Position numbers and translations under genes: made by a program. Below are positions 1-64,000 of a DNA stretch of 64,000 nucleotides, in pieces. How positions within the stretch are numbered: position 1 is the stretch's first letter; every line of letters begins with the position of its first letter. Location of the stretch: IMG/VR virus record IMGVR_UViG_3300032331_000874, positions 46 through 64,045 of that record. The stretch is one strand, 5' to 3'. The stretch comes from a virus. Its lineage: Duplodnaviria > Caudoviricetes. The notes under the pieces are model-generated. The model saw only the letters and a list, made by a program, of their open reading frames with translations. It searched no databases and was not told where the DNA came from.

Positions 1-1
1 T

Positions 2-772
2 GTCCTTTGCGCTGACGTACTTATTCCATGACGCATGTATGCGCTTGGTCAGCGGTACAGCATGGGCTTTCTCAATGGCTATCTCTAGCAAGGCAGCTTG
101 CCTTTCCTCAAACTCGCGTGGGTTGCCCTCGGGCGCATGGTCTATGGCATCGCGCAGTTTGTTTAGTTCATCCTGCCACTTGGTTAGGACGGTATTGTGT
201 TGTTTCATGTAGCCGCGCTTGATGTCCTCGTCACGCCTGAACAGCGGTATCAAAGTGCGTGTGTGTGGTTTCTGTAGCTTGACCTGCGCTTGCTTCAACG
301 CTGTTTGTATGTGCGTGGGTGTCCAGTCAACCCATGCTGTGCCTAGCGGTATCTCACGCTTATCATCTGACGCGTCATTCCTAAACGCGTATTCTTCCTG
401 CGGCGTGCGAGTACCTGCTTTTTGATACGTGCGCAACAACCCCAAGCATTTACTTAGCGCACTAGCATACGGTTCATAGACAGCTAGTTGTTCGGTGTCG
501 TTAGCTCTGCGCATTCTTGTTAGTCGTGCGGCTACGCTTGCTTGCTCTTTTAACAGCGGCTTGATGACTTCTTGCCATGCGTTGTAATACTTCTTGCGTT
601 CACGCTTGGCGGCGTGTTGTGCTTTGCGTTTGGTTTGAACAACGTCTGCTATCTCTGCAATTAGCGGCGGCGGTAGCCCTCGCGCAGTTAAACGATTCAC
701 TAATTCTTTGCGCGTCATTTGTATGTAGTGCGTTTTACCCCTGCTTTTCTTACTAGATGTAGTAGCTTTCAT
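2..772 (-). CDS. Hypothetical early protein, runs off the left edge of the window (not in ORF track)
   Basis: Read by hand: GGAGG then ATG at 772, MKATTSSKKSRGKTHYIQMTRKELVNRL...WVDWTP..., open to position 2 with no stop. Confidence 0.75.
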   Translation of the reverse strand, partial: MKATTSSKKSRGKTHYIQMTRKELVNRLTARGLPPPLIAEIADVVQTKRKAQHAAKRERKKYYNAWQEVIKPLLKEQASVAARLTRMRRANDTEQLAVYEPYASALSKCLGLLRTYQKAGTRTPQEEYAFRNDASDDKREIPLGTAWVDWTPTHIQTALKQAQVKLQKPHTRTLIPLFRRDEDIKRGYMKQHNTVLTKWQDELNKLRDAIDHAPEGNPREFEERQAALLEIAIEKAHAVPLTKRIHASWNKYVSAKD

Positions 773-775
773 GTG

Positions 776-1093
776 TGTCCTCCGGTTTGTGTCCAGTATG
801 TTGACGATAATTCAGCGCAAGTGGACACGCTATACGCTAGTGCTGGCGCGGCATCTGCTATTTTTTGTCCAGATGTCCAGCTTCTCAAGGCCTTAAAGCG
901 CCAAGAAGAATGTTGGTGATTGTTATGAGTTTATTTGTTCTCTCACAATCATTTAACATTCTAAATGGACGGGCTTGTATAGGCAAGATGATGGACAAGT
1001 GGACATTTATATATATAAATCTTTTAAAAGATAGATAGATAAAGGGTTTTACCTTTGTCCACTTGCGCTGAAAAACATCTAACAATCTGGACA
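776..1093. other. Candidate replication origin (TGTCCA/TGGACA iterons, 17-bp inverted repeat, AT-rich core)
   Basis: About 10 TGTCC/TGGAC copies; TTCAGCGCAAGTGGACA at 811-827 is the exact reverse complement of 1056-1072; AT-rich run at 1005-1043. Confidence 0.5.
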
Positions 1094-1096
1094 TGC

Positions 1097-1297
1097 CTAG
1101 TTTTGAAATGACACGTTAGTTTTTAACATGTCAGCGTAGTAGTTGCGCTCTGCTTGCGTGAGCGTGTGCCATGTGGGCTTGTCATCTGCGTACGCAGCAT
1201 CTACCTCATCGAACTCATGGACAGTACGTCCACGAGTTTCCTCTGTGACTTGAAAGCCTACGCGAAGCAATGCTTGTTTGAGTTGGTCGTTACGCAT
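1097..1297 (-). CDS. Hypothetical early protein (66 aa)
   Basis: ORF with AAGGAG SD; co-oriented with neighbours. Confidence 0.65.
   Translation of the reverse strand: MRNDQLKQALLRVGFQVTEETRGRTVHEFDEVDAAYADDKPTWHTLTQAERNYYADMLKTNVSFQN
1212..1238. promoter_or_regulatory. 27-bp palindrome copy 1 (AACTCATGGAC-AGTAC-GTCCACGAGTT)
   Basis: Matches repeated consensus AACTCRTGGAC-N5-GTCCRYGAGTT; lies inside CDS 1097-1297. Confidence 0.65.
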
Positions 1298-1308
1298 GGT
1301 GATTCTCC

Positions 1309-1494
1309 TTAGCAGATGAAGTCAGGGTGGTTGGTGAGGTTGAGTTGCTGTGCCAGTTGGCGCAACTCGGTCTGGCTTTTGGTAGTGCGAGCGCAGCGGA
1401 TTAGACCGGACAGAGCGCGTGCTGCGGTGTCGATCATATTGTGTTGAATGTACGTGTGAACCATGTTTACTTCGCGTGTCTCTGATTTAGTCAT
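1309..1494 (-). CDS. Hypothetical early protein (61 aa)
   Basis: ORF with GGAG SD. Confidence 0.65.
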   Translation of the reverse strand: MTKSETREVNMVHTYIQHNMIDTAARALSGLIRCARTTKSQTELRQLAQQLNLTNHPDFIC

Positions 1495-1526
1495 GATGAT
1501 TCTCCGGTTTGACTGATATGGGATTC

Positions 1527-1552
1527 CGCGCAGAGGGGTGATTCTCTGCGCG
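1527..1552. other. GC-rich 9-bp stem-loop in intergenic region
   Basis: CGCGCAGAG (1527-1535) pairs with CTCTGCGCG (1544-1552); no U-tract. Confidence 0.5.
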
Positions 1553-1563
1553 TATCGGTTGAA

Positions 1564-1590
1564 AACTCATGGACAAACTGTCCGCGAGTT
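1564..1590. promoter_or_regulatory. 27-bp palindrome copy 2 (AACTCATGGAC-AAACT-GTCCGCGAGTT)
   Basis: Intergenic, abuts stop codon of CDS 1589-1987. Confidence 0.7.
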
Positions 1591-1987
1591 ACGCTGACAG
1601 CAACTCGATCAACTTGCGACGTTGCGCTGGTGTGAAGTTCTTCAGGATGCGTTGCGCCTCGCGCTGTACTGCATCTGCTTTCGGCTTGGCTGCGGCTTTA
1701 CCCTCGCCGCTCGGCGCGTCAACGCTAGGGAAGCAAACCTCAAGCACGCGAGTGACTGACTTCTGCGCTGCTTCGAAAGCCTTCTTGTCCTTGCTGTCAA
1801 ACGTCAGACCACGTTGACCCTCTTTAACTGCGACACCATGCTTCTTGGCTGCCCATGCTACTGCGAACGGTCTAGCTGTCGCACGGTCGCCGATACCCTC
1901 GGCAAGTAATCGCTCTGCGAATGAAAGTGATGCATTGTCTGCATCGGTGAAGATAGCAAATACTGCTGCGTTGATGAATTGGTTCAT
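1589..1987 (-). CDS. Hypothetical early protein (132 aa, Ala/Lys-rich); start revised to MNQFINAAVF
   Basis: TAGGAG SD precedes ATG at 1987; the ORF-track extension to 2173 crosses regulatory DNA. Confidence 0.75.
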   Translation of the reverse strand: MNQFINAAVFAIFTDADNASLSFAERLLAEGIGDRATARPFAVAWAAKKHGVAVKEGQRGLTFDSKDKKAFEAAQKSVTRVLEVCFPSVDAPSGEGKAAAKPKADAVQREAQRILKNFTPAQRRKLIELLSA

Positions 1988-2010
1988 GGTAGTTCTCCTA
2001 AAGATGATTG

Positions 2011-2035
2011 ACTCGTGGACAATGTGTCCATGAGT
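2011..2035. promoter_or_regulatory. Palindrome copy 3 (ACTCGTGGAC-AATGT-GTCCATGAGT)
   Basis: About 10 bp upstream of the SD of the leftward gene starting at 1987. Confidence 0.7.
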
Positions 2036-2307
2036 GAGAGAAAACGTATCCCTCATATAGTTGCGAAATGGCTTCGCATCAATCAAATCGGCAACATTCT
2101 CGACCCCACCATACCCCATCCCCCCAAATCTGAGCAGGGTCGCAGGTCCGACACAGAACACTATTCCCCACACGCAATCTCACTTTTGTTTCAAATTCAA
2201 TAACATGCTCAAAAAAAGCAAAACATGGGTAAGTAGTCAAATAAATAACACAAAAATTTCTATAAAAAAATAAAACCAAACATGTCAAACCTTTGACACA
2301 TACAAAT

Positions 2308-2336
2308 AAAAAAAGCCCCCGCCGAAACGGGGGCCT
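2308..2336 (-). terminator. Rho-independent terminator-like hairpin (leftward)
   Basis: Minus strand GCCCCCG-TTTCGG-CGGGGGC followed by a T-run. Confidence 0.55.
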
Positions 2337-2396
2337 CAAAGGGCCGTTGCCCTGTGCGAGAAATCTCCAACCACGGAGACAGCAATCATGTAAAAA

Positions 2397-2426
2397 TTTA
2401 CACAACCGCAGAATCGAGTATATACT
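2397..2426 (+). promoter_or_regulatory. Putative sigma70-type promoter for the packaging/structural operon
   Basis: TTTACA-18 bp-TATACT about 30 bp upstream of the terminase small subunit gene. Confidence 0.4.
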
Positions 2427-2457
2427 CCGCCCAACGTGACTGCAATGGTCAGCGCCT

Positions 2458-3066
2458 ATGCTAGAGCATTTATTGAATGAAACTGTTTTTACTCCCGACG
2501 TTCTCGACACGCCGGTGGCTACGCCTGTCTCAAAAGCAAGCCCAGAACAACTAATGGACGCACAAGTTGAAACGGCTAAATGGCTTGAGGAACTGGGCGC
2601 AGTATCCGACGAAGACGTAACGGACCAAATTCAGGAAGACAGCGCCAGACAAGCGTTCGCTGTGCTAACCCAAGACCAAGACCCCAAAGCCAAGAAAGCG
2701 GCGCTAACAAAAGTGACTACGCCAGAAGCGGTAAAGCACCTTGTTGGAATGTTAACTGCCTACGACTGGCACTTTGTTGAACAGGCTAAAGAGATCAGGG
2801 GTTATGCGGTGGCGCAGTTGGTGGAGGAAACAAAGCACCCTGATGCCAAGATACGTCTACGTGCGCTTGAGCTGCTGGGTAAAGTAACAGAGGTTGCGTT
2901 ATTTACTGACCGGGTAGAAGTTAAAAAGACTGACCTGTCAGACTCTGAGCTAGATAGTCGCATCAAAGAGAAGTTGGAACGCATGGCAAAGATCGTGGAT
3001 ATAACGGACGTGACGTACGTGGAGGATGTAACACCAAAGGCCGACGATGAACCTGAACCAGCATGA
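2458..3066 (+). CDS. Putative terminase small subunit
   Basis: Directly upstream of TerL; helical protein with RLRALELLGK motif typical of these small subunits. Confidence 0.65.
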   Translation: MLEHLLNETVFTPDVLDTPVATPVSKASPEQLMDAQVETAKWLEELGAVSDEDVTDQIQEDSARQAFAVLTQDQDPKAKKAALTKVTTPEAVKHLVGMLTAYDWHFVEQAKEIRGYAVAQLVEETKHPDAKIRLRALELLGKVTEVALFTDRVEVKKTDLSDSELDSRIKEKLERMAKIVDITDVTYVEDVTPKADDEPEPA

Positions 3067-4585
3067 GATTGCAGCGCTCAACAAGATACTCCCTACGCTA
3101 TCGCCGCAGGAGAAAGCCGAACTGTTGGCTGATCTGGAGGAACGGGCGCATCGTGCGGGTAAGAAAGCTGCTCAAGATTCGGTACTGGGGTTTGCAACAC
3201 AGGTCTATCCGGGATTCAAGATAGGCCCACACCACAGAAAGCTAGCCAAAATCTTTCAAGACGTAATTGATGGCAAGAAAAAGCGCGTGATTATCAACAT
3301 CGCGCCACGTATGGGTAAGTCAGAGTTCTCCTCCTACCTGTTCCCCGCCTACTTCCTTGGCAAATACCCCGAGAAAAAGATCATCATGGGCACGCACACC
3401 GCGGGTCTGTCTGAGGATTTTGGTCGTCGCGTGCGAAATTTGCTAGAGTCTGAGGAATACGCAGAGATTTTTCCCAAGACTAGGGTAGCCGACGACCAGA
3501 AAGCAGCCGGTAAGTGGTCAACTAGCGCGGGAGGCCAGTACTACGCAGCCGGTGTGGGTGGTGCGTTGGCTGGTCGTGGTGCGGATTTGTTTGTAATTGA
3601 CGACCCGCACTCAGAACAGGACATGAAAGCCAACAGTCGCGGTGCGTTTGATGCCGCGTGGTCATGGTTCCAGCAGGGTCCGCTACAACGTCTGATGCCA
3701 AACGGCGCAATTATCGTAATCATGACGCGCTGGAGTTTGGTTGATTTGACCGGACGCTTAATTGACTACCAGATCAAGAACCCAGACGCGGATACGTGGG
3801 AGATTGTTGAGCTTCCTGCCATATTTAACGAGGGAACGCCGGAAGAAAAGTCTCTGTGGCCTGAACAATGGCCGTTGGAGATGTTAAAAGCCAAGAAAGC
3901 TAATTTAGACCCACGCTTTTGGAACGCGCAGTACATGCAAAACCCCACATCGGACGTGTCTGCCATTATTGGCAGGGGTTCGTGGAAGATTTGGGAGCAT
4001 GATGAGCCGCCACAGTGCGATTACGTCATTCAGAGTTGGGATACGGCGCATGAATCCAAGACATCAGCCGACTATAGCGCGTGTACTACGTGGGGCGTTT
4101 GGTATAACGACGAGGATAACGGCGCGCCTAACTTAATATTGTTGGATGCGTTCAAAGACCGGATGCAGTTCCCTGAATTAAAGGCTACGGCCTTGAAACA
4201 CTATAAGGAGTGGGAGCCAGATGCGTTCATTGTGGAGAAAAAGGCAGCAGGCGCACCCCTCATCCAAGAACTCAGAGCAATGGGCATCCCCGTCGATGAG
4301 TTCACCCCCAGCCGAGGCCGCGTCAAAGGCACCACAGATAAAACCGCCCGTCTTAACGCTGTTGCCGACTTCTTCCACAGCGGCAAAGTATGGGCACCAG
4401 ACACACGATGGGCAAGAGAAGTGATTGAGGAGGTCGCAGCGTTTCCTGTAGGAGAGCATGACGACTATGTTGATACGGTGTCCCAAGCGCTACTGCGCTA
4501 TCGCCAAGGCGGCTTTGTTAGTCTGCCAAGCGACTACGAGGATGAGCCGACATTTTTTAAACGCAAGACACACGCATACTATTAA
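3047..4585 (+). CDS. terL: Terminase large subunit
   Basis: Walker A-like APRMGKS, Walker B FVIDDP, C-terminal RNase H-like nuclease (SWDTA...HDDYVDT). Confidence 0.95.
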   Translation: MNLNQHEIAALNKILPTLSPQEKAELLADLEERAHRAGKKAAQDSVLGFATQVYPGFKIGPHHRKLAKIFQDVIDGKKKRVIINIAPRMGKSEFSSYLFPAYFLGKYPEKKIIMGTHTAGLSEDFGRRVRNLLESEEYAEIFPKTRVADDQKAAGKWSTSAGGQYYAAGVGGALAGRGADLFVIDDPHSEQDMKANSRGAFDAAWSWFQQGPLQRLMPNGAIIVIMTRWSLVDLTGRLIDYQIKNPDADTWEIVELPAIFNEGTPEEKSLWPEQWPLEMLKAKKANLDPRFWNAQYMQNPTSDVSAIIGRGSWKIWEHDEPPQCDYVIQSWDTAHESKTSADYSACTTWGVWYNDEDNGAPNLILLDAFKDRMQFPELKATALKHYKEWEPDAFIVEKKAAGAPLIQELRAMGIPVDEFTPSRGRVKGTTDKTARLNAVADFFHSGKVWAPDTRWAREVIEEVAAFPVGEHDDYVDTVSQALLRYRQGGFVSLPSDYEDEPTFFKRKTHAYY

Positions 4586-4594
4586 GGACGCATC

Positions 4595-7078
4595 ATGTCG
4601 ATAGATAAAGCACTGTACGCTGCCCCCTTGGGCATGCCAGCCGACGCAGAAGACGATGGCATAGAGATTGAGATTGAAGACCCAGAGGCCGTGCATATTA
4701 AAGCTGGCGACATGGAAATTGACCTTTTGCAAGGCGATGAGGAAGAAGACTTTAACGCCAACCTTGCAGAAGAGATGGATGAGAGCGAGTTGCAGTCGCT
4801 TGTTGGCGAAATTTTGGATGATGTACGTAACGACTTGTCTTCACGCAAAGATTGGGAAGATACATATAAAGAAGGTTTAACGCTGTTAGGTTTGAAGTAC
4901 GACGAGCGTACGGAACCGTGGGCAGGTGCGTGTGGCGTGTTCCACCCCATGATTACTGAAGCCGTTGTTCGCTTTCAATCAGAAACAATTACAGAAACAT
5001 TCCCAGCTAAAGGCCCAACCAAAGCCAAGATTATTGGCAAAGAAACGCCTGAGAAAAAAGAAATTGCAGAGCGTGTGCAAGACGATATGAACTACGAATT
5101 GACTGAAGTCATGAAAGAGTTTCGTCCTGAACATGAACGCATGTTGTTCTCTTTGCCGGCAATCGGCTCCGCGTTTAAGAAGGTGTATAAGGACCCCACA
5201 CTAGATCGGCAAACATCGGTCTACGTATCCGCAGAAGACATCATCCTGCCTTACGGCACGACAGAACTACAAACATGTCCGCGTCTAACGCATCGCATGC
5301 GCAAGACCGAGAACGACATCCTGAAGCTACAAAAGGCTGGCTTCTATCGTGACCTTGACTTAGGTGAGCCACCTAAAGTAACCAACGAAACACAGCAAAA
5401 GAAAGACAAAGAGTCAGGCATGTCGGCATCGTTTGATGACCGCTATGAGTTGTATGAAGTGCATATTGATTTGGACTTGCCCGGCTACGAAGATGTGGAT
5501 GATGATGGTGAGATGACCGGCATTGCGTTGCCGTACGTTGTAACTATCCTCAAAGGTTCTGACGAGATATTGGCTATTCGCCGTAACTGGTTGGAAGATG
5601 ATGACCTTAGATTAAAGAGGCAGCACTTTGTTCACTACCAATACATTCCCGGCTTTGGTCCCTACGGCTTCGGGTTGTTTCACCTTATTGGTGGATACGC
5701 CAAGTCAGCCACCAGTCTTATGCGTCAGCTCGTGGATGCGGGAACTCTCAGCAATCTCCCCGGCGGACTTAAGTCGCGAGGACTTCGGATTAAAGGTGAT
5801 GACACACCAATCGCCCCCGGCGAATGGCGAGACGTAGATACAGGTTCAGGAGCTATACGTGACAACATACTGCCGCTACCTTACAAAGAACCATCGGCCA
5901 CTCTATTCCAACTCCTTGGTACTATCGTTGAGGAGGGCCGACGTTTCGCAGCAACTGCCGACATCCAAGTGTCCGATATGTCGGCTAATACTCCGGTGGG
6001 AACAACTCTTGCCATACTTGAACGAACGCTCAAAGTTATGTCTGCCGTTCAAGCACGAGTCCACTACGCGCTCAAACAAGAACTCCAACTCTTAGCAGCA
6101 ATCATTCGTGACTACTCGCCAGAAGATTACGAGTATGAACCTGAGTCTGGCAACAAGCGTGCTAAAAAATCTGACTACTCTGACGTAGAGATTATTCCTG
6201 TCTCTGACCCTAATGCTGCAACGATGTCGCAGCGGGTTGTGCAATACCAAGCGGTGTTGCAGTTAGCGCAGACTGCACCACAAATATACGACATGCCTAT
6301 GTTGCATCGTCAGATGTTGGATGTGTTGGGTATCAAAAACGCTAATAAGTTAGTGCCAACGGAAGAAGATCGCAAACCACAGGACCCAATAACAGAAAAC
6401 ATGAACGTGTTGAAGTTAAAGCCTGTAAAAGCGTTCTTATATCAAGACCACGAAGCACATATCAAAGTACACATGGCAGCAGCGCAAGACCCACTCATTC
6501 AACAGATGATGGGGCAAAACCCACAAGCGCCGATGATTCAACAAGCGATGATGGCGCATATTGCAGAACACTTAGGCTTTGCATATCGCAGCAAGATTGA
6601 AGCTGCGTTGGGTGCTGATTTGCCGATGCCTGATGAAACTATGAATCCTGCTGTAGAAGTACAGCTCTCACGGCTTATTGCACAAGCCGCACCTATCGTT
6701 TTACAAAACAGCCAAGGCCAAGTTGCACAACAAGCCGCCGCTGCACAAGCGCAACAAAATCAGCAAGACCCTGTTATTCAAATGCAGATGCAAGAACTTC
6801 AACTCAAGATGCAAGAGCTTGAGCTTAAGAAACAAAAACTGGCAGCAGACATTGCTGCACAAGCTGACAAACTTGAATTGGATAAAGAAAAACTTTCTGC
6901 TGACTTTGAGTTGGAAGGCATGAAACTGGGTATGAAGTCTAAGCAAGATCAAGAACGCATGACTTCAGAAAATGAAAAAGAAGGACTTCGTATCGGTGCA
7001 GATATTTCACGAAGCAAAGCCGACATGGCACTAAAGCACCAGCAGCTTAATAAACCCCAGTCAAAAGGAGCTAAATGA
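4595..7078 (+). CDS. Portal protein
   Basis: 827 aa after TerL; podovirus-type portal with Gln-rich coiled-coil C-terminal barrel. Confidence 0.85.
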   Translation: MSIDKALYAAPLGMPADAEDDGIEIEIEDPEAVHIKAGDMEIDLLQGDEEEDFNANLAEEMDESELQSLVGEILDDVRNDLSSRKDWEDTYKEGLTLLGLKYDERTEPWAGACGVFHPMITEAVVRFQSETITETFPAKGPTKAKIIGKETPEKKEIAERVQDDMNYELTEVMKEFRPEHERMLFSLPAIGSAFKKVYKDPTLDRQTSVYVSAEDIILPYGTTELQTCPRLTHRMRKTENDILKLQKAGFYRDLDLGEPPKVTNETQQKKDKESGMSASFDDRYELYEVHIDLDLPGYEDVDDDGEMTGIALPYVVTILKGSDEILAIRRNWLEDDDLRLKRQHFVHYQYIPGFGPYGFGLFHLIGGYAKSATSLMRQLVDAGTLSNLPGGLKSRGLRIKGDDTPIAPGEWRDVDTGSGAIRDNILPLPYKEPSATLFQLLGTIVEEGRRFAATADIQVSDMSANTPVGTTLAILERTLKVMSAVQARVHYALKQELQLLAAIIRDYSPEDYEYEPESGNKRAKKSDYSDVEIIPVSDPNAATMSQRVVQYQAVLQLAQTAPQIYDMPMLHRQMLDVLGIKNANKLVPTEEDRKPQDPITENMNVLKLKPVKAFLYQDHEAHIKVHMAAAQDPLIQQMMGQNPQAPMIQQAMMAHIAEHLGFAYRSKIEAALGADLPMPDETMNPAVEVQLSRLIAQAAPIVLQNSQGQVAQQAAAAQAQQNQQDPVIQMQMQELQLKMQELELKKQKLAADIAAQADKLELDKEKLSADFELEGMKLGMKSKQDQERMTSENEKEGLRIGADISRSKADMALKHQQLNKPQSKGAK

Positions 7079-7290
7079 CAACCCTACAGGAGTACACGTC
7101 GTTTGTTGATGTCCTGCGCAAGAAAATTCGGGACGATATGAACAACTACGCTGACGATATCGCAGGCGGTGTCTGCGCTGATTATGCGGCTTATACAAAG
7201 CTTTGCGGTGTGATTCAAGGTCTAGCTATCGCAGAGCGCCACTTACTTGACCTTGCTGAGAAAGCTACAAAGGATGACTTCGATGAGTGA
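7075..7290 (+). CDS. Small head-associated hypothetical protein (71 aa)
   Basis: ATGA overlap with portal; YxxLCGVIQGL motif typical of small genes after such portals. Confidence 0.75.
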   Translation: MTTLQEYTSFVDVLRKKIRDDMNNYADDIAGGVCADYAAYTKLCGVIQGLAIAERHLLDLAEKATKDDFDE

Positions 7291-7720
7291 TTTAGTACTC
7301 CCGCAGTATTTAAAGGACTTGATTAAAGCTGAAACGGCTTTGAAAGAGGAAGACACAGATGCACCTGCTGACGCAACAAAAGCGCGTCAACTACCAAGAC
7401 CTGTTGGGCACAAAATTTTGTGCGCTATTCCACCAGCAGGAGATACGTTTGATGATTCGATGATTGCTAAAGCAAGTCTATCGCAACGCATTGAAGAACA
7501 AACGTCAACGGTGTTGTTTGTTGTGGCGTTAGGTCCTGACGCATACAAAGACCCAGATAGGTTCCCCGGCGGTCCTTGGTGCAAAGAAGGTGATTTTGTT
7601 TTAGTTCGTGCTTATAGCGGCACACGATTCCAGATTCACGGACGTGAGTTCCGCATGATCTATGACGATCAAGTTGATGGCACGGTAGAAGACCCTCGCG
7701 GTTACGCACGCGCAGCATAA
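7283..7720 (+). CDS. groES: GroES/Cpn10-like co-chaperonin
   Basis: P-x-GHKIL, VVALGPDAY, KEGDFVLV..YSGT, GREFRMIYDDQVDGTV match the Cpn10 pattern; start taken at MSDLVLP (AGGA SD). Confidence 0.85.
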   Translation: MSDLVLPQYLKDLIKAETALKEEDTDAPADATKARQLPRPVGHKILCAIPPAGDTFDDSMIAKASLSQRIEEQTSTVLFVVALGPDAYKDPDRFPGGPWCKEGDFVLVRAYSGTRFQIHGREFRMIYDDQVDGTVEDPRGYARAA

Positions 7721-7730
7721 GGAGAAACAC

Positions 7731-8726
7731 ATGGCTAATGAAGAGTACATGACGGAATTAAAGATTCCGGGCAAAGGTGGCGGGGATGACCTGCCAGATA
7801 TTCGTATGGAAGACGATGATATTGATATCAGCGCCGAGTCCGATGTCGAGATCGAAATTGAAGACGATACCCCCGAACAAGACCGAGGCAGAAAACCTCT
7901 GGAGCGTGATGTAGCTGACCCATCTGATGATGAGATTGAGCAGTACAGCGACAAGGTTCAAAAGCGTATCAAAGAGTTGGCTCATGCTAGGCACGACGAA
8001 CGCCGTGCTAAAGAGACAGCCCTGCGCGAACGCGAGGAAGCCATTCGGGTAGCCCAGCAGCTTGTAGATGAAAACAAGAAACTGCGCGGGTACGTCAATT
8101 CTGGGGAGCAGACCTTTGCTGAAGTATTAAAGTCAAAAGCAGAGGCCGATCTGGAGATGGCTCGGAAACGATACAAAGAAGCGGTTGAGGCATACGACAC
8201 TGATGCCATGCTTGAGGCACAGGAAGAACTGCAAGATGCCAAGATCAGGTTGGACAAAGCAAATAATTTTAAGCCAACCTCTTTACAAGTTGAACAAGAC
8301 GAGGTATATAGTCAACCATCGCCTCAAACTGAGGTGCGCCCCGACGATAAGACCCTGCGCTGGCAGGCCAAAAACCAGTGGTTCGGAGCGCCCGGTTACG
8401 AGGAAGTCACCGCAATGGCCTTGGCTACACACCAACGTCTAACAGCGGAACACGGCGCTGACTACGCCCGGACAGATGAATACTACGAGAGAATTGACTC
8501 TCGCCTCAGAGAAAAGTTCCCCGAGATTTTTGGGGAGCCTGCAAAGCCGCAAGGCGCACCCACTTCAAAAAGACCAGCCGCGACCGTTGTCGCATCTGCT
8601 GCGCGTTCTACTGCAACGAAAAAGATTAAGTTGACAAGATCGCAAGAGGCAATCGCTGCCAAACTTGGTCTTACCCCGAAGCAGTATGCCGTTGAACTTA
8701 TGAAAATGGAGGCCCGAAATGGCTAA
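7731..8726 (+). CDS. Capsid scaffolding protein
   Basis: Acidic N-terminus, long coiled coil, WQAKNQWFG motif, C-terminal LTRSQEAIAAKLGLTPKQYA; between portal and capsid genes. Confidence 0.75.
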   Translation: MANEEYMTELKIPGKGGGDDLPDIRMEDDDIDISAESDVEIEIEDDTPEQDRGRKPLERDVADPSDDEIEQYSDKVQKRIKELAHARHDERRAKETALREREEAIRVAQQLVDENKKLRGYVNSGEQTFAEVLKSKAEADLEMARKRYKEAVEAYDTDAMLEAQEELQDAKIRLDKANNFKPTSLQVEQDEVYSQPSPQTEVRPDDKTLRWQAKNQWFGAPGYEEVTAMALATHQRLTAEHGADYARTDEYYERIDSRLREKFPEIFGEPAKPQGAPTSKRPAATVVASAARSTATKKIKLTRSQEAIAAKLGLTPKQYAVELMKMEARNG

Positions 8727-9156
8727 TAACCGCACTCCCCGTGATCTTGAAACACGCGAACATTCAACTCGTGACGACTATAAACCGCCGAGCGTACTGC
8801 CAGACCCGATTCCTGACCCGAACTACAAGTTCCGTTGGATTTCGACTCATGTCTTTGGTCAAGCAATCCCTTCTCATGTGTCATTACAGATTCGTGAAGG
8901 TTGGGAGCCTGTAAGGGCGGCAGATCACCCAGAATTGAAGCTAAACGCCAATGAAAATGGCGAAGTGCAAATGGGCGGTTTACTTCTTTGCAAGATGCCA
9001 AAAGAAAAAGTCGAAGCACGTAACCAGTATTATCAGCGTCAAGCGGAAGGCTGGATGCAGTCAGTTGACAACAACCTGATGCGTCAAAGCGACCCAAGGA
9101 TGCCTCTGTTCAATGAACGGAAGTCCGCGACAAGTTTTGGCAAGGGTATTAAGTAA
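8719..9156 (+). CDS. Conserved head-module hypothetical protein
   Basis: 145 aa; FRWI...REGWEPV...GGLLLCK motifs; position in head module. Confidence 0.75.
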   Translation: MANNRTPRDLETREHSTRDDYKPPSVLPDPIPDPNYKFRWISTHVFGQAIPSHVSLQIREGWEPVRAADHPELKLNANENGEVQMGGLLLCKMPKEKVEARNQYYQRQAEGWMQSVDNNLMRQSDPRMPLFNERKSATSFGKGIK

Positions 9157-9179
9157 TTTATTAACCTTGGAGTTTAACT

Positions 9180-9833
9180 ATGGCATATCCTACAGTTGAC
9201 AAGCCTTATGGCTTGCAGCCGGTCAATTTGATCGGTGGTCAGGTGTACGCCGGTTCCACTCGCCTAATGCGTATTGCTAGCGGCTACAACACTAGCATTT
9301 ACTATGGTGACGTGGTAAAGCTTATTTCTGACGGAACTATCAATAAAGATACTGGCACTAGCACAGCTACGCCGGTAGGCATCTTTGTTGGTTGCACCTA
9401 CACAAACCCTTCTACTAACCAAAAGACTTTTGCACAGTACTGGCCTGCTGGTACCGCTGCAAGTGACGCTCAAGGTTATGTAGTTGATGACCCTGATATT
9501 TTGTTCAAAGTAGCGACCGTTTCTACCGGCACGACTGTAGCTTTCTATAGCTCAGCTCTTGTTGGCGAAAATGCTGTTTTGGTACAAAACGCAGGTTCTA
9601 ACAATACTGGTGATTCGGCTGTTGGTATTTTCGGTGGTAACACTGCGACTACTGCATCCTTCCCCATCCGTGTTGTTGACATCGTTCCTGACACGTCAAA
9701 CGGCTCAAATGGCTTCTGCGAGTACATTTGTAAGTTTAACGCGCCATACGTAACGATCTCTGTCAGCTTGTCCGGCGCTAACACAGCAACGGTAACTGGC
9801 GGTCATCAGTATCTCAACCCAACCGGCGTATAA
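9180..9833 (+). CDS. Putative capsid decoration/cement protein
   Basis: PYGLQPV N-terminus, beta-rich, immediately upstream of MCP. Confidence 0.6.
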   Translation: MAYPTVDKPYGLQPVNLIGGQVYAGSTRLMRIASGYNTSIYYGDVVKLISDGTINKDTGTSTATPVGIFVGCTYTNPSTNQKTFAQYWPAGTAASDAQGYVVDDPDILFKVATVSTGTTVAFYSSALVGENAVLVQNAGSNNTGDSAVGIFGGNTATTASFPIRVVDIVPDTSNGSNGFCEYICKFNAPYVTISVSLSGANTATVTGGHQYLNPTGV

Positions 9834-9843
9834 GGAGTAACTC

Positions 9844-10752
9844 ATGGCTATTTCACGCGCTCAATTGCTTAAAGAGCTGCTGCCCGGCCTGAACGCTCTG
9901 TTCGGTCTGGAATATGCACGCTATGGCGAAGAACACAAAGAAATCTACGAAACAGAGACTTCTGAGCGTTCGTTCGAAGAAGAAACCAAGCTGTCAGGCT
10001 TTACTGCTGCACCTGTCAAAAACGAAGGTAGTGCAATTCGTTACGACAATGCGCAAGAAGCTTGGACTGCTCGATATAACCACGAAACTATCGCTCAGGG
10101 CTTCTCCCTGACCGAAGAGGCAATCGAAGATAACTTGTACGACTCTCTGTCGGCTCGTTACACGAAAGCTCTCGCACGTTCGATGGCTTATACCAAGCAA
10201 GTTAAAGCAGCGTCGGTCATTAACAACGGCTTCTCCGCTAGCTACCCCGGTGGCGACGGTGTTGCTCTGTTCTCGACTGCACACCCACTAGTATCTGGCG
10301 GCACTAACGCTAACACGCCGACTACTCAGGCCGACTTGAACGAGACTTCTTTGGAAGCCGCCGTTATTCAGATCGCTGCTTGGACTGACGAACGTGGTCT
10401 GCTGATTGCTGCTAAGCCACGTAAACTAATCATCCCATCGGCTCTGCAATTCGTTGCGACCCGTCTGTTGGAAACCAGCCTGCGTGTTGGTACTACCGAC
10501 AACGACATCAACGCGTTGAAGAACAATGGTTCGATTCCAGAAGGCTACACGATCAACCACTTCTTGACCGACACAAACGGCTGGTATTTGACTACCGACG
10601 TTCCAAACGGCATGAAGCACTTTATTCGTGTTCCAATGTCTACTGGTATGGACGGTGATTTCGATACTGGTAACGTACGTTACAAGGCTCGTGAGCGTTA
10701 CTCGTTTGGCTGGTCTGACCCGCTAGGCATGTACGGTTCGCAAGGTGCGTAA
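9844..10752 (+). CDS. Major capsid protein (Mu gpT-like, HK97 fold)
   Basis: MAISRAQLLKELLPGLNALFGLEY N-terminus, GDGVALFSTAHP, RERYSFGWSDP; strong AAGGAG SD; biased codon usage. Confidence 0.9.
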   Translation: MAISRAQLLKELLPGLNALFGLEYARYGEEHKEIYETETSERSFEEETKLSGFTAAPVKNEGSAIRYDNAQEAWTARYNHETIAQGFSLTEEAIEDNLYDSLSARYTKALARSMAYTKQVKAASVINNGFSASYPGGDGVALFSTAHPLVSGGTNANTPTTQADLNETSLEAAVIQIAAWTDERGLLIAAKPRKLIIPSALQFVATRLLETSLRVGTTDNDINALKNNGSIPEGYTINHFLTDTNGWYLTTDVPNGMKHFIRVPMSTGMDGDFDTGNVRYKARERYSFGWSDPLGMYGSQGA

Positions 10753-10754
10753 TT

Positions 10755-10786
10755 GAGAAAGGGGGGCTTTCGCCCCCCTTTCTTGT
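10755..10786 (+). terminator. Rho-independent terminator after MCP
   Basis: AGAAAGGGGGGC-TTTC-GCCCCCCTTTCT stem-loop followed by T-rich tail. Confidence 0.8.
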
Positions 10787-10805
10787 ATGGTATAAAAGAA
10801 GTATT

Positions 10806-10880
10806 CCGGGGTACCCGGTTTGGCAGACAGTCCCGGCTGACTTTCATGCAGACTGCCAACACCTAACTCGCATGAAGAGG
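10806..10880 (+). ncRNA. Double-pseudoknot RNA element downstream of the gpT-like MCP (probably the Mu-gpT-DE motif)
   Basis: CCGGG(10806-10) pairs CCCGG(10832-36); TTGGCAG(10820-26) pairs CTGCCAA(10853-59); TTCATGC(10843-49) pairs GCATGAA(10870-76); context fits Mu-gpT-DE. Confidence 0.65.
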
Positions 10881-10890
10881 ACAATTTATT

Positions 10891-11364
10891 ATGGGCATTT
10901 CTACTACCCAAGCTATTTGGCGTTCGGGCGGCGACGACCCGACACGTACAGCTTATTGCGGCTCGATGGTTATGGCTGCAACTTTCTACACAGCTAACAT
11001 TGTAACCAGCTCCAACGCTGTTGTTGCTTCTGGTCAAACTGCCACAGTAATTCTGCCCGGTAACGCCGTTGTTACATCGGTAATGATTACTGACCCTTCT
11101 GCTGCTGGCACTATTAACGTGGGCTACGTATTGGTTGACGGTTCGGCTAACAGCGCAAATGCTTTTGTTGATTCGTTGACTGCTACAAGCGCTAAGACAG
11201 TTACGCCCGGTTCTACTGGTGCTGGTACTAACATGGGTTTAATCATGAACTCCACCAAAGAAGCGGTCATTACGATTGAAAGCTCCAGCGCAGCTACAGG
11301 CAATGTTGGCGGCATCATTCAGTATTACGTAGCCGACTACCTGTTTGGTCAGCAGAACGTCTAA
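10891..11364 (+). CDS. Putative virion structural protein (beta-rich)
   Basis: ILPGNAVVTSV-type motif, S/T/A/N-rich, follows MCP. Confidence 0.7.
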   Translation: MGISTTQAIWRSGGDDPTRTAYCGSMVMAATFYTANIVTSSNAVVASGQTATVILPGNAVVTSVMITDPSAAGTINVGYVLVDGSANSANAFVDSLTATSAKTVTPGSTGAGTNMGLIMNSTKEAVITIESSSAATGNVGGIIQYYVADYLFGQQNV

Positions 11365-11379
11365 TAAGGAGGCATCACC

Positions 11380-11904
11380 ATGATGCAAACAGACGTCAAG
11401 GCGGCGCATATAAACCAATCTGGTTTTTTAGTTAAATTTCGTTGCCGAAAAAAACAAGTTACGTTGGCTGGTAATGCAAGCCAAACGGGTAAACTCGCTT
11501 TTTTTGATACATCTACAGCGCCCGTAACTGCTGGTACTTACGGGCGTTCAGGAAATGTAATTACGGTTTCTTCTACAAACCATGGTTTAAGTAACGGTGC
11601 AACTGTAGGCATTTCTTTCAACACAAATACTGGTGTATCTGCAACAGACGGTAATTACACTATTACTGCCACTGATGCCAATACATTTACGATGACAGAT
11701 ATTAACTCTGGAACCGTGACAAACGCAGGCACAGGTTGTCAGTATGTTTATGGAAATACTAATACTTGGTTAGCCACGTATGAAACATTATCTGGCGCAA
11801 CAGCTACGCAGCAGTTGTTAGTACCCGGAGAAGGCCAATTGTGCCAAAACGGTATTTATGCGTATATGAATAACATGGGCTTTGTAACTGTTCACTATGG
11901 CTAA
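11380..11904 (+). CDS. Putative virion structural protein with small beta-sandwich insert
   Basis: MQTDVK N-terminus; insert ITVSSTNHGL...GNYTIT resembles a segment of the 22715 protein. Confidence 0.7.
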   Translation: MMQTDVKAAHINQSGFLVKFRCRKKQVTLAGNASQTGKLAFFDTSTAPVTAGTYGRSGNVITVSSTNHGLSNGATVGISFNTNTGVSATDGNYTITATDANTFTMTDINSGTVTNAGTGCQYVYGNTNTWLATYETLSGATATQQLLVPGEGQLCQNGIYAYMNNMGFVTVHYG

Positions 11905-12151
11905 GTCACCAGCATGGCAGAGGAAAGAAGGCAAGAACCCCAAGGGCGGTCTGAACGCCAAAGGGCGTGCCTCCTACAACGCAGCCAACCCGGGGAAACC
12001 CGGGTTGAAAGCCCCGCAGCCAGAGGGCGGCCCAAGGAAAAAGTCGTTCTGTTCCAGAATGGAAGGGATGAAAAAGAAGCTCACTTCTCCCAAAACCGCG
12101 AACGACCCGAACAGCCGTATTAACAAATCGTTGAGGGCATGGAAATGCTAA
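11897..12151 (+). CDS. Small basic conserved phage protein (DUF6321-like)
   Basis: AWQRKEGKNPKGGLNAKGRAS...RKKSFCSRM...SLRAWKC pattern. Confidence 0.75.
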   Translation: MAKSPAWQRKEGKNPKGGLNAKGRASYNAANPGKPGLKAPQPEGGPRKKSFCSRMEGMKKKLTSPKTANDPNSRINKSLRAWKC

Positions 12152-12336
12152 AAGATCATATCGAGCCTGACCTGATGGATAACATATCTATCCTCGCTGG
12201 TATGGGCGTTTTAATTGGATGGCTACCTAACGTGCTTTCGTTCGTCACTATTGCGTGGTTCAGCATTCGCATCTGGGAGTCCGACACAGTGCGCGGTTTA
12301 ACTAACCGAGGTAAAGCTAATGCCGACAGTGAGTAA
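12139..12336 (+). CDS. Small membrane protein
   Basis: Hydrophobic segment followed by IRIWESDTV. Confidence 0.65.
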   Translation: MEMLKDHIEPDLMDNISILAGMGVLIGWLPNVLSFVTIAWFSIRIWESDTVRGLTNRGKANADSE

Positions 12337-12718
12337 AAAACAAGAACGCTTTATGCAGGCGGTTGCCCACAACCCTGCATTTGCTAAAAAGGCCGGCGTG
12401 CCTCAAAGCGTGGGTAAAGAATTTACTAAATCAGGAGGCGGTATGGCTGAGTCAAAAGCAATGGTTAAGAAAGAAGTGTCTTTCATGAAAAAGAAAGGCG
12501 CTCCTAAATCAATGGTTAAACATGAGGAGTCTGAAATGGCTGGTATGAAAAAAGGCGGTATGCCTAAGTTTGCTAAAGGCGGCGTGATTGCTTCCAAAAT
12601 GGGCGCAGTTAAAACTGCTGCTCCTAGCCGTGATGGTATTGCAGAACGCGGCAAAACCAAAGGCAAGCAAATTGTCATGGCTGGTAACAAAAAGATGAAC
12701 AAGGGCGGGTACTGCTGA
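12320..12718 (+). CDS. Basic hypothetical protein with MKKGG/FAKGG/MNKGG motifs
   Basis: Lys-rich; may be two fused small genes (internal GGAGG + ATG at MAESK). Confidence 0.7.
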   Translation: MPTVSKKQERFMQAVAHNPAFAKKAGVPQSVGKEFTKSGGGMAESKAMVKKEVSFMKKKGAPKSMVKHEESEMAGMKKGGMPKFAKGGVIASKMGAVKTAAPSRDGIAERGKTKGKQIVMAGNKKMNKGGYC

Positions 12719-12719
12719 G

Positions 12720-12986
12720 ATGAGAGCCTCACGCGGCATGGGAGATATCAACCCTTCCAAGATGCCCGGCGCTAAGAAAAAAGCGCGTCGGGATGACACC
12801 GACTTTACTGAGTACAAGAAGGGCGGAAAAGTAAAAGCGGTGTGGGAAAAGCCACGTCCAAAAGAATTGGGTAAACCTTCGGTGTTAACAGCAACGAAGA
12901 AGGCGGCAGCTAAGGCTAGAGCTAAAGCTGCTGGTAGGCCATATCCAAATTTGATTGACAACATGGCTGCTGCAAGGAAGAAGTAA
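12720..12986 (+). CDS. Basic hypothetical protein (YKKGG motif)
   Basis: MRASRGMGDINPSK...AGRPYPNLIDNM. Confidence 0.7.
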   Translation: MRASRGMGDINPSKMPGAKKKARRDDTDFTEYKKGGKVKAVWEKPRPKELGKPSVLTATKKAAAKARAKAAGRPYPNLIDNMAAARKK

Positions 12987-13726
12987 TGGCGTATACCACC
13001 GACACCACAGCATTTAACCCGACCCTCAACGATTATTTCGAAGAGGCGTTTGAGCGTTGTGGCGTTGAGATGCGCACCGGCTATCATTTTAGGACAGCGC
13101 GTCGTAGCCTGAACTTAATGCTAAATGAGTGGGCTAACCGCGGTGTAAACCTGTGGACGATTGAACAAGGCTCAATCAACATGGTGCAGGGCGTAGTTAC
13201 TTATGATCTTCCTGACGACACCGTTGATCTGCTTGAGCAAGTTATTCGTACACAGGCGAGTAATGTACCAAACCAGACAGACTTAAACATAACCCGCATT
13301 TCTGTTTCGACGTACTCAACCATCCCTAACAAGCTGGCACAAGGTCGTCCAATTCAGGTGTGGATTAACCGTCAATCTGGGCAGAAATCGGGTTCGGAAG
13401 CAGCGGTTGCTGCGCATCCACAGATTAACGTCTGGCCTGCGCCAGATCAGGGTACGGAAACTAATCCGTACTACGTGTTTTACTACTGGCGTATGAAGCG
13501 CATATACGACGCTGGTAACGGTGTTAATGCAGTTGAAATACCGTTTCGTTTTACCAATGCGCTGGTTGCGGGGTTGGCGTACATGTTGGCAATGAAATTG
13601 CCGGGGGCTGAAGCGCGTGTTCAGCTACTTAAAGCCATGTATGACGAGGCGTGGGACCTTGCCGCAGGCGAGGACCGTGAAAAGGCAGCAGAACGTCTGG
13701 TGCCTAGACAGATGTTTATAACGTAA
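12986..13726 (+). CDS. Head-tail adaptor / tail tubular protein A-like
   Basis: EEAFERCG...ARRSLNLMLNEWANRG, YSTIPNK, VWPAPD motifs. Confidence 0.7.
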   Translation: MAYTTDTTAFNPTLNDYFEEAFERCGVEMRTGYHFRTARRSLNLMLNEWANRGVNLWTIEQGSINMVQGVVTYDLPDDTVDLLEQVIRTQASNVPNQTDLNITRISVSTYSTIPNKLAQGRPIQVWINRQSGQKSGSEAAVAAHPQINVWPAPDQGTETNPYYVFYYWRMKRIYDAGNGVNAVEIPFRFTNALVAGLAYMLAMKLPGAEARVQLLKAMYDEAWDLAAGEDREKAAERLVPRQMFIT

Positions 13727-14148
13727 TGGGTAATAGATTTTCGTCAGGTCGCTTCAGCATTGCTGAGTGCGACAGGTGCGGTCAGCGGTACAAGCTCAAA
13801 GAGCTAATTAAGCTGGTCATTAAAACCAAGCAAGTGTCGATCAAAGTATGTCCGACTTGCTGGGAACCAGATCAGCCGCAGTTGCAGTTAGGTATGTATC
13901 CGGTGGATGACCCGCAAGCTGTACGCGAACCACGTAGAGATAACAGCTATATACAGTCTGGATATAACGGTTTGCAGATTACGGCAAACACAAGCACTAC
14001 GGTGTTGTCAGACGGAACGCCATCAGGCGGTAGCAGGGTAATACAGTGGGGTTGGAACCCTGTGGGTGGAGCAAGAGCAAACGATTTAGGATTGACGCCA
14101 AACTATCTGGTGGCATCGACAACGGTAGCAAACGTGACAATTAACTAG
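13726..14148 (+). CDS. Virion-module protein with N-terminal CxxC...CxxC zinc finger
   Basis: CDRCG and CPTCW. Confidence 0.7.
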   Translation: MGNRFSSGRFSIAECDRCGQRYKLKELIKLVIKTKQVSIKVCPTCWEPDQPQLQLGMYPVDDPQAVREPRRDNSYIQSGYNGLQITANTSTTVLSDGTPSGGSRVIQWGWNPVGGARANDLGLTPNYLVASTTVANVTIN

Positions 14149-14157
14149 GAGTGCAGG

Positions 14158-14322
14158 ATGGACACTAAACAGGTCAAACGGATTGCCGATAAAGAAGTCA
14201 AAGCGCATGAGAAACGCATGCACAAAGGCGTTAAAGGCATGAAAAAGGGTGGTCCGACCTCTGAGGACCGTATGCGCGTGGGTCGTAATTTGTCCCGTGT
14301 CGCCAGCCAAAAGACGGGGTAA
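14158..14322 (+). CDS. Small basic protein, 54 aa (not in ORF track)
   Basis: AGGAG SD; MDTKQVKRIADKEVKAHEKRMHKGVKGMKKGGPTSEDRMRVGRNLSRVASQKTG*. Confidence 0.75.
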   Translation: MDTKQVKRIADKEVKAHEKRMHKGVKGMKKGGPTSEDRMRVGRNLSRVASQKTG

Positions 14323-14324
14323 TC

Positions 14325-14594
14325 ATGGCAAAGAACATTAAACCAGCGTCGTCATACGCTAAGCCACACACAATGGCTGGCGGTAAAGTATCGGTTGAAG
14401 GCCAAGTAAAAGCGCAGTACGAAGGTACTGACCCTAATACTTTGGCAGCTAACAAGATGAACCCACGCGATCACGGTACATACCGTGTAAGTGCTGGTGA
14501 CCCTGCGGCAGACCATATTAAAACTGATGGCATCAAGATTCGTGGTACTGGTGCAGCTACTAAAGGCACGATGGCTCGTGGTCCGATGGGTTAA
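14325..14594 (+). CDS. Small basic hypothetical protein
   Basis: C-terminal GIKIRGTGAATKG..ARGPM motif. Confidence 0.7.
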   Translation: MAKNIKPASSYAKPHTMAGGKVSVEGQVKAQYEGTDPNTLAANKMNPRDHGTYRVSAGDPAADHIKTDGIKIRGTGAATKGTMARGPMG

Positions 14595-14597
14595 TAA

Positions 14598-15320
14598 ATG
14601 AACTATACAACCCTGTTTAATACGATCAAGACCTATTGCGAAAACGATTTCGCAACTACGGCCTTTACGAGTACGGATAATACCAATGAGGTAATTATCC
14701 CTAGCTCCGATCAGATAAACACGTTCATTCAACAGACTGAAACGCGGGTTTATAACGCAGTTCAATTTCCATCCCTTCGTGCTAACAAGTACGGTACGTT
14801 AACAGCTAACAACAAGTACCTTTCAGCGCCAAGTGATTTTCTGTCTGTGTATTCAATCGCAGTCATAGAAAACTACGGCACGGCAACGGAGACGTTTCAC
14901 TACCTTTTAAACAAGGACGTGAACTACATTCGTGAAGCTTACCCAACACCTGCTGATACAGGACTGCCTTCGTACTACGCTATTTTCGGCCCCACCACAT
15001 CAAGCAACGTCGCTACTAATGAGCTGAGCTTTATCCTTGGCCCCACGCCTGATGCTGGCTACTATGTTGAGTTGCATTATTACTATTATCCAGAATCTAT
15101 AGTAACCGCAGGTACAACATGGCTGGGGGACAACTACGACCCTGTGTTGTTATACGGTTCGTTGCGCGAAGCATATTTGTTTATGAAGGGCGAACAAGAT
15201 TTGATTGCCAACGTGGAAGCTAAGTACAATGAAGCCTTAGCAGAAGCTAAACGTCTTGGCGATGGTTTGGAGCGTCAGGATGCGTACCGTACTGGACAAG
15301 TTAGAGTGCCGGTGACCTGA
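14598..15320 (+). CDS. Head-tail connector-like virion protein
   Basis: MNYTTL, GPTPD..YYVELHY, LLYGSLREAY motifs. Confidence 0.7.
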   Translation: MNYTTLFNTIKTYCENDFATTAFTSTDNTNEVIIPSSDQINTFIQQTETRVYNAVQFPSLRANKYGTLTANNKYLSAPSDFLSVYSIAVIENYGTATETFHYLLNKDVNYIREAYPTPADTGLPSYYAIFGPTTSSNVATNELSFILGPTPDAGYYVELHYYYYPESIVTAGTTWLGDNYDPVLLYGSLREAYLFMKGEQDLIANVEAKYNEALAEAKRLGDGLERQDAYRTGQVRVPVT

Positions 15321-15745
15321 TGACGATACAGCAAGGATTAACTACCAGCTTTAAGCTGGACATGGTGAGAGGTACGCAGAATCTTGCGTCTGACACGTTA
15401 TACATGGCGTTGTATACAGCGTTTGCTGACATCAACGACAACACTACGGCGTATTCACCAACTAATGAAGTTACAGGCGGCAGTTACACGGCAGGAGGAC
15501 AAGCGTTATCCAACGTGACAATTAACTCAACCAGTAACGGTGTTGTGTACGTAAGTTTTAGTAATGTAGTTTGGAACTCAGTGCAGTTCACTGCTAGAGG
15601 TGCTTTGATATACAACGCTACTAAAAGTAATGCGTCAATAGCGGTGTTGGATTTTGGGTCAGATAAAACGCAAACAGCAAACAGTACGTTTTCCGTACTG
15701 TTGCCCCCTGACACATCGTCTAGTGCGCTAATTCAGATTAATTAA
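15320..15745 (+). CDS. Virion structural protein (tail region)
   Basis: TSFK...ALYT...NEV.G..YTAGG...ARGALIYN...AVLDFGSDK pattern; 6 N-x-S/T sequons in 141 aa. Confidence 0.75.
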   Translation: MTIQQGLTTSFKLDMVRGTQNLASDTLYMALYTAFADINDNTTAYSPTNEVTGGSYTAGGQALSNVTINSTSNGVVYVSFSNVVWNSVQFTARGALIYNATKSNASIAVLDFGSDKTQTANSTFSVLLPPDTSSSALIQIN

Positions 15746-15754
15746 GGAGTAATC

Positions 15755-16330
15755 ATGTCTAATGAAAAGTCCAAGTCAAGCGAGAAAATCTCGGGTGATG
15801 TGGTACGCAAAGAAGGTTTTGTAGAAGGCCTATCGTCTGGCGGTGTGTTTACTGTTACATGTCACGACAAAAACGGTAATGAGAAATGGGTTGAGATTGC
15901 GCCTAACCTTGTAGTTAATACCGGCCTCCAAGCTATGAACACCCAGTTTTTTACTGGCTCTGCTTACACAGCAGCTTGGTATATTGGTTTGGTCAACGGC
16001 ACATCGGCTTCCACAACTTTCTCTGGTGGCGATACATTGGCTACGCATACTGGTTGGACTGAGAATAGCAGCTATGTTGGTACGCGCAAGGCAGCTTCAT
16101 TTAGTGCAGCTACTTTGGCAGACCCATCTAACATCAACAACTCAGCTTCTGCTGCTTCGTTCACAATGAATGCTAATGCAACGATTGCTGGTGCATTCTT
16201 GACTAATGTTGCGTCTGGCACTACAGGACTGTTGTTCTCGGCGGCAGACTTTCAAGCGCCGGGTGATCGTACTGTGGTAAGCGGTGATGTTCTGAACATC
16301 ACATATTCATTCAACCTTGACGCTGTTTAA
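15755..16330 (+). CDS. Virion structural protein (tail region)
   Basis: NLVVNTG...WYIGL...GDVLNITY pattern; AAGGAG SD. Confidence 0.75.
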   Translation: MSNEKSKSSEKISGDVVRKEGFVEGLSSGGVFTVTCHDKNGNEKWVEIAPNLVVNTGLQAMNTQFFTGSAYTAAWYIGLVNGTSASTTFSGGDTLATHTGWTENSSYVGTRKAASFSAATLADPSNINNSASAASFTMNANATIAGAFLTNVASGTTGLLFSAADFQAPGDRTVVSGDVLNITYSFNLDAV

Positions 16331-16342
16331 TAGGGGATAAGC

Positions 16343-16519
16343 ATGGCAACATTTAAAAAGGGCGATGTAGTCAAGGTTAAGGCTGTAACTCCAGAAGGCC
16401 CAATCACTAAGATGCGCATGGATGAAGATGGCACGATCTACTATTTGGTATCGTGGTCTACGGACGGTATCGAGCATGAGCGTTGGTTTACGGATGAGCA
16501 GATTGTTGCTGCGGGGTAA
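16343..16519 (+). CDS. Small SH3-like/YodC-like protein, 58 aa (not in ORF track)
   Basis: MATFKKGDVVKVKAVTPEGPITKMRMDEDGTIYYLVSWSTDGIEHERWFTDEQIVAAG*; AGGGG SD. Confidence 0.7.
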   Translation: MATFKKGDVVKVKAVTPEGPITKMRMDEDGTIYYLVSWSTDGIEHERWFTDEQIVAAG

Positions 16520-16522
16520 TGT

Positions 16523-17512
16523 GTGGCCCAAGTCGATGGCGGCTACAGCAGTGGCTATTGGGGTGAGGCTGGCTGGGGATGCTCAGTCTACTACCCTATC
16601 ATCTCTAATGCTGGTTGGGGTAATGGCATTTGGGGTGGTGCTAATGACGCGTATGGCGGCTGGGGCTTAGGTAATGGCGGCTTAATATCTGCTAGTGATT
16701 CTGTCAACGTAGCAGCGCAGGCGGCGATTACTGGAAACATAGCAGAAACAGCAAATGTAACTGAGACGTTTAGTGGGGCGTTGGTTTTAGCTAGTTCTGT
16801 AACGGATACAGTAAATGCGAATGAAACAGTAGCAAGTGCAATAGTATTTGTAGGTAATGTCAGCGATGCTGCGAATGCAAGCGAAACAGTAGTAAGCACG
16901 GTTGTATTTGGAAGCACGGTATCTGATACTGCGAATGCTAGTGAGACAGTAAGCACGTTAGTAATACTTGGAAGTGCGGTATCTGATACAGCAAACGCGG
17001 CAGAGACAGTAACGATTAGTGTAGTAGGCAGCAGGAATGTAAGTGACACAGCAAACGCAAGTGATACAGTATCTGCTGGTCAGGCTTTTGCAAGTACAGT
17101 AAGCGATACAGCTAACATATCTGAGGCCATACTAAGCGCGTTCGGTATATCAGGTGCTGTGGCAGAAACAGCTAATGTAAGTGAGACTGTAGTAGGAGTT
17201 AGGAATACGTTTGGTACGGTAGATGACACCGCAACAGCGGAAGACTTTGCAAATGCGCAAGCAATATTCCAGACGTTAATTACGGAATTATTGAACGCTG
17301 AAGATGTAATAAGTGTAGCAGCACAGAATGAAAGAACAGTAGCAGAAAGTATCACGATATCGGATTACTGGTTTGCGCAGTACTTGTGGAATTTAATTAA
17401 CGATGCACAGACCGCTAACTGGGCTGCAATTAACACAGATACTTCTGGCGGTTGGCAGATGATAAGCACGACAGAAAATACGTCGTGGCGAGTAATAAAC
17501 ACCATTATGTAA
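16523..17512 (+). CDS. Virion protein with Gly/Trp-rich N-terminus and ~10 tandem 20-aa repeats (VSDTANASETV core)
   Basis: Repeats visible in protein and DNA (~16735-17340). Confidence 0.75.
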   Translation: MAQVDGGYSSGYWGEAGWGCSVYYPIISNAGWGNGIWGGANDAYGGWGLGNGGLISASDSVNVAAQAAITGNIAETANVTETFSGALVLASSVTDTVNANETVASAIVFVGNVSDAANASETVVSTVVFGSTVSDTANASETVSTLVILGSAVSDTANAAETVTISVVGSRNVSDTANASDTVSAGQAFASTVSDTANISEAILSAFGISGAVAETANVSETVVGVRNTFGTVDDTATAEDFANAQAIFQTLITELLNAEDVISVAAQNERTVAESITISDYWFAQYLWNLINDAQTANWAAINTDTSGGWQMISTTENTSWRVINTIM

Positions 17513-17521
17513 GGATGGATC

Positions 17522-18700
17522 ATGGCAAGTACATATAGCAGCCTAAAGATCGAACTGATCGGAACTGGAGATCAGGCAGGTACGTGGGGTAATACCACGA
17601 ATACCAACCTTGGCACGGCCCTTGAGGAAGCTATCACTGGCTCTGCCAACGTAACTTTTGCAAGCTCAAACGCGGCAATAGCGTTGACAGATACAAACGC
17701 ATCTCAAACAGCACGTAATTTACGTTTAAATTTGGTAGGTACTATTACCAACGTACAGACACTGTTTGTACCCCCAATTAAAAAACAGTATTTGGTAACA
17801 AACGGATTATCAAACTCTGTCATTATTTCCAACGGTACTAACGCATCGCCTACAGGTACTACAGTAACAATTCCTACAGGCAGATCAGTAATTATATTTA
17901 ATGATGCAACTAACATAGCAGAAACAGTTAGCTATGTAAGCAATTTGGCGCTGGGCACAGTTTTAGGTTTAATCAGTGGCGGGACTGGAGCAAACAGTGC
18001 GCCTGCTGCTATGGCTAATTTGATGGGCTTTACTACTACTGCGACCGCTGGTTCAAACACAGTTTTAACTAACACTAGCAGCTACTACCAAATATTTACA
18101 GGTACAGCTAATCAAAACGTATCTTTGCCTGTAGTAAGCACATTGTCTAATGGCTGGACATTCCATATCTGCAATAACAGTACAGGTTCGTTGGCTGTTT
18201 TATCGTCAGGCTCAAACACAGTTATAACGGTTCCTTCCCAAGTAACAGCGATGTGTACAGTCATATCAACATCCGGCACTACTGAAGCGTCGTGGGAAGC
18301 GGGTCTGACAGACTTTAGTACGTCAACAGGTAATGGCAGCGTTGTTTTATCCAATAACGCTACATTAGGGAATGTGTCGGTAAATGCTTATGTAGAAGGC
18401 GTAATCGCTGTAGGAAACACAGGTAATGCGGTGACTATCAATATTGCTAACGCTACGATTGTTACCGCAACGCTGACAGCAAATTGTACATTTACTATGC
18501 CCGGCAATACGGCTGGTAGATCGTTTATCTTGTTGTTAAAGACAGGTAACGGTTCGTTTACTGGTACGTTTACCAGCGTAAAGTGGGTTGGCAATACTGC
18601 TCCTACAATTACCACCGCAAACAACAGCATGGACATTCTGACATTTATAGCTGACGGTGCTAACTGGTACGGAAACTATGCGCAGGGATATGTACCTTAA
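17522..18700 (+). CDS. Tail fibre/spike-associated virion protein (Asn/Thr-rich)
   Basis: MASTYS..LKIELIGTGDQAGTWG N-terminal anchor typical of this phage type; C-terminal VKW...PTIT...DILTF domain. Confidence 0.75.
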   Translation: MASTYSSLKIELIGTGDQAGTWGNTTNTNLGTALEEAITGSANVTFASSNAAIALTDTNASQTARNLRLNLVGTITNVQTLFVPPIKKQYLVTNGLSNSVIISNGTNASPTGTTVTIPTGRSVIIFNDATNIAETVSYVSNLALGTVLGLISGGTGANSAPAAMANLMGFTTTATAGSNTVLTNTSSYYQIFTGTANQNVSLPVVSTLSNGWTFHICNNSTGSLAVLSSGSNTVITVPSQVTAMCTVISTSGTTEASWEAGLTDFSTSTGNGSVVLSNNATLGNVSVNAYVEGVIAVGNTGNAVTINIANATIVTATLTANCTFTMPGNTAGRSFILLLKTGNGSFTGTFTSVKWVGNTAPTITTANNSMDILTFIADGANWYGNYAQGYVP

Positions 18701-18712
18701 TAGGAGCGTTTA

Positions 18713-20674
18713 ATGTACTTGTCTTTTCAAAAAGTTAGTCAATCCTTGCGTAGAGTTAGCTCTGTAGTTACGGATGCGTACTTTAATCTTGTAACGTTGT
18801 TGCTAAACACAACTACGACAAACGGTGCGCAAAATAATACGTTCCTAGATTCCAGCACTAATAATTTCACCATTACCAGAAATGGTAATGCAACCCAAGG
18901 CACGTTTACGCCTTTTAGCCAAACAGGTTGGAGTAATAGACTTAGCAGCGGAAATGATTTATCTGGCGCATCAAATGCAGGTTATCAATTTGATTCGGGA
19001 AATTTTACTGTAGAAGGTTGGTTTTATTTTAATACTGTAGGAAATGCTCAATTTCTTTCAGTAGCCGTTGTGGGAGCGCTTTATTGGCAATATTATGCTG
19101 GCGCTTTAGATTTTGGTAACAATGCAGGCGGTAGTGTACAAGCATCTTGGAGTCCGGTTGCAAATACTTGGTATCACATCGCTGCCGTAAGAAATGGTTC
19201 AACATTTACAAACTATATAAATGGTGCTGTTCATTCATCTGGCACAGCATTTAATGTAACCGCAACTGGACTTTTAAAAATTGGATATGGTGGTGCTGGT
19301 TCGTTTGATGGTTATATATCAAACATTCGTATTGTAAAAGGTACGGCTGTTTATACGGCAGCATTTACACCACCAACCGTTCCATTAACAGCAATCACAA
19401 ACACGCAATTATTAACTTGCCAAGCAAATCGTTTTTTAGACAGCAGCACTAATGGAATTGCTATTTCAGTCAACAGCGGCTCACCATCCGTCCAAGCCTT
19501 TAGCCCATTTGCTCCTACTACTGCTTACAGCACAGATGTAGTAGGTGGTAGTGGGTATTTTGATGGAACAGGGGATTGGTTAGTAACACCATCATCAGGG
19601 CAATTTGCCCCTACTGGAGATTGGACAATTTCTTTTTGGTATTACCCAACTAACTTAACAAATTACATGAGTTTAGTTGCCAGTGATTCTGGCGGTAACG
19701 TATCTTCACAATGGAAAATTGAAGTTGATGCAAACGGTCTTTGTAAGTTGTGGTTATCTGGATTCAGCGCCGTTACATTTACTGGCTCAAATGGAAATTT
19801 TATAAAAAACCAATGGCACTTTGTAAATATTACTCGATCTGGAAGTACAGGAACTTTCAAAATTAATGGCGCAACTATTGGAACATTTAGTTATACGCAG
19901 ACTCTTGGCACTTCTTCTTTACCAATAACAATTGGTGCTAGTACTGGAGGTGCTAATCCATCCACAGGATATTATTCCGATGTCAGGTTAGTTGCTGGTT
20001 CAGCCGTTACAACACTTCCAACTGCTCCATTGACAGCAATAACAGGTACAAATCTTTTACTCAACTACACCAACGCTGGCATATACGACTCTGCTGCTAA
20101 GAATGATTTAGAGACTGTTGGCAATGCGCAGGTAAGCACGACACAGGCGAAGTGGGGCACAACGTCTATGTATTTTGATGGAGCTGGAGATTACTTAGTA
20201 TCAAATACAGCAACAACGGATTTGTATGCGTTTGGTTCAGGTGCATTTACAATTGAATTGTGGATATATCTTAATACTGTTTCCGGTGCTCAAATTTTGT
20301 ATGATGGGCGGCCTTCCGGTACTCAAACAACACAACCAACTATTTATATGAATGGTGCTGTTGTTACATATTATGCAAACGGTTCTAATCAAATAAATGG
20401 TTCATCATTATCCACTGGTCAGTGGTATCACATTGCTGTTGCAAGAAGTGGAACTTCAACAAAAATGTTTGTTAATGGAACTCAAGCTGGTTCTACTTAT
20501 ACAGATTCAACCGTTTACACAAATACTGCAAGCAGACCGATAATTGGCGTTGATTCATTTAGTCTTGGAACTAATCCGTTAAACGGTTACATAGATGATT
20601 TGCGAGTTACCAAAGGCTACGCACGTTATACCGCAAACTTTACCGCTCCGACTTCAGCTTTCCCGACTCAATAG
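18713..20674 (+). CDS. Tail fibre / receptor-binding protein with three LamG (ConA-like) domains
   Basis: Three F/W-T-x-(E/S)-x-W...W(Y)H...GY..(N/D).R repeats. Confidence 0.85.
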   Translation: MYLSFQKVSQSLRRVSSVVTDAYFNLVTLLLNTTTTNGAQNNTFLDSSTNNFTITRNGNATQGTFTPFSQTGWSNRLSSGNDLSGASNAGYQFDSGNFTVEGWFYFNTVGNAQFLSVAVVGALYWQYYAGALDFGNNAGGSVQASWSPVANTWYHIAAVRNGSTFTNYINGAVHSSGTAFNVTATGLLKIGYGGAGSFDGYISNIRIVKGTAVYTAAFTPPTVPLTAITNTQLLTCQANRFLDSSTNGIAISVNSGSPSVQAFSPFAPTTAYSTDVVGGSGYFDGTGDWLVTPSSGQFAPTGDWTISFWYYPTNLTNYMSLVASDSGGNVSSQWKIEVDANGLCKLWLSGFSAVTFTGSNGNFIKNQWHFVNITRSGSTGTFKINGATIGTFSYTQTLGTSSLPITIGASTGGANPSTGYYSDVRLVAGSAVTTLPTAPLTAITGTNLLLNYTNAGIYDSAAKNDLETVGNAQVSTTQAKWGTTSMYFDGAGDYLVSNTATTDLYAFGSGAFTIELWIYLNTVSGAQILYDGRPSGTQTTQPTIYMNGAVVTYYANGSNQINGSSLSTGQWYHIAVARSGTSTKMFVNGTQAGSTYTDSTVYTNTASRPIIGVDSFSLGTNPLNGYIDDLRVTKGYARYTANFTAPTSAFPTQ

Positions 20675-20681
20675 GTGACAA

Positions 20682-20969
20682 ATGTTTTCTAAAAACGGTT
20701 CTATACCAAAGCCTGAAACTGACGGTACAGAAGGATGGATTGAAGTTCCTGACCAACCTGAATGCCCTGAAGGTAAAGAGGTGGTTTGGTGGTATCCACC
20801 GGGTTGGGTTATTCGTGACCCAAAACCAGAGGGCAATTGGTCGTGGAGTCAATCGCAAGAGCAATGGATTGAGTACATACCCCCGCAAGAAGTTCAAACA
20901 GTTGATGTAACTGAGTTGTTTAGCACAGCTATACCTGCATTAACTAGCTCGGACATACAGGCTTTGTAA
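20682..20969 (+). CDS. Tail fibre assembly-like small protein
   Basis: Trp/Pro-rich, directly after the fibre gene. Confidence 0.6.
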   Translation: MFSKNGSIPKPETDGTEGWIEVPDQPECPEGKEVVWWYPPGWVIRDPKPEGNWSWSQSQEQWIEYIPPQEVQTVDVTELFSTAIPALTSSDIQAL

Positions 20970-20981
20970 GGGGTATATGAA

Positions 20982-21593
20982 ATTGATCCGCTTACCCTTT
21001 TAGCCGCAGCAAAAACCGCAGCCGCTGCAATACGTAAAGGCTGTGAGATGTACCAAGAGTACAAAGCGCAGGGGATGGAGCTAGTAGATGCGTATGGACA
21101 GGCCAAGGATGTTGTCGCTGATCTAAGCGGGCACCTTGGTCATTTCTTTAAAGCGCATGAGCAGTTAGAAACACATGTACATGAAGAAGAGTTAAAGGCT
21201 AAGAAGTCGCGTGATCCTGAGCTGTCTGTAAATCAAGAAGCATTTAACAGGGTCATGGCAGTAAAAGAAATGATTAGGCTTGAAACTGAATTGCGCGAAA
21301 TGATGGTGTACCAAGCGCCAAAGGAACTCGGTGCTATATGGTCAGAGTTTGAAGTAATGCGCGACAGGGTTAAAGCAGAACGGGCTGAAGTCCAACGTCA
21401 AGAACTACATAAGCAGCAGGTGGCTCAATGGCGACGGGCAAGTATAAAAAGAAAAATCGCAGAACAGATGACGTCAATCGTAGCGGTCGTGTTCATAATA
21501 TTGTGGTTTCTATGGGTGATGATTCTGATAAGAACGAGCCAAACATACCGTGGAGTTTACTCATCACCGTTTTGGTCTTGTGTATTGTGCTAG
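20982..21593 (+). CDS. Membrane-anchored coiled-coil protein; probable non-canonical ATT start
   Basis: In-frame ATT-GAT-CCG (DPLTLLAAA) 8 nt after AAGGGG; the track ATG at 21048 lacks a clear SD; C-terminal TM segment. Confidence 0.6.
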   Translation: MDPLTLLAAAKTAAAAIRKGCEMYQEYKAQGMELVDAYGQAKDVVADLSGHLGHFFKAHEQLETHVHEEELKAKKSRDPELSVNQEAFNRVMAVKEMIRLETELREMMVYQAPKELGAIWSEFEVMRDRVKAERAEVQRQELHKQQVAQWRRASIKRKIAEQMTSIVAVVFIILWFLWVMILIRTSQTYRGVYSSPFWSCVLC

Positions 21594-21721
21594 TTATAGT
21601 GTTGCCAGTGATGGGGATAGCGTATATGGATATGAATAACGCTACTGCGATGGCGATGGAAGAAGCAAGAAAGATGCGTGAGTTACGCGCCAAAATAATG
21701 CTTGAATTGCAGGGGGAATAA
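21512..21721 (+). CDS. Small membrane protein in lysis region
   Basis: Single TM (WSLLITVLVLCIVLVIVLPVMGIA); start uncertain (track gives 21428). Confidence 0.55.
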   Translation: MGDDSDKNEPNIPWSLLITVLVLCIVLVIVLPVMGIAYMDMNNATAMAMEEARKMRELRAKIMLELQGE

Positions 21722-22236
21722 TGCTGACATTACTTTCAACGCTGGTTTCCTTTTTGATGGGCGGGTTGCCCAAGATTCTAGATTTCTTCCAAGATAAGTC
21801 GGACAAGTCTCATGAGTTAAAACTGGCGCAGATGCAGACCGAACGCGAGTTGCAGCTAGCCGCCGCAGGATACGCAGCACAGCAACAGATAGAAGCTATC
21901 AAGTTAGATGAGATAAAGACACAGACTGCATCTACGGAGAAAGTATCGTTAATCGACGCACAAAAAGCAGAGATGAATGCTATTTATGCGCATGACGCAT
22001 CCTTGTCTGAAGGAACTTCTACTTGGATGAAAGACTTGCGCGCTAGTGTGCGCCCTGTAATTACTTACGGGTTTTTCTTCTTACTGGTTGGTATAGATAG
22101 CGTGTTGGCATACAAAGGTTTAAGCACTGGCGTGAACTTTGATGACCTTGCTAACCAGCTATGGGATGACGAAACGCAGGCGTTGTTTGCTGCAATTATT
22201 AGTTTCCACTTTGGCGGCAGGGCGTTTGGTAAATGA
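21721..22236 (+). CDS. Putative holin (3TM type)
   Basis: LRASVRPVITY and IISFHFGGR motifs, TM segments, ATGA overlap with endolysin. Confidence 0.7.
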   Translation: MLTLLSTLVSFLMGGLPKILDFFQDKSDKSHELKLAQMQTERELQLAAAGYAAQQQIEAIKLDEIKTQTASTEKVSLIDAQKAEMNAIYAHDASLSEGTSTWMKDLRASVRPVITYGFFFLLVGIDSVLAYKGLSTGVNFDDLANQLWDDETQALFAAIISFHFGGRAFGK

Positions 22237-22712
22237 TCAGCCCCAAGGCGCTAAAGATGATAGCGCACCATGAAGGTGTGCGATTAAAGCCGTATCAATG
22301 TCCAGCCAAGTTGTGGACTATAGGTGTGGGTCATGTGATAGATCCCAACCACGGCAGGCTAAAGATTGAAGATAGGGTAGGTTTACCTTGTCCGGCAGGC
22401 TGGAACAAGACATTTACGATGGAAGAAGTTAATGCCATACTTGCTAAAGACCTTGAGCGATTTGAGAATGGAGTTCTTAAATACTGTCCTACTGCTAGCA
22501 GTAAGCAAGGCTGGATGGACGCTTTGGTCTCATTTAGTTTTAATGTAGGGCTGGGTACGCTACAACGCAGCACTTTACGGCAGAAGCACAATCGCGGAGA
22601 TTACGCGGGTGCAGCCGAGGAGTTTCTGAAGTATACAAAAGCTGGCGGGAAGGTACTCAAAGGACTGGTTAATCGGCGCAGTGATGAGCGCGCTTTGTAC
22701 TTGGGTGGATAA
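22233..22712 (+). CDS. Endolysin, GH24 lysozyme
   Basis: HEGVRLKPYQCPAKLWTIGVGH catalytic region; ALVSFSFNVG; GLVNRRSDE. Confidence 0.92.
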   Translation: MISPKALKMIAHHEGVRLKPYQCPAKLWTIGVGHVIDPNHGRLKIEDRVGLPCPAGWNKTFTMEEVNAILAKDLERFENGVLKYCPTASSKQGWMDALVSFSFNVGLGTLQRSTLRQKHNRGDYAGAAEEFLKYTKAGGKVLKGLVNRRSDERALYLGG

Positions 22713-22714
22713 GA

Positions 22715-24850
22715 ATGCCATTACAGCTTTTACAATTTAGGCCGGGGATTAACCGCGAAGGCACTACGCTTGCCAACGAAGGCGGTTGGTTTGAAGGCGA
22801 CAAGATACGGTTTCGTTCAGGATACCCTCAGAAACTTGGTGGCTGGCAGCCACTATCATCCTACACATATCAAGGCGTTGCACGAGGCTTAATTAACTGG
22901 GTTACGCTAAAAGGCTACAACATATTAGGCGTAGGTACGAACTTAAAGTACTACGTTGAAAGCGGGGGTATCTATAATGACATCACTCCCATACGCAGCA
23001 CCGCTACATTAACAAATCCTTTCACAACAACTAACGGTTCAAAAACAGTTGTTGTTACTGATGCTGACCACGGTGGCGTTACTGGCGACTTTGTGACGTT
23101 TTCCGGTGCGTCTGCTGTAGGCGGGTTGACGTTAAACGGCGAATACCAGATAACGTACTTAACAACTAATACATACTCTATACAAGCAGCAACAACGGCT
23201 AATGCCGACGCTACAGGCGGCGGTACGGTAACGGCTGTTTATCAAATTAACGTAGGCTTGCCTGCGTACGGTTATGCAACAGGTTGGGGTGCAGGTTTGT
23301 GGGGCGGCTTCATACAAAACACACAGCAAACCACGTTGTCCGCTGCGCTTAACTCAAGCAACACCAACATTGCCGTTGTATCAACAACAGGGTTTTCCAA
23401 CGTCACCGGCACGGTGTTAATTAATAACGAGCTAGCTACCTATACAGGCAATACAGCAACGCTGTTTACCGGAGCCACGCGAGGAGCCAACGGCACAATA
23501 GCAACGTCCCACGCAAACAGCACAATTGTTTATAACGCTAATACGTTTACAGGCTGGGGTGATTCGTCTGCCACAGGTTTAGGTACACAATTGCGTTTGT
23601 GGTCACAGGCTAACTTTGGTGACTACTTACTAATTAACCCGCGTGGTGGTTCTATCTACATGTGGGTGCCGCAGTATACAGGCGCAAACGTCTTGTTGTT
23701 TAACAGCCCAGCTACGCTGCTATCCAATACCAGCGTGGGTATTTACCAAACAGATTCAAGTTGCCCAAGCGTTGCAACACAAGTATTAGTGTCGGATGCA
23801 TCCCGTTTTGTGATTGCGTTTGGTGCAAATGATTACGGCGATACAGCCCAAGACCCGATGCTTATTCGTTGGTCAGACCAAGAAAGCTACCAAACATGGG
23901 CACCGGCTATTACCAACCAAGCAGGTAGTTATAGGTTGTCTAGCGGCTCATCTATTGTTACTGCTATTCAAACCCGCCAAGAGATATTTGTTTTGACCGA
24001 TGCCGCTGCGTACTCCATGCAGTATCTTGGCCCCCCGTATGTGTGGGGCTTTAACATACTATCAAACAACATATCCATCATTGGCCCCAACGCAATTGGT
24101 GCGGCTAACAATATTGTGTATTGGATGGGTGCGGATAAATTCTACGTTTACACAGGCCGTGTAGAAACGCTCCCCTGCGCTTTGCGTCAGTACGTATACG
24201 GCGATATTAATTTGGAGCAAAACTATCAGGTGTTTTGCGGTAGTAACGAAGGCTACAGCGAGATATGGTGGTTCTACTGCTCAGCAAACTCTACAACAGT
24301 AGACCGTTACGTCATATTCAACTATTTGGATAAAGTCTGGTACTACGGCACATTAAACCGCAGCGCGTGGTTAGATAGTCCTTTGCGCAACTATCCTATG
24401 GGCGCAACATATCAGCATACGGTTGTGTACCACGAAAAAGGTAACGACGATATTGAAGTTAACGGCACAATCCTGCCTATTAATGCTTACATTCAATCAT
24501 CCGACTTTGACATTGGCGACGGGCACAATCTTGGTTTTGTGTGGCGTATCATTCCTGATATTACCTTTGACGGTTCAAGCAACCCAACGCCTGATAAACC
24601 ATCGGCTGTATTTACAGTAAGACCACGACAAAACCCCGGCGGTCCTTACAACGTAGCTGACGCTCCTACAGTTGCGTCTAAACAGTCTTATGCTAATCAA
24701 CGAAATTACAACGTGCAAGAATTTACACAGATTGTGTACACACGCGTACGCGGACGACAGATGGCATTTAAGATAAGTTCAGACACGCTAGGAACACAAT
24801 GGCAGTTGGGCGTTCCGCGGATTGATGTACGCCCAGACGGAAGAAGGTAA
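22715..24850 (+). CDS. Tail tubular protein B / P22 gp10-like nozzle protein
   Basis: 711 aa beta-rich; FRPGINREGT, IRWSDQE, RGRQMAFK...DGRR ends. Confidence 0.75.
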   Translation: MPLQLLQFRPGINREGTTLANEGGWFEGDKIRFRSGYPQKLGGWQPLSSYTYQGVARGLINWVTLKGYNILGVGTNLKYYVESGGIYNDITPIRSTATLTNPFTTTNGSKTVVVTDADHGGVTGDFVTFSGASAVGGLTLNGEYQITYLTTNTYSIQAATTANADATGGGTVTAVYQINVGLPAYGYATGWGAGLWGGFIQNTQQTTLSAALNSSNTNIAVVSTTGFSNVTGTVLINNELATYTGNTATLFTGATRGANGTIATSHANSTIVYNANTFTGWGDSSATGLGTQLRLWSQANFGDYLLINPRGGSIYMWVPQYTGANVLLFNSPATLLSNTSVGIYQTDSSCPSVATQVLVSDASRFVIAFGANDYGDTAQDPMLIRWSDQESYQTWAPAITNQAGSYRLSSGSSIVTAIQTRQEIFVLTDAAAYSMQYLGPPYVWGFNILSNNISIIGPNAIGAANNIVYWMGADKFYVYTGRVETLPCALRQYVYGDINLEQNYQVFCGSNEGYSEIWWFYCSANSTTVDRYVIFNYLDKVWYYGTLNRSAWLDSPLRNYPMGATYQHTVVYHEKGNDDIEVNGTILPINAYIQSSDFDIGDGHNLGFVWRIIPDITFDGSSNPTPDKPSAVFTVRPRQNPGGPYNVADAPTVASKQSYANQRNYNVQEFTQIVYTRVRGRQMAFKISSDTLGTQWQLGVPRIDVRPDGRR

Positions 24851-24852
24851 AC

Positions 24853-25167
24853 ATGTCCACAGGTACCACAAAATCTCCCTCATTTCCAGTAGCTCCGTTA
24901 GAATATAGCCGCCAGTATCAAGACCAGTTAAACAACATTTTACGGTTGTATTTTTCACAACTGGACAATGCGGGAGCAAGCGCGGGGTCCGCGCAACGCA
25001 CAGGGAATACAGTTATAGCCGCGCTAAACTTTAGCGCTTTTGACCCTGCAACGGGAAATACTGTTGTCAGTTTTGCTACTAGCGTAGAAGAAGCGGCTGG
25101 GAAATTACGAATTGGCGATGTTTATTATGATGTTGCCACTAACGTGTTAAAAATTAAGGTGGCCTAA
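24853..25167 (+). CDS. Small virion protein
   Basis: P.AP.EY....DQLNNILRLYF motif. Confidence 0.7.
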   Translation: MSTGTTKSPSFPVAPLEYSRQYQDQLNNILRLYFSQLDNAGASAGSAQRTGNTVIAALNFSAFDPATGNTVVSFATSVEEAAGKLRIGDVYYDVATNVLKIKVA

Positions 25168-25168
25168 T

Positions 25169-28100
25169 ATGAGCCTGCAAAATCTAGCCAATCAGATGCA
25201 ATCCACCGGACGTGGCGGTGACACCATGCTCGTCCATATGAACCCAAAAGAAGTAGCTGGTTTGCAACAACTGGCTATGGCGCATGGCGGCTCATTAACT
25301 ATCAACCCGCAGACAGGTCTGCCAGAAGCAGGGTTCCTGTCATCTTTGCTTCCTACCGTTCTTGGTATGGCCTTAGCCCCCGCTACAGGCGGTGCATCAC
25401 TTGGTTTGACTGAAGCTTGGCAAACTGCCGCGCTTGTTGGCGCTGGAACAGGTTTGATGACAGGCAGTTTAAAGAAAGGTTTGATGGCAGGTTTGGGCGC
25501 GTTTGGCGGCGCGGGTATGGCTCCGGGGATTATGGGTGCTAGTACTGCTGCGCCTACCGCCGCTGCTAATGTTGTAGGTAATACGGCTCAAAACATGGGA
25601 GCGCTGTATCAAGGAGGAGCGAATGCGGCAACAGGCGCTGGCGCATCATTAGGAACTGCGCAAAACATGGGAGTGTTAAATCAAAATGCAGCATTAGCCC
25701 CTGTAACAAACACAGCTCAAAACATGGGTCCGTTGTATCAAGGTGCTGGTGTACCCCCTACTTCTACAGCAATAAACACACCAGTAGTAGGGCAAGGTGG
25801 CGCGCCTAGCGTGTTTGATAAATTTGGTTCAGGGCTTAAAAACATTATTACAAATCAAGATGGCGCTGGTTCTCGTTTTGTTGATGAAAATAAAAAGAAC
25901 TTATTGTCTAGCGGCATATCTATGTTGATGTCTCCTGAAGAAAAAGAAGCGGAGAAAAAGAGAAAAGAAGAAGAACAGTACGTATTCCATCGTTGGCCTT
26001 CTAACTACAGCCGCCAACAAATGTCAGATCGTCCTGCTGGCAGCACGTCTGAACGCACGTATTTTGCTGCTAGTGGCGGTATGGTTCCCGGCCCTGAAGA
26101 ACATGGCACGGTTGAGCACATGTCACAGATGAACGCAAACTCGGTGGGCGGTAACATGCGTTATCCAATGGCTAGCCAAACCACACCAACTTACGCAATG
26201 CCGGCAGAGCGCCCAATATCACAGAACGTCATTTACCCAGCAACAGATGAACCTGTTGATGCTTACACAGGCATGCCTACAGCTAAGATGATGGCTAGTG
26301 GCGGGATTGCGTCTTTAGCTGCATTTGCTCCCGGTGGTTCCGTTGGTTTTAAATCTAAACTTACGGCTGTAAAAGCGCCTACAAAAGTCGCACCTAAAAC
26401 AACAGACACTTCAAAACTGGAAGCTGCAATTAAAGCTGCGCAAAAATATGGTTCGTCTGAAGAACAGACAAACAAGTACAACGATTTGACTAACCAAATC
26501 AAAGACCGTCAAAACGAAAAAGCAAGCAAAGCTAAAGAACTTGCTGATCGTCAAAAATCTTACGCTGCGGACTTAAAAAGGATGCAAGGCGAACAGGCTG
26601 CTCGTGTCAAAGAATTAAATACAGAGTACGGCAATAAAGTTAAAGACTTTAACGCTGATACACAGAAAGAATTAAAGAGCCGCCAAGCGGATATTAAAAA
26701 CACCAAAGACAAAAACGAGCAAAAACAAAAACAAGCTGAGCTTGCTGAATGGCAAAAAGGCCGTGCTAACGATTTGGCTAACATAAACAAAGATAAAACC
26801 AACGCTATTAATGATGCTGGTAATGACATAAAAAACTTTACCAACGACTTTAACAACTATAAAAATGAAATAGCCACGTTTAATAAAGATGCTGATACAC
26901 AAATCAGTACATTGGCAAAAGACCAAGCCACGGCTAAACAATACGCTGGCCTTGCAAAAACTCGTGAAGGCCAAGAAAAACAATTTGAAGATACAAAGAG
27001 CGCAAATCAAAAGCTACTTGACAAAGCTAACGAAGACTTTGAAGCAGCTACAAATAAATACACTGATTACCAGAACGCTTTGAAAGACGAAAAAGCTAAA
27101 TGGGAAGAAGAAACTAAGCGTACTACTAGTGGCATAGCTGCGCGTGGTACGTATACTAAAGCTCCGGGTAATGAGACTGCTGCTGATTTGCAATCACGGA
27201 TTGACTACATTGTTAAACACCCTGAAGGTGCTGGCGCAATGGGTGCTACCTATCTTACAAAAGAACAAAAAGATCAAGTAGCTAAGCTTAAAGACCAGCT
27301 TACGTCTGCTTCAAACACTAAAGTTTACAATCCGGCTACGGGACAATACGAAGCAAATACTACAAAAACATACCAAGAACTTAAAGCTGCGCCGAGCTAC
27401 GACACTACAAAGAAAATTCAAGAAGAAGATAATGTTCGTCAAATTTTTGAAGAGTTAACAGGGCGTTCACCAACTCAAGATGAGTTAAAGCAATTTGGTT
27501 TTGGTAAAAACATGTCAGATCAAGACGTGGTTAACGCTATAACTAACAAGAAAAGTGGTTTAGCTGAACTAAACATGACTGCTCAGTTTAGTGATGATGA
27601 TTTAAACGATCAAGCTAAGTATTACTGGGGCCGCGCCATGACCAAAGGCGAGCTAGCGTACTTTAAAGACCCAGCTAACAAGATTACTAACTTCAATGCG
27701 TTACGTTCAGTAATGCAGAATAACCCTGCGTACTTGCAAAACCTAAACAAAATTAACCAAGCAGCATTTAACAAAGAACAAACTGCTGCACAAGTAGCAA
27801 TGGAAGGCCCTGTTACAAAAGAACAAGTGTCTTCACTTTATCAAGATTTGTTTGGCAAACCACCAACAGATGAACAGCTAAGCGCTGCTTTAAGTTCAGG
27901 CGCATCTAAATCTCAGCTTACGGCGCAACTTAAAGCGTCTCCTGAGTATTCCGCCAAAATGACGCAACCTTTAGTTCCTGAAGTAAAACAAACCACTGCT
28001 GGTATACCTGCTATTAACACAGGGCCTGCAATGACACAGGAACGAATGAACGCTCTTCTTGCCGCATATAACACAGCACCTGCCGGTGGACAACAAACGG

Positions 28101-28657
28101 CTGACCAACTTGGTTTGGCTCCATTAGTAAAAGGCACTACAGGGCAGGGCGGGTATGTGTTTAACCAGCCACAGCAGGAAGCATCTATTGCGGGTGCGCT
28201 GCCGTACCAAGACATCATTAACCGTTTAGGTATTGGTGGGGTATACCAACAAATTGCAGACAAAGCACCAGCACTTCAACCCGGCGCGCAGTTTAATGTT
28301 GCACAGGGTTACACGCCAATTGGTCAAACAGCTAGACCGATGGCTGATGGTGGTTACGCTGGCGGTGGTTATCATTTGGGAGATTACTCAGATGGCGGCA
28401 GATTACTCAAAGGCCCCGGTGATGGAGTTAGTGATTCTATTCCTGCTTCCATTGGTAACAAGCAGCCTGCCCGTCTTGCTGATGGTGAGTTTGTTATTCC
28501 CGCACGGATTGTGTCTGAGTTGGGTAACGGTTCTACCGAAGCAGGTGCACGTCAGTTGTACGCCATGATGGACCGAGTACAAAAGAAACGCAGAGCTACG
28601 GTTGGTAAAGGAAAAGTTGCGGTAAATAGCCGAGCGCATCAAGTATTACCTGCATGA
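25169..28657 (+). CDS. Internal virion/ejection protein (1162 aa)
   Basis: GRGGDTMLVHM N-domain, Gly/Ala hydrophobic stretch, long coiled coil, DUF4214-like repeats, C-terminal GPGDGVSDSIPA...LADGEFVIPA domain. Confidence 0.75.
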   Translation: MSLQNLANQMQSTGRGGDTMLVHMNPKEVAGLQQLAMAHGGSLTINPQTGLPEAGFLSSLLPTVLGMALAPATGGASLGLTEAWQTAALVGAGTGLMTGSLKKGLMAGLGAFGGAGMAPGIMGASTAAPTAAANVVGNTAQNMGALYQGGANAATGAGASLGTAQNMGVLNQNAALAPVTNTAQNMGPLYQGAGVPPTSTAINTPVVGQGGAPSVFDKFGSGLKNIITNQDGAGSRFVDENKKNLLSSGISMLMSPEEKEAEKKRKEEEQYVFHRWPSNYSRQQMSDRPAGSTSERTYFAASGGMVPGPEEHGTVEHMSQMNANSVGGNMRYPMASQTTPTYAMPAERPISQNVIYPATDEPVDAYTGMPTAKMMASGGIASLAAFAPGGSVGFKSKLTAVKAPTKVAPKTTDTSKLEAAIKAAQKYGSSEEQTNKYNDLTNQIKDRQNEKASKAKELADRQKSYAADLKRMQGEQAARVKELNTEYGNKVKDFNADTQKELKSRQADIKNTKDKNEQKQKQAELAEWQKGRANDLANINKDKTNAINDAGNDIKNFTNDFNNYKNEIATFNKDADTQISTLAKDQATAKQYAGLAKTREGQEKQFEDTKSANQKLLDKANEDFEAATNKYTDYQNALKDEKAKWEEETKRTTSGIAARGTYTKAPGNETAADLQSRIDYIVKHPEGAGAMGATYLTKEQKDQVAKLKDQLTSASNTKVYNPATGQYEANTTKTYQELKAAPSYDTTKKIQEEDNVRQIFEELTGRSPTQDELKQFGFGKNMSDQDVVNAITNKKSGLAELNMTAQFSDDDLNDQAKYYWGRAMTKGELAYFKDPANKITNFNALRSVMQNNPAYLQNLNKINQAAFNKEQTAAQVAMEGPVTKEQVSSLYQDLFGKPPTDEQLSAALSSGASKSQLTAQLKASPEYSAKMTQPLVPEVKQTTAGIPAINTGPAMTQERMNALLAAYNTAPAGGQQTADQLGLAPLVKGTTGQGGYVFNQPQQEASIAGALPYQDIINRLGIGGVYQQIADKAPALQPGAQFNVAQGYTPIGQTARPMADGGYAGGGYHLGDYSDGGRLLKGPGDGVSDSIPASIGNKQPARLADGEFVIPARIVSELGNGSTEAGARQLYAMMDRVQKKRRATVGKGKVAVNSRAHQVLPA
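25580..25743 (+). repeat. Three imperfect copies of TAQNMG(A/V/P)L(Y/N)Q within the ejection protein
   Basis: CAAAACATGGG core repeated three times. Confidence 0.7.
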
Positions 28658-29085
28658 AGCTACAACTTAGTTTAATACCGCACGGTATGTTTTACAGGGT
28701 GTTGCCTGCCCTGATGCCGTACTTAGAAGAATCTGTTGTTCGTAGCCGTGGGCGCGTAGTTGTTGATGATTTAATTCGTATTATCGTAAACGGCGAAATG
28801 CAGTTATGGGTAGTGTACGAAGAAGACAGCAATCAGATATACGGGCACTTTATGACGGAGGTACGTAAGTACCCACAAATGCAGTTGCTAGTAATACAGT
28901 ACGCAGCAATGGAGCCTAATCACATGGCTCAGATAGAAGATCAAATGCAAGAATACGCAACTAGGTTTGCAAAAGAAATGGGTTGCGCTGGTATAGAGTT
29001 TATTGGCAGACCGGGTTGGAAAAAACACGCGACTAAATATGGGTACCAAGCGCAGAGCGTGACGTACCAAAAATTTTTTGAATAG
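28654..29085 (+). CDS. GNAT-fold-like virion morphogenesis protein
   Basis: GCAGIEFIGRPGWKK motif; position among ejection genes. Confidence 0.6.
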   Translation: MKLQLSLIPHGMFYRVLPALMPYLEESVVRSRGRVVVDDLIRIIVNGEMQLWVVYEEDSNQIYGHFMTEVRKYPQMQLLVIQYAAMEPNHMAQIEDQMQEYATRFAKEMGCAGIEFIGRPGWKKHATKYGYQAQSVTYQKFFE

Positions 29086-29093
29086 AGGCGACT

Positions 29094-30245
29094 ATGAGCC
29101 GAGTATCGTATGCAATGATGGAAGCTGGGTATATACCCGGCGACTTGGGCGCGTTTAAAAAAGAGGGCGGCAAAATCAAGCTGTATGGTGATAGCCCTCC
29201 TTCGACCCCTACTAGCCAAACAGTTACCAACCTATCGTATCCAGATTGGGCAAAACCGTACGTTAGAGAAACGGTTGAAAACGCTTTAGTTCAAGCAAAG
29301 TCGCCTTATCAAGCATACCAAGGGCAACGACTTGCTGGGTTTGACCCGCTTCAACTAACTGCACAGCAAGCTGTCGCTAACATTACTCCATCCCAGCAAC
29401 TTGGACCCGCCACACAATACGCGGCTTCGGCAGGACTGCAAGCTGGCAACATGCAGTACAACCCCATGTATGCGCAGACAGGCTCGTTTACTCAACCGGG
29501 CGTAGCTGGGCAGTACATGTCGCCTTATACGCAGAACGTCATCGACATACAGAACCGTGAAGCGGCTCGTCAATCTGAAATACAAAGAAACCAAAACCAA
29601 GCACAAGCTGTAGGTCAAGGTGCGTTTGGTGGTTCACGTTCGGCTATTGTTGAAGCAGAACGTCAACGTAATTTGATGCAGCAACAAGGCGACATCCAGC
29701 AAAAAGGCCAGCAAGCAGCCTACGAACAAGCGCAAAACTTGTATGGCAACGAGCAACAACGCGCGCTGCAAGCTCAACAGCAAACAGAACAGTCACGCCA
29801 ATATGGTGCAGGTCTTGGTTTACAAGGATTGCAAACACAGTTGCAAGCAGCAGGGCAGCTTGGTTCTCTTGGTGGACAACAGTTCCAGCAACAAACAGAC
29901 ATCATCAATGCGCTAAATGCAGCCGGTGCGCAACGTCAAGGTTTGAACCAACAGCGACTGTCGCAAGACTATCAGGACTTCCTGACACAGAAACAATACC
30001 CGTACCAGCAAATTGCTTTTGCTAACGAAATGATTAAAGGTGTGCCAACACAGACTACACAGTCTATGTATGCAGCGCCACCTTCACTTACGTCTCAGCT
30101 AGGCGGTTTGGGTTTGGCAGCGTATGGATTATTTGGTGCAGGTAAAGCTGAAGGCGGTAAGATTGAAGAAGACCGTATGGAGCAGGGCTATCCGGGTCTG
30201 GGTGAATTAGCAATGTACAACGCAATGCAGAGAGCGCGAGGCTAA
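29094..30245 (+). CDS. Gln-rich DNA ejection/pilot protein
   Basis: YMSPY, GAFGGSR motifs, Q-rich, Gly-rich hydrophobic C-terminus. Confidence 0.75.
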   Translation: MSRVSYAMMEAGYIPGDLGAFKKEGGKIKLYGDSPPSTPTSQTVTNLSYPDWAKPYVRETVENALVQAKSPYQAYQGQRLAGFDPLQLTAQQAVANITPSQQLGPATQYAASAGLQAGNMQYNPMYAQTGSFTQPGVAGQYMSPYTQNVIDIQNREAARQSEIQRNQNQAQAVGQGAFGGSRSAIVEAERQRNLMQQQGDIQQKGQQAAYEQAQNLYGNEQQRALQAQQQTEQSRQYGAGLGLQGLQTQLQAAGQLGSLGGQQFQQQTDIINALNAAGAQRQGLNQQRLSQDYQDFLTQKQYPYQQIAFANEMIKGVPTQTTQSMYAAPPSLTSQLGGLGLAAYGLFGAGKAEGGKIEEDRMEQGYPGLGELAMYNAMQRARG

Positions 30246-30246
30246 T

Positions 30247-31971
30247 ATGATAGGCATGCCAAACATCAATCAGTATTTTAAAGCGGCTATGGGCTATGAC
30301 CTAGCCAAGCTTCAAGCTGTCATTCGTGGGCAAGACCATTCTATCCCTATGGTTGCCGCTATGGCTGCGTTTGAACTTAAAAAGCCAATGATTACGGCTA
30401 TGCAAGCGCAACAAGCAGCGCAACAAAAATCTACGTTTACTGTACGCGACAAGCTTGAAGACGAGATGCAGCCCAAAGGCATGATGCCTGACAATGCCAT
30501 GATGGCTGCACATCAACAGCAACAAGGTTCTCTGCCTGAGAATACAGGCATTGGGCAACTACCAGCACCTAACATGCAGACTATGCACGCTGCTAACGGC
30601 GGCATTATTGCGTTTGATGATGGTGGTTATGTACCGGGCTACGCTGGTAACGATTTGTTTGCTGGCAGTGATGTTGATGAGGAAGAAGTTGCTGCGTTAG
30701 ATGCAGACCAAGTTTTAACTCCCGGTCGCGGCAGAGGCGCTCCGCCTAAAGGTGGCATACCCGAAAAGACACGAAAAGTTTTAGAAAATAAAGACAAGGA
30801 CAAAGGCAAAACTAAAGGACGTGGTGGAGTCCCTATTAAAGATACCAACATCCTTGATGAGTTGATAGGAAAACCCACGCCTAGCCCCAACCGTCCTAGT
30901 GCCGCAACGCCAGATATAACACCCCCACTTGCGCAATCTGAAGTAGATAGGTTAGTGCAAGCAAACAAGAGCATGCAAAACATGCCTCGTGAGGCAGCAA
31001 CACCTACTTTATCTGTGCCTCCTACAGAAAGACGTACCGCGCCTACAGCTTACGCAACACCTGCTGCGCCTCAAGGACCAGATACAGAACAACAGATGGC
31101 TGATACGCTTTCTAGGATTTCTGGCACACAAGACGCTGAAATTAAAAACCAATACAAAGACCTTGAAAAACAAACTGCTACAGGCATAGAAGCGTTGCGT
31201 AGAGAAAGAGCGATAGGCAAACCAACAGGCCAAGCATACTCAGGCTTAGAAGCATCGTTAAAGAAAGACGAAGAAGCGGTTAAAGGCAAAGAAGACAAAA
31301 ACTTGCAGATGGCGTTAATCAATGCTGGCTTAGCTATTGCTGGCGGCACATCCCGTTATGCGCTTGAGAACATTGGTAAAGGCGCAATGGTTGGTACTAA
31401 ACAATATATGGATGGGTTGGACAAACTGGAAGCCGCCGCTAAAGACCGCCAGAAAATGTCAGCTATGATTGAAGAAGCACGTCGTGCTGAAGCTCGTGGT
31501 GATTGGAAAGAAAAGAATGACTTTGAATCCAAAGCGTTTGAACTAGGTATTAGTTCGCGTAAACAAAGTATTGATGCGTTAAGTAAAATCTACGACACCA
31601 ATAAAAAAGCGGCAGTTGATATTTTTAACAGGTTAGAGCAAGATAAAAGCGCTAACATTCGCAACAGAGAAACTAACGCAGCGCATTTGCAAGGCCAAAA
31701 TATTATGGCTAACGCATATAAAGAGCGTGCTGGTGCTGCTAACAACCCAGTCAATGTTGCAATGGATAACGCTCGTCAAGAGTGGGATGCTTTTACCAAA
31801 GACAAGGGGAACATGCTGCTAAAGCCAGAACAAAAAGCTTTAAAACAACGTGAGATATATGAACGCGTATTTAGAGCGCATGGTTTGCCTAGCCCATTTA
31901 GTACAGGCGCATCGCCTGCTGGCGGTGGACAACGTGTTCCGTTGTCACAAAGATCTGATCTGTTCCAATAA
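30247..31971 (+). CDS. Internal virion/ejection protein (574 aa)
   Basis: ANGGIIAFDDGG, ALINAGLAIAGGTS motifs; coiled coil. Confidence 0.7.
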   Translation: MIGMPNINQYFKAAMGYDLAKLQAVIRGQDHSIPMVAAMAAFELKKPMITAMQAQQAAQQKSTFTVRDKLEDEMQPKGMMPDNAMMAAHQQQQGSLPENTGIGQLPAPNMQTMHAANGGIIAFDDGGYVPGYAGNDLFAGSDVDEEEVAALDADQVLTPGRGRGAPPKGGIPEKTRKVLENKDKDKGKTKGRGGVPIKDTNILDELIGKPTPSPNRPSAATPDITPPLAQSEVDRLVQANKSMQNMPREAATPTLSVPPTERRTAPTAYATPAAPQGPDTEQQMADTLSRISGTQDAEIKNQYKDLEKQTATGIEALRRERAIGKPTGQAYSGLEASLKKDEEAVKGKEDKNLQMALINAGLAIAGGTSRYALENIGKGAMVGTKQYMDGLDKLEAAAKDRQKMSAMIEEARRAEARGDWKEKNDFESKAFELGISSRKQSIDALSKIYDTNKKAAVDIFNRLEQDKSANIRNRETNAAHLQGQNIMANAYKERAGAANNPVNVAMDNARQEWDAFTKDKGNMLLKPEQKALKQREIYERVFRAHGLPSPFSTGASPAGGGQRVPLSQRSDLFQ

Positions 31972-31980
31972 GGACAAGTC

Positions 31981-34900
31981 ATGCCGTTAAATGTAGAACG
32001 CGCCTTACAAGAAGGCTACCCTCTTTCAGAGATTGCTGATGTATTGGCGAAAGAAACACGCTTTAATATTGGCAAAGCAAGAGAAGAAGGTTACAACGAT
32101 AACGATATTGTTGACCTGCTGTCTAAAAAGCGTTCGCAAGCGCAACCACAGGCCGGGTTTGTCCCTGCTTTTAAATCAGGCGTAGAAGGACTTAAAGGCG
32201 ATATAGGTGCGCTTGGCGTTGGAGCCAATGTGCAAGGCGCTGAAGAGTACGTCAAACAACAGCGCGAAAAACAAGCACAGATATATAAGCAGCCTGAGTT
32301 TAGTGAATCTCCTGTTTCCTATCTTACTGGTTTGCTTGGACAATCCGTTCCTTATATGTTGGCTCCTGCTGCCGCAGGTGCAGCAGCTTTTGCCGCAGTC
32401 CCCGCTGGCGCAACTGCGCTTACTGCCAGTATTGCTTCTGGTCTAGCTGCTGGTTTAGCGTCCGCTACGCAGTTCACTGGCTCAAATATTTCTCGTCAGT
32501 TAGAAGCAGGCAAAGCTGGTAAAGACGTTGACGTTGCTAAAGCTGTAGCTGCGGCTATTCCACAAGCAGCGCTTGATACGTTCAGTATGCGTATGGTCCC
32601 CGGGCTGGGTAAGATATTTGGCAAAGCCGGTATCGAAATGACCGAGGCAGAGCTTGAGCAAGTAGCCAAGCATGGGCTAGTTAGCGGCGTAGCTGACAAA
32701 GTACGTAAGTACGGACCCGCCGTAATTAAAACGGCTGGCGCTGAAGGTTTAACAGAATCTGCACAACAAGTTCTTGAGCGTGCGCAAGCTGGCTTAAACT
32801 TGACTGATGAAGAAGCAAAGAAAGAATACTACGACAACTTCATAGGCGGCGCGCTTCTCGGTGGCACACTAGCTATACCCGGTCACGCTATGGAGCGTGG
32901 TGCGGCTCGTCAAGAAGCACAGCAAAAGAAAGACGAACGCTTAGCTAAAGAACGTGAAGCAGAACGTCAAAAGGAAGAAGCATACAAACAGTCTGACGAA
33001 TACTTCGTCAAACTTGATACGCAGTTTACTGACCTCAAAAAACAACAACAAGATTTAATTGCTCAACGCGGCAAGAAGCCCGGCAAAGATGCTGACGAGG
33101 ATGCTAAAACTCAGTACAACGAATTAACAAATCAGATCAAAGATTTAAACGGGCAGCTCAAAGATGTAGCGGCAGAACACAAAGCCGCGCTGCCGCGTAT
33201 TACCGCTATTAAAGCCGAGGCTGAACGCCAAGGCATGACCCCAGAAGAATACTTCTTGAAACAGATGGGCGAGAAGCCGCCCGAAGAAGCTAAGCCCAAA
33301 GAAGAGCCAACTGAAACAGGCATGGCTGATTTGGTTGAAGGCAAGTTTGAACGTGTCAACCCACTACAAAAACAACTAGACCAGCGTCTACAAGGGATAC
33401 GTTACTTTGACCGCATGAAAGAGCATGCGGTAGTGGCACGGCATATTGCTGAAGACCCACAGCTTGCAGAAGCGTTTGTTAACGGCGAACTAAAGATACC
33501 TGAACTAAACGCCAAGGATATTAAAACTATCCAAAAGGCTATGCCGTTGCAGCTTAAAGCCATTGAAGAAGAACGTGCGGCTGAAGCAGAGAAAAAAGTT
33601 GGCGAAGAAAAAGGTGCGTTGTTCCGCATTTCTGAAAACGTCCGTGCAGCAGAAGACATCAATCGCCGCTTAGACTCAGAGCGTTACGCGCTGCGTAATA
33701 TTGCTCAGGATGAAAGCAACCCTGTTGGCATCAACGAGAAGCTAAACGAAATTGTTCGTTTACTAGAAGCCAAAACAAAAACAACTGTTGAGAGTGAAGT
33801 TAAACGCGCAGCTAAGCCCGGTGCTGTTGTAGGCCGCCGTACGGCGGGAGAAGGCAGACGTACTGAACGTGCGCCAGCACTTGTACTTAATGAAGAGACT
33901 GGTGAATACGAAGAACAGAAAACGCCGGGAGATGCAGCCGCACTACGCATAGGTCCTGATAGCGAACTGCTTCGTATGATTGAACAGTTTCGCGTTCTTC
34001 AACAACAGAAAGGCGCAGCACGCGACAGCGCTGAGTTAACTGAATTAGCAGAAAAGATTCGTTTAGCTGCACAGCCGCAGCGTAATGAAGTCATCGGTGG
34101 CCCCACGCTTGAGATTGTTAGCTTGCTGGAGAAGCCCGGCCAGAAGAGTACGTACATAGCTGAGCTTGACCGCCTGTCAAAAGAACAGGATGAAGCGTTT
34201 CCTGCCGCGCTAGACGCTGTACGCGCAGCGTCGGAGTATCGTAAAAACCCTGAAGCACCTCCACTCACAGGCACACTAAGCGCTAAATCTGGGTCGCCAG
34301 AACAACGTATTGAAGCAGAAAGCGCACGGTTAGATGCCGAGGAACGTAAAGCTCGTGGCCGGTTTACTACTGCGGTACTGCAAGAGGTTGAAGCTAACCG
34401 CCGTGCAAACGCTGTGCCTTCGGTTACTAAAGACGAAGCTAACCTTATTGCTGGTCGTGTTAACAACATGTTGCAGATGGCTGCTGCCCGTAAGTTTGGT
34501 GCGCCTACAGAAGCAATGGATGTTATACGTGACGACATCGCAAAGCTTGTAACCCAGTATAGCGATGTTGAGCGTGTAAAAGGCACACCTAAACGTGTTG
34601 AGTTAGTTGGGCCTAGAAAACCTGCAGCTACAGAAGAAGTAGCCGTAGAAGAAGTAAAAGCAGAACCAGCAGTAGAAGAGGCTGCTCCTGTTGTCCCATA
34701 TAACGAAGAGCCGGGTTCTTTCTTAGCTAACTTTAGACAATTTACTCAAACACAAAAAGAAGAACGTGAAGAGATAAAGAAAGAAGTTAAACAGGTAACT
34801 GCTGCCAGCAAACAAGAAGGCATGACTGCCAAACGCGCATTAAACATTGTTAATGCGCACATCGATGCTATGGCAGCAAAGCTTGAGACGTTAGTTAATG

Positions 34901-37900
34901 CTGTAAGACAACAACGCCGTATTGCAGAACGCTCTGGCACTAAATCGCCCGGCTACGCAAAAGTTGAAGCTGACATTAACAAAAAGCTTGAAGCATTTGC
35001 TGAAGATCAGAAAAAAGTACAACAGTACTACGAGACATTAAAGCGTTATCGCGGTATACAAGATCAGTCCGCTGATGCACTGGTCAAAGTGTATAACCAG
35101 CTTGATAAACAACGCCGTGACGTAGAGAAACGAAGAGACGCGTTAAAGCCTAATACACCACAGGCACGTACCGCATTGCGTGCGTACAACCAGCAGATTG
35201 CTGAGATTGATAAAGAGTTTGAAGAAATGCGCTCTGGGTTTGCATCCAGCGGCAAAGAAATTGATACCGCCGTTACAGCGTTTGAAAAGAAAATTCAAAG
35301 CATACAGAACTTCCAAGATGCTCTTGCTGACAACGCTGCAATAGCGCGTCAACCAGCCTTGCAATACCTAAAAGACTACATAGGTAGAAACAAAGCCGTT
35401 AAAGCTGCGCTTGAAGAAGCTACTGGTCTGCGTAAAGTATTTGATACGTTACAGCAACAACGCCGTGAGTTTATAAGCAAGGTAGCCGGAGCTAAACGTA
35501 CAGCCGCTGCTATTGAAGCAGGTCAAGGTAAGACTGCTGCACAACGTATGGCAGAAGACCAAGCTGCGCTTGCAAGACAGCAAGGTCTTGGGTTACCCGG
35601 AACAAAAGTTACTCGCGCTGATATTAAGTCTGATATTGCTGCTGCTGAAGATACGCTGGCAGAAGAACGTGATCGTCTTGAAAAAATGCGTGACGACCGT
35701 GAAGACATGAATACCCGCGAAGGTATTGATAAACAAGAAAAGTCTGCGCTTACCCGTTTAATTAAAACGGCAGAAGACAAAACTATTCCTAATATTGAAA
35801 GTGAGATAGGTAGCCTAAAACAAGAAGCTAAAGGCATGACCGAACCCGCAGTAAAAGAAAAAGCTAAACCAGAAGGCGCTTTACCCGCAGGTAAACAAGA
35901 AAAAGCTAAAGCAAAGTTTGAAGAAGCGTTTGAAGAATTTTTATTAACAAAAGACCTTTCGCGTGAGTTTGACGAAGAAGGTTTTCCAATTAAAAAAGTA
36001 CGTGGCCCTTATACAAAAACGCTAAGCCCACCACAAATTCGCACATCGGCAGCCGCAGCCGCTGGTCCTGTACGTGTAGCAACTGCTGAACAAAAAGCAA
36101 AAGCAGCGGAACGCATAGCTAAAGAAAAACCAAGAAGCGAGATCGACACAACTAACACAGGTTGGGAACGCTTTACTAAAAATAAAACAGTATTCCGTGT
36201 AGGCAAAGAACCTGCCACACCAGTTGACGCTAAAGAAGCGCAAGCCTACATAGATCAGGTTACCAACGAGTTGCCTGATAGCATTAACTTTACATACGCT
36301 AAAGACATACAAAGTTTGCCTGAAGAATTTATTGGTTACATGATTGACCAAAAGGTAGACATTCTGAAAGACGGCGGCAAGATAAAAGGCGGCGTTACGC
36401 CTGAAGGCAAAGTGTTTGTTATTGGCGCAGCGCATAAGTCGATGGCTGATTTAGAGTTGACTGTTGCTCATGAAATTGTAGGCCACTACGGTATCGACGC
36501 TATGCTTGGCCCTAAAGGTATGGGCGCGTTGGTTCGTGCTGTAGAACGTGGCGAAGGTGGTGTAATGGGGTTGGCTAAACGTCTGGGTGTTGAAGAAGGC
36601 GTACAGCAAACCATGCTTGCCTATGATGAGCAAATACAGGCAGCTAAAGACCGTAACGCATCAGCTAAAGAAATAGCTGACTTGGAAAAAGCCAAACGCA
36701 TTACCGTGGTGCGTGAACTGGTTGCGTATTCTGCTGAGCGCACGTTTACTGACAAGGCTGAAGCTAAGACGTGGATGCAGAAAGCTAACAACTTTATTAA
36801 AGAAATTGTAGCTGCCCTGCGTAACCGCCTAATCAAGATGGGCTTTAAGTATTTGATTACGGCAGACACCAAAGACATCTACCGTTTGCTACAAGAATCT
36901 GCGCGGTCTATTGGCGATAAAACAGTTGGCGCTTATCAAACAATTGATGGTGACATGGTGTTCCGCCGTGAAGCTATGTATGGCAATACGCCAACAGACG
37001 TAAAAAATACAGTAAACGCTGTTGTTAAAGGTCCTACAACAATTGCTGATCGTATTAGGTCTGAGGTTACAGGCATTGGCGCACGCACTATGTTTGTTGA
37101 TCGTTTTGCACCTTTGCAAAATGTAGCCGACTATTTAAAGAAATCATCGCAAGCTATGCAGATGATGTACTACGCTCGTATGCACGATCAACGTATGGCG
37201 TGGACAGCTTCTACCGTTAATGATGGCGCACCTACGCTTGAGGTAGATGAAAAAGGTAACCGCATTATTAAGACGCGGGGTGGCGCTAATTTAAATCAAA
37301 TTGCTAACAAGCTGGCTGAAGTTAAAGGCTACGGCAACGCTGAAGCTGTACGCAATTTGTTTACAACCTATTTAGCTGCACACCGTGCCAAGAACAAAGG
37401 CATCAACACCCTAAACTTTTCTGGCGCTGTAACACCTGCTGAACTTAAGCGCGTCATGGATTTGGGCGACAGCATCCCGCAGTTTGTAGAAGCACGGAAG
37501 ATGTACAACGAGTACAACAACGGCTTAATAAACTGGATAGCTGAAGCTGGCGCTATTGATAAAGCCGTAGCAACGCAACTAACTAAAGACCAAGACTACG
37601 TACCGTTCTATCGCGCTATTGGCGACAATGTAGTTATGGAAGTTGCTGGCTCACAGACTATTACTATTGGCAACATACAGAACCAACCATACTTAAAAGA
37701 GTTAGTTGGTGGCGACCAGAAAATTCAGGACTTCTTCACGTCTTCGCTGCAAAACACTAGCATGCTGGTGGATATGGGCTTGCGTAACTTAGCCACTAAA
37801 GAAGCGGTGTTCTCACTGCAAGAAGCTGGACTGCTTCAACAACTTGGTACGTACAAAGGCAAGCCAACATACATGGCTAACGGGCATGGCCCAACGCAAC

Positions 37901-39573
37901 CTAACGTCTTACGCTTTAAGCGTGATGGCAAAGACGTTTACGCAACCGTCAACAGCGAATCAATTGGTATTCCCTCAGAGCTTTTGGTCAAAGGCATGCA
38001 CGGCGTAACAACCACGATTGGTGGCTTCACCAAAGTTCTGGCTGTGCCTGCAAAATTCTTGCGTGCTATGGTCACGCGAAGCCCAGTCTACGCAGCCCGT
38101 CAGGTTGTTCGCGATTCGATGTCAAACTATTTGCTGGTTGGTGGAGATATGACACCCGTGGCTTCTGCCGCAAAAGAATTGATAAACATGTACAGCGGTA
38201 AAAGTACAGGGGAGAAGGCGCTGCAACAGCGTGGTGTGATTGGTGGGCAGTTGTTGACCGGCACATCAGAAGACATGCAAAACATTCTGCTTCAACTAAC
38301 CAAAGGCGGTTCAGGTTGGGAGATGGCGCTGGCAAAGTTAGACCGCATGCACATGAAGGCAGATGCAGCCGCACGTATCACGCTCTACAACAGCTACCGC
38401 AAGCAGGGTATGTCGGATATGGAAGCAACGCTGGCTACGCTAGAGTCCATGAACTTTAGTAAGCGCGGTGCTAGCGGTTCGCTGTATGCGTTGAACATGA
38501 TGGTGCCATTCCTAAACGCACAGATACAAGGTTTGAACGTACTGTACGAAGCGTTTACAGGCAAGCTGCCTTACGCTGAGAAACTGGCTGTTCAACGCAA
38601 ACTAATTGCGCGGGGCTTGATGATGGCGGCAGGTACTGTAGCCTACGCAGCCATGATGCAGGATGATGACGCATACAAGAACGCTAGCTTGCGTGACCGT
38701 TTGCAAAACTGGTTTATTCGCGTACCCGGTTTTGATGAGCCAGTTAAAGTACCTATTCCGTTTGAAGTTGGTTTGATCTTCAAGGCGTTGCCTGAAGCTG
38801 TTCTGTTGATGAACAAGGACGATGAAGACGCTACTAAAGTATTAGCAGCATTGGGCGGGTTGGCAGCGATGTCTTCTCCTGTGGGCGTTTCTACGGCTGT
38901 GCCACAAGCAGCTAAGCCAGTTGTTGAAGGCGTGATGAACAAGTCGTTCTATAACGGCGCTGAGATTGAATCCCAACGTGAGCAAGAGTTGCTGCCCCAA
39001 GAACGTGTACGTGATAAGACAAGTGGTGTTGCTAAGTTGTTGAGTGGTGCGATTGGCGCTGTAACTGAGACTGCCGGTTACCCAACCAAAGGCATCTCGC
39101 CAATCATGATCGACCATTTAATTAACGGCTACACAGGCGGTACAGGTCTGGCTATTGCACAGATGGTTGGCACATTAGTGCCAGTTGGGGAGCAACCTCC
39201 TGCTGCAACCAAGCGCATGTCTGACTTGCCTATAGTTGGTTCGATGTTCCAGCCAATTGATGCAACAGGGCAGATCACACAGTTCTACGATAAAGCTACA
39301 GAGTACGGGCAGATCAAAGCAACGTACGACAAAATGGTTGCGGAAGGCCGTGATAAAGAAGCGGAAAAGTTTGCCAACGATTACGCCAAAGAAATTACAT
39401 TTGCAGATATTGGCAGCGACTTTAAAGGCGTGATGTCAGACTTTACTGAACTAGAACGCGCCATCAAAGCTGATCGTGAGATGCCTCCTCAAGAGAAGCG
39501 AGAGAAGTTGGATGAGCTTCGTCAGGCGAAGATTGAGTTTGCAAAATCCTTTCACGCCGCTTCGCGCCAATAG
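31981..39573 (+). CDS. Giant internal virion protein (2530 aa), polyvalent type with HExxGH motif and LPD38-like C-terminus
   Basis: VAHEIVGHYG; PFLNAQIQG and RLQNWFI.VPG..KVPIPFEVG motifs; long coiled coils. Confidence 0.75.
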   Translation: MPLNVERALQEGYPLSEIADVLAKETRFNIGKAREEGYNDNDIVDLLSKKRSQAQPQAGFVPAFKSGVEGLKGDIGALGVGANVQGAEEYVKQQREKQAQIYKQPEFSESPVSYLTGLLGQSVPYMLAPAAAGAAAFAAVPAGATALTASIASGLAAGLASATQFTGSNISRQLEAGKAGKDVDVAKAVAAAIPQAALDTFSMRMVPGLGKIFGKAGIEMTEAELEQVAKHGLVSGVADKVRKYGPAVIKTAGAEGLTESAQQVLERAQAGLNLTDEEAKKEYYDNFIGGALLGGTLAIPGHAMERGAARQEAQQKKDERLAKEREAERQKEEAYKQSDEYFVKLDTQFTDLKKQQQDLIAQRGKKPGKDADEDAKTQYNELTNQIKDLNGQLKDVAAEHKAALPRITAIKAEAERQGMTPEEYFLKQMGEKPPEEAKPKEEPTETGMADLVEGKFERVNPLQKQLDQRLQGIRYFDRMKEHAVVARHIAEDPQLAEAFVNGELKIPELNAKDIKTIQKAMPLQLKAIEEERAAEAEKKVGEEKGALFRISENVRAAEDINRRLDSERYALRNIAQDESNPVGINEKLNEIVRLLEAKTKTTVESEVKRAAKPGAVVGRRTAGEGRRTERAPALVLNEETGEYEEQKTPGDAAALRIGPDSELLRMIEQFRVLQQQKGAARDSAELTELAEKIRLAAQPQRNEVIGGPTLEIVSLLEKPGQKSTYIAELDRLSKEQDEAFPAALDAVRAASEYRKNPEAPPLTGTLSAKSGSPEQRIEAESARLDAEERKARGRFTTAVLQEVEANRRANAVPSVTKDEANLIAGRVNNMLQMAAARKFGAPTEAMDVIRDDIAKLVTQYSDVERVKGTPKRVELVGPRKPAATEEVAVEEVKAEPAVEEAAPVVPYNEEPGSFLANFRQFTQTQKEEREEIKKEVKQVTAASKQEGMTAKRALNIVNAHIDAMAAKLETLVNAVRQQRRIAERSGTKSPGYAKVEADINKKLEAFAEDQKKVQQYYETLKRYRGIQDQSADALVKVYNQLDKQRRDVEKRRDALKPNTPQARTALRAYNQQIAEIDKEFEEMRSGFASSGKEIDTAVTAFEKKIQSIQNFQDALADNAAIARQPALQYLKDYIGRNKAVKAALEEATGLRKVFDTLQQQRREFISKVAGAKRTAAAIEAGQGKTAAQRMAEDQAALARQQGLGLPGTKVTRADIKSDIAAAEDTLAEERDRLEKMRDDREDMNTREGIDKQEKSALTRLIKTAEDKTIPNIESEIGSLKQEAKGMTEPAVKEKAKPEGALPAGKQEKAKAKFEEAFEEFLLTKDLSREFDEEGFPIKKVRGPYTKTLSPPQIRTSAAAAAGPVRVATAEQKAKAAERIAKEKPRSEIDTTNTGWERFTKNKTVFRVGKEPATPVDAKEAQAYIDQVTNELPDSINFTYAKDIQSLPEEFIGYMIDQKVDILKDGGKIKGGVTPEGKVFVIGAAHKSMADLELTVAHEIVGHYGIDAMLGPKGMGALVRAVERGEGGVMGLAKRLGVEEGVQQTMLAYDEQIQAAKDRNASAKEIADLEKAKRITVVRELVAYSAERTFTDKAEAKTWMQKANNFIKEIVAALRNRLIKMGFKYLITADTKDIYRLLQESARSIGDKTVGAYQTIDGDMVFRREAMYGNTPTDVKNTVNAVVKGPTTIADRIRSEVTGIGARTMFVDRFAPLQNVADYLKKSSQAMQMMYYARMHDQRMAWTASTVNDGAPTLEVDEKGNRIIKTRGGANLNQIANKLAEVKGYGNAEAVRNLFTTYLAAHRAKNKGINTLNFSGAVTPAELKRVMDLGDSIPQFVEARKMYNEYNNGLINWIAEAGAIDKAVATQLTKDQDYVPFYRAIGDNVVMEVAGSQTITIGNIQNQPYLKELVGGDQKIQDFFTSSLQNTSMLVDMGLRNLATKEAVFSLQEAGLLQQLGTYKGKPTYMANGHGPTQPNVLRFKRDGKDVYATVNSESIGIPSELLVKGMHGVTTTIGGFTKVLAVPAKFLRAMVTRSPVYAARQVVRDSMSNYLLVGGDMTPVASAAKELINMYSGKSTGEKALQQRGVIGGQLLTGTSEDMQNILLQLTKGGSGWEMALAKLDRMHMKADAAARITLYNSYRKQGMSDMEATLATLESMNFSKRGASGSLYALNMMVPFLNAQIQGLNVLYEAFTGKLPYAEKLAVQRKLIARGLMMAAGTVAYAAMMQDDDAYKNASLRDRLQNWFIRVPGFDEPVKVPIPFEVGLIFKALPEAVLLMNKDDEDATKVLAALGGLAAMSSPVGVSTAVPQAAKPVVEGVMNKSFYNGAEIESQREQELLPQERVRDKTSGVAKLLSGAIGAVTETAGYPTKGISPIMIDHLINGYTGGTGLAIAQMVGTLVPVGEQPPAATKRMSDLPIVGSMFQPIDATGQITQFYDKATEYGQIKATYDKMVAEGRDKEAEKFANDYAKEITFADIGSDFKGVMSDFTELERAIKADREMPPQEKREKLDELRQAKIEFAKSFHAASRQ

Positions 39574-39754
39574 TAAAGAGAACACCGAGCTTGCCATCCT
39601 TGATGGCTGGCTCGGCTTTACCCCAAATACGGTTACGTATCCCTTCCTTTAGTCCTTCTTCCCGCGTTTTAGCAACGTCCAGCGTTGGTACAAAAAACCC
39701 ACCATACGAAGGCAGCGCGTCCCACGGATATTTAACTTTCAGCTTCTTGGGCAT
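39464..39754 (-). CDS. Small hypothetical protein; 3' end overlaps the convergent giant gene
   Basis: KYPW...GGFFVPTLD motif; start overlaps primase 3' end. Confidence 0.55.
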   Translation of the reverse strand: MPKKLKVKYPWDALPSYGGFFVPTLDVAKTREEGLKEGIRNRIWGKAEPAIKDGKLGVLFTIGAKRRERILQTQSSPDEAHPTSLASLEEASHDQL

Positions 39755-42662
39755 TTCGCTCAAACATTTCTTTAGGCTGACTAATCTTTACTACGTTCAC
39801 ACGCATAGGTGGTCCGTTGGTTTTGCGTAATAGGTCAAACTTCGGAATGTACTGCACACGATAGATGTTCTCTATGTCACGCTTAAAGTCAGAGAAGCTA
39901 AATCCCATCGCAGCACAATGTGCCTTGAGTTGCTGCTCCTCGATGTAAAAGTCAACAAAGCCCGGCGCTACTTCATGCTCCACACGCCCAGCTACTTTGT
40001 TACGCAGCGTGTTCTTCTCAACCAACGTATCGTCACCAAACCTAGCACCGATAGGGTCAGCAGCAGAAAACACAACGAGGTTGCCGTAGAACGTGGTGGT
40101 GTAGTCTGACAGTACATCCTCAGCAGTCCTGACACTTGCGCGCATTAACTTACGCTGCTCAACTACCATACCCTTCAACGCTTTGATGATGCCTTCAATC
40201 GGTAGGTTAACAATCCCTGCGTAGTTGTCGCCTACAAGAATGGCTCCAGCTACATCAGCAGCGCAACCTGCCAACCAAAAACGCTCATCATCCACGATGT
40301 TGAACTCAACCTTTAACCGTGCTTCAACTTCTTTGTACACACGCTGAATAGTCTCGCGGTTACGAACAGCCCATTGTGCAAACAACGGACCTGCAACTCC
40401 ATAACTGTCTGCGTATGTCTTGATAAGCTCAAGCTCGGCAGGAGTCCAGCGCAGCTTAGTACGTGGGTTATGTTCCAAGACTCGACGTAGTTCGCCCTCA
40501 GAGGAGTGTTTACGTACGCCTGTCATGTAGTCCAGCACCACCGTGTTGGATGCCATCAAAGCTAACCCCATCCAGAATGATGTGTTGATTCGTTCCTTGT
40601 TGGCTCCCGCCTCCATCCTGTCCTTGCCACCACCTTCGCTATAGCTAAAGCAGAAAGCAGGGAACCACTCTAAGTTCGCACGGTTCTTGGTTGTGATCTC
40701 ATCCGAGATCAACGCCAGACTACCTAATAGGCCAGCCCTTTGCAGCATAGCGACATCAGATGTCGCAGCACCTACGCGATAGCGGTTAGGATGCCCCCAG
40801 ATAGACGCTGCCATACGCAACGCGTATGACTTACCTGTGCCTGATTCTCTGTGCCCCAAGTGAAACGTCATACCATCAATGCCAGAGAACGCCATGACGA
40901 TGGAACCAAACCCAACGCATGCACTAGCTAACAACGGATGCAGGTCTTCAGGCTTGTTGTAGGTAGACGATGCCAACAAAAGAAAGCGTTTGCGCCAACC
41001 TTCCAACGTACCCTCGCGTCCTGTGGCATGGAACACATTCTCTAAGCCCGGCATAGGTATCTTGCGAATCGAACCATCAGTACCATAGATCAAGTTATGG
41101 TGAACAAATGACTTATCTTTCTGCCAGCCGTAGTTAGATGGCACACCCATAGCACCACGACCTGAACTGTAGTTCTCAACGCAGCCACGCACATACATCC
41201 ACAACTGCGCGTCGTTACCTGCACCAAAAGCAGCGATGATGTTCTGAGATGCCAATGACTTGGCTAGCTCATCTTTACCAATGACTACTTTCTGTGGAAA
41301 CAAAATATCCACCGCACCTTCAGGACGCAGCGCCACCATGTGAACTGTGTGGTCGCCATCAATCGGCTTTAGTATGTCCATGACAAACAGGTCGTACGGC
41401 AAGATCATCCGTTGCGCGGTAACTTTATTACCCTCTTCATCCGTCGTTGTTTCCTCACGATAGATACCGCCCGTCTTACCATACGAGAAACCACGAGGCG
41501 CTGTCGGGCGAACATACGTAACCTGCGTTGCTTCTTCATGGGGTGCAGTAGGCTGCTTAACAACCTGTATAACCTTTTCCTCGATCTCAACCTGCACCTC
41601 CCTGCCTAACGCTAGCGGGTTAGTTATCTTGCCAAAGTGTTTGCAGCCTGTGCAAATGCCGGGGTTTTCGCTATCAAACTTAGTGCATGGGTACGGACCC
41701 TTGATCTCGCGCAGCTTCTGCGCCATGCGCTCTTTAGTATATGGATGACGCTCAGTAAGAAAGTTTGATGCTTTAACACCGTCTTCGCATTTCGTTGCGA
41801 TTGATAGCCAGCCGCGCCACAGCGGCTCCATGCCATCTTCAGCGGCGTTTTCTAAATAGTGTACGAGTTGGCCGCAGCCTTCCCCCTTCGTTGATTTGTT
41901 AAGTATTGTTTTAAAGAACGTCGATGAGTTCTCAAACAGTTTGAGTGTGGTTGGTGTCGCTGGTAGCGTGGGCTTCTTGCCGGGTATCGCTTCAAAGTCT
42001 TGTACCGGAGGTACGTCTATGAGATTCTCACGGACGATCTTGGCAAAGTCATCAAATAAAAACATCTCTGGCGATGGCTCTTGCAACACAACTACAGGCA
42101 GCGTGATGCCGTACTTTCTGACTCGCTTCCAGTTAGTAGTGCCGGGCACACGCAATACACGCGCAGCGTCAGCAGGTACAGTCATGTCGATCTTCAAGCC
42201 TTCTTGTTTGCACAAGCGCTTAAAGTTTTCAGCCACAGGCTTCCACGTATCTATATCGACGTTAGCTGTCAGAGGCCAGTACACATGGTAGCCACCGCCT
42301 GAGTCAACGACGAGAGGTACGCCTAACTTAGCTAAACCAGTTTTTTCAAGAAACGCATTAAATGCAAACGCACCCGCTTCTTTATCAGCGTATGTCTTGG
42401 GTCCATCTTCTGCGCAATCAATATCAAGGAAGAACGAACGCATAGCTTTAGCGTTATCAGCAGTACGGCTCCCTGAATGTTTGAACGACGCTAACGCAAA
42501 GTATGTGTTCTTTTCATCACGATCAAACTGTGCTGCGTTAGACGCAAGCTCTTCCAACGACTTACCAAAGACGTGTTCTTTCTTGCGCGTATCTAACTCT
42601 ACGACGCAATAAAAATCTTCAGCGAACGGTAGTACCGCCGCTAGAAAATCTAACGGTTCCAT
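39732..42662 (-). CDS. Primase-helicase (AEP/RepB-like primase + DUF927 + P-loop helicase)
   Basis: FFLDID, DSGGGYHVYW, RVLRVPGT; C..F...C..C..H Zn motif; GHRESGTGKS Walker A; ISDEIT Walker B. Confidence 0.88.
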   Translation of the reverse strand: MEPLDFLAAVLPFAEDFYCVVELDTRKKEHVFGKSLEELASNAAQFDRDEKNTYFALASFKHSGSRTADNAKAMRSFFLDIDCAEDGPKTYADKEAGAFAFNAFLEKTGLAKLGVPLVVDSGGGYHVYWPLTANVDIDTWKPVAENFKRLCKQEGLKIDMTVPADAARVLRVPGTTNWKRVRKYGITLPVVVLQEPSPEMFLFDDFAKIVRENLIDVPPVQDFEAIPGKKPTLPATPTTLKLFENSSTFFKTILNKSTKGEGCGQLVHYLENAAEDGMEPLWRGWLSIATKCEDGVKASNFLTERHPYTKERMAQKLREIKGPYPCTKFDSENPGICTGCKHFGKITNPLALGREVQVEIEEKVIQVVKQPTAPHEEATQVTYVRPTAPRGFSYGKTGGIYREETTTDEEGNKVTAQRMILPYDLFVMDILKPIDGDHTVHMVALRPEGAVDILFPQKVVIGKDELAKSLASQNIIAAFGAGNDAQLWMYVRGCVENYSSGRGAMGVPSNYGWQKDKSFVHHNLIYGTDGSIRKIPMPGLENVFHATGREGTLEGWRKRFLLLASSTYNKPEDLHPLLASACVGFGSIVMAFSGIDGMTFHLGHRESGTGKSYALRMAASIWGHPNRYRVGAATSDVAMLQRAGLLGSLALISDEITTKNRANLEWFPAFCFSYSEGGGKDRMEAGANKERINTSFWMGLALMASNTVVLDYMTGVRKHSSEGELRRVLEHNPRTKLRWTPAELELIKTYADSYGVAGPLFAQWAVRNRETIQRVYKEVEARLKVEFNIVDDERFWLAGCAADVAGAILVGDNYAGIVNLPIEGIIKALKGMVVEQRKLMRASVRTAEDVLSDYTTTFYGNLVVFSAADPIGARFGDDTLVEKNTLRNKVAGRVEHEVAPGFVDFYIEEQQLKAHCAAMGFSFSDFKRDIENIYRVQYIPKFDLLRKTNGPPMRVNVVKISQPKEMFERNAQEAES

Positions 42663-42677
42663 TAGCGCTCCCATAAA

Positions 42678-42836
42678 TTAGCGCTCGTTGTATCGTAGTG
42701 CTGGGTTAACTAGGTCTTCAAGTCGTTTGATAATTTCTTCTTGCCACTCAACAGGTAGTTTGCCCTCGGCAAGCAGCATGTCGCCATATCGTACAAGTTC
42801 TTTATCTGTTAATTTGGAAGGCTGAACGCTGAACAT
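42678..42836 (-). CDS. Small hypothetical protein, 52 aa (not in ORF track)
   Basis: GGAG SD; MFSVQPSKLTDKELVRYGDMLLAEGKLPVEWQEEIIKRLEDLVNPALRYNER*. Confidence 0.65.
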   Translation of the reverse strand: MFSVQPSKLTDKELVRYGDMLLAEGKLPVEWQEEIIKRLEDLVNPALRYNER

Positions 42837-43087
42837 ATTCTTCTCCGTGCTTCCTCCAACGAGGGGGAAGTCTGCATTATTGTTAAAAGCGACGAGACAG
42901 CAGCGCGGTAGGGTTGTAGTACTTCTCCACCTGCAAACCAGTTGTATACGGTTTGTCGCGTTGCTCCGGTCGCACCAGCAATCAAAGTAACAGGAACATC
43001 TAAATGAACAGCGTAGCGCCCAAGCTGGTTGCCCAGCGTCTTGGGTGCTTTCATAATCCTGTCAATAACGGTGTGTGAGTAGGGCAT
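42809..43087 (-). CDS. Cro/CI-type HTH DNA-binding protein
   Basis: IAGATGATRQTVYNWFAG helix-turn-helix. Confidence 0.75.
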   Translation of the reverse strand: MPYSHTVIDRIMKAPKTLGNQLGRYAVHLDVPVTLIAGATGATRQTVYNWFAGGEVLQPYRAAVSSLLTIMQTSPSLEEARRRICSAFSLPN

Positions 43088-43350
43088 TAGGATTCTTCAT
43101 TTGGTATGACACGATATTTAAACAAACCTCGCTTAACGTATTCACGTTCTACTGTGTGTCCCCCGAACTTGCGCTTGCGAAAGTCACGCAGTCGCGCACT
43201 CACGCTTGCTTCAGGACAGTAAACTTTTTCTGAGATTTGTTGCAGAGTTCTCCAACGTCCATCACGCATCAATTTCCAGACGTTGTAGAGTTGTGTAGTA
43301 AGGCGGTCTTTGTCACGCGCTGGGTCGTAGGTTTTTCCATCAAAAGACAT
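43087..43350 (-). CDS. Winged-HTH protein; start revised to MSFDGKTY
   Basis: WRTLQQISEKVYCPEASVSARLRDFRK; CAGGAG SD before ATG at 43350. Confidence 0.7.
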   Translation of the reverse strand: MSFDGKTYDPARDKDRLTTQLYNVWKLMRDGRWRTLQQISEKVYCPEASVSARLRDFRKRKFGGHTVEREYVKRGLFKYRVIPNEES

Positions 43351-43365
43351 CAACGATCTCCTGTA

Positions 43366-43566
43366 AAAGTGCGGGGTCACCAGTCTAGGTGAACCAACGA
43401 AAGGGGTAACTGGCCCCCGCTGCCGGTGTTATTAACGCCACCTCCGGCTGGGCTATTGGGTGGGGTACTCGCTGCGTCTGTGATGTTTTTCAGTCGGGCC
43501 TACTTGTCCGTATTCTTTCAACGGTGAGCCGATAGCTGTTACTCGCCAGCATTCGCTTTCCCCCCT
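43366..43566 (-). ncRNA. Structured intergenic RNA (three stem-loop domains)
   Basis: GGGG..GAA / AGUA..CCCC closing helix with nested UCGG/CCGA and CCGU/ACGG; GCCGG/CCGGC hairpin; GCGGGG-CCAGU / ACUGG-CCCCGC hairpin. Confidence 0.55.
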
Positions 43567-43570
43567 AACT

Positions 43571-44500
43571 TTAGTCGTCTGTGTCGTCCCAAGCATCGAC
43601 CAGTTTGTTCAGGTCGGAGCCGCCTTTAGGAACATTCTTACCAACGACTGCTTCCTTGCGTACTGCTGGCTCGTCGCCATCATCTTCCTCAACCTTTGGC
43701 TTGGCTGTCTTTGCTGCTTTGACTGCCTTCGGTGCAGTACCTGCCACCTCAGACTGCGAGACAACCTTAGTATCGGTTTGCGATACTGTCATCGTGATGG
43801 CGTTCGTTGCCTCACGAGTCTGGCCTTTCTCAATAGCCACAGCGTACTCGTCGTCGTTCAACCAACGCTTCGCTTCAAAGAACAGCTTAGGTACAGGAGC
43901 CTTCGTATCAAAGCGCAGACGTGTAACAACTGCATCAGGACCTGCGCCCATCGCAGTCATGTAACGAGCGTACGCTTGCAGCGGACGGTTCTTGCCTTCT
44001 TCCTTACCAAAGATAGACTGAGCAGGTAACGCTAACTGCATAACGTCACCGTCCATATCATTCTCTAGCACCACAGCAAGACGCTGGCTGTAACGGCATG
44101 CGCGGCTAGTGCCATCACCTGAACCCGCGATGTTCTGTGGGCAGGTAGCACACGTTGTGCTTTGTGGGTTCTCGGCCTTAGTATCAGGACGTTCGCCATC
44201 AGCAGACCAGCAAGCTGGGGCAGACGTATTACCTTCTTCGTACTTGCCCATGTAGAACGTGCGCGACACCTTGGGTGCAGCGTTGACAATAACTACATCG
44301 AGGTAGCGCTCATCGATGGCAGCGACTTCTTCGCCGTTGGAGATCAGACGGAATACACCGCCCTTGATGGAGATACGCTTGCCACCACCTGCGCTGTTAC
44401 CAGCCAAGGCTTTAGCAACTGCGGAAAGCTCACCGCGTTTAACAAAGGAAGGGACGGAAGAGGGATTAAATTCAACGATATTTGACATAGGTTTACTCAT
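43571..44500 (-). CDS. Putative single-stranded DNA-binding protein
   Basis: RISIKGGVFR, CWSADG.RP, CATCPQN..GS, RAC motifs; acidic C-terminus WDDTDD. Confidence 0.7.
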   Translation of the reverse strand: MSKPMSNIVEFNPSSVPSFVKRGELSAVAKALAGNSAGGGKRISIKGGVFRLISNGEEVAAIDERYLDVVIVNAAPKVSRTFYMGKYEEGNTSAPACWSADGERPDTKAENPQSTTCATCPQNIAGSGDGTSRACRYSQRLAVVLENDMDGDVMQLALPAQSIFGKEEGKNRPLQAYARYMTAMGAGPDAVVTRLRFDTKAPVPKLFFEAKRWLNDDEYAVAIEKGQTREATNAITMTVSQTDTKVVSQSEVAGTAPKAVKAAKTAKPKVEEDDGDEPAVRKEAVVGKNVPKGGSDLNKLVDAWDDTDD

Positions 44501-44901
44501 TTAGTTGGTTTACGAACACTGATCTGATACACCGTATCAGAGTTAAGCCCCGGCGGAACTAACGTCGGGTTTTCTTCAAGGAACTGCGCCATATTGCGCT
44601 GGGCAATGCGACGCTCCAGAAGGTCTACGGCGTCGTTCTGGATGATGAAGTCCTTGAACGACCCCCAATCTTGGGTGGTATAGCGGGTTTTAGTACCGAG
44701 CATGACTGTGCCAGCGTCAGTCTTCATCGACTTCGTGCCAAGCGCCATCATCTGTGTCTTCATGGCGTTCTCGATCTCGTCTTCTTGCTTGTCGAGTTCA
44801 GCCAGTTCTGCTTCGTACTGCGTGGTTAGCTCTGCCTTTGCGTTCCTGATTCGCAGGTAGACCTTGGCGAGCTTGTCCATAGGGACGATCTCTGTATTCA
44901 T
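44497..44901 (-). CDS. Conserved replication-module protein (Gp157/Gam-like coiled coil)
   Basis: Coiled coil, then KTDAGTV, DW..F..FI, LLERRI, PPGL. Confidence 0.65.
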   Translation of the reverse strand: MNTEIVPMDKLAKVYLRIRNAKAELTTQYEAELAELDKQEDEIENAMKTQMMALGTKSMKTDAGTVMLGTKTRYTTQDWGSFKDFIIQNDAVDLLERRIAQRNMAQFLEENPTLVPPGLNSDTVYQISVRKPTK

Positions 44902-44953
44902 TATTTACTCCTGTGGTTGGGTACTTCTGTCAAACATTTTACAACCGGCTTTT

Positions 44954-46513
44954 TTAAGATGCAAGCTCTTCTTCGTACAACTTCACTAGCACGGCGTGGT
45001 CATCGACCCGCCCTGCTAGCTTTTTAAACATCTTTTTCTCCAACTCGCTGCCCTCGATGTGGACAACGGTTACCTTGTCTGAGTTCTGGCCTACGCGGTC
45101 AGTACGCGCACAGCATTGCAGGTACGTCTCAACAGACATGACCGGACCCCAAAACACCACCGTGTCAGCGGCTGTCAGCGTGACTCCGTGCGATGCCGAC
45201 TGTGGCTGAATGACCAGTACACGCGGCGACTGCGTAGTCTGGAACTGCTTGAAGATAGCTGTGCGTTTGGCTGGGGTTACGTCGCCATGTATCTGCGCAC
45301 ACTCAATGTTGTTCTTTAATAAAAACTCTGAGATGGTGTCGATGCTGTGGCGGTAAGGCGCAAACACCAAGACCTTGCGGCTTGTCTCTTCTAGCACCTC
45401 AAGCAGTACGTTCAAGCGTGGGGAGCAGTCAAAGGTAATGACTTCTTGGTTGTCGGTGTACGCTGCCCCTGCGCTGATCTGTAGGAGCTTGTTGACCCCA
45501 GCCGCAGCGTTGACTGCGGTGATTGTTTCACCAGCGGCTTGCATCACCATGCGGTCTTTTAACAGCTTGTAGTACTTAGCTTGCTGTGCAGTCAGCGGGA
45601 CTTCACGCGTGACAGTAATAACTGGCGGCAGGTCAAGGCACTGCTCTTTCGTAAACCTGATCGCTGGTTGCAAGGCATCATGCACATCGCCCCCTGACGT
45701 GGGCTTGGGCATCCACTTAAAGCGGGTAGCTTGGTACATCACCTTGTCGCGCCAGCCTGTATAGAACTTAGGCACAGCGTCAGGGTTAACCAACTTAGCT
45801 AGGCCATACGCATCTAACGGCGACTGCGCTGCTGGCGTTCCTGTCATCATCCACAGGTGCGTGTTGGGCTTTAGTATCTTTAGCAGCGATTTGAATCGCT
45901 TGGTTCCTACGTTTTTGTATGCGTTGGCTTCATCGACAATCACCAGATCGAACTTGCCATCTTTGACTAACTCGTCAGCAATCAGATTCAAACCATCGTA
46001 GTTAGTAATAACAAAGTCATAGCCGCCTCTGACCATCTCCAGCCTACGTGCGGCTTGCGAGTGGTGGGCTACGATACAACTGCGGTGAATGATGCTGTTG
46101 TTTAAATCCTGCATCCACGCCGAGGTCATGATCGACAGAGGACACAACACCAAGCAACGGCGCACTTCACCGATTTTCATCAGGTAGTCAGCCGCCCACA
46201 GCGCCGACAAAGTTTTACCTGTGCCGGGTTCTGAGAACACAAAGCTGCGACGATTGAGCGTGAGAAAGGAAGCCGTTTCACGTTGATGCGCGAACGGCTT
46301 GAACCTGCCCGGCCAATCGTACTTACCCTCGATAGGCGAGACAACTTTCTTTACACCCAGATTGCGAAGCACTCGCGCTTCGTCCAAACCAAAATGTACT
46401 GCTACTTCGTATATACCGTTATCGTGACTGACTATCTTATGTTTCGGAATGATTGAATATTTTTCTGGATTACGTGTTCTCAAAAGATATAACTTGTTGT
46501 CAATGATCTGCAT
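44954..46513 (-). CDS. SNF2-family (SF2) DNA helicase
   Basis: EPGTGKT, VIVDEA, MTGTP, HGVTLTAA, ARTDRVGQ. Confidence 0.9.
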   Translation of the reverse strand: MQIIDNKLYLLRTRNPEKYSIIPKHKIVSHDNGIYEVAVHFGLDEARVLRNLGVKKVVSPIEGKYDWPGRFKPFAHQRETASFLTLNRRSFVFSEPGTGKTLSALWAADYLMKIGEVRRCLVLCPLSIMTSAWMQDLNNSIIHRSCIVAHHSQAARRLEMVRGGYDFVITNYDGLNLIADELVKDGKFDLVIVDEANAYKNVGTKRFKSLLKILKPNTHLWMMTGTPAAQSPLDAYGLAKLVNPDAVPKFYTGWRDKVMYQATRFKWMPKPTSGGDVHDALQPAIRFTKEQCLDLPPVITVTREVPLTAQQAKYYKLLKDRMVMQAAGETITAVNAAAGVNKLLQISAGAAYTDNQEVITFDCSPRLNVLLEVLEETSRKVLVFAPYRHSIDTISEFLLKNNIECAQIHGDVTPAKRTAIFKQFQTTQSPRVLVIQPQSASHGVTLTAADTVVFWGPVMSVETYLQCCARTDRVGQNSDKVTVVHIEGSELEKKMFKKLAGRVDDHAVLVKLYEEELAS

Positions 46514-46746
46514 TACTTATTGTCTCCTTGATTCACGCTCTTGCTGCGCAACCGCAGATTCCCTTTGGTTGACTTACCGCCTTTGCGTAATGGTTTAACG
46601 TGGTCGATGTCTTTCCCGCTTCTATCAATACCCAGCTTGTCGTACATGCGACGCGCTCTTTGGCGCTCATGCTGGTCACTACCGGGACCGGATTTGCCGG
46701 TCTGTAAATCTCTTTTGTATTCCTTCTTGTAGTCTCTGGTTGCCAT
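46513..46746 (-). CDS. Small HNH endonuclease-like protein
   Basis: GKDIDHVKPLRKGG....NLR....VN. Confidence 0.8.
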   Translation of the reverse strand: MATRDYKKEYKRDLQTGKSGPGSDQHERQRARRMYDKLGIDRSGKDIDHVKPLRKGGKSTKGNLRLRSKSVNQGDNK

Positions 46747-46755
46747 GCTGGCCTC

Positions 46756-47427
46756 CTAATGTTGAGGATGATGCTCACAGTCAGTTACCGGACACCAACC
46801 ACACAACGGTGTTTGGTTCGGGTTCCATACATCAACACTATGGCTAGCTGCCAGACGAGCGACACGCTCACGGTAGCGCCACCATAGATGCTCTTGCTCT
46901 TCCGCGTTGACTTCGTGTGTGACCATCGACTTCTTCACCACAAACAACAACGCTGACTTCACACGTTTGATATGCGGGAAATGTTTGAACACCATCAACG
47001 ACATCAGGATTAACTGATCGCGGTCAGGGTATCTATCGTTTCCTGTTTTGTAGTCCACTACTCGCGCTGTAAAGTTATCGTCGTTGACGATAATCAAGTC
47101 AGCGATACCACGCACCCATACGTTCTCACTATCGAAAGCGCAGGGGTTTAAATCTTCTGTCAACGCCATCTCGTACTCAACAAACTTCCTGCCTGTCTTA
47201 GCTTTCAACGAGTCAAGCGTAGGCTGCACAAACGCAAACTGCTCAGGCAAAGGTGTGTCGTCTTTGATGTAGAACTCTGCGGCTTCGTGTAACTGCTTGC
47301 CATATCTTGTCTGCTCTGTGTCTTGGAACGGAAACTTCTTCAACACTTTTACTTCGTGGTATCGACGAGCGCAGCCTTCAAAATCTTTGAGCGAACTGTG
47401 TGACCATTTAATTTTTACTGGAATCAT
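46756..47427 (-). CDS. PD-(D/E)XK exonuclease (Cas4/RecB-like)
   Basis: WSHSSL..F..C, RGIADL, VVDYKTG, QL, CGWCPV..C. Confidence 0.85.
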   Translation of the reverse strand: MIPVKIKWSHSSLKDFEGCARRYHEVKVLKKFPFQDTEQTRYGKQLHEAAEFYIKDDTPLPEQFAFVQPTLDSLKAKTGRKFVEYEMALTEDLNPCAFDSENVWVRGIADLIIVNDDNFTARVVDYKTGNDRYPDRDQLILMSLMVFKHFPHIKRVKSALLFVVKKSMVTHEVNAEEQEHLWWRYRERVARLAASHSVDVWNPNQTPLCGWCPVTDCEHHPQH

Positions 47428-47666
47428 TTCTGCCCCCTTGCGCGGATAGCTATAGCAATTCCTTCAGCCGTGTCGCTGCTACAAACATCTTCTGCTACAT
47501 CGTAAGAATCACATACATTCGCACACGCTTCGCGCTCTGCTGCTGCGACTAAGACGGCAAAGCGTTCAACACTCCTGAAAATGAGTAAGTCAACATCGCT
47601 TTCTATAGATGCTGAAATTGGAAATTCGGCCTCACGCGCCATGCGGATAATGTCGTCTTTATTCAT
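47424..47666 (-). CDS. Small accessory protein (AAAEREACA...IRARG family)
   Basis: DIIRMAREA, ERFA.LVAAAEREACA, AIRARG. Confidence 0.7.
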   Translation of the reverse strand: MNKDDIIRMAREAEFPISASIESDVDLLIFRSVERFAVLVAAAEREACANVCDSYDVAEDVCSSDTAEGIAIAIRARGQK

Positions 47667-47683
47667 GCCTGCCCCCTTGCGCG
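47430..47683. repeat. 15-bp direct repeat CTGCCCCCTTGCGCG flanking the 47424-47666 gene
   Basis: Copies at 47430-47444 and 47669-47683. Confidence 0.8.
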
Positions 47684-47845
47684 TAATTCCTCTTGCGCTT
47701 GTCTAACCATCTCTTGTAATTCGGGCTCATCAAATTTTAATTGGGCAATCAACTCAACTGTTTTGTCTGACGCATTACGCCATATAAACCAACGTCCATT
47801 GATAACCGCCCATACACCCTGCAAGACTTCAATCACTTGTTTCAT
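47663..47845 (-). CDS. Small hypothetical protein
   Basis: ATGA overlaps at both ends; ends LRARGQA. Confidence 0.6.
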   Translation of the reverse strand: MKQVIEVLQGVWAVINGRWFIWRNASDKTVELIAQLKFDEPELQEMVRQAQEELRARGQA

Positions 47846-48045
47846 ATCCGCCTCTGACAAACAAACGCTTCATGGTTTACGCGAAAGGCTCCTGCGTATT
47901 TGCAGTCGCCGACCACCCTGCCTTCAGTTTGCACTTGACCCATCCATATACCCAGCACAAACATAAGCACAGCAGCTAACGACTTAGCCCACACGTCATT
48001 AATCCAAGCAAAGACTTTCTTATAATCAATTGTTTCAACAATCAC
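47842..48045 (-). CDS. Small membrane protein
   Basis: TM segment then C..AGAF......F.C. Confidence 0.6.
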   Translation of the reverse strand: MIVETIDYKKVFAWINDVWAKSLAAVLMFVLGIWMGQVQTEGRVVGDCKYAGAFRVNHEAFVCQRRI

Positions 48046-50003
48046 TTAGCATCTCCATAGCGTTTAGCAACATCAATATCAGCGTTGAGTGGAATCCCCG
48101 GCATGTAGTCAGGGGTAGTAATCATCTGTTCAAGCACCCACGGCAAAGCGTCTGAAACGTGAGTTTCAGGTACGAGAACAGCAACTTCATCATGTACAGT
48201 TAGCACGCATGGGTAACGCTCTTGTATACGCAGCATGCCATCGGTCATGATGCAACGAGCTACTGCCTGAACAATGTTTTCAGTCAGCTTCCCACCGTAC
48301 AACTTCTTTTCATCGGGACCATACGACCATTGCACACGGCCTTTGTCGTCGGCTTTACCTTTCAAATCAGGATAGCGCAAAGACAGACCGCTTGGCAAGA
48401 CGATTTCTTCTTTCTTAAATGTTACGCATTTGTGCGTGTAATCAAAGCCATCTTTCAAGCTACGTGCGATAAGCGCCTGACACATCTCCCAGTAATCAAC
48501 CACAGGCTGCGCTGCTGCACGGTACTTATCAATGATCTCTTTTGCAACTAAGCAATGTACTAACAACTCTTGCTCGGTGCATGTATGCGGGATAGCACGC
48601 ATCTTCTCAAGGTTCACAGGCCAGTCAACAAACTTAGCAACCTTCTCTGATGTCACACCAAGCTGACGTGCATCTGCTTTTGTATAACGTAGTGGTGGCG
48701 CACCAAGAAAGCCTGTCAATAGCTGTGCTGCAAACGATGCCCAGCCTAAGTTATATCCTGCACCAAGCAACGCTGACTTAGCCGACTGCCGTTCTACAGG
48801 ATGTGTTTCCTTTGTCATGCCGGGCAAGTTAAACATCTGCGCACCGAAGGTTGCGTACGCATCACCACCTTCACGGAACACATCAAGCAGCGCATCGTAG
48901 CCAGACAGCCAACCCAATACACGCGGCTCGATCTGCGATAGGTCAGAGACAATCAGCATGTAGCCATCTGGTGCAAGAATAGATTTGCGCAAGAACGAAC
49001 CACGCTTCATGTTCTGCATGTTGATACCGCTGCCTCGGCTAGCAGACCAACGCCCTGTGTGTGCGCCGTAGTAGTTCAATGGAACCGGGAGTTTTCCTCG
49101 CTGCGAGATGTCATAAAATCGCTGCGCTCTCGTACGCTCCAATGTTGATTTAACTCGCAGTCGTGCTTGGCATAGGAGTGCAACGTCCTTTCGTTCTCCA
49201 TTAAGTAGCGCTTGGAAATGTGCATCATTCTTCGCAAGTGCCAGCGTCTTTTTACCTGTAGTCTTGCTGATCTTAGTCGGTACTTCGCATCCCAAACCTT
49301 CCAATAAATCCGCGAACTTCGGGTTGCTAGCCAACGCTGCATCATCAATTTCAAGGCGCGCCAATAGTTCTTCACGTTCTTCTTTCTCTTCTAAGATAGC
49401 GTCGCTGAGCATGTTAGGGTCAAGCTCAAGGACAGGGTGGGTAAACATTTTCAACGTCATGTCAATGAGCATTAGCTCTTTCGCCGGATAGCCCTTGACC
49501 AAACGCTTGAATACTTCGATACACAGAAAGACATCATGCGCACAGTACGCCGCGAGTTCAGCTTCGACCGTCTCAGAAATCTCGGATAGTCCGTCTGTGG
49601 AATGTACGGCTCGACCCTTCTCTGGTAGTCCGAAGTCGGCTGCGAGTTTTGCAAGATTATTGCCAACTTCCACACCTCGTAAAGCACGGGCCATACTGAG
49701 AGAATCAAAAATAAAGCAAGGACTAGCACCGTAAATCCAGTCCAAGATAGACACATCAAACTGAGCGTTATGAGCAAGTACGGCAGTACTACACCAATCA
49801 ACTTGAGCGATGTAATCAGGTAGATTTTCATGGGTCACCCATTCAGTAGTGTCTTCATCAAGATAGCGGAAGCACGCGCCAAACGCTTTAAAGCGTGGGT
49901 CACGTATGTACTCCTCAGTCGTCAGCTTCGATAGCGTGTAGTCCTTGCTAGACCAGCGCGTCTCGAAGTCAACAACGAGGATACGTTTGTAAGGCTTCTT
50001 CAA
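48042..50003 (-). CDS. polA: DNA polymerase family A with 3'-5' exonuclease domain
   Basis: ExoI VDFET, ExoII HNAQFD, ExoIII YCAHD; motif A DLSQIEPR; motif B RQSAKSALLGAGY; motif C TVHDEV. Confidence 0.93.
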   Translation of the reverse strand: MKKPYKRILVVDFETRWSSKDYTLSKLTTEEYIRDPRFKAFGACFRYLDEDTTEWVTHENLPDYIAQVDWCSTAVLAHNAQFDVSILDWIYGASPCFIFDSLSMARALRGVEVGNNLAKLAADFGLPEKGRAVHSTDGLSEISETVEAELAAYCAHDVFLCIEVFKRLVKGYPAKELMLIDMTLKMFTHPVLELDPNMLSDAILEEKEEREELLARLEIDDAALASNPKFADLLEGLGCEVPTKISKTTGKKTLALAKNDAHFQALLNGERKDVALLCQARLRVKSTLERTRAQRFYDISQRGKLPVPLNYYGAHTGRWSASRGSGINMQNMKRGSFLRKSILAPDGYMLIVSDLSQIEPRVLGWLSGYDALLDVFREGGDAYATFGAQMFNLPGMTKETHPVERQSAKSALLGAGYNLGWASFAAQLLTGFLGAPPLRYTKADARQLGVTSEKVAKFVDWPVNLEKMRAIPHTCTEQELLVHCLVAKEIIDKYRAAAQPVVDYWEMCQALIARSLKDGFDYTHKCVTFKKEEIVLPSGLSLRYPDLKGKADDKGRVQWSYGPDEKKLYGGKLTENIVQAVARCIMTDGMLRIQERYPCVLTVHDEVAVLVPETHVSDALPWVLEQMITTPDYMPGIPLNADIDVAKRYGDAK

Positions 50004-50266
50004 TTCAATATCCTTTTCGGTCCGCCTTCGGCTTCGTTAATCATCTCGTACGCGCTCGTTATCATCATCAATAGCGTGGACAAGTTAGCGTTGAATGTGT
50101 ACGTCTGTAGTCTGCCATCTGCTTCATCATAGACAAGGAACACAGCGTGCTTCTTGGCATCAGCTTCATGCAACGTCTTAGTAAACGCTTCTACTGCTTC
50201 TTTGATGAACGCTTCTTTGTCTACAGTCTCGCTACTCTCAAGCACATTCGTTAGTTCTTCTGTCAT
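50000..50266 (-). CDS. Hypothetical protein
   Basis: ORF with overlaps to both neighbours. Confidence 0.6.
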   Translation of the reverse strand: MTEELTNVLESSETVDKEAFIKEAVEAFTKTLHEADAKKHAVFLVYDEADGRLQTYTFNANLSTLLMMITSAYEMINEAEGGPKRILN

Positions 50267-50550
50267 GTAAACCCTTTCAGTATCTGCTCAAGCAGATCAA
50301 TGTTGTCTTCGTTAATTACCGCAGCCACACCCTGCGCTGTGCGAATCTTTTCCATCTCAGCTTCTTGCAACGGTGTTGGTTTGTTCTTACCAGCCTTACA
50401 CTCGATAGCAATGAAACGCCCTTTGTAGCAACAGATAATGTCTGGCACACCAGACTTACCGTATCCGCCTGTTACTGGGGAGAAGTAATACACGCCCCAC
50501 TCTTTTAGTATCTTGTATAGCTTGGCTTTTACTTTAGCTTCAGGTGTCAT
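50263..50550 (-). CDS. VRR-NUC nuclease / Holliday-junction resolvase
   Basis: TPEAKVK, GVPDII, AIECKA, PTPLQ. Confidence 0.85.
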   Translation of the reverse strand: MTPEAKVKAKLYKILKEWGVYYFSPVTGGYGKSGVPDIICCYKGRFIAIECKAGKNKPTPLQEAEMEKIRTAQGVAAVINEDNIDLLEQILKGFT

Positions 50551-51464
50551 GTGAGTCCTAACAAAGTATCTGCTGCGCGTTTAATGTTCTCCCACGAATC
50601 ATATCGAGGTCTATAGCCAAACTGTTCTGCTGTTTGGTTGCGCGAATAATAGAAAGTCTTTAGTCCTGTGGGCGAAACAAACGTAGGATGAGTAACTTCA
50701 AACTTTAATCCGTAGGTACGCTTCATGTTCGCCAACAAATCATTCTTAGTAATCGGCTCTCGCGTGTAGCAATCCAACGCACCGTTAGCCGTAGGTTGAA
50801 TAAGTATCCACGATAGTAGATGCCCTAAGTCCTCGGGTCCGATAAAGTCCCGCACAAGGTTTGTTGTGTCCACAGGCATGACTTCATTATTCTTAACAGC
50901 GCGAATCATATTCATCGCCATAAAGTTCAAATTAATATCCTGTGTACCGCTGATGTAATTAAACACACGCACATCCACTATGTGTTTGTCTCGCAGCGTG
51001 CGATGCCTAACCTCTGCTTGATGCTTGGCTAACCCATAGTAGTGCTGTGGTTGTGGGCTAGTTGGAAACGTAACATTCGTACTCCACCCCGCAGGGTCAA
51101 TATCAAAAACGTCACCGTACGCTGCACCACTACTAATGAAAATGTACTTGGTGTTAGGGCGGCGCAAGAAGCGCAACGCAAGCTCGTCATACTTGTAGGT
51201 GATAGGGAATATGTCAGCGCCCATCGCTGCTAACTTAACAGGGTCACCTACACCTACGAAGTTAATTACCGCATCTACATACCACTGCGTATCAGGCAGC
51301 ACATGGTAGCCAAACGATAGATAGTCACGCAGTCCTGCCGCTTGCATGAACGTATCAACTTCTGCTGGCTTACGCGAGAACAACATCAGCGCGTGGTTAT
51401 CCGCCAGATGCCGAATAAAATCCTTAGCCATCTGACTTGTCGCACCTAGTATTGCAATCCTCAT
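50547..51464 (-). CDS. NAD(P)-dependent sugar epimerase/reductase (extended SDR; YerF-like by context)
   Basis: ILGATSQMA, ISSGAAYG, YGLAK (YxxxK), VRVFNY, RDFI. Confidence 0.8.
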   Translation of the reverse strand: MRIAILGATSQMAKDFIRHLADNHALMLFSRKPAEVDTFMQAAGLRDYLSFGYHVLPDTQWYVDAVINFVGVGDPVKLAAMGADIFPITYKYDELALRFLRRPNTKYIFISSGAAYGDVFDIDPAGWSTNVTFPTSPQPQHYYGLAKHQAEVRHRTLRDKHIVDVRVFNYISGTQDINLNFMAMNMIRAVKNNEVMPVDTTNLVRDFIGPEDLGHLLSWILIQPTANGALDCYTREPITKNDLLANMKRTYGLKFEVTHPTFVSPTGLKTFYYSRNQTAEQFGYRPRYDSWENIKRAADTLLGLT

Positions 51465-52198
51465 GGCTTCACCACCATTTCTTCTTCTATAGTTTCAGGC
51501 GGCAAGAACGGTGTCATGTCATGCAGCGGCGCTTGCTTACCATCCTTGAACGACTGCGAAGGCAGGACTTGTTGGTCTGGTGTGCAACGGCAGTCAAATA
51601 TTATTGAATCGTAGTCACAAAACAAAAGATCAAAGTCTCTATTCATGCCTGTCACGTCTTCTATAAACATGTAGTTCACATCAAAAGCTGCTGCCACATC
51701 TCTGAAATTAGGAAAAAACAAACCTGTTTTATCGTTGACACCATGCACGCGTCCTTCAAAAAACTTTGACTGCGTGTTTTTGATGCTGAGGTAACCGGAG
51801 TTGTTTATCACCACAATCTTAATGTTTAAATAATGTTCGCTAATAACAGCAAGCTCTTGTATGTTGGACATAAAGCTACCATCACCTACGATACAAATAA
51901 CTTGTTTAGCTCCAGCCTTAGCTACGCCTATAGCAGCAGGTAACGCCCAGCCCATGTCACCTTGCGACTGACTCATCACAAGACGCTGTGTCCCTTTGAA
52001 TTTGTACGCTTGCGGGACTGCATAGAAAGCTGTACCAGCGTCACACATAATGACAGCTTCATCATCACTGTGTTTGCTTATGGCATCAAGCACTGCATAA
52101 ATATTCAGCCCGTTGCTGTCATCTAAATACTCTGGCTGCATGACAGGCCACTTGTATTTCCAATGCTCACACTTGGCTAACCATTCATTTCTTGTCAT
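51461..52198 (-). CDS. ThDP-dependent enzyme, C-terminal PP domain (acetolactate synthase/YerE-like, split gene part 2)
   Basis: GDMGWALPAAIG, GDGSFMSN...INNSGY ThDP motif; ATGA overlap and own GAGG SD. Confidence 0.88.
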   Translation of the reverse strand: MTRNEWLAKCEHWKYKWPVMQPEYLDDSNGLNIYAVLDAISKHSDDEAVIMCDAGTAFYAVPQAYKFKGTQRLVMSQSQGDMGWALPAAIGVAKAGAKQVICIVGDGSFMSNIQELAVISEHYLNIKIVVINNSGYLSIKNTQSKFFEGRVHGVNDKTGLFFPNFRDVAAAFDVNYMFIEDVTGMNRDFDLLFCDYDSIIFDCRCTPDQQVLPSQSFKDGKQAPLHDMTPFLPPETIEEEMVVKP

Positions 52199-53202
52199 AG
52201 CATCCCTCTAAAAAAACTATCGAGCGTTGTTTCTATTTTCCAATCTATTGGAATGATGTCTTTGTGCAATTCATGGACTTCAATGTCTACGTATATCTTG
52301 TACGCCGTAGGATTAAACTGCGCAGGGTCGTAGCCCACAACAGGTGCGCCAAGCGATGTGCCTAAGAACAGTAACAAGTCAGCGTTCTGCATAGCGAAGT
52401 TACCTGCACGATTACCACGCACACCGGGCGTGCCGATGTTTAGTGGGTGTGTGTACGGTGCGTAGTCTTGCGCTCCATAGGTTGTGACGAACGGTATCTT
52501 GAACTGCTCAACAAACTTCATAAACCTTTCTACTTCCCCTGACATCCTGACACCTGTTCCAACCACAACCAACGGACGCTGTGCTTTATTCAACGTGTCA
52601 GTTAGTTTGTATTTCCCTGTAAACATCAGGTACTCACGCGCAACGTATCGCTGCTCGTACTCAGGCATCTGTGCAGTTTGTATGTCGCTAGGTATATCCA
52701 ACCACACAGGACCCTTTCTACCGAACTGCGCCTCACCTATGGCTTCCTGCAACGCCATTGGCACTTCTTCTGGATAGCCTATGAACCGCGCTACCTTTGT
52801 CATGGTACGCATCGTTGCCACCACATCATGCTCTTGCGTACCATAGTGGCGTAAGTTTAAAAACTTAGTTTCTCTCAACCATGTCGTGCAGTTGTCGCGC
52901 TTAACATTGCCTGACAGAAAGAGAATAGGCACACCGTCCTGCCACGCGTTAAGCACGCTAGTCGCACAGTTAGTACCACCGCACCCTGTTGTGGGGTTAA
53001 CCACAGCAAGCTCACCTGTGTACTTAGCTTCTCCTATGGCTGCATGCCCTGCGCCTTGCTCGTTGTGATAGCAGATGTATTCGATCTTCCCATGCTTGAT
53101 GAAGCCATCATTCAATCCTGCTGCACCACCACCCATCAAGCCATGCACACGCCGTACACCTATGCTATACAGGTAGTCTGCTATCCAATCAGCTACTCTC
53201 AT
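52195..53202 (-). CDS. ThDP-dependent enzyme, N-terminal PYR + central domains (acetolactate synthase/YerE-like, split gene part 1)
   Basis: HNEQGAGHAA (catalytic Glu), TTGCGGTN, GRKGPVWLDIPSD, NFAMQNADLLL. Confidence 0.88.
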   Translation of the reverse strand: MRVADWIADYLYSIGVRRVHGLMGGGAAGLNDGFIKHGKIEYICYHNEQGAGHAAIGEAKYTGELAVVNPTTGCGGTNCATSVLNAWQDGVPILFLSGNVKRDNCTTWLRETKFLNLRHYGTQEHDVVATMRTMTKVARFIGYPEEVPMALQEAIGEAQFGRKGPVWLDIPSDIQTAQMPEYEQRYVAREYLMFTGKYKLTDTLNKAQRPLVVVGTGVRMSGEVERFMKFVEQFKIPFVTTYGAQDYAPYTHPLNIGTPGVRGNRAGNFAMQNADLLLFLGTSLGAPVVGYDPAQFNPTAYKIYVDIEVHELHKDIIPIDWKIETTLDSFFRGML

Positions 53203-54434
53203 TAAAAATCTCCCATGAACGCAGACACTTTCTCTGCTACGTACTCCAACATTTCTTTAGTCAGCGCAGGTTGCACACCTAACCACAGCGTGTTGTTCAT
53301 TACTTGGTCAGTCTTGCGCAAGTCGCCTTGCACTCGATAGTTCTGGCCTTTCAAGAACGGTTGCTTCGTTGCGTTGCCAGCAAACAGTAAGCGTGTGCCT
53401 ATCTGGTTCTGGTTTAAGTAACGAACAAACGTGTCACGATCAAAGTCACAGCTATCAGAGAGCGTGATAGGAAACCCAAACCATGAAGGCGTAGCTAAAG
53501 CATAAACGCCGGGGAACCATAGGTTAGTATGCTGTAGCTTGTCAGCTAAGAACTGGTAGTTATCCTGTCTTGCTTTAACAAACTCATGCACACGCTCAAG
53601 CTGCGCTACACCACACGCTGCTTGCATCTCTGTGATCTTTAAGTTGTAACCCACATGACTGAACACATACTTGTGGTCATAGCCTTGTGGTAAGTCGCCA
53701 TGCTTCTGATCGAACCGCATGCCACATGTGTTGTCACTACCCGGCGAACACCAGCAGTCACGCCCCCAATCACGGAACGATTCCACTAAACGTAGTAACT
53801 CCAGATCATTAACAATGACTGCCCCACCTTCGCCCATCGTAATGTGATGCGCGGGGAAAAACGATAATGTAGATAAGTGTCCAAATGTACCCACCTTTTG
53901 CCCTCGCCACTCAGCGCCCAACGCATCGCAGCAGTCCTCGATTAACCACAGGTTGTACTTCTTTGCGAACGCTACAACCACGTCAAGATTGAATGGGTTG
54001 CCCAACGTATGCGCAATGAAGATAGCCTTAGTCTTTTCAGTAACGGCACTCTCAAGCATACTCACATCGATGTTAAGCGTTGCATCTACATCCAAGAACA
54101 CAGGCACACAACCGAACTGAATGATCGGGTTGATCGTAGTAGGGAACCCACACGCAACAGAGATAACCTCGTTCCCCCGCTTGATCGCTCTGTCTCCCAA
54201 CTTAGGAGACGTAAGCGCAGAGAAGGCTACGAGGTTAGCTGAACTGCCTGAGTTGACTGTACGCACAGCCTTGCACTTTAAGTATTCACCTAGCATGCGT
54301 TCAAACTGCGCGTTGTATGCACCCGCAGTCAACCAGCCCTTGTCAACGGCATCGTGCATGTAGTCTTTCTCACGATCTCCCACCACCTGCCCAGAGGCAG
54401 GGATGAAAGTCTTACCGGCTACGAAGTTACTCAT
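53202..54434 (-). CDS. rfbH: CDP-4-keto-6-deoxyglucose-3-dehydrase E1 (RfbH/DdhC)
   Basis: NSGSSANL, EDCCDALG, SFFPAHHITMGEGG (His in place of the aminotransferase Lys), GRDCWCSPGSDNTCG Fe-S motif, TRLLFAGN. Confidence 0.9.
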   Translation of the reverse strand: MSNFVAGKTFIPASGQVVGDREKDYMHDAVDKGWLTAGAYNAQFERMLGEYLKCKAVRTVNSGSSANLVAFSALTSPKLGDRAIKRGNEVISVACGFPTTINPIIQFGCVPVFLDVDATLNIDVSMLESAVTEKTKAIFIAHTLGNPFNLDVVVAFAKKYNLWLIEDCCDALGAEWRGQKVGTFGHLSTLSFFPAHHITMGEGGAVIVNDLELLRLVESFRDWGRDCWCSPGSDNTCGMRFDQKHGDLPQGYDHKYVFSHVGYNLKITEMQAACGVAQLERVHEFVKARQDNYQFLADKLQHTNLWFPGVYALATPSWFGFPITLSDSCDFDRDTFVRYLNQNQIGTRLLFAGNATKQPFLKGQNYRVQGDLRKTDQVMNNTLWLGVQPALTKEMLEYVAEKVSAFMGDF

Positions 54435-55225
54435 ACTGGCGTTTGGATAGGAGTGAAGCCGGGCGTTGCTTGTGCAACAGGTGCAGCCGGAGGCGGCATC
54501 AAGATGCCATCAAACATGTGAGTACCAACGTGCGCTAACTGCGCCCACGGTGCAGCCCATACAGTACCGCCGCATTTCTCACGCCACTCACGGCAGAAAT
54601 GATAGTCCTCAGACAGCAAGCGTTCGCCAGTAGGCTCGATGCTAGTAGCAAAGAACTCAGAGATACGCTCCTTACCAATGTTGCCACCCAAGTCATGTGT
54701 GTCGTTGATGTAGCTAGGTACGTGGTCGCGCAGTTGTTCAAACACCTCACGTTTAATCAGCATGAAACCTGTGCCACCGTTCCATATCTCAACAGGCTGG
54801 TCAAGCTGCACCTGTGCTTCACCTGCGTAGCCAACTAAGTTAACAACGAACGAGCCAGAGTACTTACGCAGTTCATGTGGCGGCACACCAGCAAGCGCAG
54901 CTTTGTGAATCATCTCCCAATTAATCTCTTTCTTAGGATAGATACCGCAGATGATTGGCTTGTCTGCCAACATCATAGGCAGTACGTCCGCAGGGTTGAA
55001 ACGAATGTCAGCGTCAATGAACATCAGGTGCGTGAAGTCAGACTTCAAGAAGCCATGTGCCAACGCATTACGCGCACGCTGAATCAACGACTCGTTAAAC
55101 AGGAACGACATAGCTACGTCAATCTTATTGTCACGCAACGTATTCTGTAATGTCATCAGCGACTGCGCGAAGTAACCAAAGCATTGGCCGCCGTACATTG
55201 GTGTTGCTATAAAAACTTTTGCCAT
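54431..55225 (-). CDS. GT-A fold glycosyltransferase-like protein
   Basis: VFIATPMYGG, ESLIQRARN, LMFIDAD (DxD), GTGFMLIKR, LSEDYHFC. Confidence 0.75.
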   Translation of the reverse strand: MAKVFIATPMYGGQCFGYFAQSLMTLQNTLRDNKIDVAMSFLFNESLIQRARNALAHGFLKSDFTHLMFIDADIRFNPADVLPMMLADKPIICGIYPKKEINWEMIHKAALAGVPPHELRKYSGSFVVNLVGYAGEAQVQLDQPVEIWNGGTGFMLIKREVFEQLRDHVPSYINDTHDLGGNIGKERISEFFATSIEPTGERLLSEDYHFCREWREKCGGTVWAAPWAQLAHVGTHMFDGILMPPPAAPVAQATPGFTPIQTPV

Positions 55226-55234
55226 TCCTAACTC

Positions 55235-55966
55235 CTAGTATTTAAAGATAGATTTCTGTAGCCACGGGAATGTAGCTCCAAACTTGTACTGCATATATTC
55301 ATTGTTACCTAAGAACGTCTCCTTGCTCATGCCTCCTGACCCATCTTTGGATAATCGGTAATTAACTGAGTGCTTGCCTGTCGTACCTGTTGATAGCTTT
55401 GCGTTCATCAATGCGCGTTGAAAGTTTCTATCCGATACAACAGGTACGTACCATGCGTGGCTGTGCTGCCTAGCTATCGCTGTACGTACTGCGTAGCATG
55501 AGTTGTCAACGAGGTAGTGCCCTGTTGCGTTAGGCTGCATGCCTAGTGACTCGCAGTTGTCATCACAAATAAAGTTGCCATCAGCGTCAACGATCTTTCT
55601 AAAGCTATACGCCCACGCTAGGCTGTGTTCTTCTATCAACGCAACCAAACCCTCAATGTGGTCAGGCTCGTACCAGTTGTCATCGTCAAGGTAGAAGATC
55701 ACATCCTCGTCAACAACAAATGGAGCCATAGCAAAAACGGGAGCCATACCGTAGCCATCGCCGCCGTTAGCATTAGGTAGATAAACACCTTCCACATAGG
55801 GGTAGTCCTCTAATAGTATGTCCACTTTTACGTGGTGCGGTTGACCATGAGCAAACACGTAGTGCCTTACTTTGCCTTTGTACGTTTGCTTACGTACACT
55901 CTCAAGTGCTTGGCATATCGTGTTTCTGCCTTGCGTGCTAGTTATTACGGCTACGGATAAGCTCAT
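55235..55966 (-). CDS. Glycosyltransferase family 2-like
   Basis: SVAVIT...ALESVRKQTY, IFYLDDDNWY..DH. Confidence 0.8.
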   Translation of the reverse strand: MSLSVAVITSTQGRNTICQALESVRKQTYKGKVRHYVFAHGQPHHVKVDILLEDYPYVEGVYLPNANGGDGYGMAPVFAMAPFVVDEDVIFYLDDDNWYEPDHIEGLVALIEEHSLAWAYSFRKIVDADGNFICDDNCESLGMQPNATGHYLVDNSCYAVRTAIARQHSHAWYVPVVSDRNFQRALMNAKLSTGTTGKHSVNYRLSKDGSGGMSKETFLGNNEYMQYKFGATFPWLQKSIFKY

Positions 55967-56904
55967 GCTGCCACCATATAGTTAAGTAGTGTGTCAACGA
56001 AGTGCGCGTTGTAAAACTGCTCTGCGTCCGGTGAAGTAATAAACTTTCGTATGGCTACGAGGTAGTCCATGTACTCGTAGCTAGGCATGTTAACTAAGTA
56101 CTCGTATAGTTCCTCGTACGTGTGGAAATCATTAACGTCAACAAAACACTCAGGCGGTATGTGGTCACGCACGTTATGCGCACCCAAGTACACAGGCACA
56201 ACGCCCACCATGAAACAATCCGTTAGCTTCTCGCTGATGTAGCCGTACGAATGACAGTTCTCATACGCTAAACAGAACCGATAGTTAGCTAGCGTCTTTA
56301 GCTTGTCATTGGTTGCGCCCTTGTACGTGGAGAAGTTATGCCCCTGCCAGTTGCGTCCCCACAAATCAAAGTCCCTCGGCGCTTGCGCTGTAAAAAATCG
56401 AATAGCTTCCACACGCTTGTGATATATGCTGAGTGGGTGTGAGCTTTGCTTGTACGTATTCATCAAACACATCAGCTTGCGCTTGTGATAGTTCGTAAAC
56501 ACCTCGTCAGGCGTAGGCATGTACGCGTCTTGCAAGTTAGTCGTGAAGTTAGACTTGATGAACTTGTTGCCATCGACTAAGCGGTCGTCCCACGTAAAGA
56601 CCTTCTCGCAACTATCAAGGAAGTCCTTGTCGTAGTTGTTAGGGATGATGCTGTCTGGTTCGTACAGCACAGCGATAGTGCGTGGTGCTTTAGCTTTGAT
56701 GGTTGTCGGTCTGTCCAACAGGATAAGCAGGTCACCCTCGTCGCGTTGGTCAGGCGTAAACATTTCTATACCGCGCTCTTTCGCAGCCGCATACAGATCG
56801 TTCCACGGACGCAGCAAGCCAGCCCCGATGTCGCTGTCAGGGTTGGTGAACAGGTAGCCGTTGGTCGTGATGAAATCGTAATGGTTCTGGACTATGACTC
56901 TCAT
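55963..56904 (-). CDS. Glycosyltransferase family 10-like (alpha-1,3-fucosyltransferase fold)
   Basis: YRFCLAYEN...GYISEKL.DCF..GVVPVYLG GT10 signature. Confidence 0.85.
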   Translation of the reverse strand: MRVIVQNHYDFITTNGYLFTNPDSDIGAGLLRPWNDLYAAAKERGIEMFTPDQRDEGDLLILLDRPTTIKAKAPRTIAVLYEPDSIIPNNYDKDFLDSCEKVFTWDDRLVDGNKFIKSNFTTNLQDAYMPTPDEVFTNYHKRKLMCLMNTYKQSSHPLSIYHKRVEAIRFFTAQAPRDFDLWGRNWQGHNFSTYKGATNDKLKTLANYRFCLAYENCHSYGYISEKLTDCFMVGVVPVYLGAHNVRDHIPPECFVDVNDFHTYEELYEYLVNMPSYEYMDYLVAIRKFITSPDAEQFYNAHFVDTLLNYMVAA

Positions 56905-57920
56905 ATCAGTACGTACCTATAGACAGGGTTGATGGTGTTGTAGTTGAAAGCGAAGTTGTCCCAACGCGTCCAGTTGGCAGCGTTGACTAAGTTGGCAGAA
57001 GGACAGGCCAAGCTCTCCTCACATTCAATCAGAGCAAGGTAGTTCTTCAGGATTGGCAGACACGAAACCTTCTCGCCATACCTATGGCGATAGCCTCGAT
57101 GTCCGAAGGGCGTGATGTTGGTGACTGCGTTGTCTTTATCTACTATGCGTTCGGCTAGCACGTAGTCATCAGACAGTACAAGTCGGCGGGGTACGCGCCG
57201 CGCAAGGGCAGCAGCGTCTTTCATTATTAAATCTTCAGGCGGCAGGATTGTCTCTGCTTCTAGCTTGTCACCACCACGCAGAAAGATTAGCCCTGCGCCT
57301 TGGACGTTGTACTTCTCGTCTTTGTAATAGCTCTTGATCTCGCGCTCGATCTGTCCGTACATGAACACTTTGAACTGACTGAACTGGTCGATGTGCATGG
57401 GTGATGCGGTAAAGATAAAGTCACGCATAGATTCAAAGTGAATCGCTTGCGGGTTGGTAGGTAGCTTATCGACTAGCGTGAATGTCGTACGGAATATATC
57501 GTTGAACGGTTCTTTGTAGTCCCACCATGCGTACGTGTTATCAATCAACAGTTCCTTGTTGTTCATACGCGCAACGTAGGCAGCGACAATCATGTTATCA
57601 ATGACTGAAAAGAAACCAGAGTTACGTGGTTGATACAGCATCGAACCAGTAGGTATGTAGGGCAGATTAAAAAGGGGATTGCTATCGAATGAAACGCCTA
57701 TGTACTTGTTGTACTGCTCATCCGTTAGGTTGTAGTGCTTGCACGCAAGCTCCATCCCCAAGCAGGAGACAATCTCCTGCTTGTAGAAATGGTTCTTTAC
57801 TTGGTGTAGAGGAGGGAGGTCGGCAAGCGAAACCTGACCCCACAAGTACTGACGTGCGTTGATAGCCGCAAGCCTTGCGGGGTCATTGTCTGCCGGTGAG
57901 TAGCGGTTGAATTGAATCAT
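56901..57920 (-). CDS. Putative GT-B glycosyltransferase related to GT23/GT11/NodZ fucosyltransferases
   Basis: SGFFS, IFLRGGDK (cf. HVRRGDK/HVRRTDK), LVLSDD (cf. LATDD), final S-A-N motif. Confidence 0.55.
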   Translation of the reverse strand: MIQFNRYSPADNDPARLAAINARQYLWGQVSLADLPPLHQVKNHFYKQEIVSCLGMELACKHYNLTDEQYNKYIGVSFDSNPLFNLPYIPTGSMLYQPRNSGFFSVIDNMIVAAYVARMNNKELLIDNTYAWWDYKEPFNDIFRTTFTLVDKLPTNPQAIHFESMRDFIFTASPMHIDQFSQFKVFMYGQIEREIKSYYKDEKYNVQGAGLIFLRGGDKLEAETILPPEDLIMKDAAALARRVPRRLVLSDDYVLAERIVDKDNAVTNITPFGHRGYRHRYGEKVSCLPILKNYLALIECEESLACPSANLVNAANWTRWDNFAFNYNTINPVYRYVLI

Positions 57921-58103
57921 TTAAACCCTAAGCATTACGTTTAAAAACTTAGAAAAGAAAGAATACTTTTTATCCACATCCCCTAGTATCAGGTCTTGCG
58001 CAAAGCGTTCTTCCGGTGTGCGTTCATCTTCTTTAATCTTTGGCAGGTAGTACCTGCCAATCTTTGGTAGTTCCTCTTTGATGAAGCGTCCCTCTTTTAA
58101 CAT
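57921..58103 (-). CDS. Small hypothetical protein
   Basis: PKIG..Y.P......TPEERFAQDLILG motif; AGGAG SD. Confidence 0.65.
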   Translation of the reverse strand: MLKEGRFIKEELPKIGRYYLPKIKEDERTPEERFAQDLILGDVDKKYSFFSKFLNVMLRV

Positions 58104-58112
58104 CGCGTTCTC

Positions 58113-58436
58113 CTATAGATCATCGAAGTCGTCCTCGATGAAGTAACTAGATACGCGGCTACGCCGTTGCTTACTGTCCTTGATGTCCTCGTTCTTACGG
58201 CGCACCGCAGTTTGTACAGCCTTGATCTTTGAGACTTCAGCAGGGGTGTAAACAGGAGGTGCTTTGAACTTGACAGGGTTAGGCGGTCGTCCTGCGCTAC
58301 GTGTTTCAATGACTGTCTCTAGCGTTTGGAATCTCGCCTTACATGATTCGCACTTACGGTAACGTAACACCCCATCCAATGTAGATTGTTTGACGGTCGA
58401 AGTTACCTGCGAATTGCCACCGCACTTGCATTTCAT
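58113..58436 (-). CDS. Zinc-ribbon protein (NrdR N-terminal-like)
   Basis: MKCKCG...RYRKCESCKARFQTLE. Confidence 0.7.
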   Translation of the reverse strand: MKCKCGGNSQVTSTVKQSTLDGVLRYRKCESCKARFQTLETVIETRSAGRPPNPVKFKAPPVYTPAEVSKIKAVQTAVRRKNEDIKDSKQRRSRVSSYFIEDDFDDL

Positions 58437-58453
58437 TTACACCCCTTACTGAA

Positions 58454-58942
58454 TTAATCAAGCGTCCATTCGCGCACTAAACGCTCTGCCTTAGTCGGCA
58501 TTTCTTTCTGCATAGGATGCGGGTCAACTAACGAACCCTTGTCCATGCCTTCGGGCAGTCGCCACAACTCGATAGCTTTCTTGTCTTTGGTGCGCAGCGC
58601 GGTGTATGTACCCGCACCCCACAGGATACTAGCGCGTGACGAGATGCTTGACTGCAAGGAGCCGATGTCAAAACCGTTGAGTGGGATGGTGATTAACTGG
58701 TCATGGACAAGGTTGTCCATGAGTGGGGCTAGGTAGGTTGTCATCGTGCCGCGAGGCAGCTTGGAGTGGATACGCTTTCTCTTGCCCAGCTTCTCAGGCT
58801 TGATCGTACCTACCTTGATGCCGTACTCCTCGCTGTAAACTACAAAGTCGATGTCGGCTTTGTCCTTCATCATCTTCAATGTGTTGATAGCGCGGTCGAG
58901 CAATGTTTGGTATGTCTGAGGTAATGTTTTGGCTTTAGCCAT
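58454..58942 (-). CDS. Hypothetical protein (basic, possibly DNA-binding)
   Basis: First gene after the 58972-58999 promoter; GGAG SD. Confidence 0.7.
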   Translation of the reverse strand: MAKAKTLPQTYQTLLDRAINTLKMMKDKADIDFVVYSEEYGIKVGTIKPEKLGKRKRIHSKLPRGTMTTYLAPLMDNLVHDQLITIPLNGFDIGSLQSSISSRASILWGAGTYTALRTKDKKAIELWRLPEGMDKGSLVDPHPMQKEMPTKAERLVREWTLD

Positions 58943-58971
58943 GATAGAACTCCATGTGGTTGGTTTACGAA

Positions 58972-58999
58972 ATCATACAGATGTAGCAAAAACTGTCAA
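58972..58999 (-). promoter_or_regulatory. Sigma70-type promoter for the glycan/replication operon
   Basis: TTGACA-16 bp-TATGAT on the minus strand. Confidence 0.6.
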
Positions 59000-59619
59000 G
59001 CGTTGGACAATAATTTTAACAAATCTACTGTCTTCTGCCAGACTTCCTGCCTAACGGCAGCATCCTTGCGGATGTCCTGCACCTGATACTCCGCCAAACC
59101 TGACAGGGTATCGAGGGTTTCAGATACTGTGTTATTTTTTAACACGTCATTGAAGAAGCGAAACAGCTTGACCTCATAAGTCAAGCCGCGCACCGTCTCC
59201 TCATGAAAGCGGCGAGGTCGTGCCTCCCCGTCCACAAAGTCCATCTTCAAGCGTTGGTTCAGGTCATACACAACCTGCTCCACGCGAGTTAGTAAGTCAC
59301 GCTCCATCAAGTCACACCTGCGGCGCAGTTCTAACGCCAGAGTGGCAAGCAGTTTGCCGGACTTGTTGTCAAAGTTGTATGGATAGGCTATGTAGTACAC
59401 CTGCAAGTCACAGCCTTTCTCTTTTAAGTCGCGCTTGAATGACTCCACCTCCTGATTGAAGTCCTCCCACATATCATCAGGCAGGGCACGCAGTCCATCT
59501 GTGCCCCATAGCAGCGTGTGCCTGTGAATGTAACTACGCGCTAACGCCGACATGGCGTTGATCGCTTTCGCGTTCTCACCTTGTCGGTCGTAGCTCACCT
59601 TTGTATCTACTAAGATCAT
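58996..59619 (-). CDS. Hypothetical protein (DUF3150-like C-terminus)
   Basis: RRFHEETV, IRKDAAVRQEV pattern. Confidence 0.6.
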   Translation of the reverse strand: MILVDTKVSYDRQGENAKAINAMSALARSYIHRHTLLWGTDGLRALPDDMWEDFNQEVESFKRDLKEKGCDLQVYYIAYPYNFDNKSGKLLATLALELRRRCDLMERDLLTRVEQVVYDLNQRLKMDFVDGEARPRRFHEETVRGLTYEVKLFRFFNDVLKNNTVSETLDTLSGLAEYQVQDIRKDAAVRQEVWQKTVDLLKLLSNA

Positions 59620-59855
59620 TCAGTCCTCCGTATTCGTGCGGCTGCATGTTGGATGGTTGCGCACAGTTCTTTGATTTGATCGTAGCTTGATTCACTACGC
59701 AAATTTTCTACTATGTGGTTGGCGTGCAGGATGGCGCGGCTTAGTTCACCATGCGTCACAAGTGCTGACACAATGCTGTTTAACTGCGCCTCCAGTTGCT
59801 GAACCATGTCGATCAACTCATCCTTACTCAGTCCCTGTAACTCGCTCATTGTCAT
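59616..59855 (-). CDS. Small coiled-coil hypothetical protein
   Basis: ORF with GGAGG SD. Confidence 0.6.
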   Translation of the reverse strand: MTMSELQGLSKDELIDMVQQLEAQLNSIVSALVTHGELSRAILHANHIVENLRSESSYDQIKELCATIQHAAARIRRTE

Positions 59856-60033
59856 CCTCCATTGGGTCTACGCGAAAGCGTATGGTGTCTACGTTAAGCG
59901 TGTCGATGTCACGTTGTGATATGGCATCTAACCCCGCCGCGATTGCTTCTTCTGCGCTGCTGTTGTACACAGTCAATGACTTCTCAAAGTCAGCGCGTCC
60001 TTTGATGCGTACTACGAATGATTTCTTGCTCAT
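59824..60033 (-). CDS. Small hypothetical protein
   Basis: AGGAGG SD; ATGA overlap. Confidence 0.6.
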   Translation of the reverse strand: MSKKSFVVRIKGRADFEKSLTVYNSSAEEAIAAGLDAISQRDIDTLNVDTIRFRVDPMEDDNERVTGTE

Positions 60034-60215
60034 ACTTCCTCCTTAATTTCCATTGACAGGGTTTTGATGTCGCTGATGATCTCGTGGTCGTACTCACTCT
60101 TATCAGTACCCATCTCTACCGCTTGAATCATTGCGTCTGGCATATGGTCGGCGTTTATCCAACCCCACACACGTACCTCGCACAGTACTACTTGCTCTAC
60201 TTTGAATCGTTTCAT
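60030..60215 (-). CDS. Small hypothetical protein
   Basis: GAGGAG SD before ATG at 60215. Confidence 0.6.
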   Translation of the reverse strand: MKRFKVEQVVLCEVRVWGWINADHMPDAMIQAVEMGTDKSEYDHEIISDIKTLSMEIKEEV

Positions 60216-60226
60216 TTTGGTTCTCC

Positions 60227-60484
60227 TCACATTACAGGTATGTACTTGCTTAGTACGATGAAATCTTCCTCTGGTATTTCGTTATGCCCCGCATTGAAGA
60301 TCAACGTGCAGTCAGACCAGTAGCCATCATGTGCATCGTCGTAGTCAGCTTTAGTGCCGCCCCTCCACCCCATCGCTGTCTTTTTGGTGAACTTGTAGGG
60401 GTCGCCTTTGGTTTTGAATAAATACGTATCGGTGTACTCAAAGTCACCGTTACGCTCTAAGATTTTGCCTATGTAGTATTTCAT
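60227..60484 (-). CDS. Small hypothetical protein
   Basis: TAGGAG SD; preceded by palindrome copy 4. Confidence 0.7.
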   Translation of the reverse strand: MKYYIGKILERNGDFEYTDTYLFKTKGDPYKFTKKTAMGWRGGTKADYDDAHDGYWSDCTLIFNAGHNEIPEEDFIVLSKYIPVM

Positions 60485-60500
60485 TTGGTTCTCCTAAATA

Positions 60501-60527
60501 AACTCATGGACACCATGTCCATGAGTA
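60501..60527. promoter_or_regulatory. 27-bp palindrome copy 4 (AACTCATGGAC-ACCAT-GTCCATGAGTA)
   Basis: Perfect ACTCATGGACA/TGTCCATGAGT arms; intergenic, just upstream of SD. Confidence 0.75.
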
Positions 60528-60529
60528 AG

Positions 60530-60712
60530 TCACATAAAAAACGAAGGCACGTAGCGCACAAACAAGAAAGCCAAGCACGCGCCAACGATCATCAGCAAAC
60601 AGGCTGCGCAAATGCCAATGGCAACCTCACGCAAAAAGTCATCATCGCCCATGAAACCCCCCACAAGAATAAGAATGACACCCGTCAAAAGAAAGATTTC
60701 AGGCACGCTCAT
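60530..60712 (-). CDS. Small two-TM membrane protein
   Basis: Two hydrophobic segments. Confidence 0.6.
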   Translation of the reverse strand: MSVPEIFLLTGVILILVGGFMGDDDFLREVAIGICAACLLMIVGACLAFLFVRYVPSFFM

Positions 60713-60972
60713 GCCCCCTCCTTCGCTCGGTCGATGGCATCTTGCGCCTCAAGGGATGACGCAGTTATAGAACGTGCGTGTTCGATGTCGCTGACGATCT
60801 GTGCGAAGATCACGCTAAGAGGGACACCATGTCCCGCATGACCTAACACAAACCCTACTGCGTACAGTAGGGCAGGCATGGCAACGGCAGGTTTCATCCC
60901 ATCATCGCCATCGATCACATGAAGCAATCGCTTCATCAACGCTTTTACTTCTTCGTCGTGTATGCTAGACAT
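60709..60972 (-). CDS. Small hypothetical protein
   Basis: AAGGAGGAG SD. Confidence 0.65.
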   Translation of the reverse strand: MSSIHDEEVKALMKRLLHVIDGDDGMKPAVAMPALLYAVGFVLGHAGHGVPLSVIFAQIVSDIEHARSITASSLEAQDAIDRAKEGA

Positions 60973-60981
60973 AACTCCTCC

Positions 60982-61980
60982 TTACATAAGTGTTGTGCTG
61001 TCGTGGTTGCCAGACTCGAACAGATCGAATATCCACTCGGCTGCCTCGTCTGGGTATGCGTTAACCATGTCCCACATCTCGCCCTCATGCTTCTCACCGA
61101 ACGATTGCTCAAGCAGGAACGCTGCTTTGTTGGGAGCCATCAACACCCAGTCATACAACGCTTTGATGCCACGCTTGTGACAGTTGTGCGCAGCGCGTGT
61201 GATCTTGGTGATGTTTAACTTCTTGCCGAACGATGAAACATCAGAGTCATAGATTGCATAGTCCTCGAACTCGGCATACTCGTCATCGTAGTCACCGAAC
61301 GCAGCACCGCTTGCTAGACTCTTGCTGCTGTGCTTGGTTGAACCCTTGATGTTGTAGCCGTAGCTGTCGTTCATACCCCACCCGCCGGTGTAATACTTGT
61401 TGACGTTGTTCTTGCGACCATGACCATGCAAGTGTGATGACCACGCATACGTGTTGGATAACCACGCGCCCTCATGTTCGACGCCTGCGTCATAGTTAAG
61501 CACGACACTCTCACCGCTGCTGTGCATGAAAGCAAACTTGTTGCTGTGACCGATCATGTCTTCGAGGTACGTCTGGTAGTCAGGGTCAAAGAGCAGCGCA
61601 GGGTTAGCTTCCAACGCAGGGCGCAGGATGAACTTGATGAAGTGCCATGTGTCGGACTTGGTTTTATCTACTGGGTTGCCCATCGACAGGATGCCGTTGT
61701 GCGCCATCCATATCTCGTCAGTTACTTTGTATGGATGACAGTTCTCCATGTCGATGTCGCCGTGGGTTTTCATACGATAGTGAATGATGCACTCGCGTCC
61801 CTTCAATGCGTCTTTGTACAGCGCATTAATTTCCTGGGGTTTGCCTAGTGTCTTAACGACTACGAGCTTGCCACCCTCTGCATACATAGCACCGAAACCG
61901 TCAGAGTTGTGTGCATAAAAGTCGTTGAGCAATTCGTCGCTGAATGATACGTTTGATGGATGATGAATAAGAATACACAT
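60982..61980 (-). CDS. Class II (Ntn) glutamine amidotransferase
   Basis: Met-Cys start, N.DGFG, HYRMKTHG, NCHPY, HNGIL, SDT. Confidence 0.88.
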   Translation of the reverse strand: MCILIHHPSNVSFSDELLNDFYAHNSDGFGAMYAEGGKLVVVKTLGKPQEINALYKDALKGRECIIHYRMKTHGDIDMENCHPYKVTDEIWMAHNGILSMGNPVDKTKSDTWHFIKFILRPALEANPALLFDPDYQTYLEDMIGHSNKFAFMHSSGESVVLNYDAGVEHEGAWLSNTYAWSSHLHGHGRKNNVNKYYTGGWGMNDSYGYNIKGSTKHSSKSLASGAAFGDYDDEYAEFEDYAIYDSDVSSFGKKLNITKITRAAHNCHKRGIKALYDWVLMAPNKAAFLLEQSFGEKHEGEMWDMVNAYPDEAAEWIFDLFESGNHDSTTLM

Positions 61981-62006
61981 AGTTAGTTCTCCTTTAAGTG
62001 GTTGGA

Positions 62007-63614
62007 TTACGACATGATGCCTTGCAGTTTGAGATGCTTGCGTAAATGCTTTGTCTCGCTGCGTTGTGATGATGAATCGATGAAGTCTAAGAAGCGTGGT
62101 GTTGATAGATGAAACCCTGCCGGTGAGGCTGGCATGGTGAAGTTGACTACTGCATTAGCAAACTCGATAGCAGACAACAGCGTGTCATACACAAGCGTAC
62201 CCTTGAAGATACGAAACTCGACAGTCTGATCGTTGGTAATGTTCAATGCATCGCGGCGTTCAACGTCATACTTGTGTGCGGTAGACAAACGCTTACGTGC
62301 TATGCGTGCATAGTTGACGTTGTACCTACGTGCTACTGCTTTGACTAGCTCATGGTTGTCAGGATGATTCAAGAAGACATTCATCTTGTTAAGCTGCATG
62401 ACGTGCATATTCTTACGACTGACATGCACATGCAGACCACACGTTGACGTGTCATGCGAACGCATACCACGCGTCAAGTCACGATCATTTAACGCAGACC
62501 ATAACTCGTAATGACTGTCTAAGCCCATCGGATTAGTGATGATCTCAAAGCCATGCGTCAATGAACCGTCAGCCTCGAAGTACACACGCTTGCCTACCTC
62601 ACCATCGTTGAGCTTGGCGTTCAATACTTCAACGTGGTCATCGATGCTGCCATCCTTGACCTCGACCTCAAGCTCTACGCCCATGAAGCGGTCGTTGCGT
62701 TGTGTCCATACTGAATGAAGGAAGGGTTGCTTACCGACACGCGAACGATTGTGATAGCTGCCAAGTAACTGCGGCTTTCTGCCCTCGTATTCGTAATGAA
62801 TGTAAGCATCCTCGTCATCATCCCAATGGAAATCATCGTCATCCTCGTGGACATACACCTCGTCACCGTCTCGGTCTAACGCCCAACGACCGCTGTCTGT
62901 GTACACGTATTCGCTGTAGTGTTCCGAGTAGCGATAGTTGTTGTCGATACATGAGTCGCACACGTTGTCGGTGCTATCGTACGGCGTACGCATCAAGTCC
63001 TCATGTGCGTAGTTGCAGCAGTCAGAGCAAGAGTGGTAACCGTTGCTTTGCAATATCTCCTCGACCTCATCGCGGTCGTTCTCTGCGTGGTTGACTAAAA
63101 TGGTAGCTATCTCGCTGCGTTTGTTGCGTGATAAGGCGCTGTTGCTCAAGTCACCGCCTTGTATGTGCCACACCGTTGTGAGTAGACCGTATCCCGTGTT
63201 CTCTGCGATCTCATCAAGCGGCTGCCGCATTACGCCGTTCAATAGTTTACGCATGACAGAGTGGAGCGCTTGTTCTACTGTGTTGCCGTACCGCAGCTCG
63301 CTTATCTGCACCCTGATACGAATAGTCATGGGTTGAAATACCAAGTTAACGAAGGCATACGCTGCGCTCTTGCTGCCGAAGTCGCCACGCTCAACAAGTC
63401 TGGCTACTGCATTGAAGAACGCCTCAAGTCTGTCGCGTGCTGCTAAACGTACGTCTTCTGGATAGACTTGGCGTGGGTCGGGGTTGTCGTGCATGAGCGC
63501 ATAGGTAGAGGTCATAACTACCAGTAGCGCGTGTTCCAAGCGGTTAATGTAGCCGCTTTCTGGTTGGGGTTGAGCTACAGTAAAAAAGTCATACTGTGAC
63601 GATGATTGTGTCAT
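62007..63614 (-). CDS. Putative amidoligase (COOH-NH2 ligase, Amidoligase_2-like) with Cys-rich middle segment
   Basis: GVELEVE, EADGSL..GFEIIT, TCGLHVHVS, TVEFRIFKGT. Confidence 0.85.
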   Translation of the reverse strand: MTQSSSQYDFFTVAQPQPESGYINRLEHALLVVMTSTYALMHDNPDPRQVYPEDVRLAARDRLEAFFNAVARLVERGDFGSKSAAYAFVNLVFQPMTIRIRVQISELRYGNTVEQALHSVMRKLLNGVMRQPLDEIAENTGYGLLTTVWHIQGGDLSNSALSRNKRSEIATILVNHAENDRDEVEEILQSNGYHSCSDCCNYAHEDLMRTPYDSTDNVCDSCIDNNYRYSEHYSEYVYTDSGRWALDRDGDEVYVHEDDDDFHWDDDEDAYIHYEYEGRKPQLLGSYHNRSRVGKQPFLHSVWTQRNDRFMGVELEVEVKDGSIDDHVEVLNAKLNDGEVGKRVYFEADGSLTHGFEIITNPMGLDSHYELWSALNDRDLTRGMRSHDTSTCGLHVHVSRKNMHVMQLNKMNVFLNHPDNHELVKAVARRYNVNYARIARKRLSTAHKYDVERRDALNITNDQTVEFRIFKGTLVYDTLLSAIEFANAVVNFTMPASPAGFHLSTPRFLDFIDSSSQRSETKHLRKHLKLQGIMS

Positions 63615-63640
63615 GATGCTTCTCCTTAAAGTGTGGTTGG

Positions 63641-63838
63641 TTATGCTGCGTTGTGGTGCTTCAGGTAATACTCTTGTTGCTCGAGCTTTTGGTTCAGCAA
63701 GGTTAGCTTCGCCTCCACTTCTTTTAATAGTTTGTTCTCTTGCTCAATACGCCAGAGCGTTAGCTCATGCTGCGCTTTAAACTTAGCGATCAGCGTTTCG
63801 GCTGCCGTTGGTTTGTTTAGTTGTAGTTCTAACTGCAT
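63641..63838 (-). CDS. Small coiled-coil hypothetical protein
   Basis: GGGGG SD; first gene after the promoter at 63907-63935. Confidence 0.6.
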   Translation of the reverse strand: MQLELQLNKPTAAETLIAKFKAQHELTLWRIEQENKLLKEVEAKLTLLNQKLEQQEYYLKHHNAA

Positions 63839-63851
63839 GGTTCACCCCCAT

Positions 63852-63876
63852 AAAAAAGGGGCGCATGGTGCGCCCC
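63852..63876 (-). terminator. Rho-independent terminator/attenuator
   Basis: Minus strand GGGGCGCA-CCA-TGCGCCCC-TTTTTT. Confidence 0.7.
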
Positions 63877-63881
63877 GATAA

Positions 63882-63908
63882 AACTCATGGACAACACGTC
63901 CATGAGAT
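63882..63908. promoter_or_regulatory. 27-bp palindrome copy 5 (AACTCATGGAC-AACAC-GTCCATGAGAT)
   Basis: Overlaps the -10 box edge and expected +1 of the adjacent promoter. Confidence 0.75.
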
Positions 63909-63935
63909 ACTACACGTTAAAAAATAACGTGTCAA
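63907..63935 (-). promoter_or_regulatory. Strong sigma70-type early promoter
   Basis: TTGACA-17 bp-TAGTAT on the minus strand. Confidence 0.7.
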
Positions 63936-64000
63936 AACAAAACCTTTTACTCTACTCCCAATCCACCGGCGTTTCGTCAGCGGGAAGAGCTGACACCAGA

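What the first reader, a model, noticed from the sequence alone, without database searches (positions are those of the whole stretch)
50547..57920. Phage-encoded branched-chain 3,6-dideoxysugar (yersiniose-type) pathway with four glycosyltransferases
Seen: eight tightly coupled leftward genes - GT23/GT11-like, GT10-like, GT2-like, GT-A-like, RfbH/DdhC (His at the PMP site plus Fe-S Cys motif, so a C3-dehydrase and not an aminotransferase), a split ThDP enzyme and an extended SDR. Established: in Yersinia pseudotuberculosis, DdhC/DdhD make CDP-4-keto-3,6-dideoxyglucose, ThDP-dependent YerE adds a pyruvate-derived 2-carbon branch and YerF reduces it to yersiniose A. Inference: this apparently lytic 64-kb phage spends about 7.4 kb building a rare branched sugar and a multi-residue glycan. 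DdhA, DdhB and the DdhD reductase are not visible, so it would divert the host CDP-4-keto-6-deoxyglucose pool. There is no flippase, Wzy or GtrAB-like membrane component, so the acceptor is probably cytoplasmic (virion proteins or phage DNA) rather than O-antigen. I know of no described tailed-phage system of this kind.
Basis: partly seen in the sequence, partly recalled or inferred. Interest (0 to 1): 0.9.

Follow-up and report, generated by a model that had tools for sequence, protein, structure and literature searches.

The report
Phage cassette for a branched dideoxy-sugar glycan
A freshwater phage carries an eight-gene add-on island that most likely turns a host sugar nucleotide into a rare carbon-branched dideoxy sugar and attaches it, with other sugars, to a target that is still unknown.

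Summary
Eight co-directional, mostly overlapping genes at 50547-57920 (- strand) lie in a complete 64-kb virus record. They encode four soluble glycosyltransferases (FUT8/POFUT-like fold, GT10, GT2, GT-A fold), an RfbH/DdhC-type 3-dehydrase, a ThDP enzyme split into two genes, and a divergent SDR.

RfbH passes NCBI's equivalog cut-off and keeps the His and Fe-S Cys motif. The ThDP enzyme is not anabolic acetolactate synthase. It sits in a clade of bacterial enzymes that lie in CDP-glucose/RfbH loci. 79 of 80 related phage loci pair it with a DegT-family gene, nearly all with the E1-type His and Cys motif.

In other phage contigs with the same cassette layout, the slot between RfbH and the SDR holds a non-homologous split transketolase. 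That supports a ThDP-dependent sugar-branching step.

DdhA, DdhB and DdhD are absent, so the precursor must come from the host. The cassette is an accessory island: 1 of 22 polymerase-lineage loci with enough flank has it.

The exact sugar and the acceptor are unresolved. Virion proteins and host envelope glycans are about equally likely; DNA is unlikely. The module is widespread (94 IMG/VR matches). My literature searches found no description of it.

The parts
56901..57920 (-). g1, 339 aa: soluble glycosyltransferase of the fucosyltransferase-like superfamily (GT23/GT11/GT65-like fold)
   Evidence: There is no Pfam, NCBIfam or PHROG hit. The AF2 model has pLDDT 87. Foldseek against PDB gives FUT8 at 2.3e-7, then AtFUT1, POFUT1/2 and NodZ, with TM-scores of only 0.4-0.5. 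BFVD gives viral alpha-1,2- and O-fucosyltransferases. ESM Atlas leads point to FUT8_N_cat, NodZ and O-FucT. R215-G-G-D218-K219 is invariant across 30 homologues.
55963..56904 (-). g2, 313 aa: GT10-like glycosyltransferase
   Evidence: Pfam Glyco_transf_10 scores 5.4e-18, 65.7 bits against a cut-off of 23.9. The best PDB sequence match is H. pylori alpha-1,3-FucT 2nzw at 1e-12, followed by FUT9.
55235..55966 (-). g3, 243 aa: GT2-family (GT-A) glycosyltransferase, weakly assigned
   Evidence: Pfam Glycos_transf_2 scores 28.4 bits against a cut-off of 23.3, over residues 85-126 only. A DDD motif lies at residue 94. Homologues are found in 26 of 80 related loci.
54431..55225 (-). g4, 264 aa: GT-A-fold glycosyltransferase with a DxD motif (D71-A-D73)
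   Evidence: It matches phrog_1574 at 2.4e-45, a family of unknown function. The AF2 model has pLDDT 74. Foldseek gives Mnn9 at 4.8e-7, then STIV A197, ppGalNAc-Ts and SpsA. D71 and D73 are invariant in 14 sequences. PDB sequence search found nothing.
53202..54434 (-). g5, 410 aa: RfbH/DdhC (E1)-type PMP- and Fe-S-dependent CDP-4-keto-6-deoxyglucose 3-dehydrase
   Evidence: NF011936 scores 640.7 bits against a cut-off of 423. 3bcx matches at 6.2e-159, with the PAHH His and the Cys pattern kept.
52195..53202 (-). g6, 335 aa: N-terminal (Pyr) and middle domains of a split YerE-like ThDP carboligase
   Evidence: Pfam finds TPP_enzyme_N and TPP_enzyme_M. The HNEQ Glu48 is present. The best PDB match is JanthE 8rph at 4e-43. 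The tree places it outside AHAS. The split is kept in 75 of 80 loci.
51461..52198 (-). g7, 245 aa: C-terminal (PP) domain of the split ThDP enzyme
   Evidence: Pfam TPP_enzyme_C scores 1.6e-29. A GDGS-x24-NN ThDP-binding motif starts at residue 105. It is adjacent to g6 in 80 of 80 loci.
50547..51464 (-). g8, 305 aa: divergent extended SDR, candidate reductase of the branch keto group (YerF-like role)
   Evidence: Pfam Epimerase scores 41.8 bits against a cut-off of 20.9. Y143-x3-K147 is present, while the N-terminal glycine motif is degenerate. PDB sequence search found nothing. A homologue lies directly downstream of the fused ThDP gene in bacterial loci L083 and L117. A homologue also follows the split transketolase in L246, L247 and L249.

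Best explanation
The eight genes form a mobile, accessory glycan cassette.

Proposed pathway:
1. g5, an E1/RfbH-type dehydrase, removes the C3 hydroxyl of host-made CDP-4-keto-6-deoxy-D-glucose. Electrons come from a host reductase, because the phage has no DdhD.
2. The g6/g7 heteromer is a YerE-like ThDP carboligase whose gene is split between the middle and PP domains. It decarboxylates a 2-oxo acid and adds the acyl unit to the C4 ketone. Pyruvate is the simplest donor, because the cassette carries no donor-making gene.
3. g8, an SDR, reduces the resulting branch ketone. The product is a CDP-linked 4-C-(1-hydroxyalkyl)-3,6-dideoxyhexose of the yersiniose class.
4. Four soluble glycosyltransferases (g1-g4) then assemble a short glycan containing this sugar on an acceptor at the cytoplasmic side.

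Status of each part:
- Shown: the family assignments, the motifs, the conserved gene order, the phylogenetic placement and the accessory nature of the island.
- Inferred: the substrate, the donor, the order of steps and the product.
- Open: the acceptor. I put virion or other phage proteins at about 0.35-0.4, host envelope glycan precursors at about 0.35-0.4, and DNA at about 0.05.
For: 1. g5 passes the RfbH equivalog cut-off (640.7 against 423). It keeps the His and the Cys pattern of Yersinia E1.

2. g6 and g7 carry the catalytic Glu and the GDGS-x24-NN motif. They score far below every AHAS equivalog cut-off; the best is 164.6 bits against 738.

3. 150 listed representatives score 184-437 bits to g6. 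E. coli AHAS I (6lpi) scores 131 bits, and the ketone-accepting JanthE scores 151.

4. In a quick ML tree of 81 rows, all phage sequences form one clade (SH-aLRT 98-99). That clade sits inside the bacterial relatives. IlvG, IlvB and IlvI lie apart (support 99).

5. All 80 bacterial loci fetched encode a fused enzyme, median 602 aa.
   - 62 of 80 have a tblastn match to g5 within 10 kb; in 57 of them identity is at least 42%.
   - The gene cluster whose representative passes the CDP-glucose 4,6-dehydratase equivalog occurs in 62 loci.
   - The cluster whose representative passes the glucose-1-P cytidylyltransferase equivalog occurs in 45 loci.

6. In 80 IMG/VR loci found with the g6 profile, 79 have a tblastn match to g5, i.e. 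a DegT-family gene nearby. Of the 88 aligned rows of that family (87 locus ORFs plus the window's g5), 74 show PAHH plus the Cys motif. 8 are ColD-like second copies, 4 do not cover the site and 2 cover it only in part.

7. Non-homologous replacement. Loci L246, L247 and L249 have GT10, GT2, a g4-like gene, RfbH (68-74% identical to g5), a split transketolase and a g8-type SDR (43-80% identical). L248 has the same order until its contig ends after the transketolase.
   - The transketolase is supported by Transketolase_N at 2.6e-30, Transket_pyr at 1.5e-32, and a best PDB match to a split transketolase chain, 6yaj, at 8e-32.
   - Split transketolases are the other ThDP class predicted to branch keto sugars (PMC12247030, passage read).

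8. The g8-type SDR follows the fused ThDP gene directly in L083 and L117.

9. The genes are intact and translationally coupled. The cassette recurs in 12 group-A loci.
Against: - There is no biochemical evidence for any step.
- DdhA and DdhB are absent, so the pathway works only if the host makes CDP-4-keto-6-deoxyglucose. The host is unknown.
- DdhD is absent. A crude motif scan also found no DdhD-like ORF in 79 of the 80 bacterial loci, so this may be normal for the family.
- g8 has a degenerate nucleotide-binding motif. It has no detectable similarity to the SDRs that follow the ThDP genes in most other phage loci, so its step is the weakest link.
- No authentic YerE, YerF or ErwE sequence was in the tree. 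JanthE and PpYerE enter only through PDB scores.
- The tree is the quick search, not the careful one.
- g1 and g2 belong to families that typically use GDP-fucose. Which of the four transferases, if any, uses the CDP-sugar is unknown.
Confidence: 0.7

Rival explanations
1. Acceptor variant A. The glycan is put on phage proteins, such as capsid, tail or fibres. It would act as a coat that alters adsorption, stability or recognition, as in mycobacteriophage virion glycosylation and giant-virus fibril glycosylation.
For: All eight proteins lack membrane segments, and the phage has no polytopic membrane ORF. The fold neighbours of g4 include polypeptide GalNAc-transferases, and those of g1 include protein O-fucosyltransferases. 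This is fold-level evidence only. A g4-like transferase stays next to the polymerase gene in 6 of 22 lineage loci that lack the sugar genes, so its acceptor is available without the cassette. Virion glycosylation by phage transferases is a known phenomenon (Freeman et al. 2023, seen only as a citation).
Against: The cassette lies in the replication-gene operon, not beside structural genes. No acceptor motif or glycosylated protein was identified. Fold neighbours do not define acceptors.
Confidence: 0.37
2. Acceptor variant B. The transferases act on the host's lipid-linked O-antigen, capsule or S-layer glycan intermediates. The host's own export machinery then displays the altered glycan, which changes the cell surface and could, for example, block superinfection.
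For: RfbH and YerE-like enzymes are envelope-polysaccharide enzymes in bacteria (PMC12247030; bacterial loci). The phage depends on a host CDP-sugar pathway. That implies a host which already makes CDP-deoxyhexose glycans. O-chain remodelling is the function proposed for LPS-type genes of pelagimyophages (PMC7029224, passages read).
Against: The record has no integrase or resolvase, so there is no long residence in which a changed surface would pay off. No polyprenol-phosphate transferase, flippase, polymerase or ligase is encoded.
Confidence: 0.37
3. Acceptor variant C. The glycan is attached to modified bases of phage DNA as protection against restriction.
For: The cassette lies among replication genes: polymerase, helicase, primase and nucleases. 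Phage transferases that hypermodify DNA with glycans are known (Pyle et al. 2024, seen only as a citation).
Against: Six-frame searches of the complete record found no thymidylate-synthase-family hydroxymethylase, no TET/JBP and no C5 DNA methyltransferase. The known routes to a hydroxymethyl acceptor base are therefore missing.
Confidence: 0.05
4. Chemistry variant. The branch is not the two-carbon unit of yersiniose. It is a longer or functionalised chain (erwiniose or caryophyllose type) from another 2-oxo acid.
For: YerE-like enzymes use donors from C2 to C8, and ErwE rejects pyruvate (PMC12247030). In bacterial relatives, aldolase-like genes that could make donors are common: an HOA-aldolase-like gene in 16 loci and an HpcH/HpaI-like gene in 22. 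41 other phage loci carry a class I/II aminotransferase between the dehydrase and the ThDP genes. It is 45-55% identical to the gene in that position in L083, L086 and L117.
Against: The window's cassette has no aldolase or aminotransferase gene. The donor should therefore be a common metabolite, and pyruvate is the simplest.
Confidence: 0.3
5. The ThDP genes encode an acetolactate synthase for branched-chain amino-acid supply, unrelated to the neighbouring sugar genes.
For: The best NCBIfam names are acetolactate synthase models. JGI annotations of homologues also say so.
Against: Every AHAS equivalog score is far below its cut-off. The phage clade is separate from IlvG, IlvB and IlvI in the tree. 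A DegT-family (dehydrase-like) gene lies nearby in 79 of 80 phage loci and 62 of 80 bacterial loci. Sister cassettes replace the enzyme with a transketolase.
Confidence: 0.03

Closest known systems
Yersiniose A pathway of Yersinia pseudotuberculosis O6/O12 (DdhA-D, YerE, YerF)
   Same: It has an E1/RfbH-type dehydrase; g5 matches the Yersinia E1 structure at 6.2e-159. This is followed by a ThDP enzyme of the decarboxylase superfamily and a reductase candidate. [quoted passage not shown] The gene order ddhC-yerE-yerF in Yersinia is recalled, not checked here.
   Different: The phage has no DdhA, DdhB or DdhD. Its ThDP enzyme is encoded by two genes. Its SDR could not be compared with YerF because no YerF sequence was available. 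The cassette is phage-borne and has no Wzx/Wzy context.
YerE-like ThDP enzymes (PpYerE, JanthE, ErwE, MMAR_2332) in bacterial polysaccharide loci
   Same: The best solved relative of g6 is JanthE (8rph, 4e-43). 5ahk, which I recall as PpYerE, matches at 4.6e-36. The nearest bacterial relatives lie in CDP-glucose/RfbH loci.
   Different: Identity to the bacterial relatives fetched from genomes is only 36-41%, and the phage sequences form their own clade. The polypeptide is split after the middle domain in 75 of 80 phage loci. All 80 bacterial loci have a fused gene.
Split-gene transketolases predicted to branch keto sugars in Streptomyces antibiotic clusters
   Same: Sister phage cassettes (L168, L246-L249) carry a two-gene transketolase in the slot between RfbH and the SDR.
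   Different: According to the review passage read, the 13 predicted cases are all from Streptomycetes and none has been characterised. Here the genes are in phages. They are not in the window itself.
LPS/O-chain-type auxiliary genes of pelagimyophages and cyanomyophages
   Same: These are aquatic phages carrying transferases and deoxy-sugar genes of unknown target (PMC7029224). The core module also occurs next to T4-type clamp and clamp-loader genes.
   Different: In that paper a term search found no occurrence of acetolactate, thiamine, dehydratase or aminotransferase. The dehydrase plus ThDP core is not described there.
Virus-encoded rare-sugar glycosylation (mycobacteriophage virions, giant-virus fibrils)
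   Same: A virus-encoded set of transferases, here with part of a rare-sugar pathway. The viral fold neighbours of g1 are fucosyltransferases of giant viruses and cyanophages.
   Different: No evidence here shows that virions are the acceptor.

Membership tests
RfbH/DdhC (E1) CDP-4-keto-6-deoxyglucose 3-dehydrase | Score above the curated equivalog cut-off of NF011936 | tested here: met
   640.7 bits against a cut-off of 423.
RfbH/DdhC (E1) CDP-4-keto-6-deoxyglucose 3-dehydrase | His in place of the Schiff-base Lys of the aminotransferases | tested here: met
   PAHH aligns with PAHH of wild-type 3bcx. The mutant entry 3bb8 reads PAKH.
RfbH/DdhC (E1) CDP-4-keto-6-deoxyglucose 3-dehydrase | Cys ligands of the [2Fe-2S] cluster (C-x57-C-x-C-x7-C; the motif itself is recalled) | tested here: met
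   C169, C227, C229 and C237 fit the spacing and align with Cys in 3bcx.
RfbH/DdhC (E1) CDP-4-keto-6-deoxyglucose 3-dehydrase | Partner reductase DdhD/E3 encoded with it | tested here: not met
   The record has no NAD_binding_1 and no Fer2. By a crude motif scan, a DdhD-like ORF is also missing from 79 of 80 bacterial loci.
YerE-like ThDP carboligase (decarboxylase superfamily) | Pyr, middle and PP domains with the catalytic Glu and the GDG-x-NN motif | tested here: met
   The domains are spread over two genes.
YerE-like ThDP carboligase (decarboxylase superfamily) | Groups with sugar-locus enzymes rather than with AHAS | tested here: met
   Quick ML tree, score gap, and AHAS equivalog scores far below their cut-offs. 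Authentic YpYerE and ErwE were not in the tree.
YerE-like ThDP carboligase (decarboxylase superfamily) | Encoded next to the genes that make its 3,6-dideoxy-4-keto sugar substrate | tested here: met
   It is adjacent to g5 in the window. 79 of 80 phage loci and 62 of 80 bacterial loci have a DegT-family match to g5 nearby.
YerE-like ThDP carboligase (decarboxylase superfamily) | Single polypeptide of about 570-620 aa | tested here: not met
   Split into 335 and 245 aa. The split is kept in 75 of 80 phage loci, and 5 are fused at 607 aa.
YerE-like ThDP carboligase (decarboxylase superfamily) | Accepts a ketone as the electrophile | not testable with these tools
   This needs an enzyme assay.
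YerF-type branch reductase | Sequence relationship to YerF | not tested
   No YerF sequence was available. g8 is an SDR by Pfam and follows the ThDP gene in the window, in L083 and in L117.
Anabolic acetolactate synthase (IlvB/G/I) | Score above an AHAS equivalog cut-off | tested here: not met
   The best is 164.6 bits against 738 for g6 and 114 against 870 for g7.
GT10 fucosyltransferase family (g2) | Pfam Glyco_transf_10 above the gathering score | tested here: met
   65.7 bits against 23.9; 2nzw at 1e-12. The FucT_N domain was not detected in g2, but it was in the GT10 of L020.
GT23/GT11/GT65 fucosyltransferase-like superfamily (g1) | Fold and an Arg-containing nucleotide-binding motif (the motif's role is recalled) | tested here: inconclusive
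   Foldseek probability is 1.0, but TM-scores are only 0.4-0.5. The RGGDK motif is invariant. No sequence-family hit was found.
GT-A fold glycosyltransferases (g3, g4) | GT-A fold with a DxD motif | tested here: met
   g4: 149 PDB matches at E <= 0.001; the chains listed are almost all glycosyltransferases of the GT-A fold. D71 and D73 are invariant. g3: a GT2 hit just above the cut-off, plus DDD at residue 94.

The most novel reading that the evidence does not exclude
Freshwater phages carry a portable glycan cassette with an exchangeable branching slot. The slot holds either a split YerE-type enzyme or a split transketolase. The result would be different carbon-branched 3,6-dideoxy sugars displayed on the virion, or on the infected cell, as a fast-evolving surface code. 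This would be the first virus-encoded branched-chain sugar pathway. It would also be the first natural transketolase-type sugar-branching system outside Streptomyces antibiotic clusters.
Probability: 0.35. Interest if true: 0.85.

Novelty: new variant of a known kind. Interest (0 to 1): 0.7.

Why it matters
Branched-chain deoxy sugars are rare. Until now they have been tied to bacterial O-antigens and antibiotics. A 2025 review lists viruses among the unexplored sources of such ThDP enzymes (PMC12247030, passage).

Three things follow if this reading is right.
- Phage-encoded glycosylation would extend beyond common sugars, and the module is abundant in freshwater viral data.
- The two-gene YerE-type enzyme is a ready-made natural split form, of interest for biocatalysis of tertiary alcohols.
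- The YerE-type/transketolase swap is a natural experiment on how the branching step evolves.

The open acceptor question (virion, host surface or something else) is directly testable once a host-phage pair or recombinant proteins are available.

Tried and rejected
- Megablast of the cluster against 50,697 phage records found no match.
- A single-protein scan of IMG/VR with g6 found nothing. The profile scan then worked.
- tblastn of g6 against isolated phages gave only records at about 27-32% identity. Where annotated, they are ordinary acetolactate synthase genes, several on bacterial or contaminant contigs. No isolate carries the module.
- tblastn of g5 gave at best 59% identity, to a 2.5-kb unannotated fragment.
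- Polymerase relatives among isolates are only about 30% identical. I therefore dropped the comparison with cultured relatives.
- Promoter and terminator scans were at chance level: 19 found against 21.5 expected, and 17 against 15.9.
- No tRNA genes were found.
- PDB sequence searches for g8 and g4 found nothing useful.
- No RNA holder was listed for the cluster, so expression is untested.
- Contigs of four DNA runs lie on 29-30 of 30 bins, with many substitutions and some indels. These are contigs of mixed relatives. I draw nothing from them beyond the presence of related sequence in runs labelled freshwater metagenome.
- The careful tree search did not finish in 300 s, so the quick tree is reported.
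- My single-linkage clustering merged the g8-type SDRs with unrelated SDRs. Direct BLAST shows no similarity between them, so the '74 loci' figure for that cluster says nothing about g8.
- I did not run complex prediction on g6 and g7. Halves of a split gene tend to pass by likeness to solved structures.
- Literature: searches for yersiniose + phage, acetolactate synthase + phage + CDP-4-keto-6-deoxy-D-glucose, YerE-like and cyanophage + 3-dehydrase + glycosyltransferase found no description of such a phage module.
- I did not see the in-silico survey by Krug et al., which the review cites. Either might list viral sequences.

Full report
WHAT THE WINDOW IS. The window is bases 46-64045 of a 64,045-bp IMG/VR virus record that CheckV rates 100% complete. 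It encodes a large terminase, a portal, a capsid protein, a primase/helicase, a helicase and a family-A DNA polymerase. The nearest terminases are about 50% identical. They belong to aquatic phages: DSL-LC04, 023Pt_psg01, pelagiphages HTVC027P and HTVC023P, and Planktothrix and Synechococcus phages. Six-frame searches found no tyrosine integrase and no serine recombinase. Near-identical DNA turns up only in DNA runs, several of them labelled freshwater metagenome. No RNA run was listed.

THE OBSERVATION. Six of the seven junctions overlap by 1-4 nt and one has a 9-nt gap. Promoter-like and terminator-like sites in the region are at chance level. The cluster sits in a leftward block between small ORFs and an Hjc-like resolvase gene plus the polymerase gene. 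It covers 7,374 of 64,045 bases, 11.5% of the genome.

THE DEHYDRASE (g5). g5 scores 640.7 bits on the NCBIfam RfbH equivalog, against a cut-off of 423. It matches the Yersinia E1 structure 3bcx at E 6.2e-159.
- The alignment shows PAHH in g5 and in wild-type E1, where the deposited mutant 3bb8 has PAKH.
- The Cys pattern C169-x57-C227-x-C229-x7-C237 is kept. That this pattern is the Fe-S motif of E1 is recalled, not checked here.

THE ThDP ENZYME (g6 + g7). g6 carries the Pyr and middle domains, and g7 carries the PP domain. g6 has the catalytic Glu (HNEQ) and g7 has GDGS-x24-NN.

The split is real.
- The 120 best of 958 homologues of g6 are 315-348 aa long (most 333-343), at 59-97% identity. 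Many lie on 60-68-kb contigs.
- In 80 IMG/VR loci fetched with a g6 profile, the N and C parts are adjacent in all 80. They are split in 75 and fused (607 aa) in 5. The 80 are the best of 94 confirmed stretches, out of 117 pattern matches.

Is it IlvB? No.
- Every AHAS equivalog score is far below its cut-off.
- The best solved relative is JanthE (8rph, 151 bits). It is a ketone-accepting YerE-like enzyme (PMC12188165 in the search listing; PMC12247030, passages read). E. coli AHAS I scores 131 bits.
- A search of 1.84 billion representatives lists 150 proteins scoring 184-437 bits, mostly fused and about 600 aa long.
They come from very diverse phyla and are 36-41% identical to g6. All 80 are fused.
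- 62 of those 80 have a match to g5 within 10 kb, 57 of them at 42% identity or more.
- ORF clustering plus NCBIfam on cluster representatives shows a CDP-glucose 4,6-dehydratase cluster in 62 loci and a glucose-1-P cytidylyltransferase cluster in 45. Both representatives score above their equivalog cut-offs. There is also an HOA-aldolase-like gene in 16 loci and an HpcH/HpaI-like gene in 22.
- I built a quick IQ-TREE of 81 rows covering the N-terminal roughly 345 residues. The rows were the window, 17 split and 5 fused phage sequences, bacterial loci, metagenome representatives and three context-verified AHAS (IlvG, IlvB and IlvI). All phage sequences fall in one clade (SH-aLRT 98-99) nested among the bacterial sugar-locus enzymes. 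The AHAS sit on a separate long branch (support 99).
- The careful search did not finish, and authentic YpYerE and ErwE were not available.

THE PHAGE-WIDE PATTERN. In the 80 IMG/VR loci, tblastn finds a match to g5, i.e. a DegT-family gene, in 79.
- Of 88 aligned rows (87 locus ORFs plus the window's g5), 74 have PAHH and a Cys motif. 8 are ColD-like extra copies with His but no Cys motif. 4 do not cover the site and 2 cover it in part.
- Group A is 12 loci with RfbH 65-74% identical to g5. In them the g4-like, GT2, GT10 and g8-like genes accompany the core wherever the contig reaches. L004 has a g1-like gene in place of g8. Only L003, L006 and L031 share the window's flanking genes. L007, L016 and L024 have other flanks. 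So the cassette occurs in more than one backbone.
- Group B is the remaining loci. Their E1-like dehydrase is only 34-41% identical to g5. They carry other partners: a class I/II aminotransferase in 41 loci, other SDRs, FkbM methyltransferases, GT10 with a FucT_N domain, GT2, GT-D and NAD synthase. They lie on contigs of up to 337 kb, some beside T4-type clamp and clamp-loader genes.
- Four complete records of 67-337 kb and one estimated 55% complete were searched, and none has a glucose-1-P cytidylyltransferase. Dependence on a host precursor is therefore general.

THE SWAP. I scanned IMG/VR with the window's polymerase. This gave 237 confirmed relatives, of which the best 80 were kept.
- 22 of these loci have at least 8 kb upstream of the polymerase gene. 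One has the full cassette; it is the contig of L003. Six have only a g4-like transferase (one also a g3-like gene). Fifteen have none of g1-g8. The cassette is an accessory island.
- Two of the closest polymerase relatives, L167 and L168 (95-96% identical), keep a g8-type SDR (68-73% identical). In L168 it is preceded by a split transketolase: Transketolase_N, then Transket_pyr. L167's contig ends inside the SDR gene.
- Scanning with that transketolase subunit found L246, L247 and L249. Their order is GT10, GT2, g4-like (80-82% identical), RfbH (68-74%), transketolase N part (253 aa), transketolase pyrimidine-binding part (280 aa), and g8-type SDR (43-80%). L248 has the same order until its contig ends.
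- The best solved relative of the pyrimidine-binding subunit is the C-terminal chain of a split transketolase (6yaj, 8e-32).
- A ThDP enzyme of another superfamily thus occupies the same slot between the dehydrase and the SDR. Split-gene transketolases are the other class predicted to branch keto sugars. So far that rests on 13 Streptomyces sequences, none of them characterised (PMC12247030, passage read).
- This is the strongest comparative evidence that the slot encodes a ThDP-dependent C-C branching step on the dehydrase product, and that the SDR acts after it.

THE SDR (g8). Pfam places it in the Epimerase family. It has Y143-x3-K147 but a degenerate glycine motif. It has no PDB sequence relative.
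- Homologues at 30-34% identity occur in 4 of the 80 bacterial loci. In L083 (a Patescibacteria MAG) and L117 (Methylophilaceae bacterium LSUCC0401) the gene lies directly downstream of the fused ThDP gene.
- The gene order in L117 is cytidylyltransferase, 4,6-dehydratase, RfbH, aminotransferase, ThDP enzyme, g8-type SDR. This is the closest bacterial counterpart of the phage core.
- A YerF-like role, reduction of the branch ketone, is inferred. No YerF sequence was compared.

THE TRANSFERASES.
- g2 is GT10-like.
- g3 is weakly GT2.
- g4 has a GT-A fold with an invariant DxD. It has relatives in T4-like phages of alphaproteobacteria, in Synechococcus phages and in HTVC023P, none with a known role.
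- g1 has no sequence-family hit. Its confident model resembles FUT8, AtFUT1, POFUT1/2 and NodZ, and viral fucosyltransferases, though TM-scores are only 0.4-0.5. It has 128 homologues, all unannotated.
- None of the eight proteins has a membrane segment.

WHAT IS MISSING, AND THE ACCEPTOR. The record has no DdhA, DdhB or DdhD. A crude scan for a DdhD-like ferredoxin motif was also negative in 79 of the 80 bacterial loci and in all phage loci. An unlinked reductase may therefore be usual for this family.

The record also lacks a thymidylate-synthase-family enzyme, TET/JBP and a C5 methyltransferase. That argues against glycosylated DNA bases.

The lack of a flippase or polymerase does not exclude host glycans. 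Soluble transferases can work on lipid-linked intermediates that the host exports. I could not separate virion proteins from host envelope glycans as the acceptor.

COMPARISON AND NOVELTY. The enzymes belong to known families (E1/RfbH, YerE-like, SDR, GT10, GT2, GT-A). The known phenomenon is LPS-type auxiliary genes in aquatic phages (PMC7029224). What is new:
- the phage location of a branched-sugar core;
- the conserved two-gene form of the YerE-like enzyme;
- its wide spread in viral metagenomes;
- the exchange with a split transketolase.

My searches found no description of this. The 2025 review names viruses as unexplored. I did not see Krug et al. or any supplements.

VERDICT. This is a new variant of a known kind. 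Interest is 0.7.

Noticed in passing
L168:3-2177; L246:5195-11757; also L247, L248, L249: Sister cassettes carry a split transketolase in place of the split YerE-like enzyme, between RfbH and the g8-type SDR. L168 shares a 95% identical polymerase with the window.
   Followed up: yes
window 60982-61980 and 62007-63614 (- strand): A class-II glutamine amidotransferase-like gene (GATase_4, 1e-5) lies next to an amidoligase-like gene (Amidoligase_2, 5.7e-7; phrog_16683). Its function is unknown. The pair is also found upstream of the polymerase in relatives that lack the sugar cassette (L181, L207, L230).
   Followed up: partly
window 31981-39573 (+ strand): A 2,530-aa ORF whose C-terminal third matches PHROGs of unknown function (phrog_9854, phrog_18222). 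Other cassette-bearing backbones have a 1,900-2,060-aa protein with an LPD38 domain on the opposite strand (L246:12362-18073).
   Followed up: no
L005, L020, L053, L055, L061 and other group-B loci: Phages of 130-337 kb carry a divergent E1-like dehydrase plus the split ThDP enzyme. Alongside are a class I/II aminotransferase, two further SDR types, an FkbM methyltransferase and NAD synthase, sometimes beside gp45/gp44-type clamp genes. The aminotransferase is 45-55% identical to the gene in the same position in bacterial loci L083, L086 and L117.
   Followed up: partly
L056, L057, L059, L060, L067: Five phage loci have a fused 607-aa ThDP enzyme. In the quick tree it is nested among the split forms, which suggests re-fusion or an uncertain root.
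   Followed up: partly
L055, L056, L076 and five further rows of the DegT alignment: A second, ColD-like DegT copy (His present, no Cys motif) lies upstream in some group-B loci. It points to a second 3-deoxygenation route in the same phages.
   Followed up: no
L188, L189, L198, L201, L234, L238: Polymerase-lineage relatives without the sugar genes keep a single g4-like GT-A transferase (54-56% identical) near the polymerase gene. That transferase may have a basal role independent of the branched sugar.
   Followed up: partly
window 58113-58436 (- strand): A 107-aa ORF just upstream of the cassette has a sub-threshold NrdR-like zinc-ribbon match (24.3 bits against a cut-off of 27.2).
   Followed up: no
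L082-L161 (bacterial loci): Only 1 of 80 bacterial RfbH/ThDP loci has an ORF of 280-420 aa with a plant-type ferredoxin Cys motif. Most such clusters therefore seem to lack a linked DdhD-type reductase. This comes from a crude regular-expression scan.
   Followed up: partly
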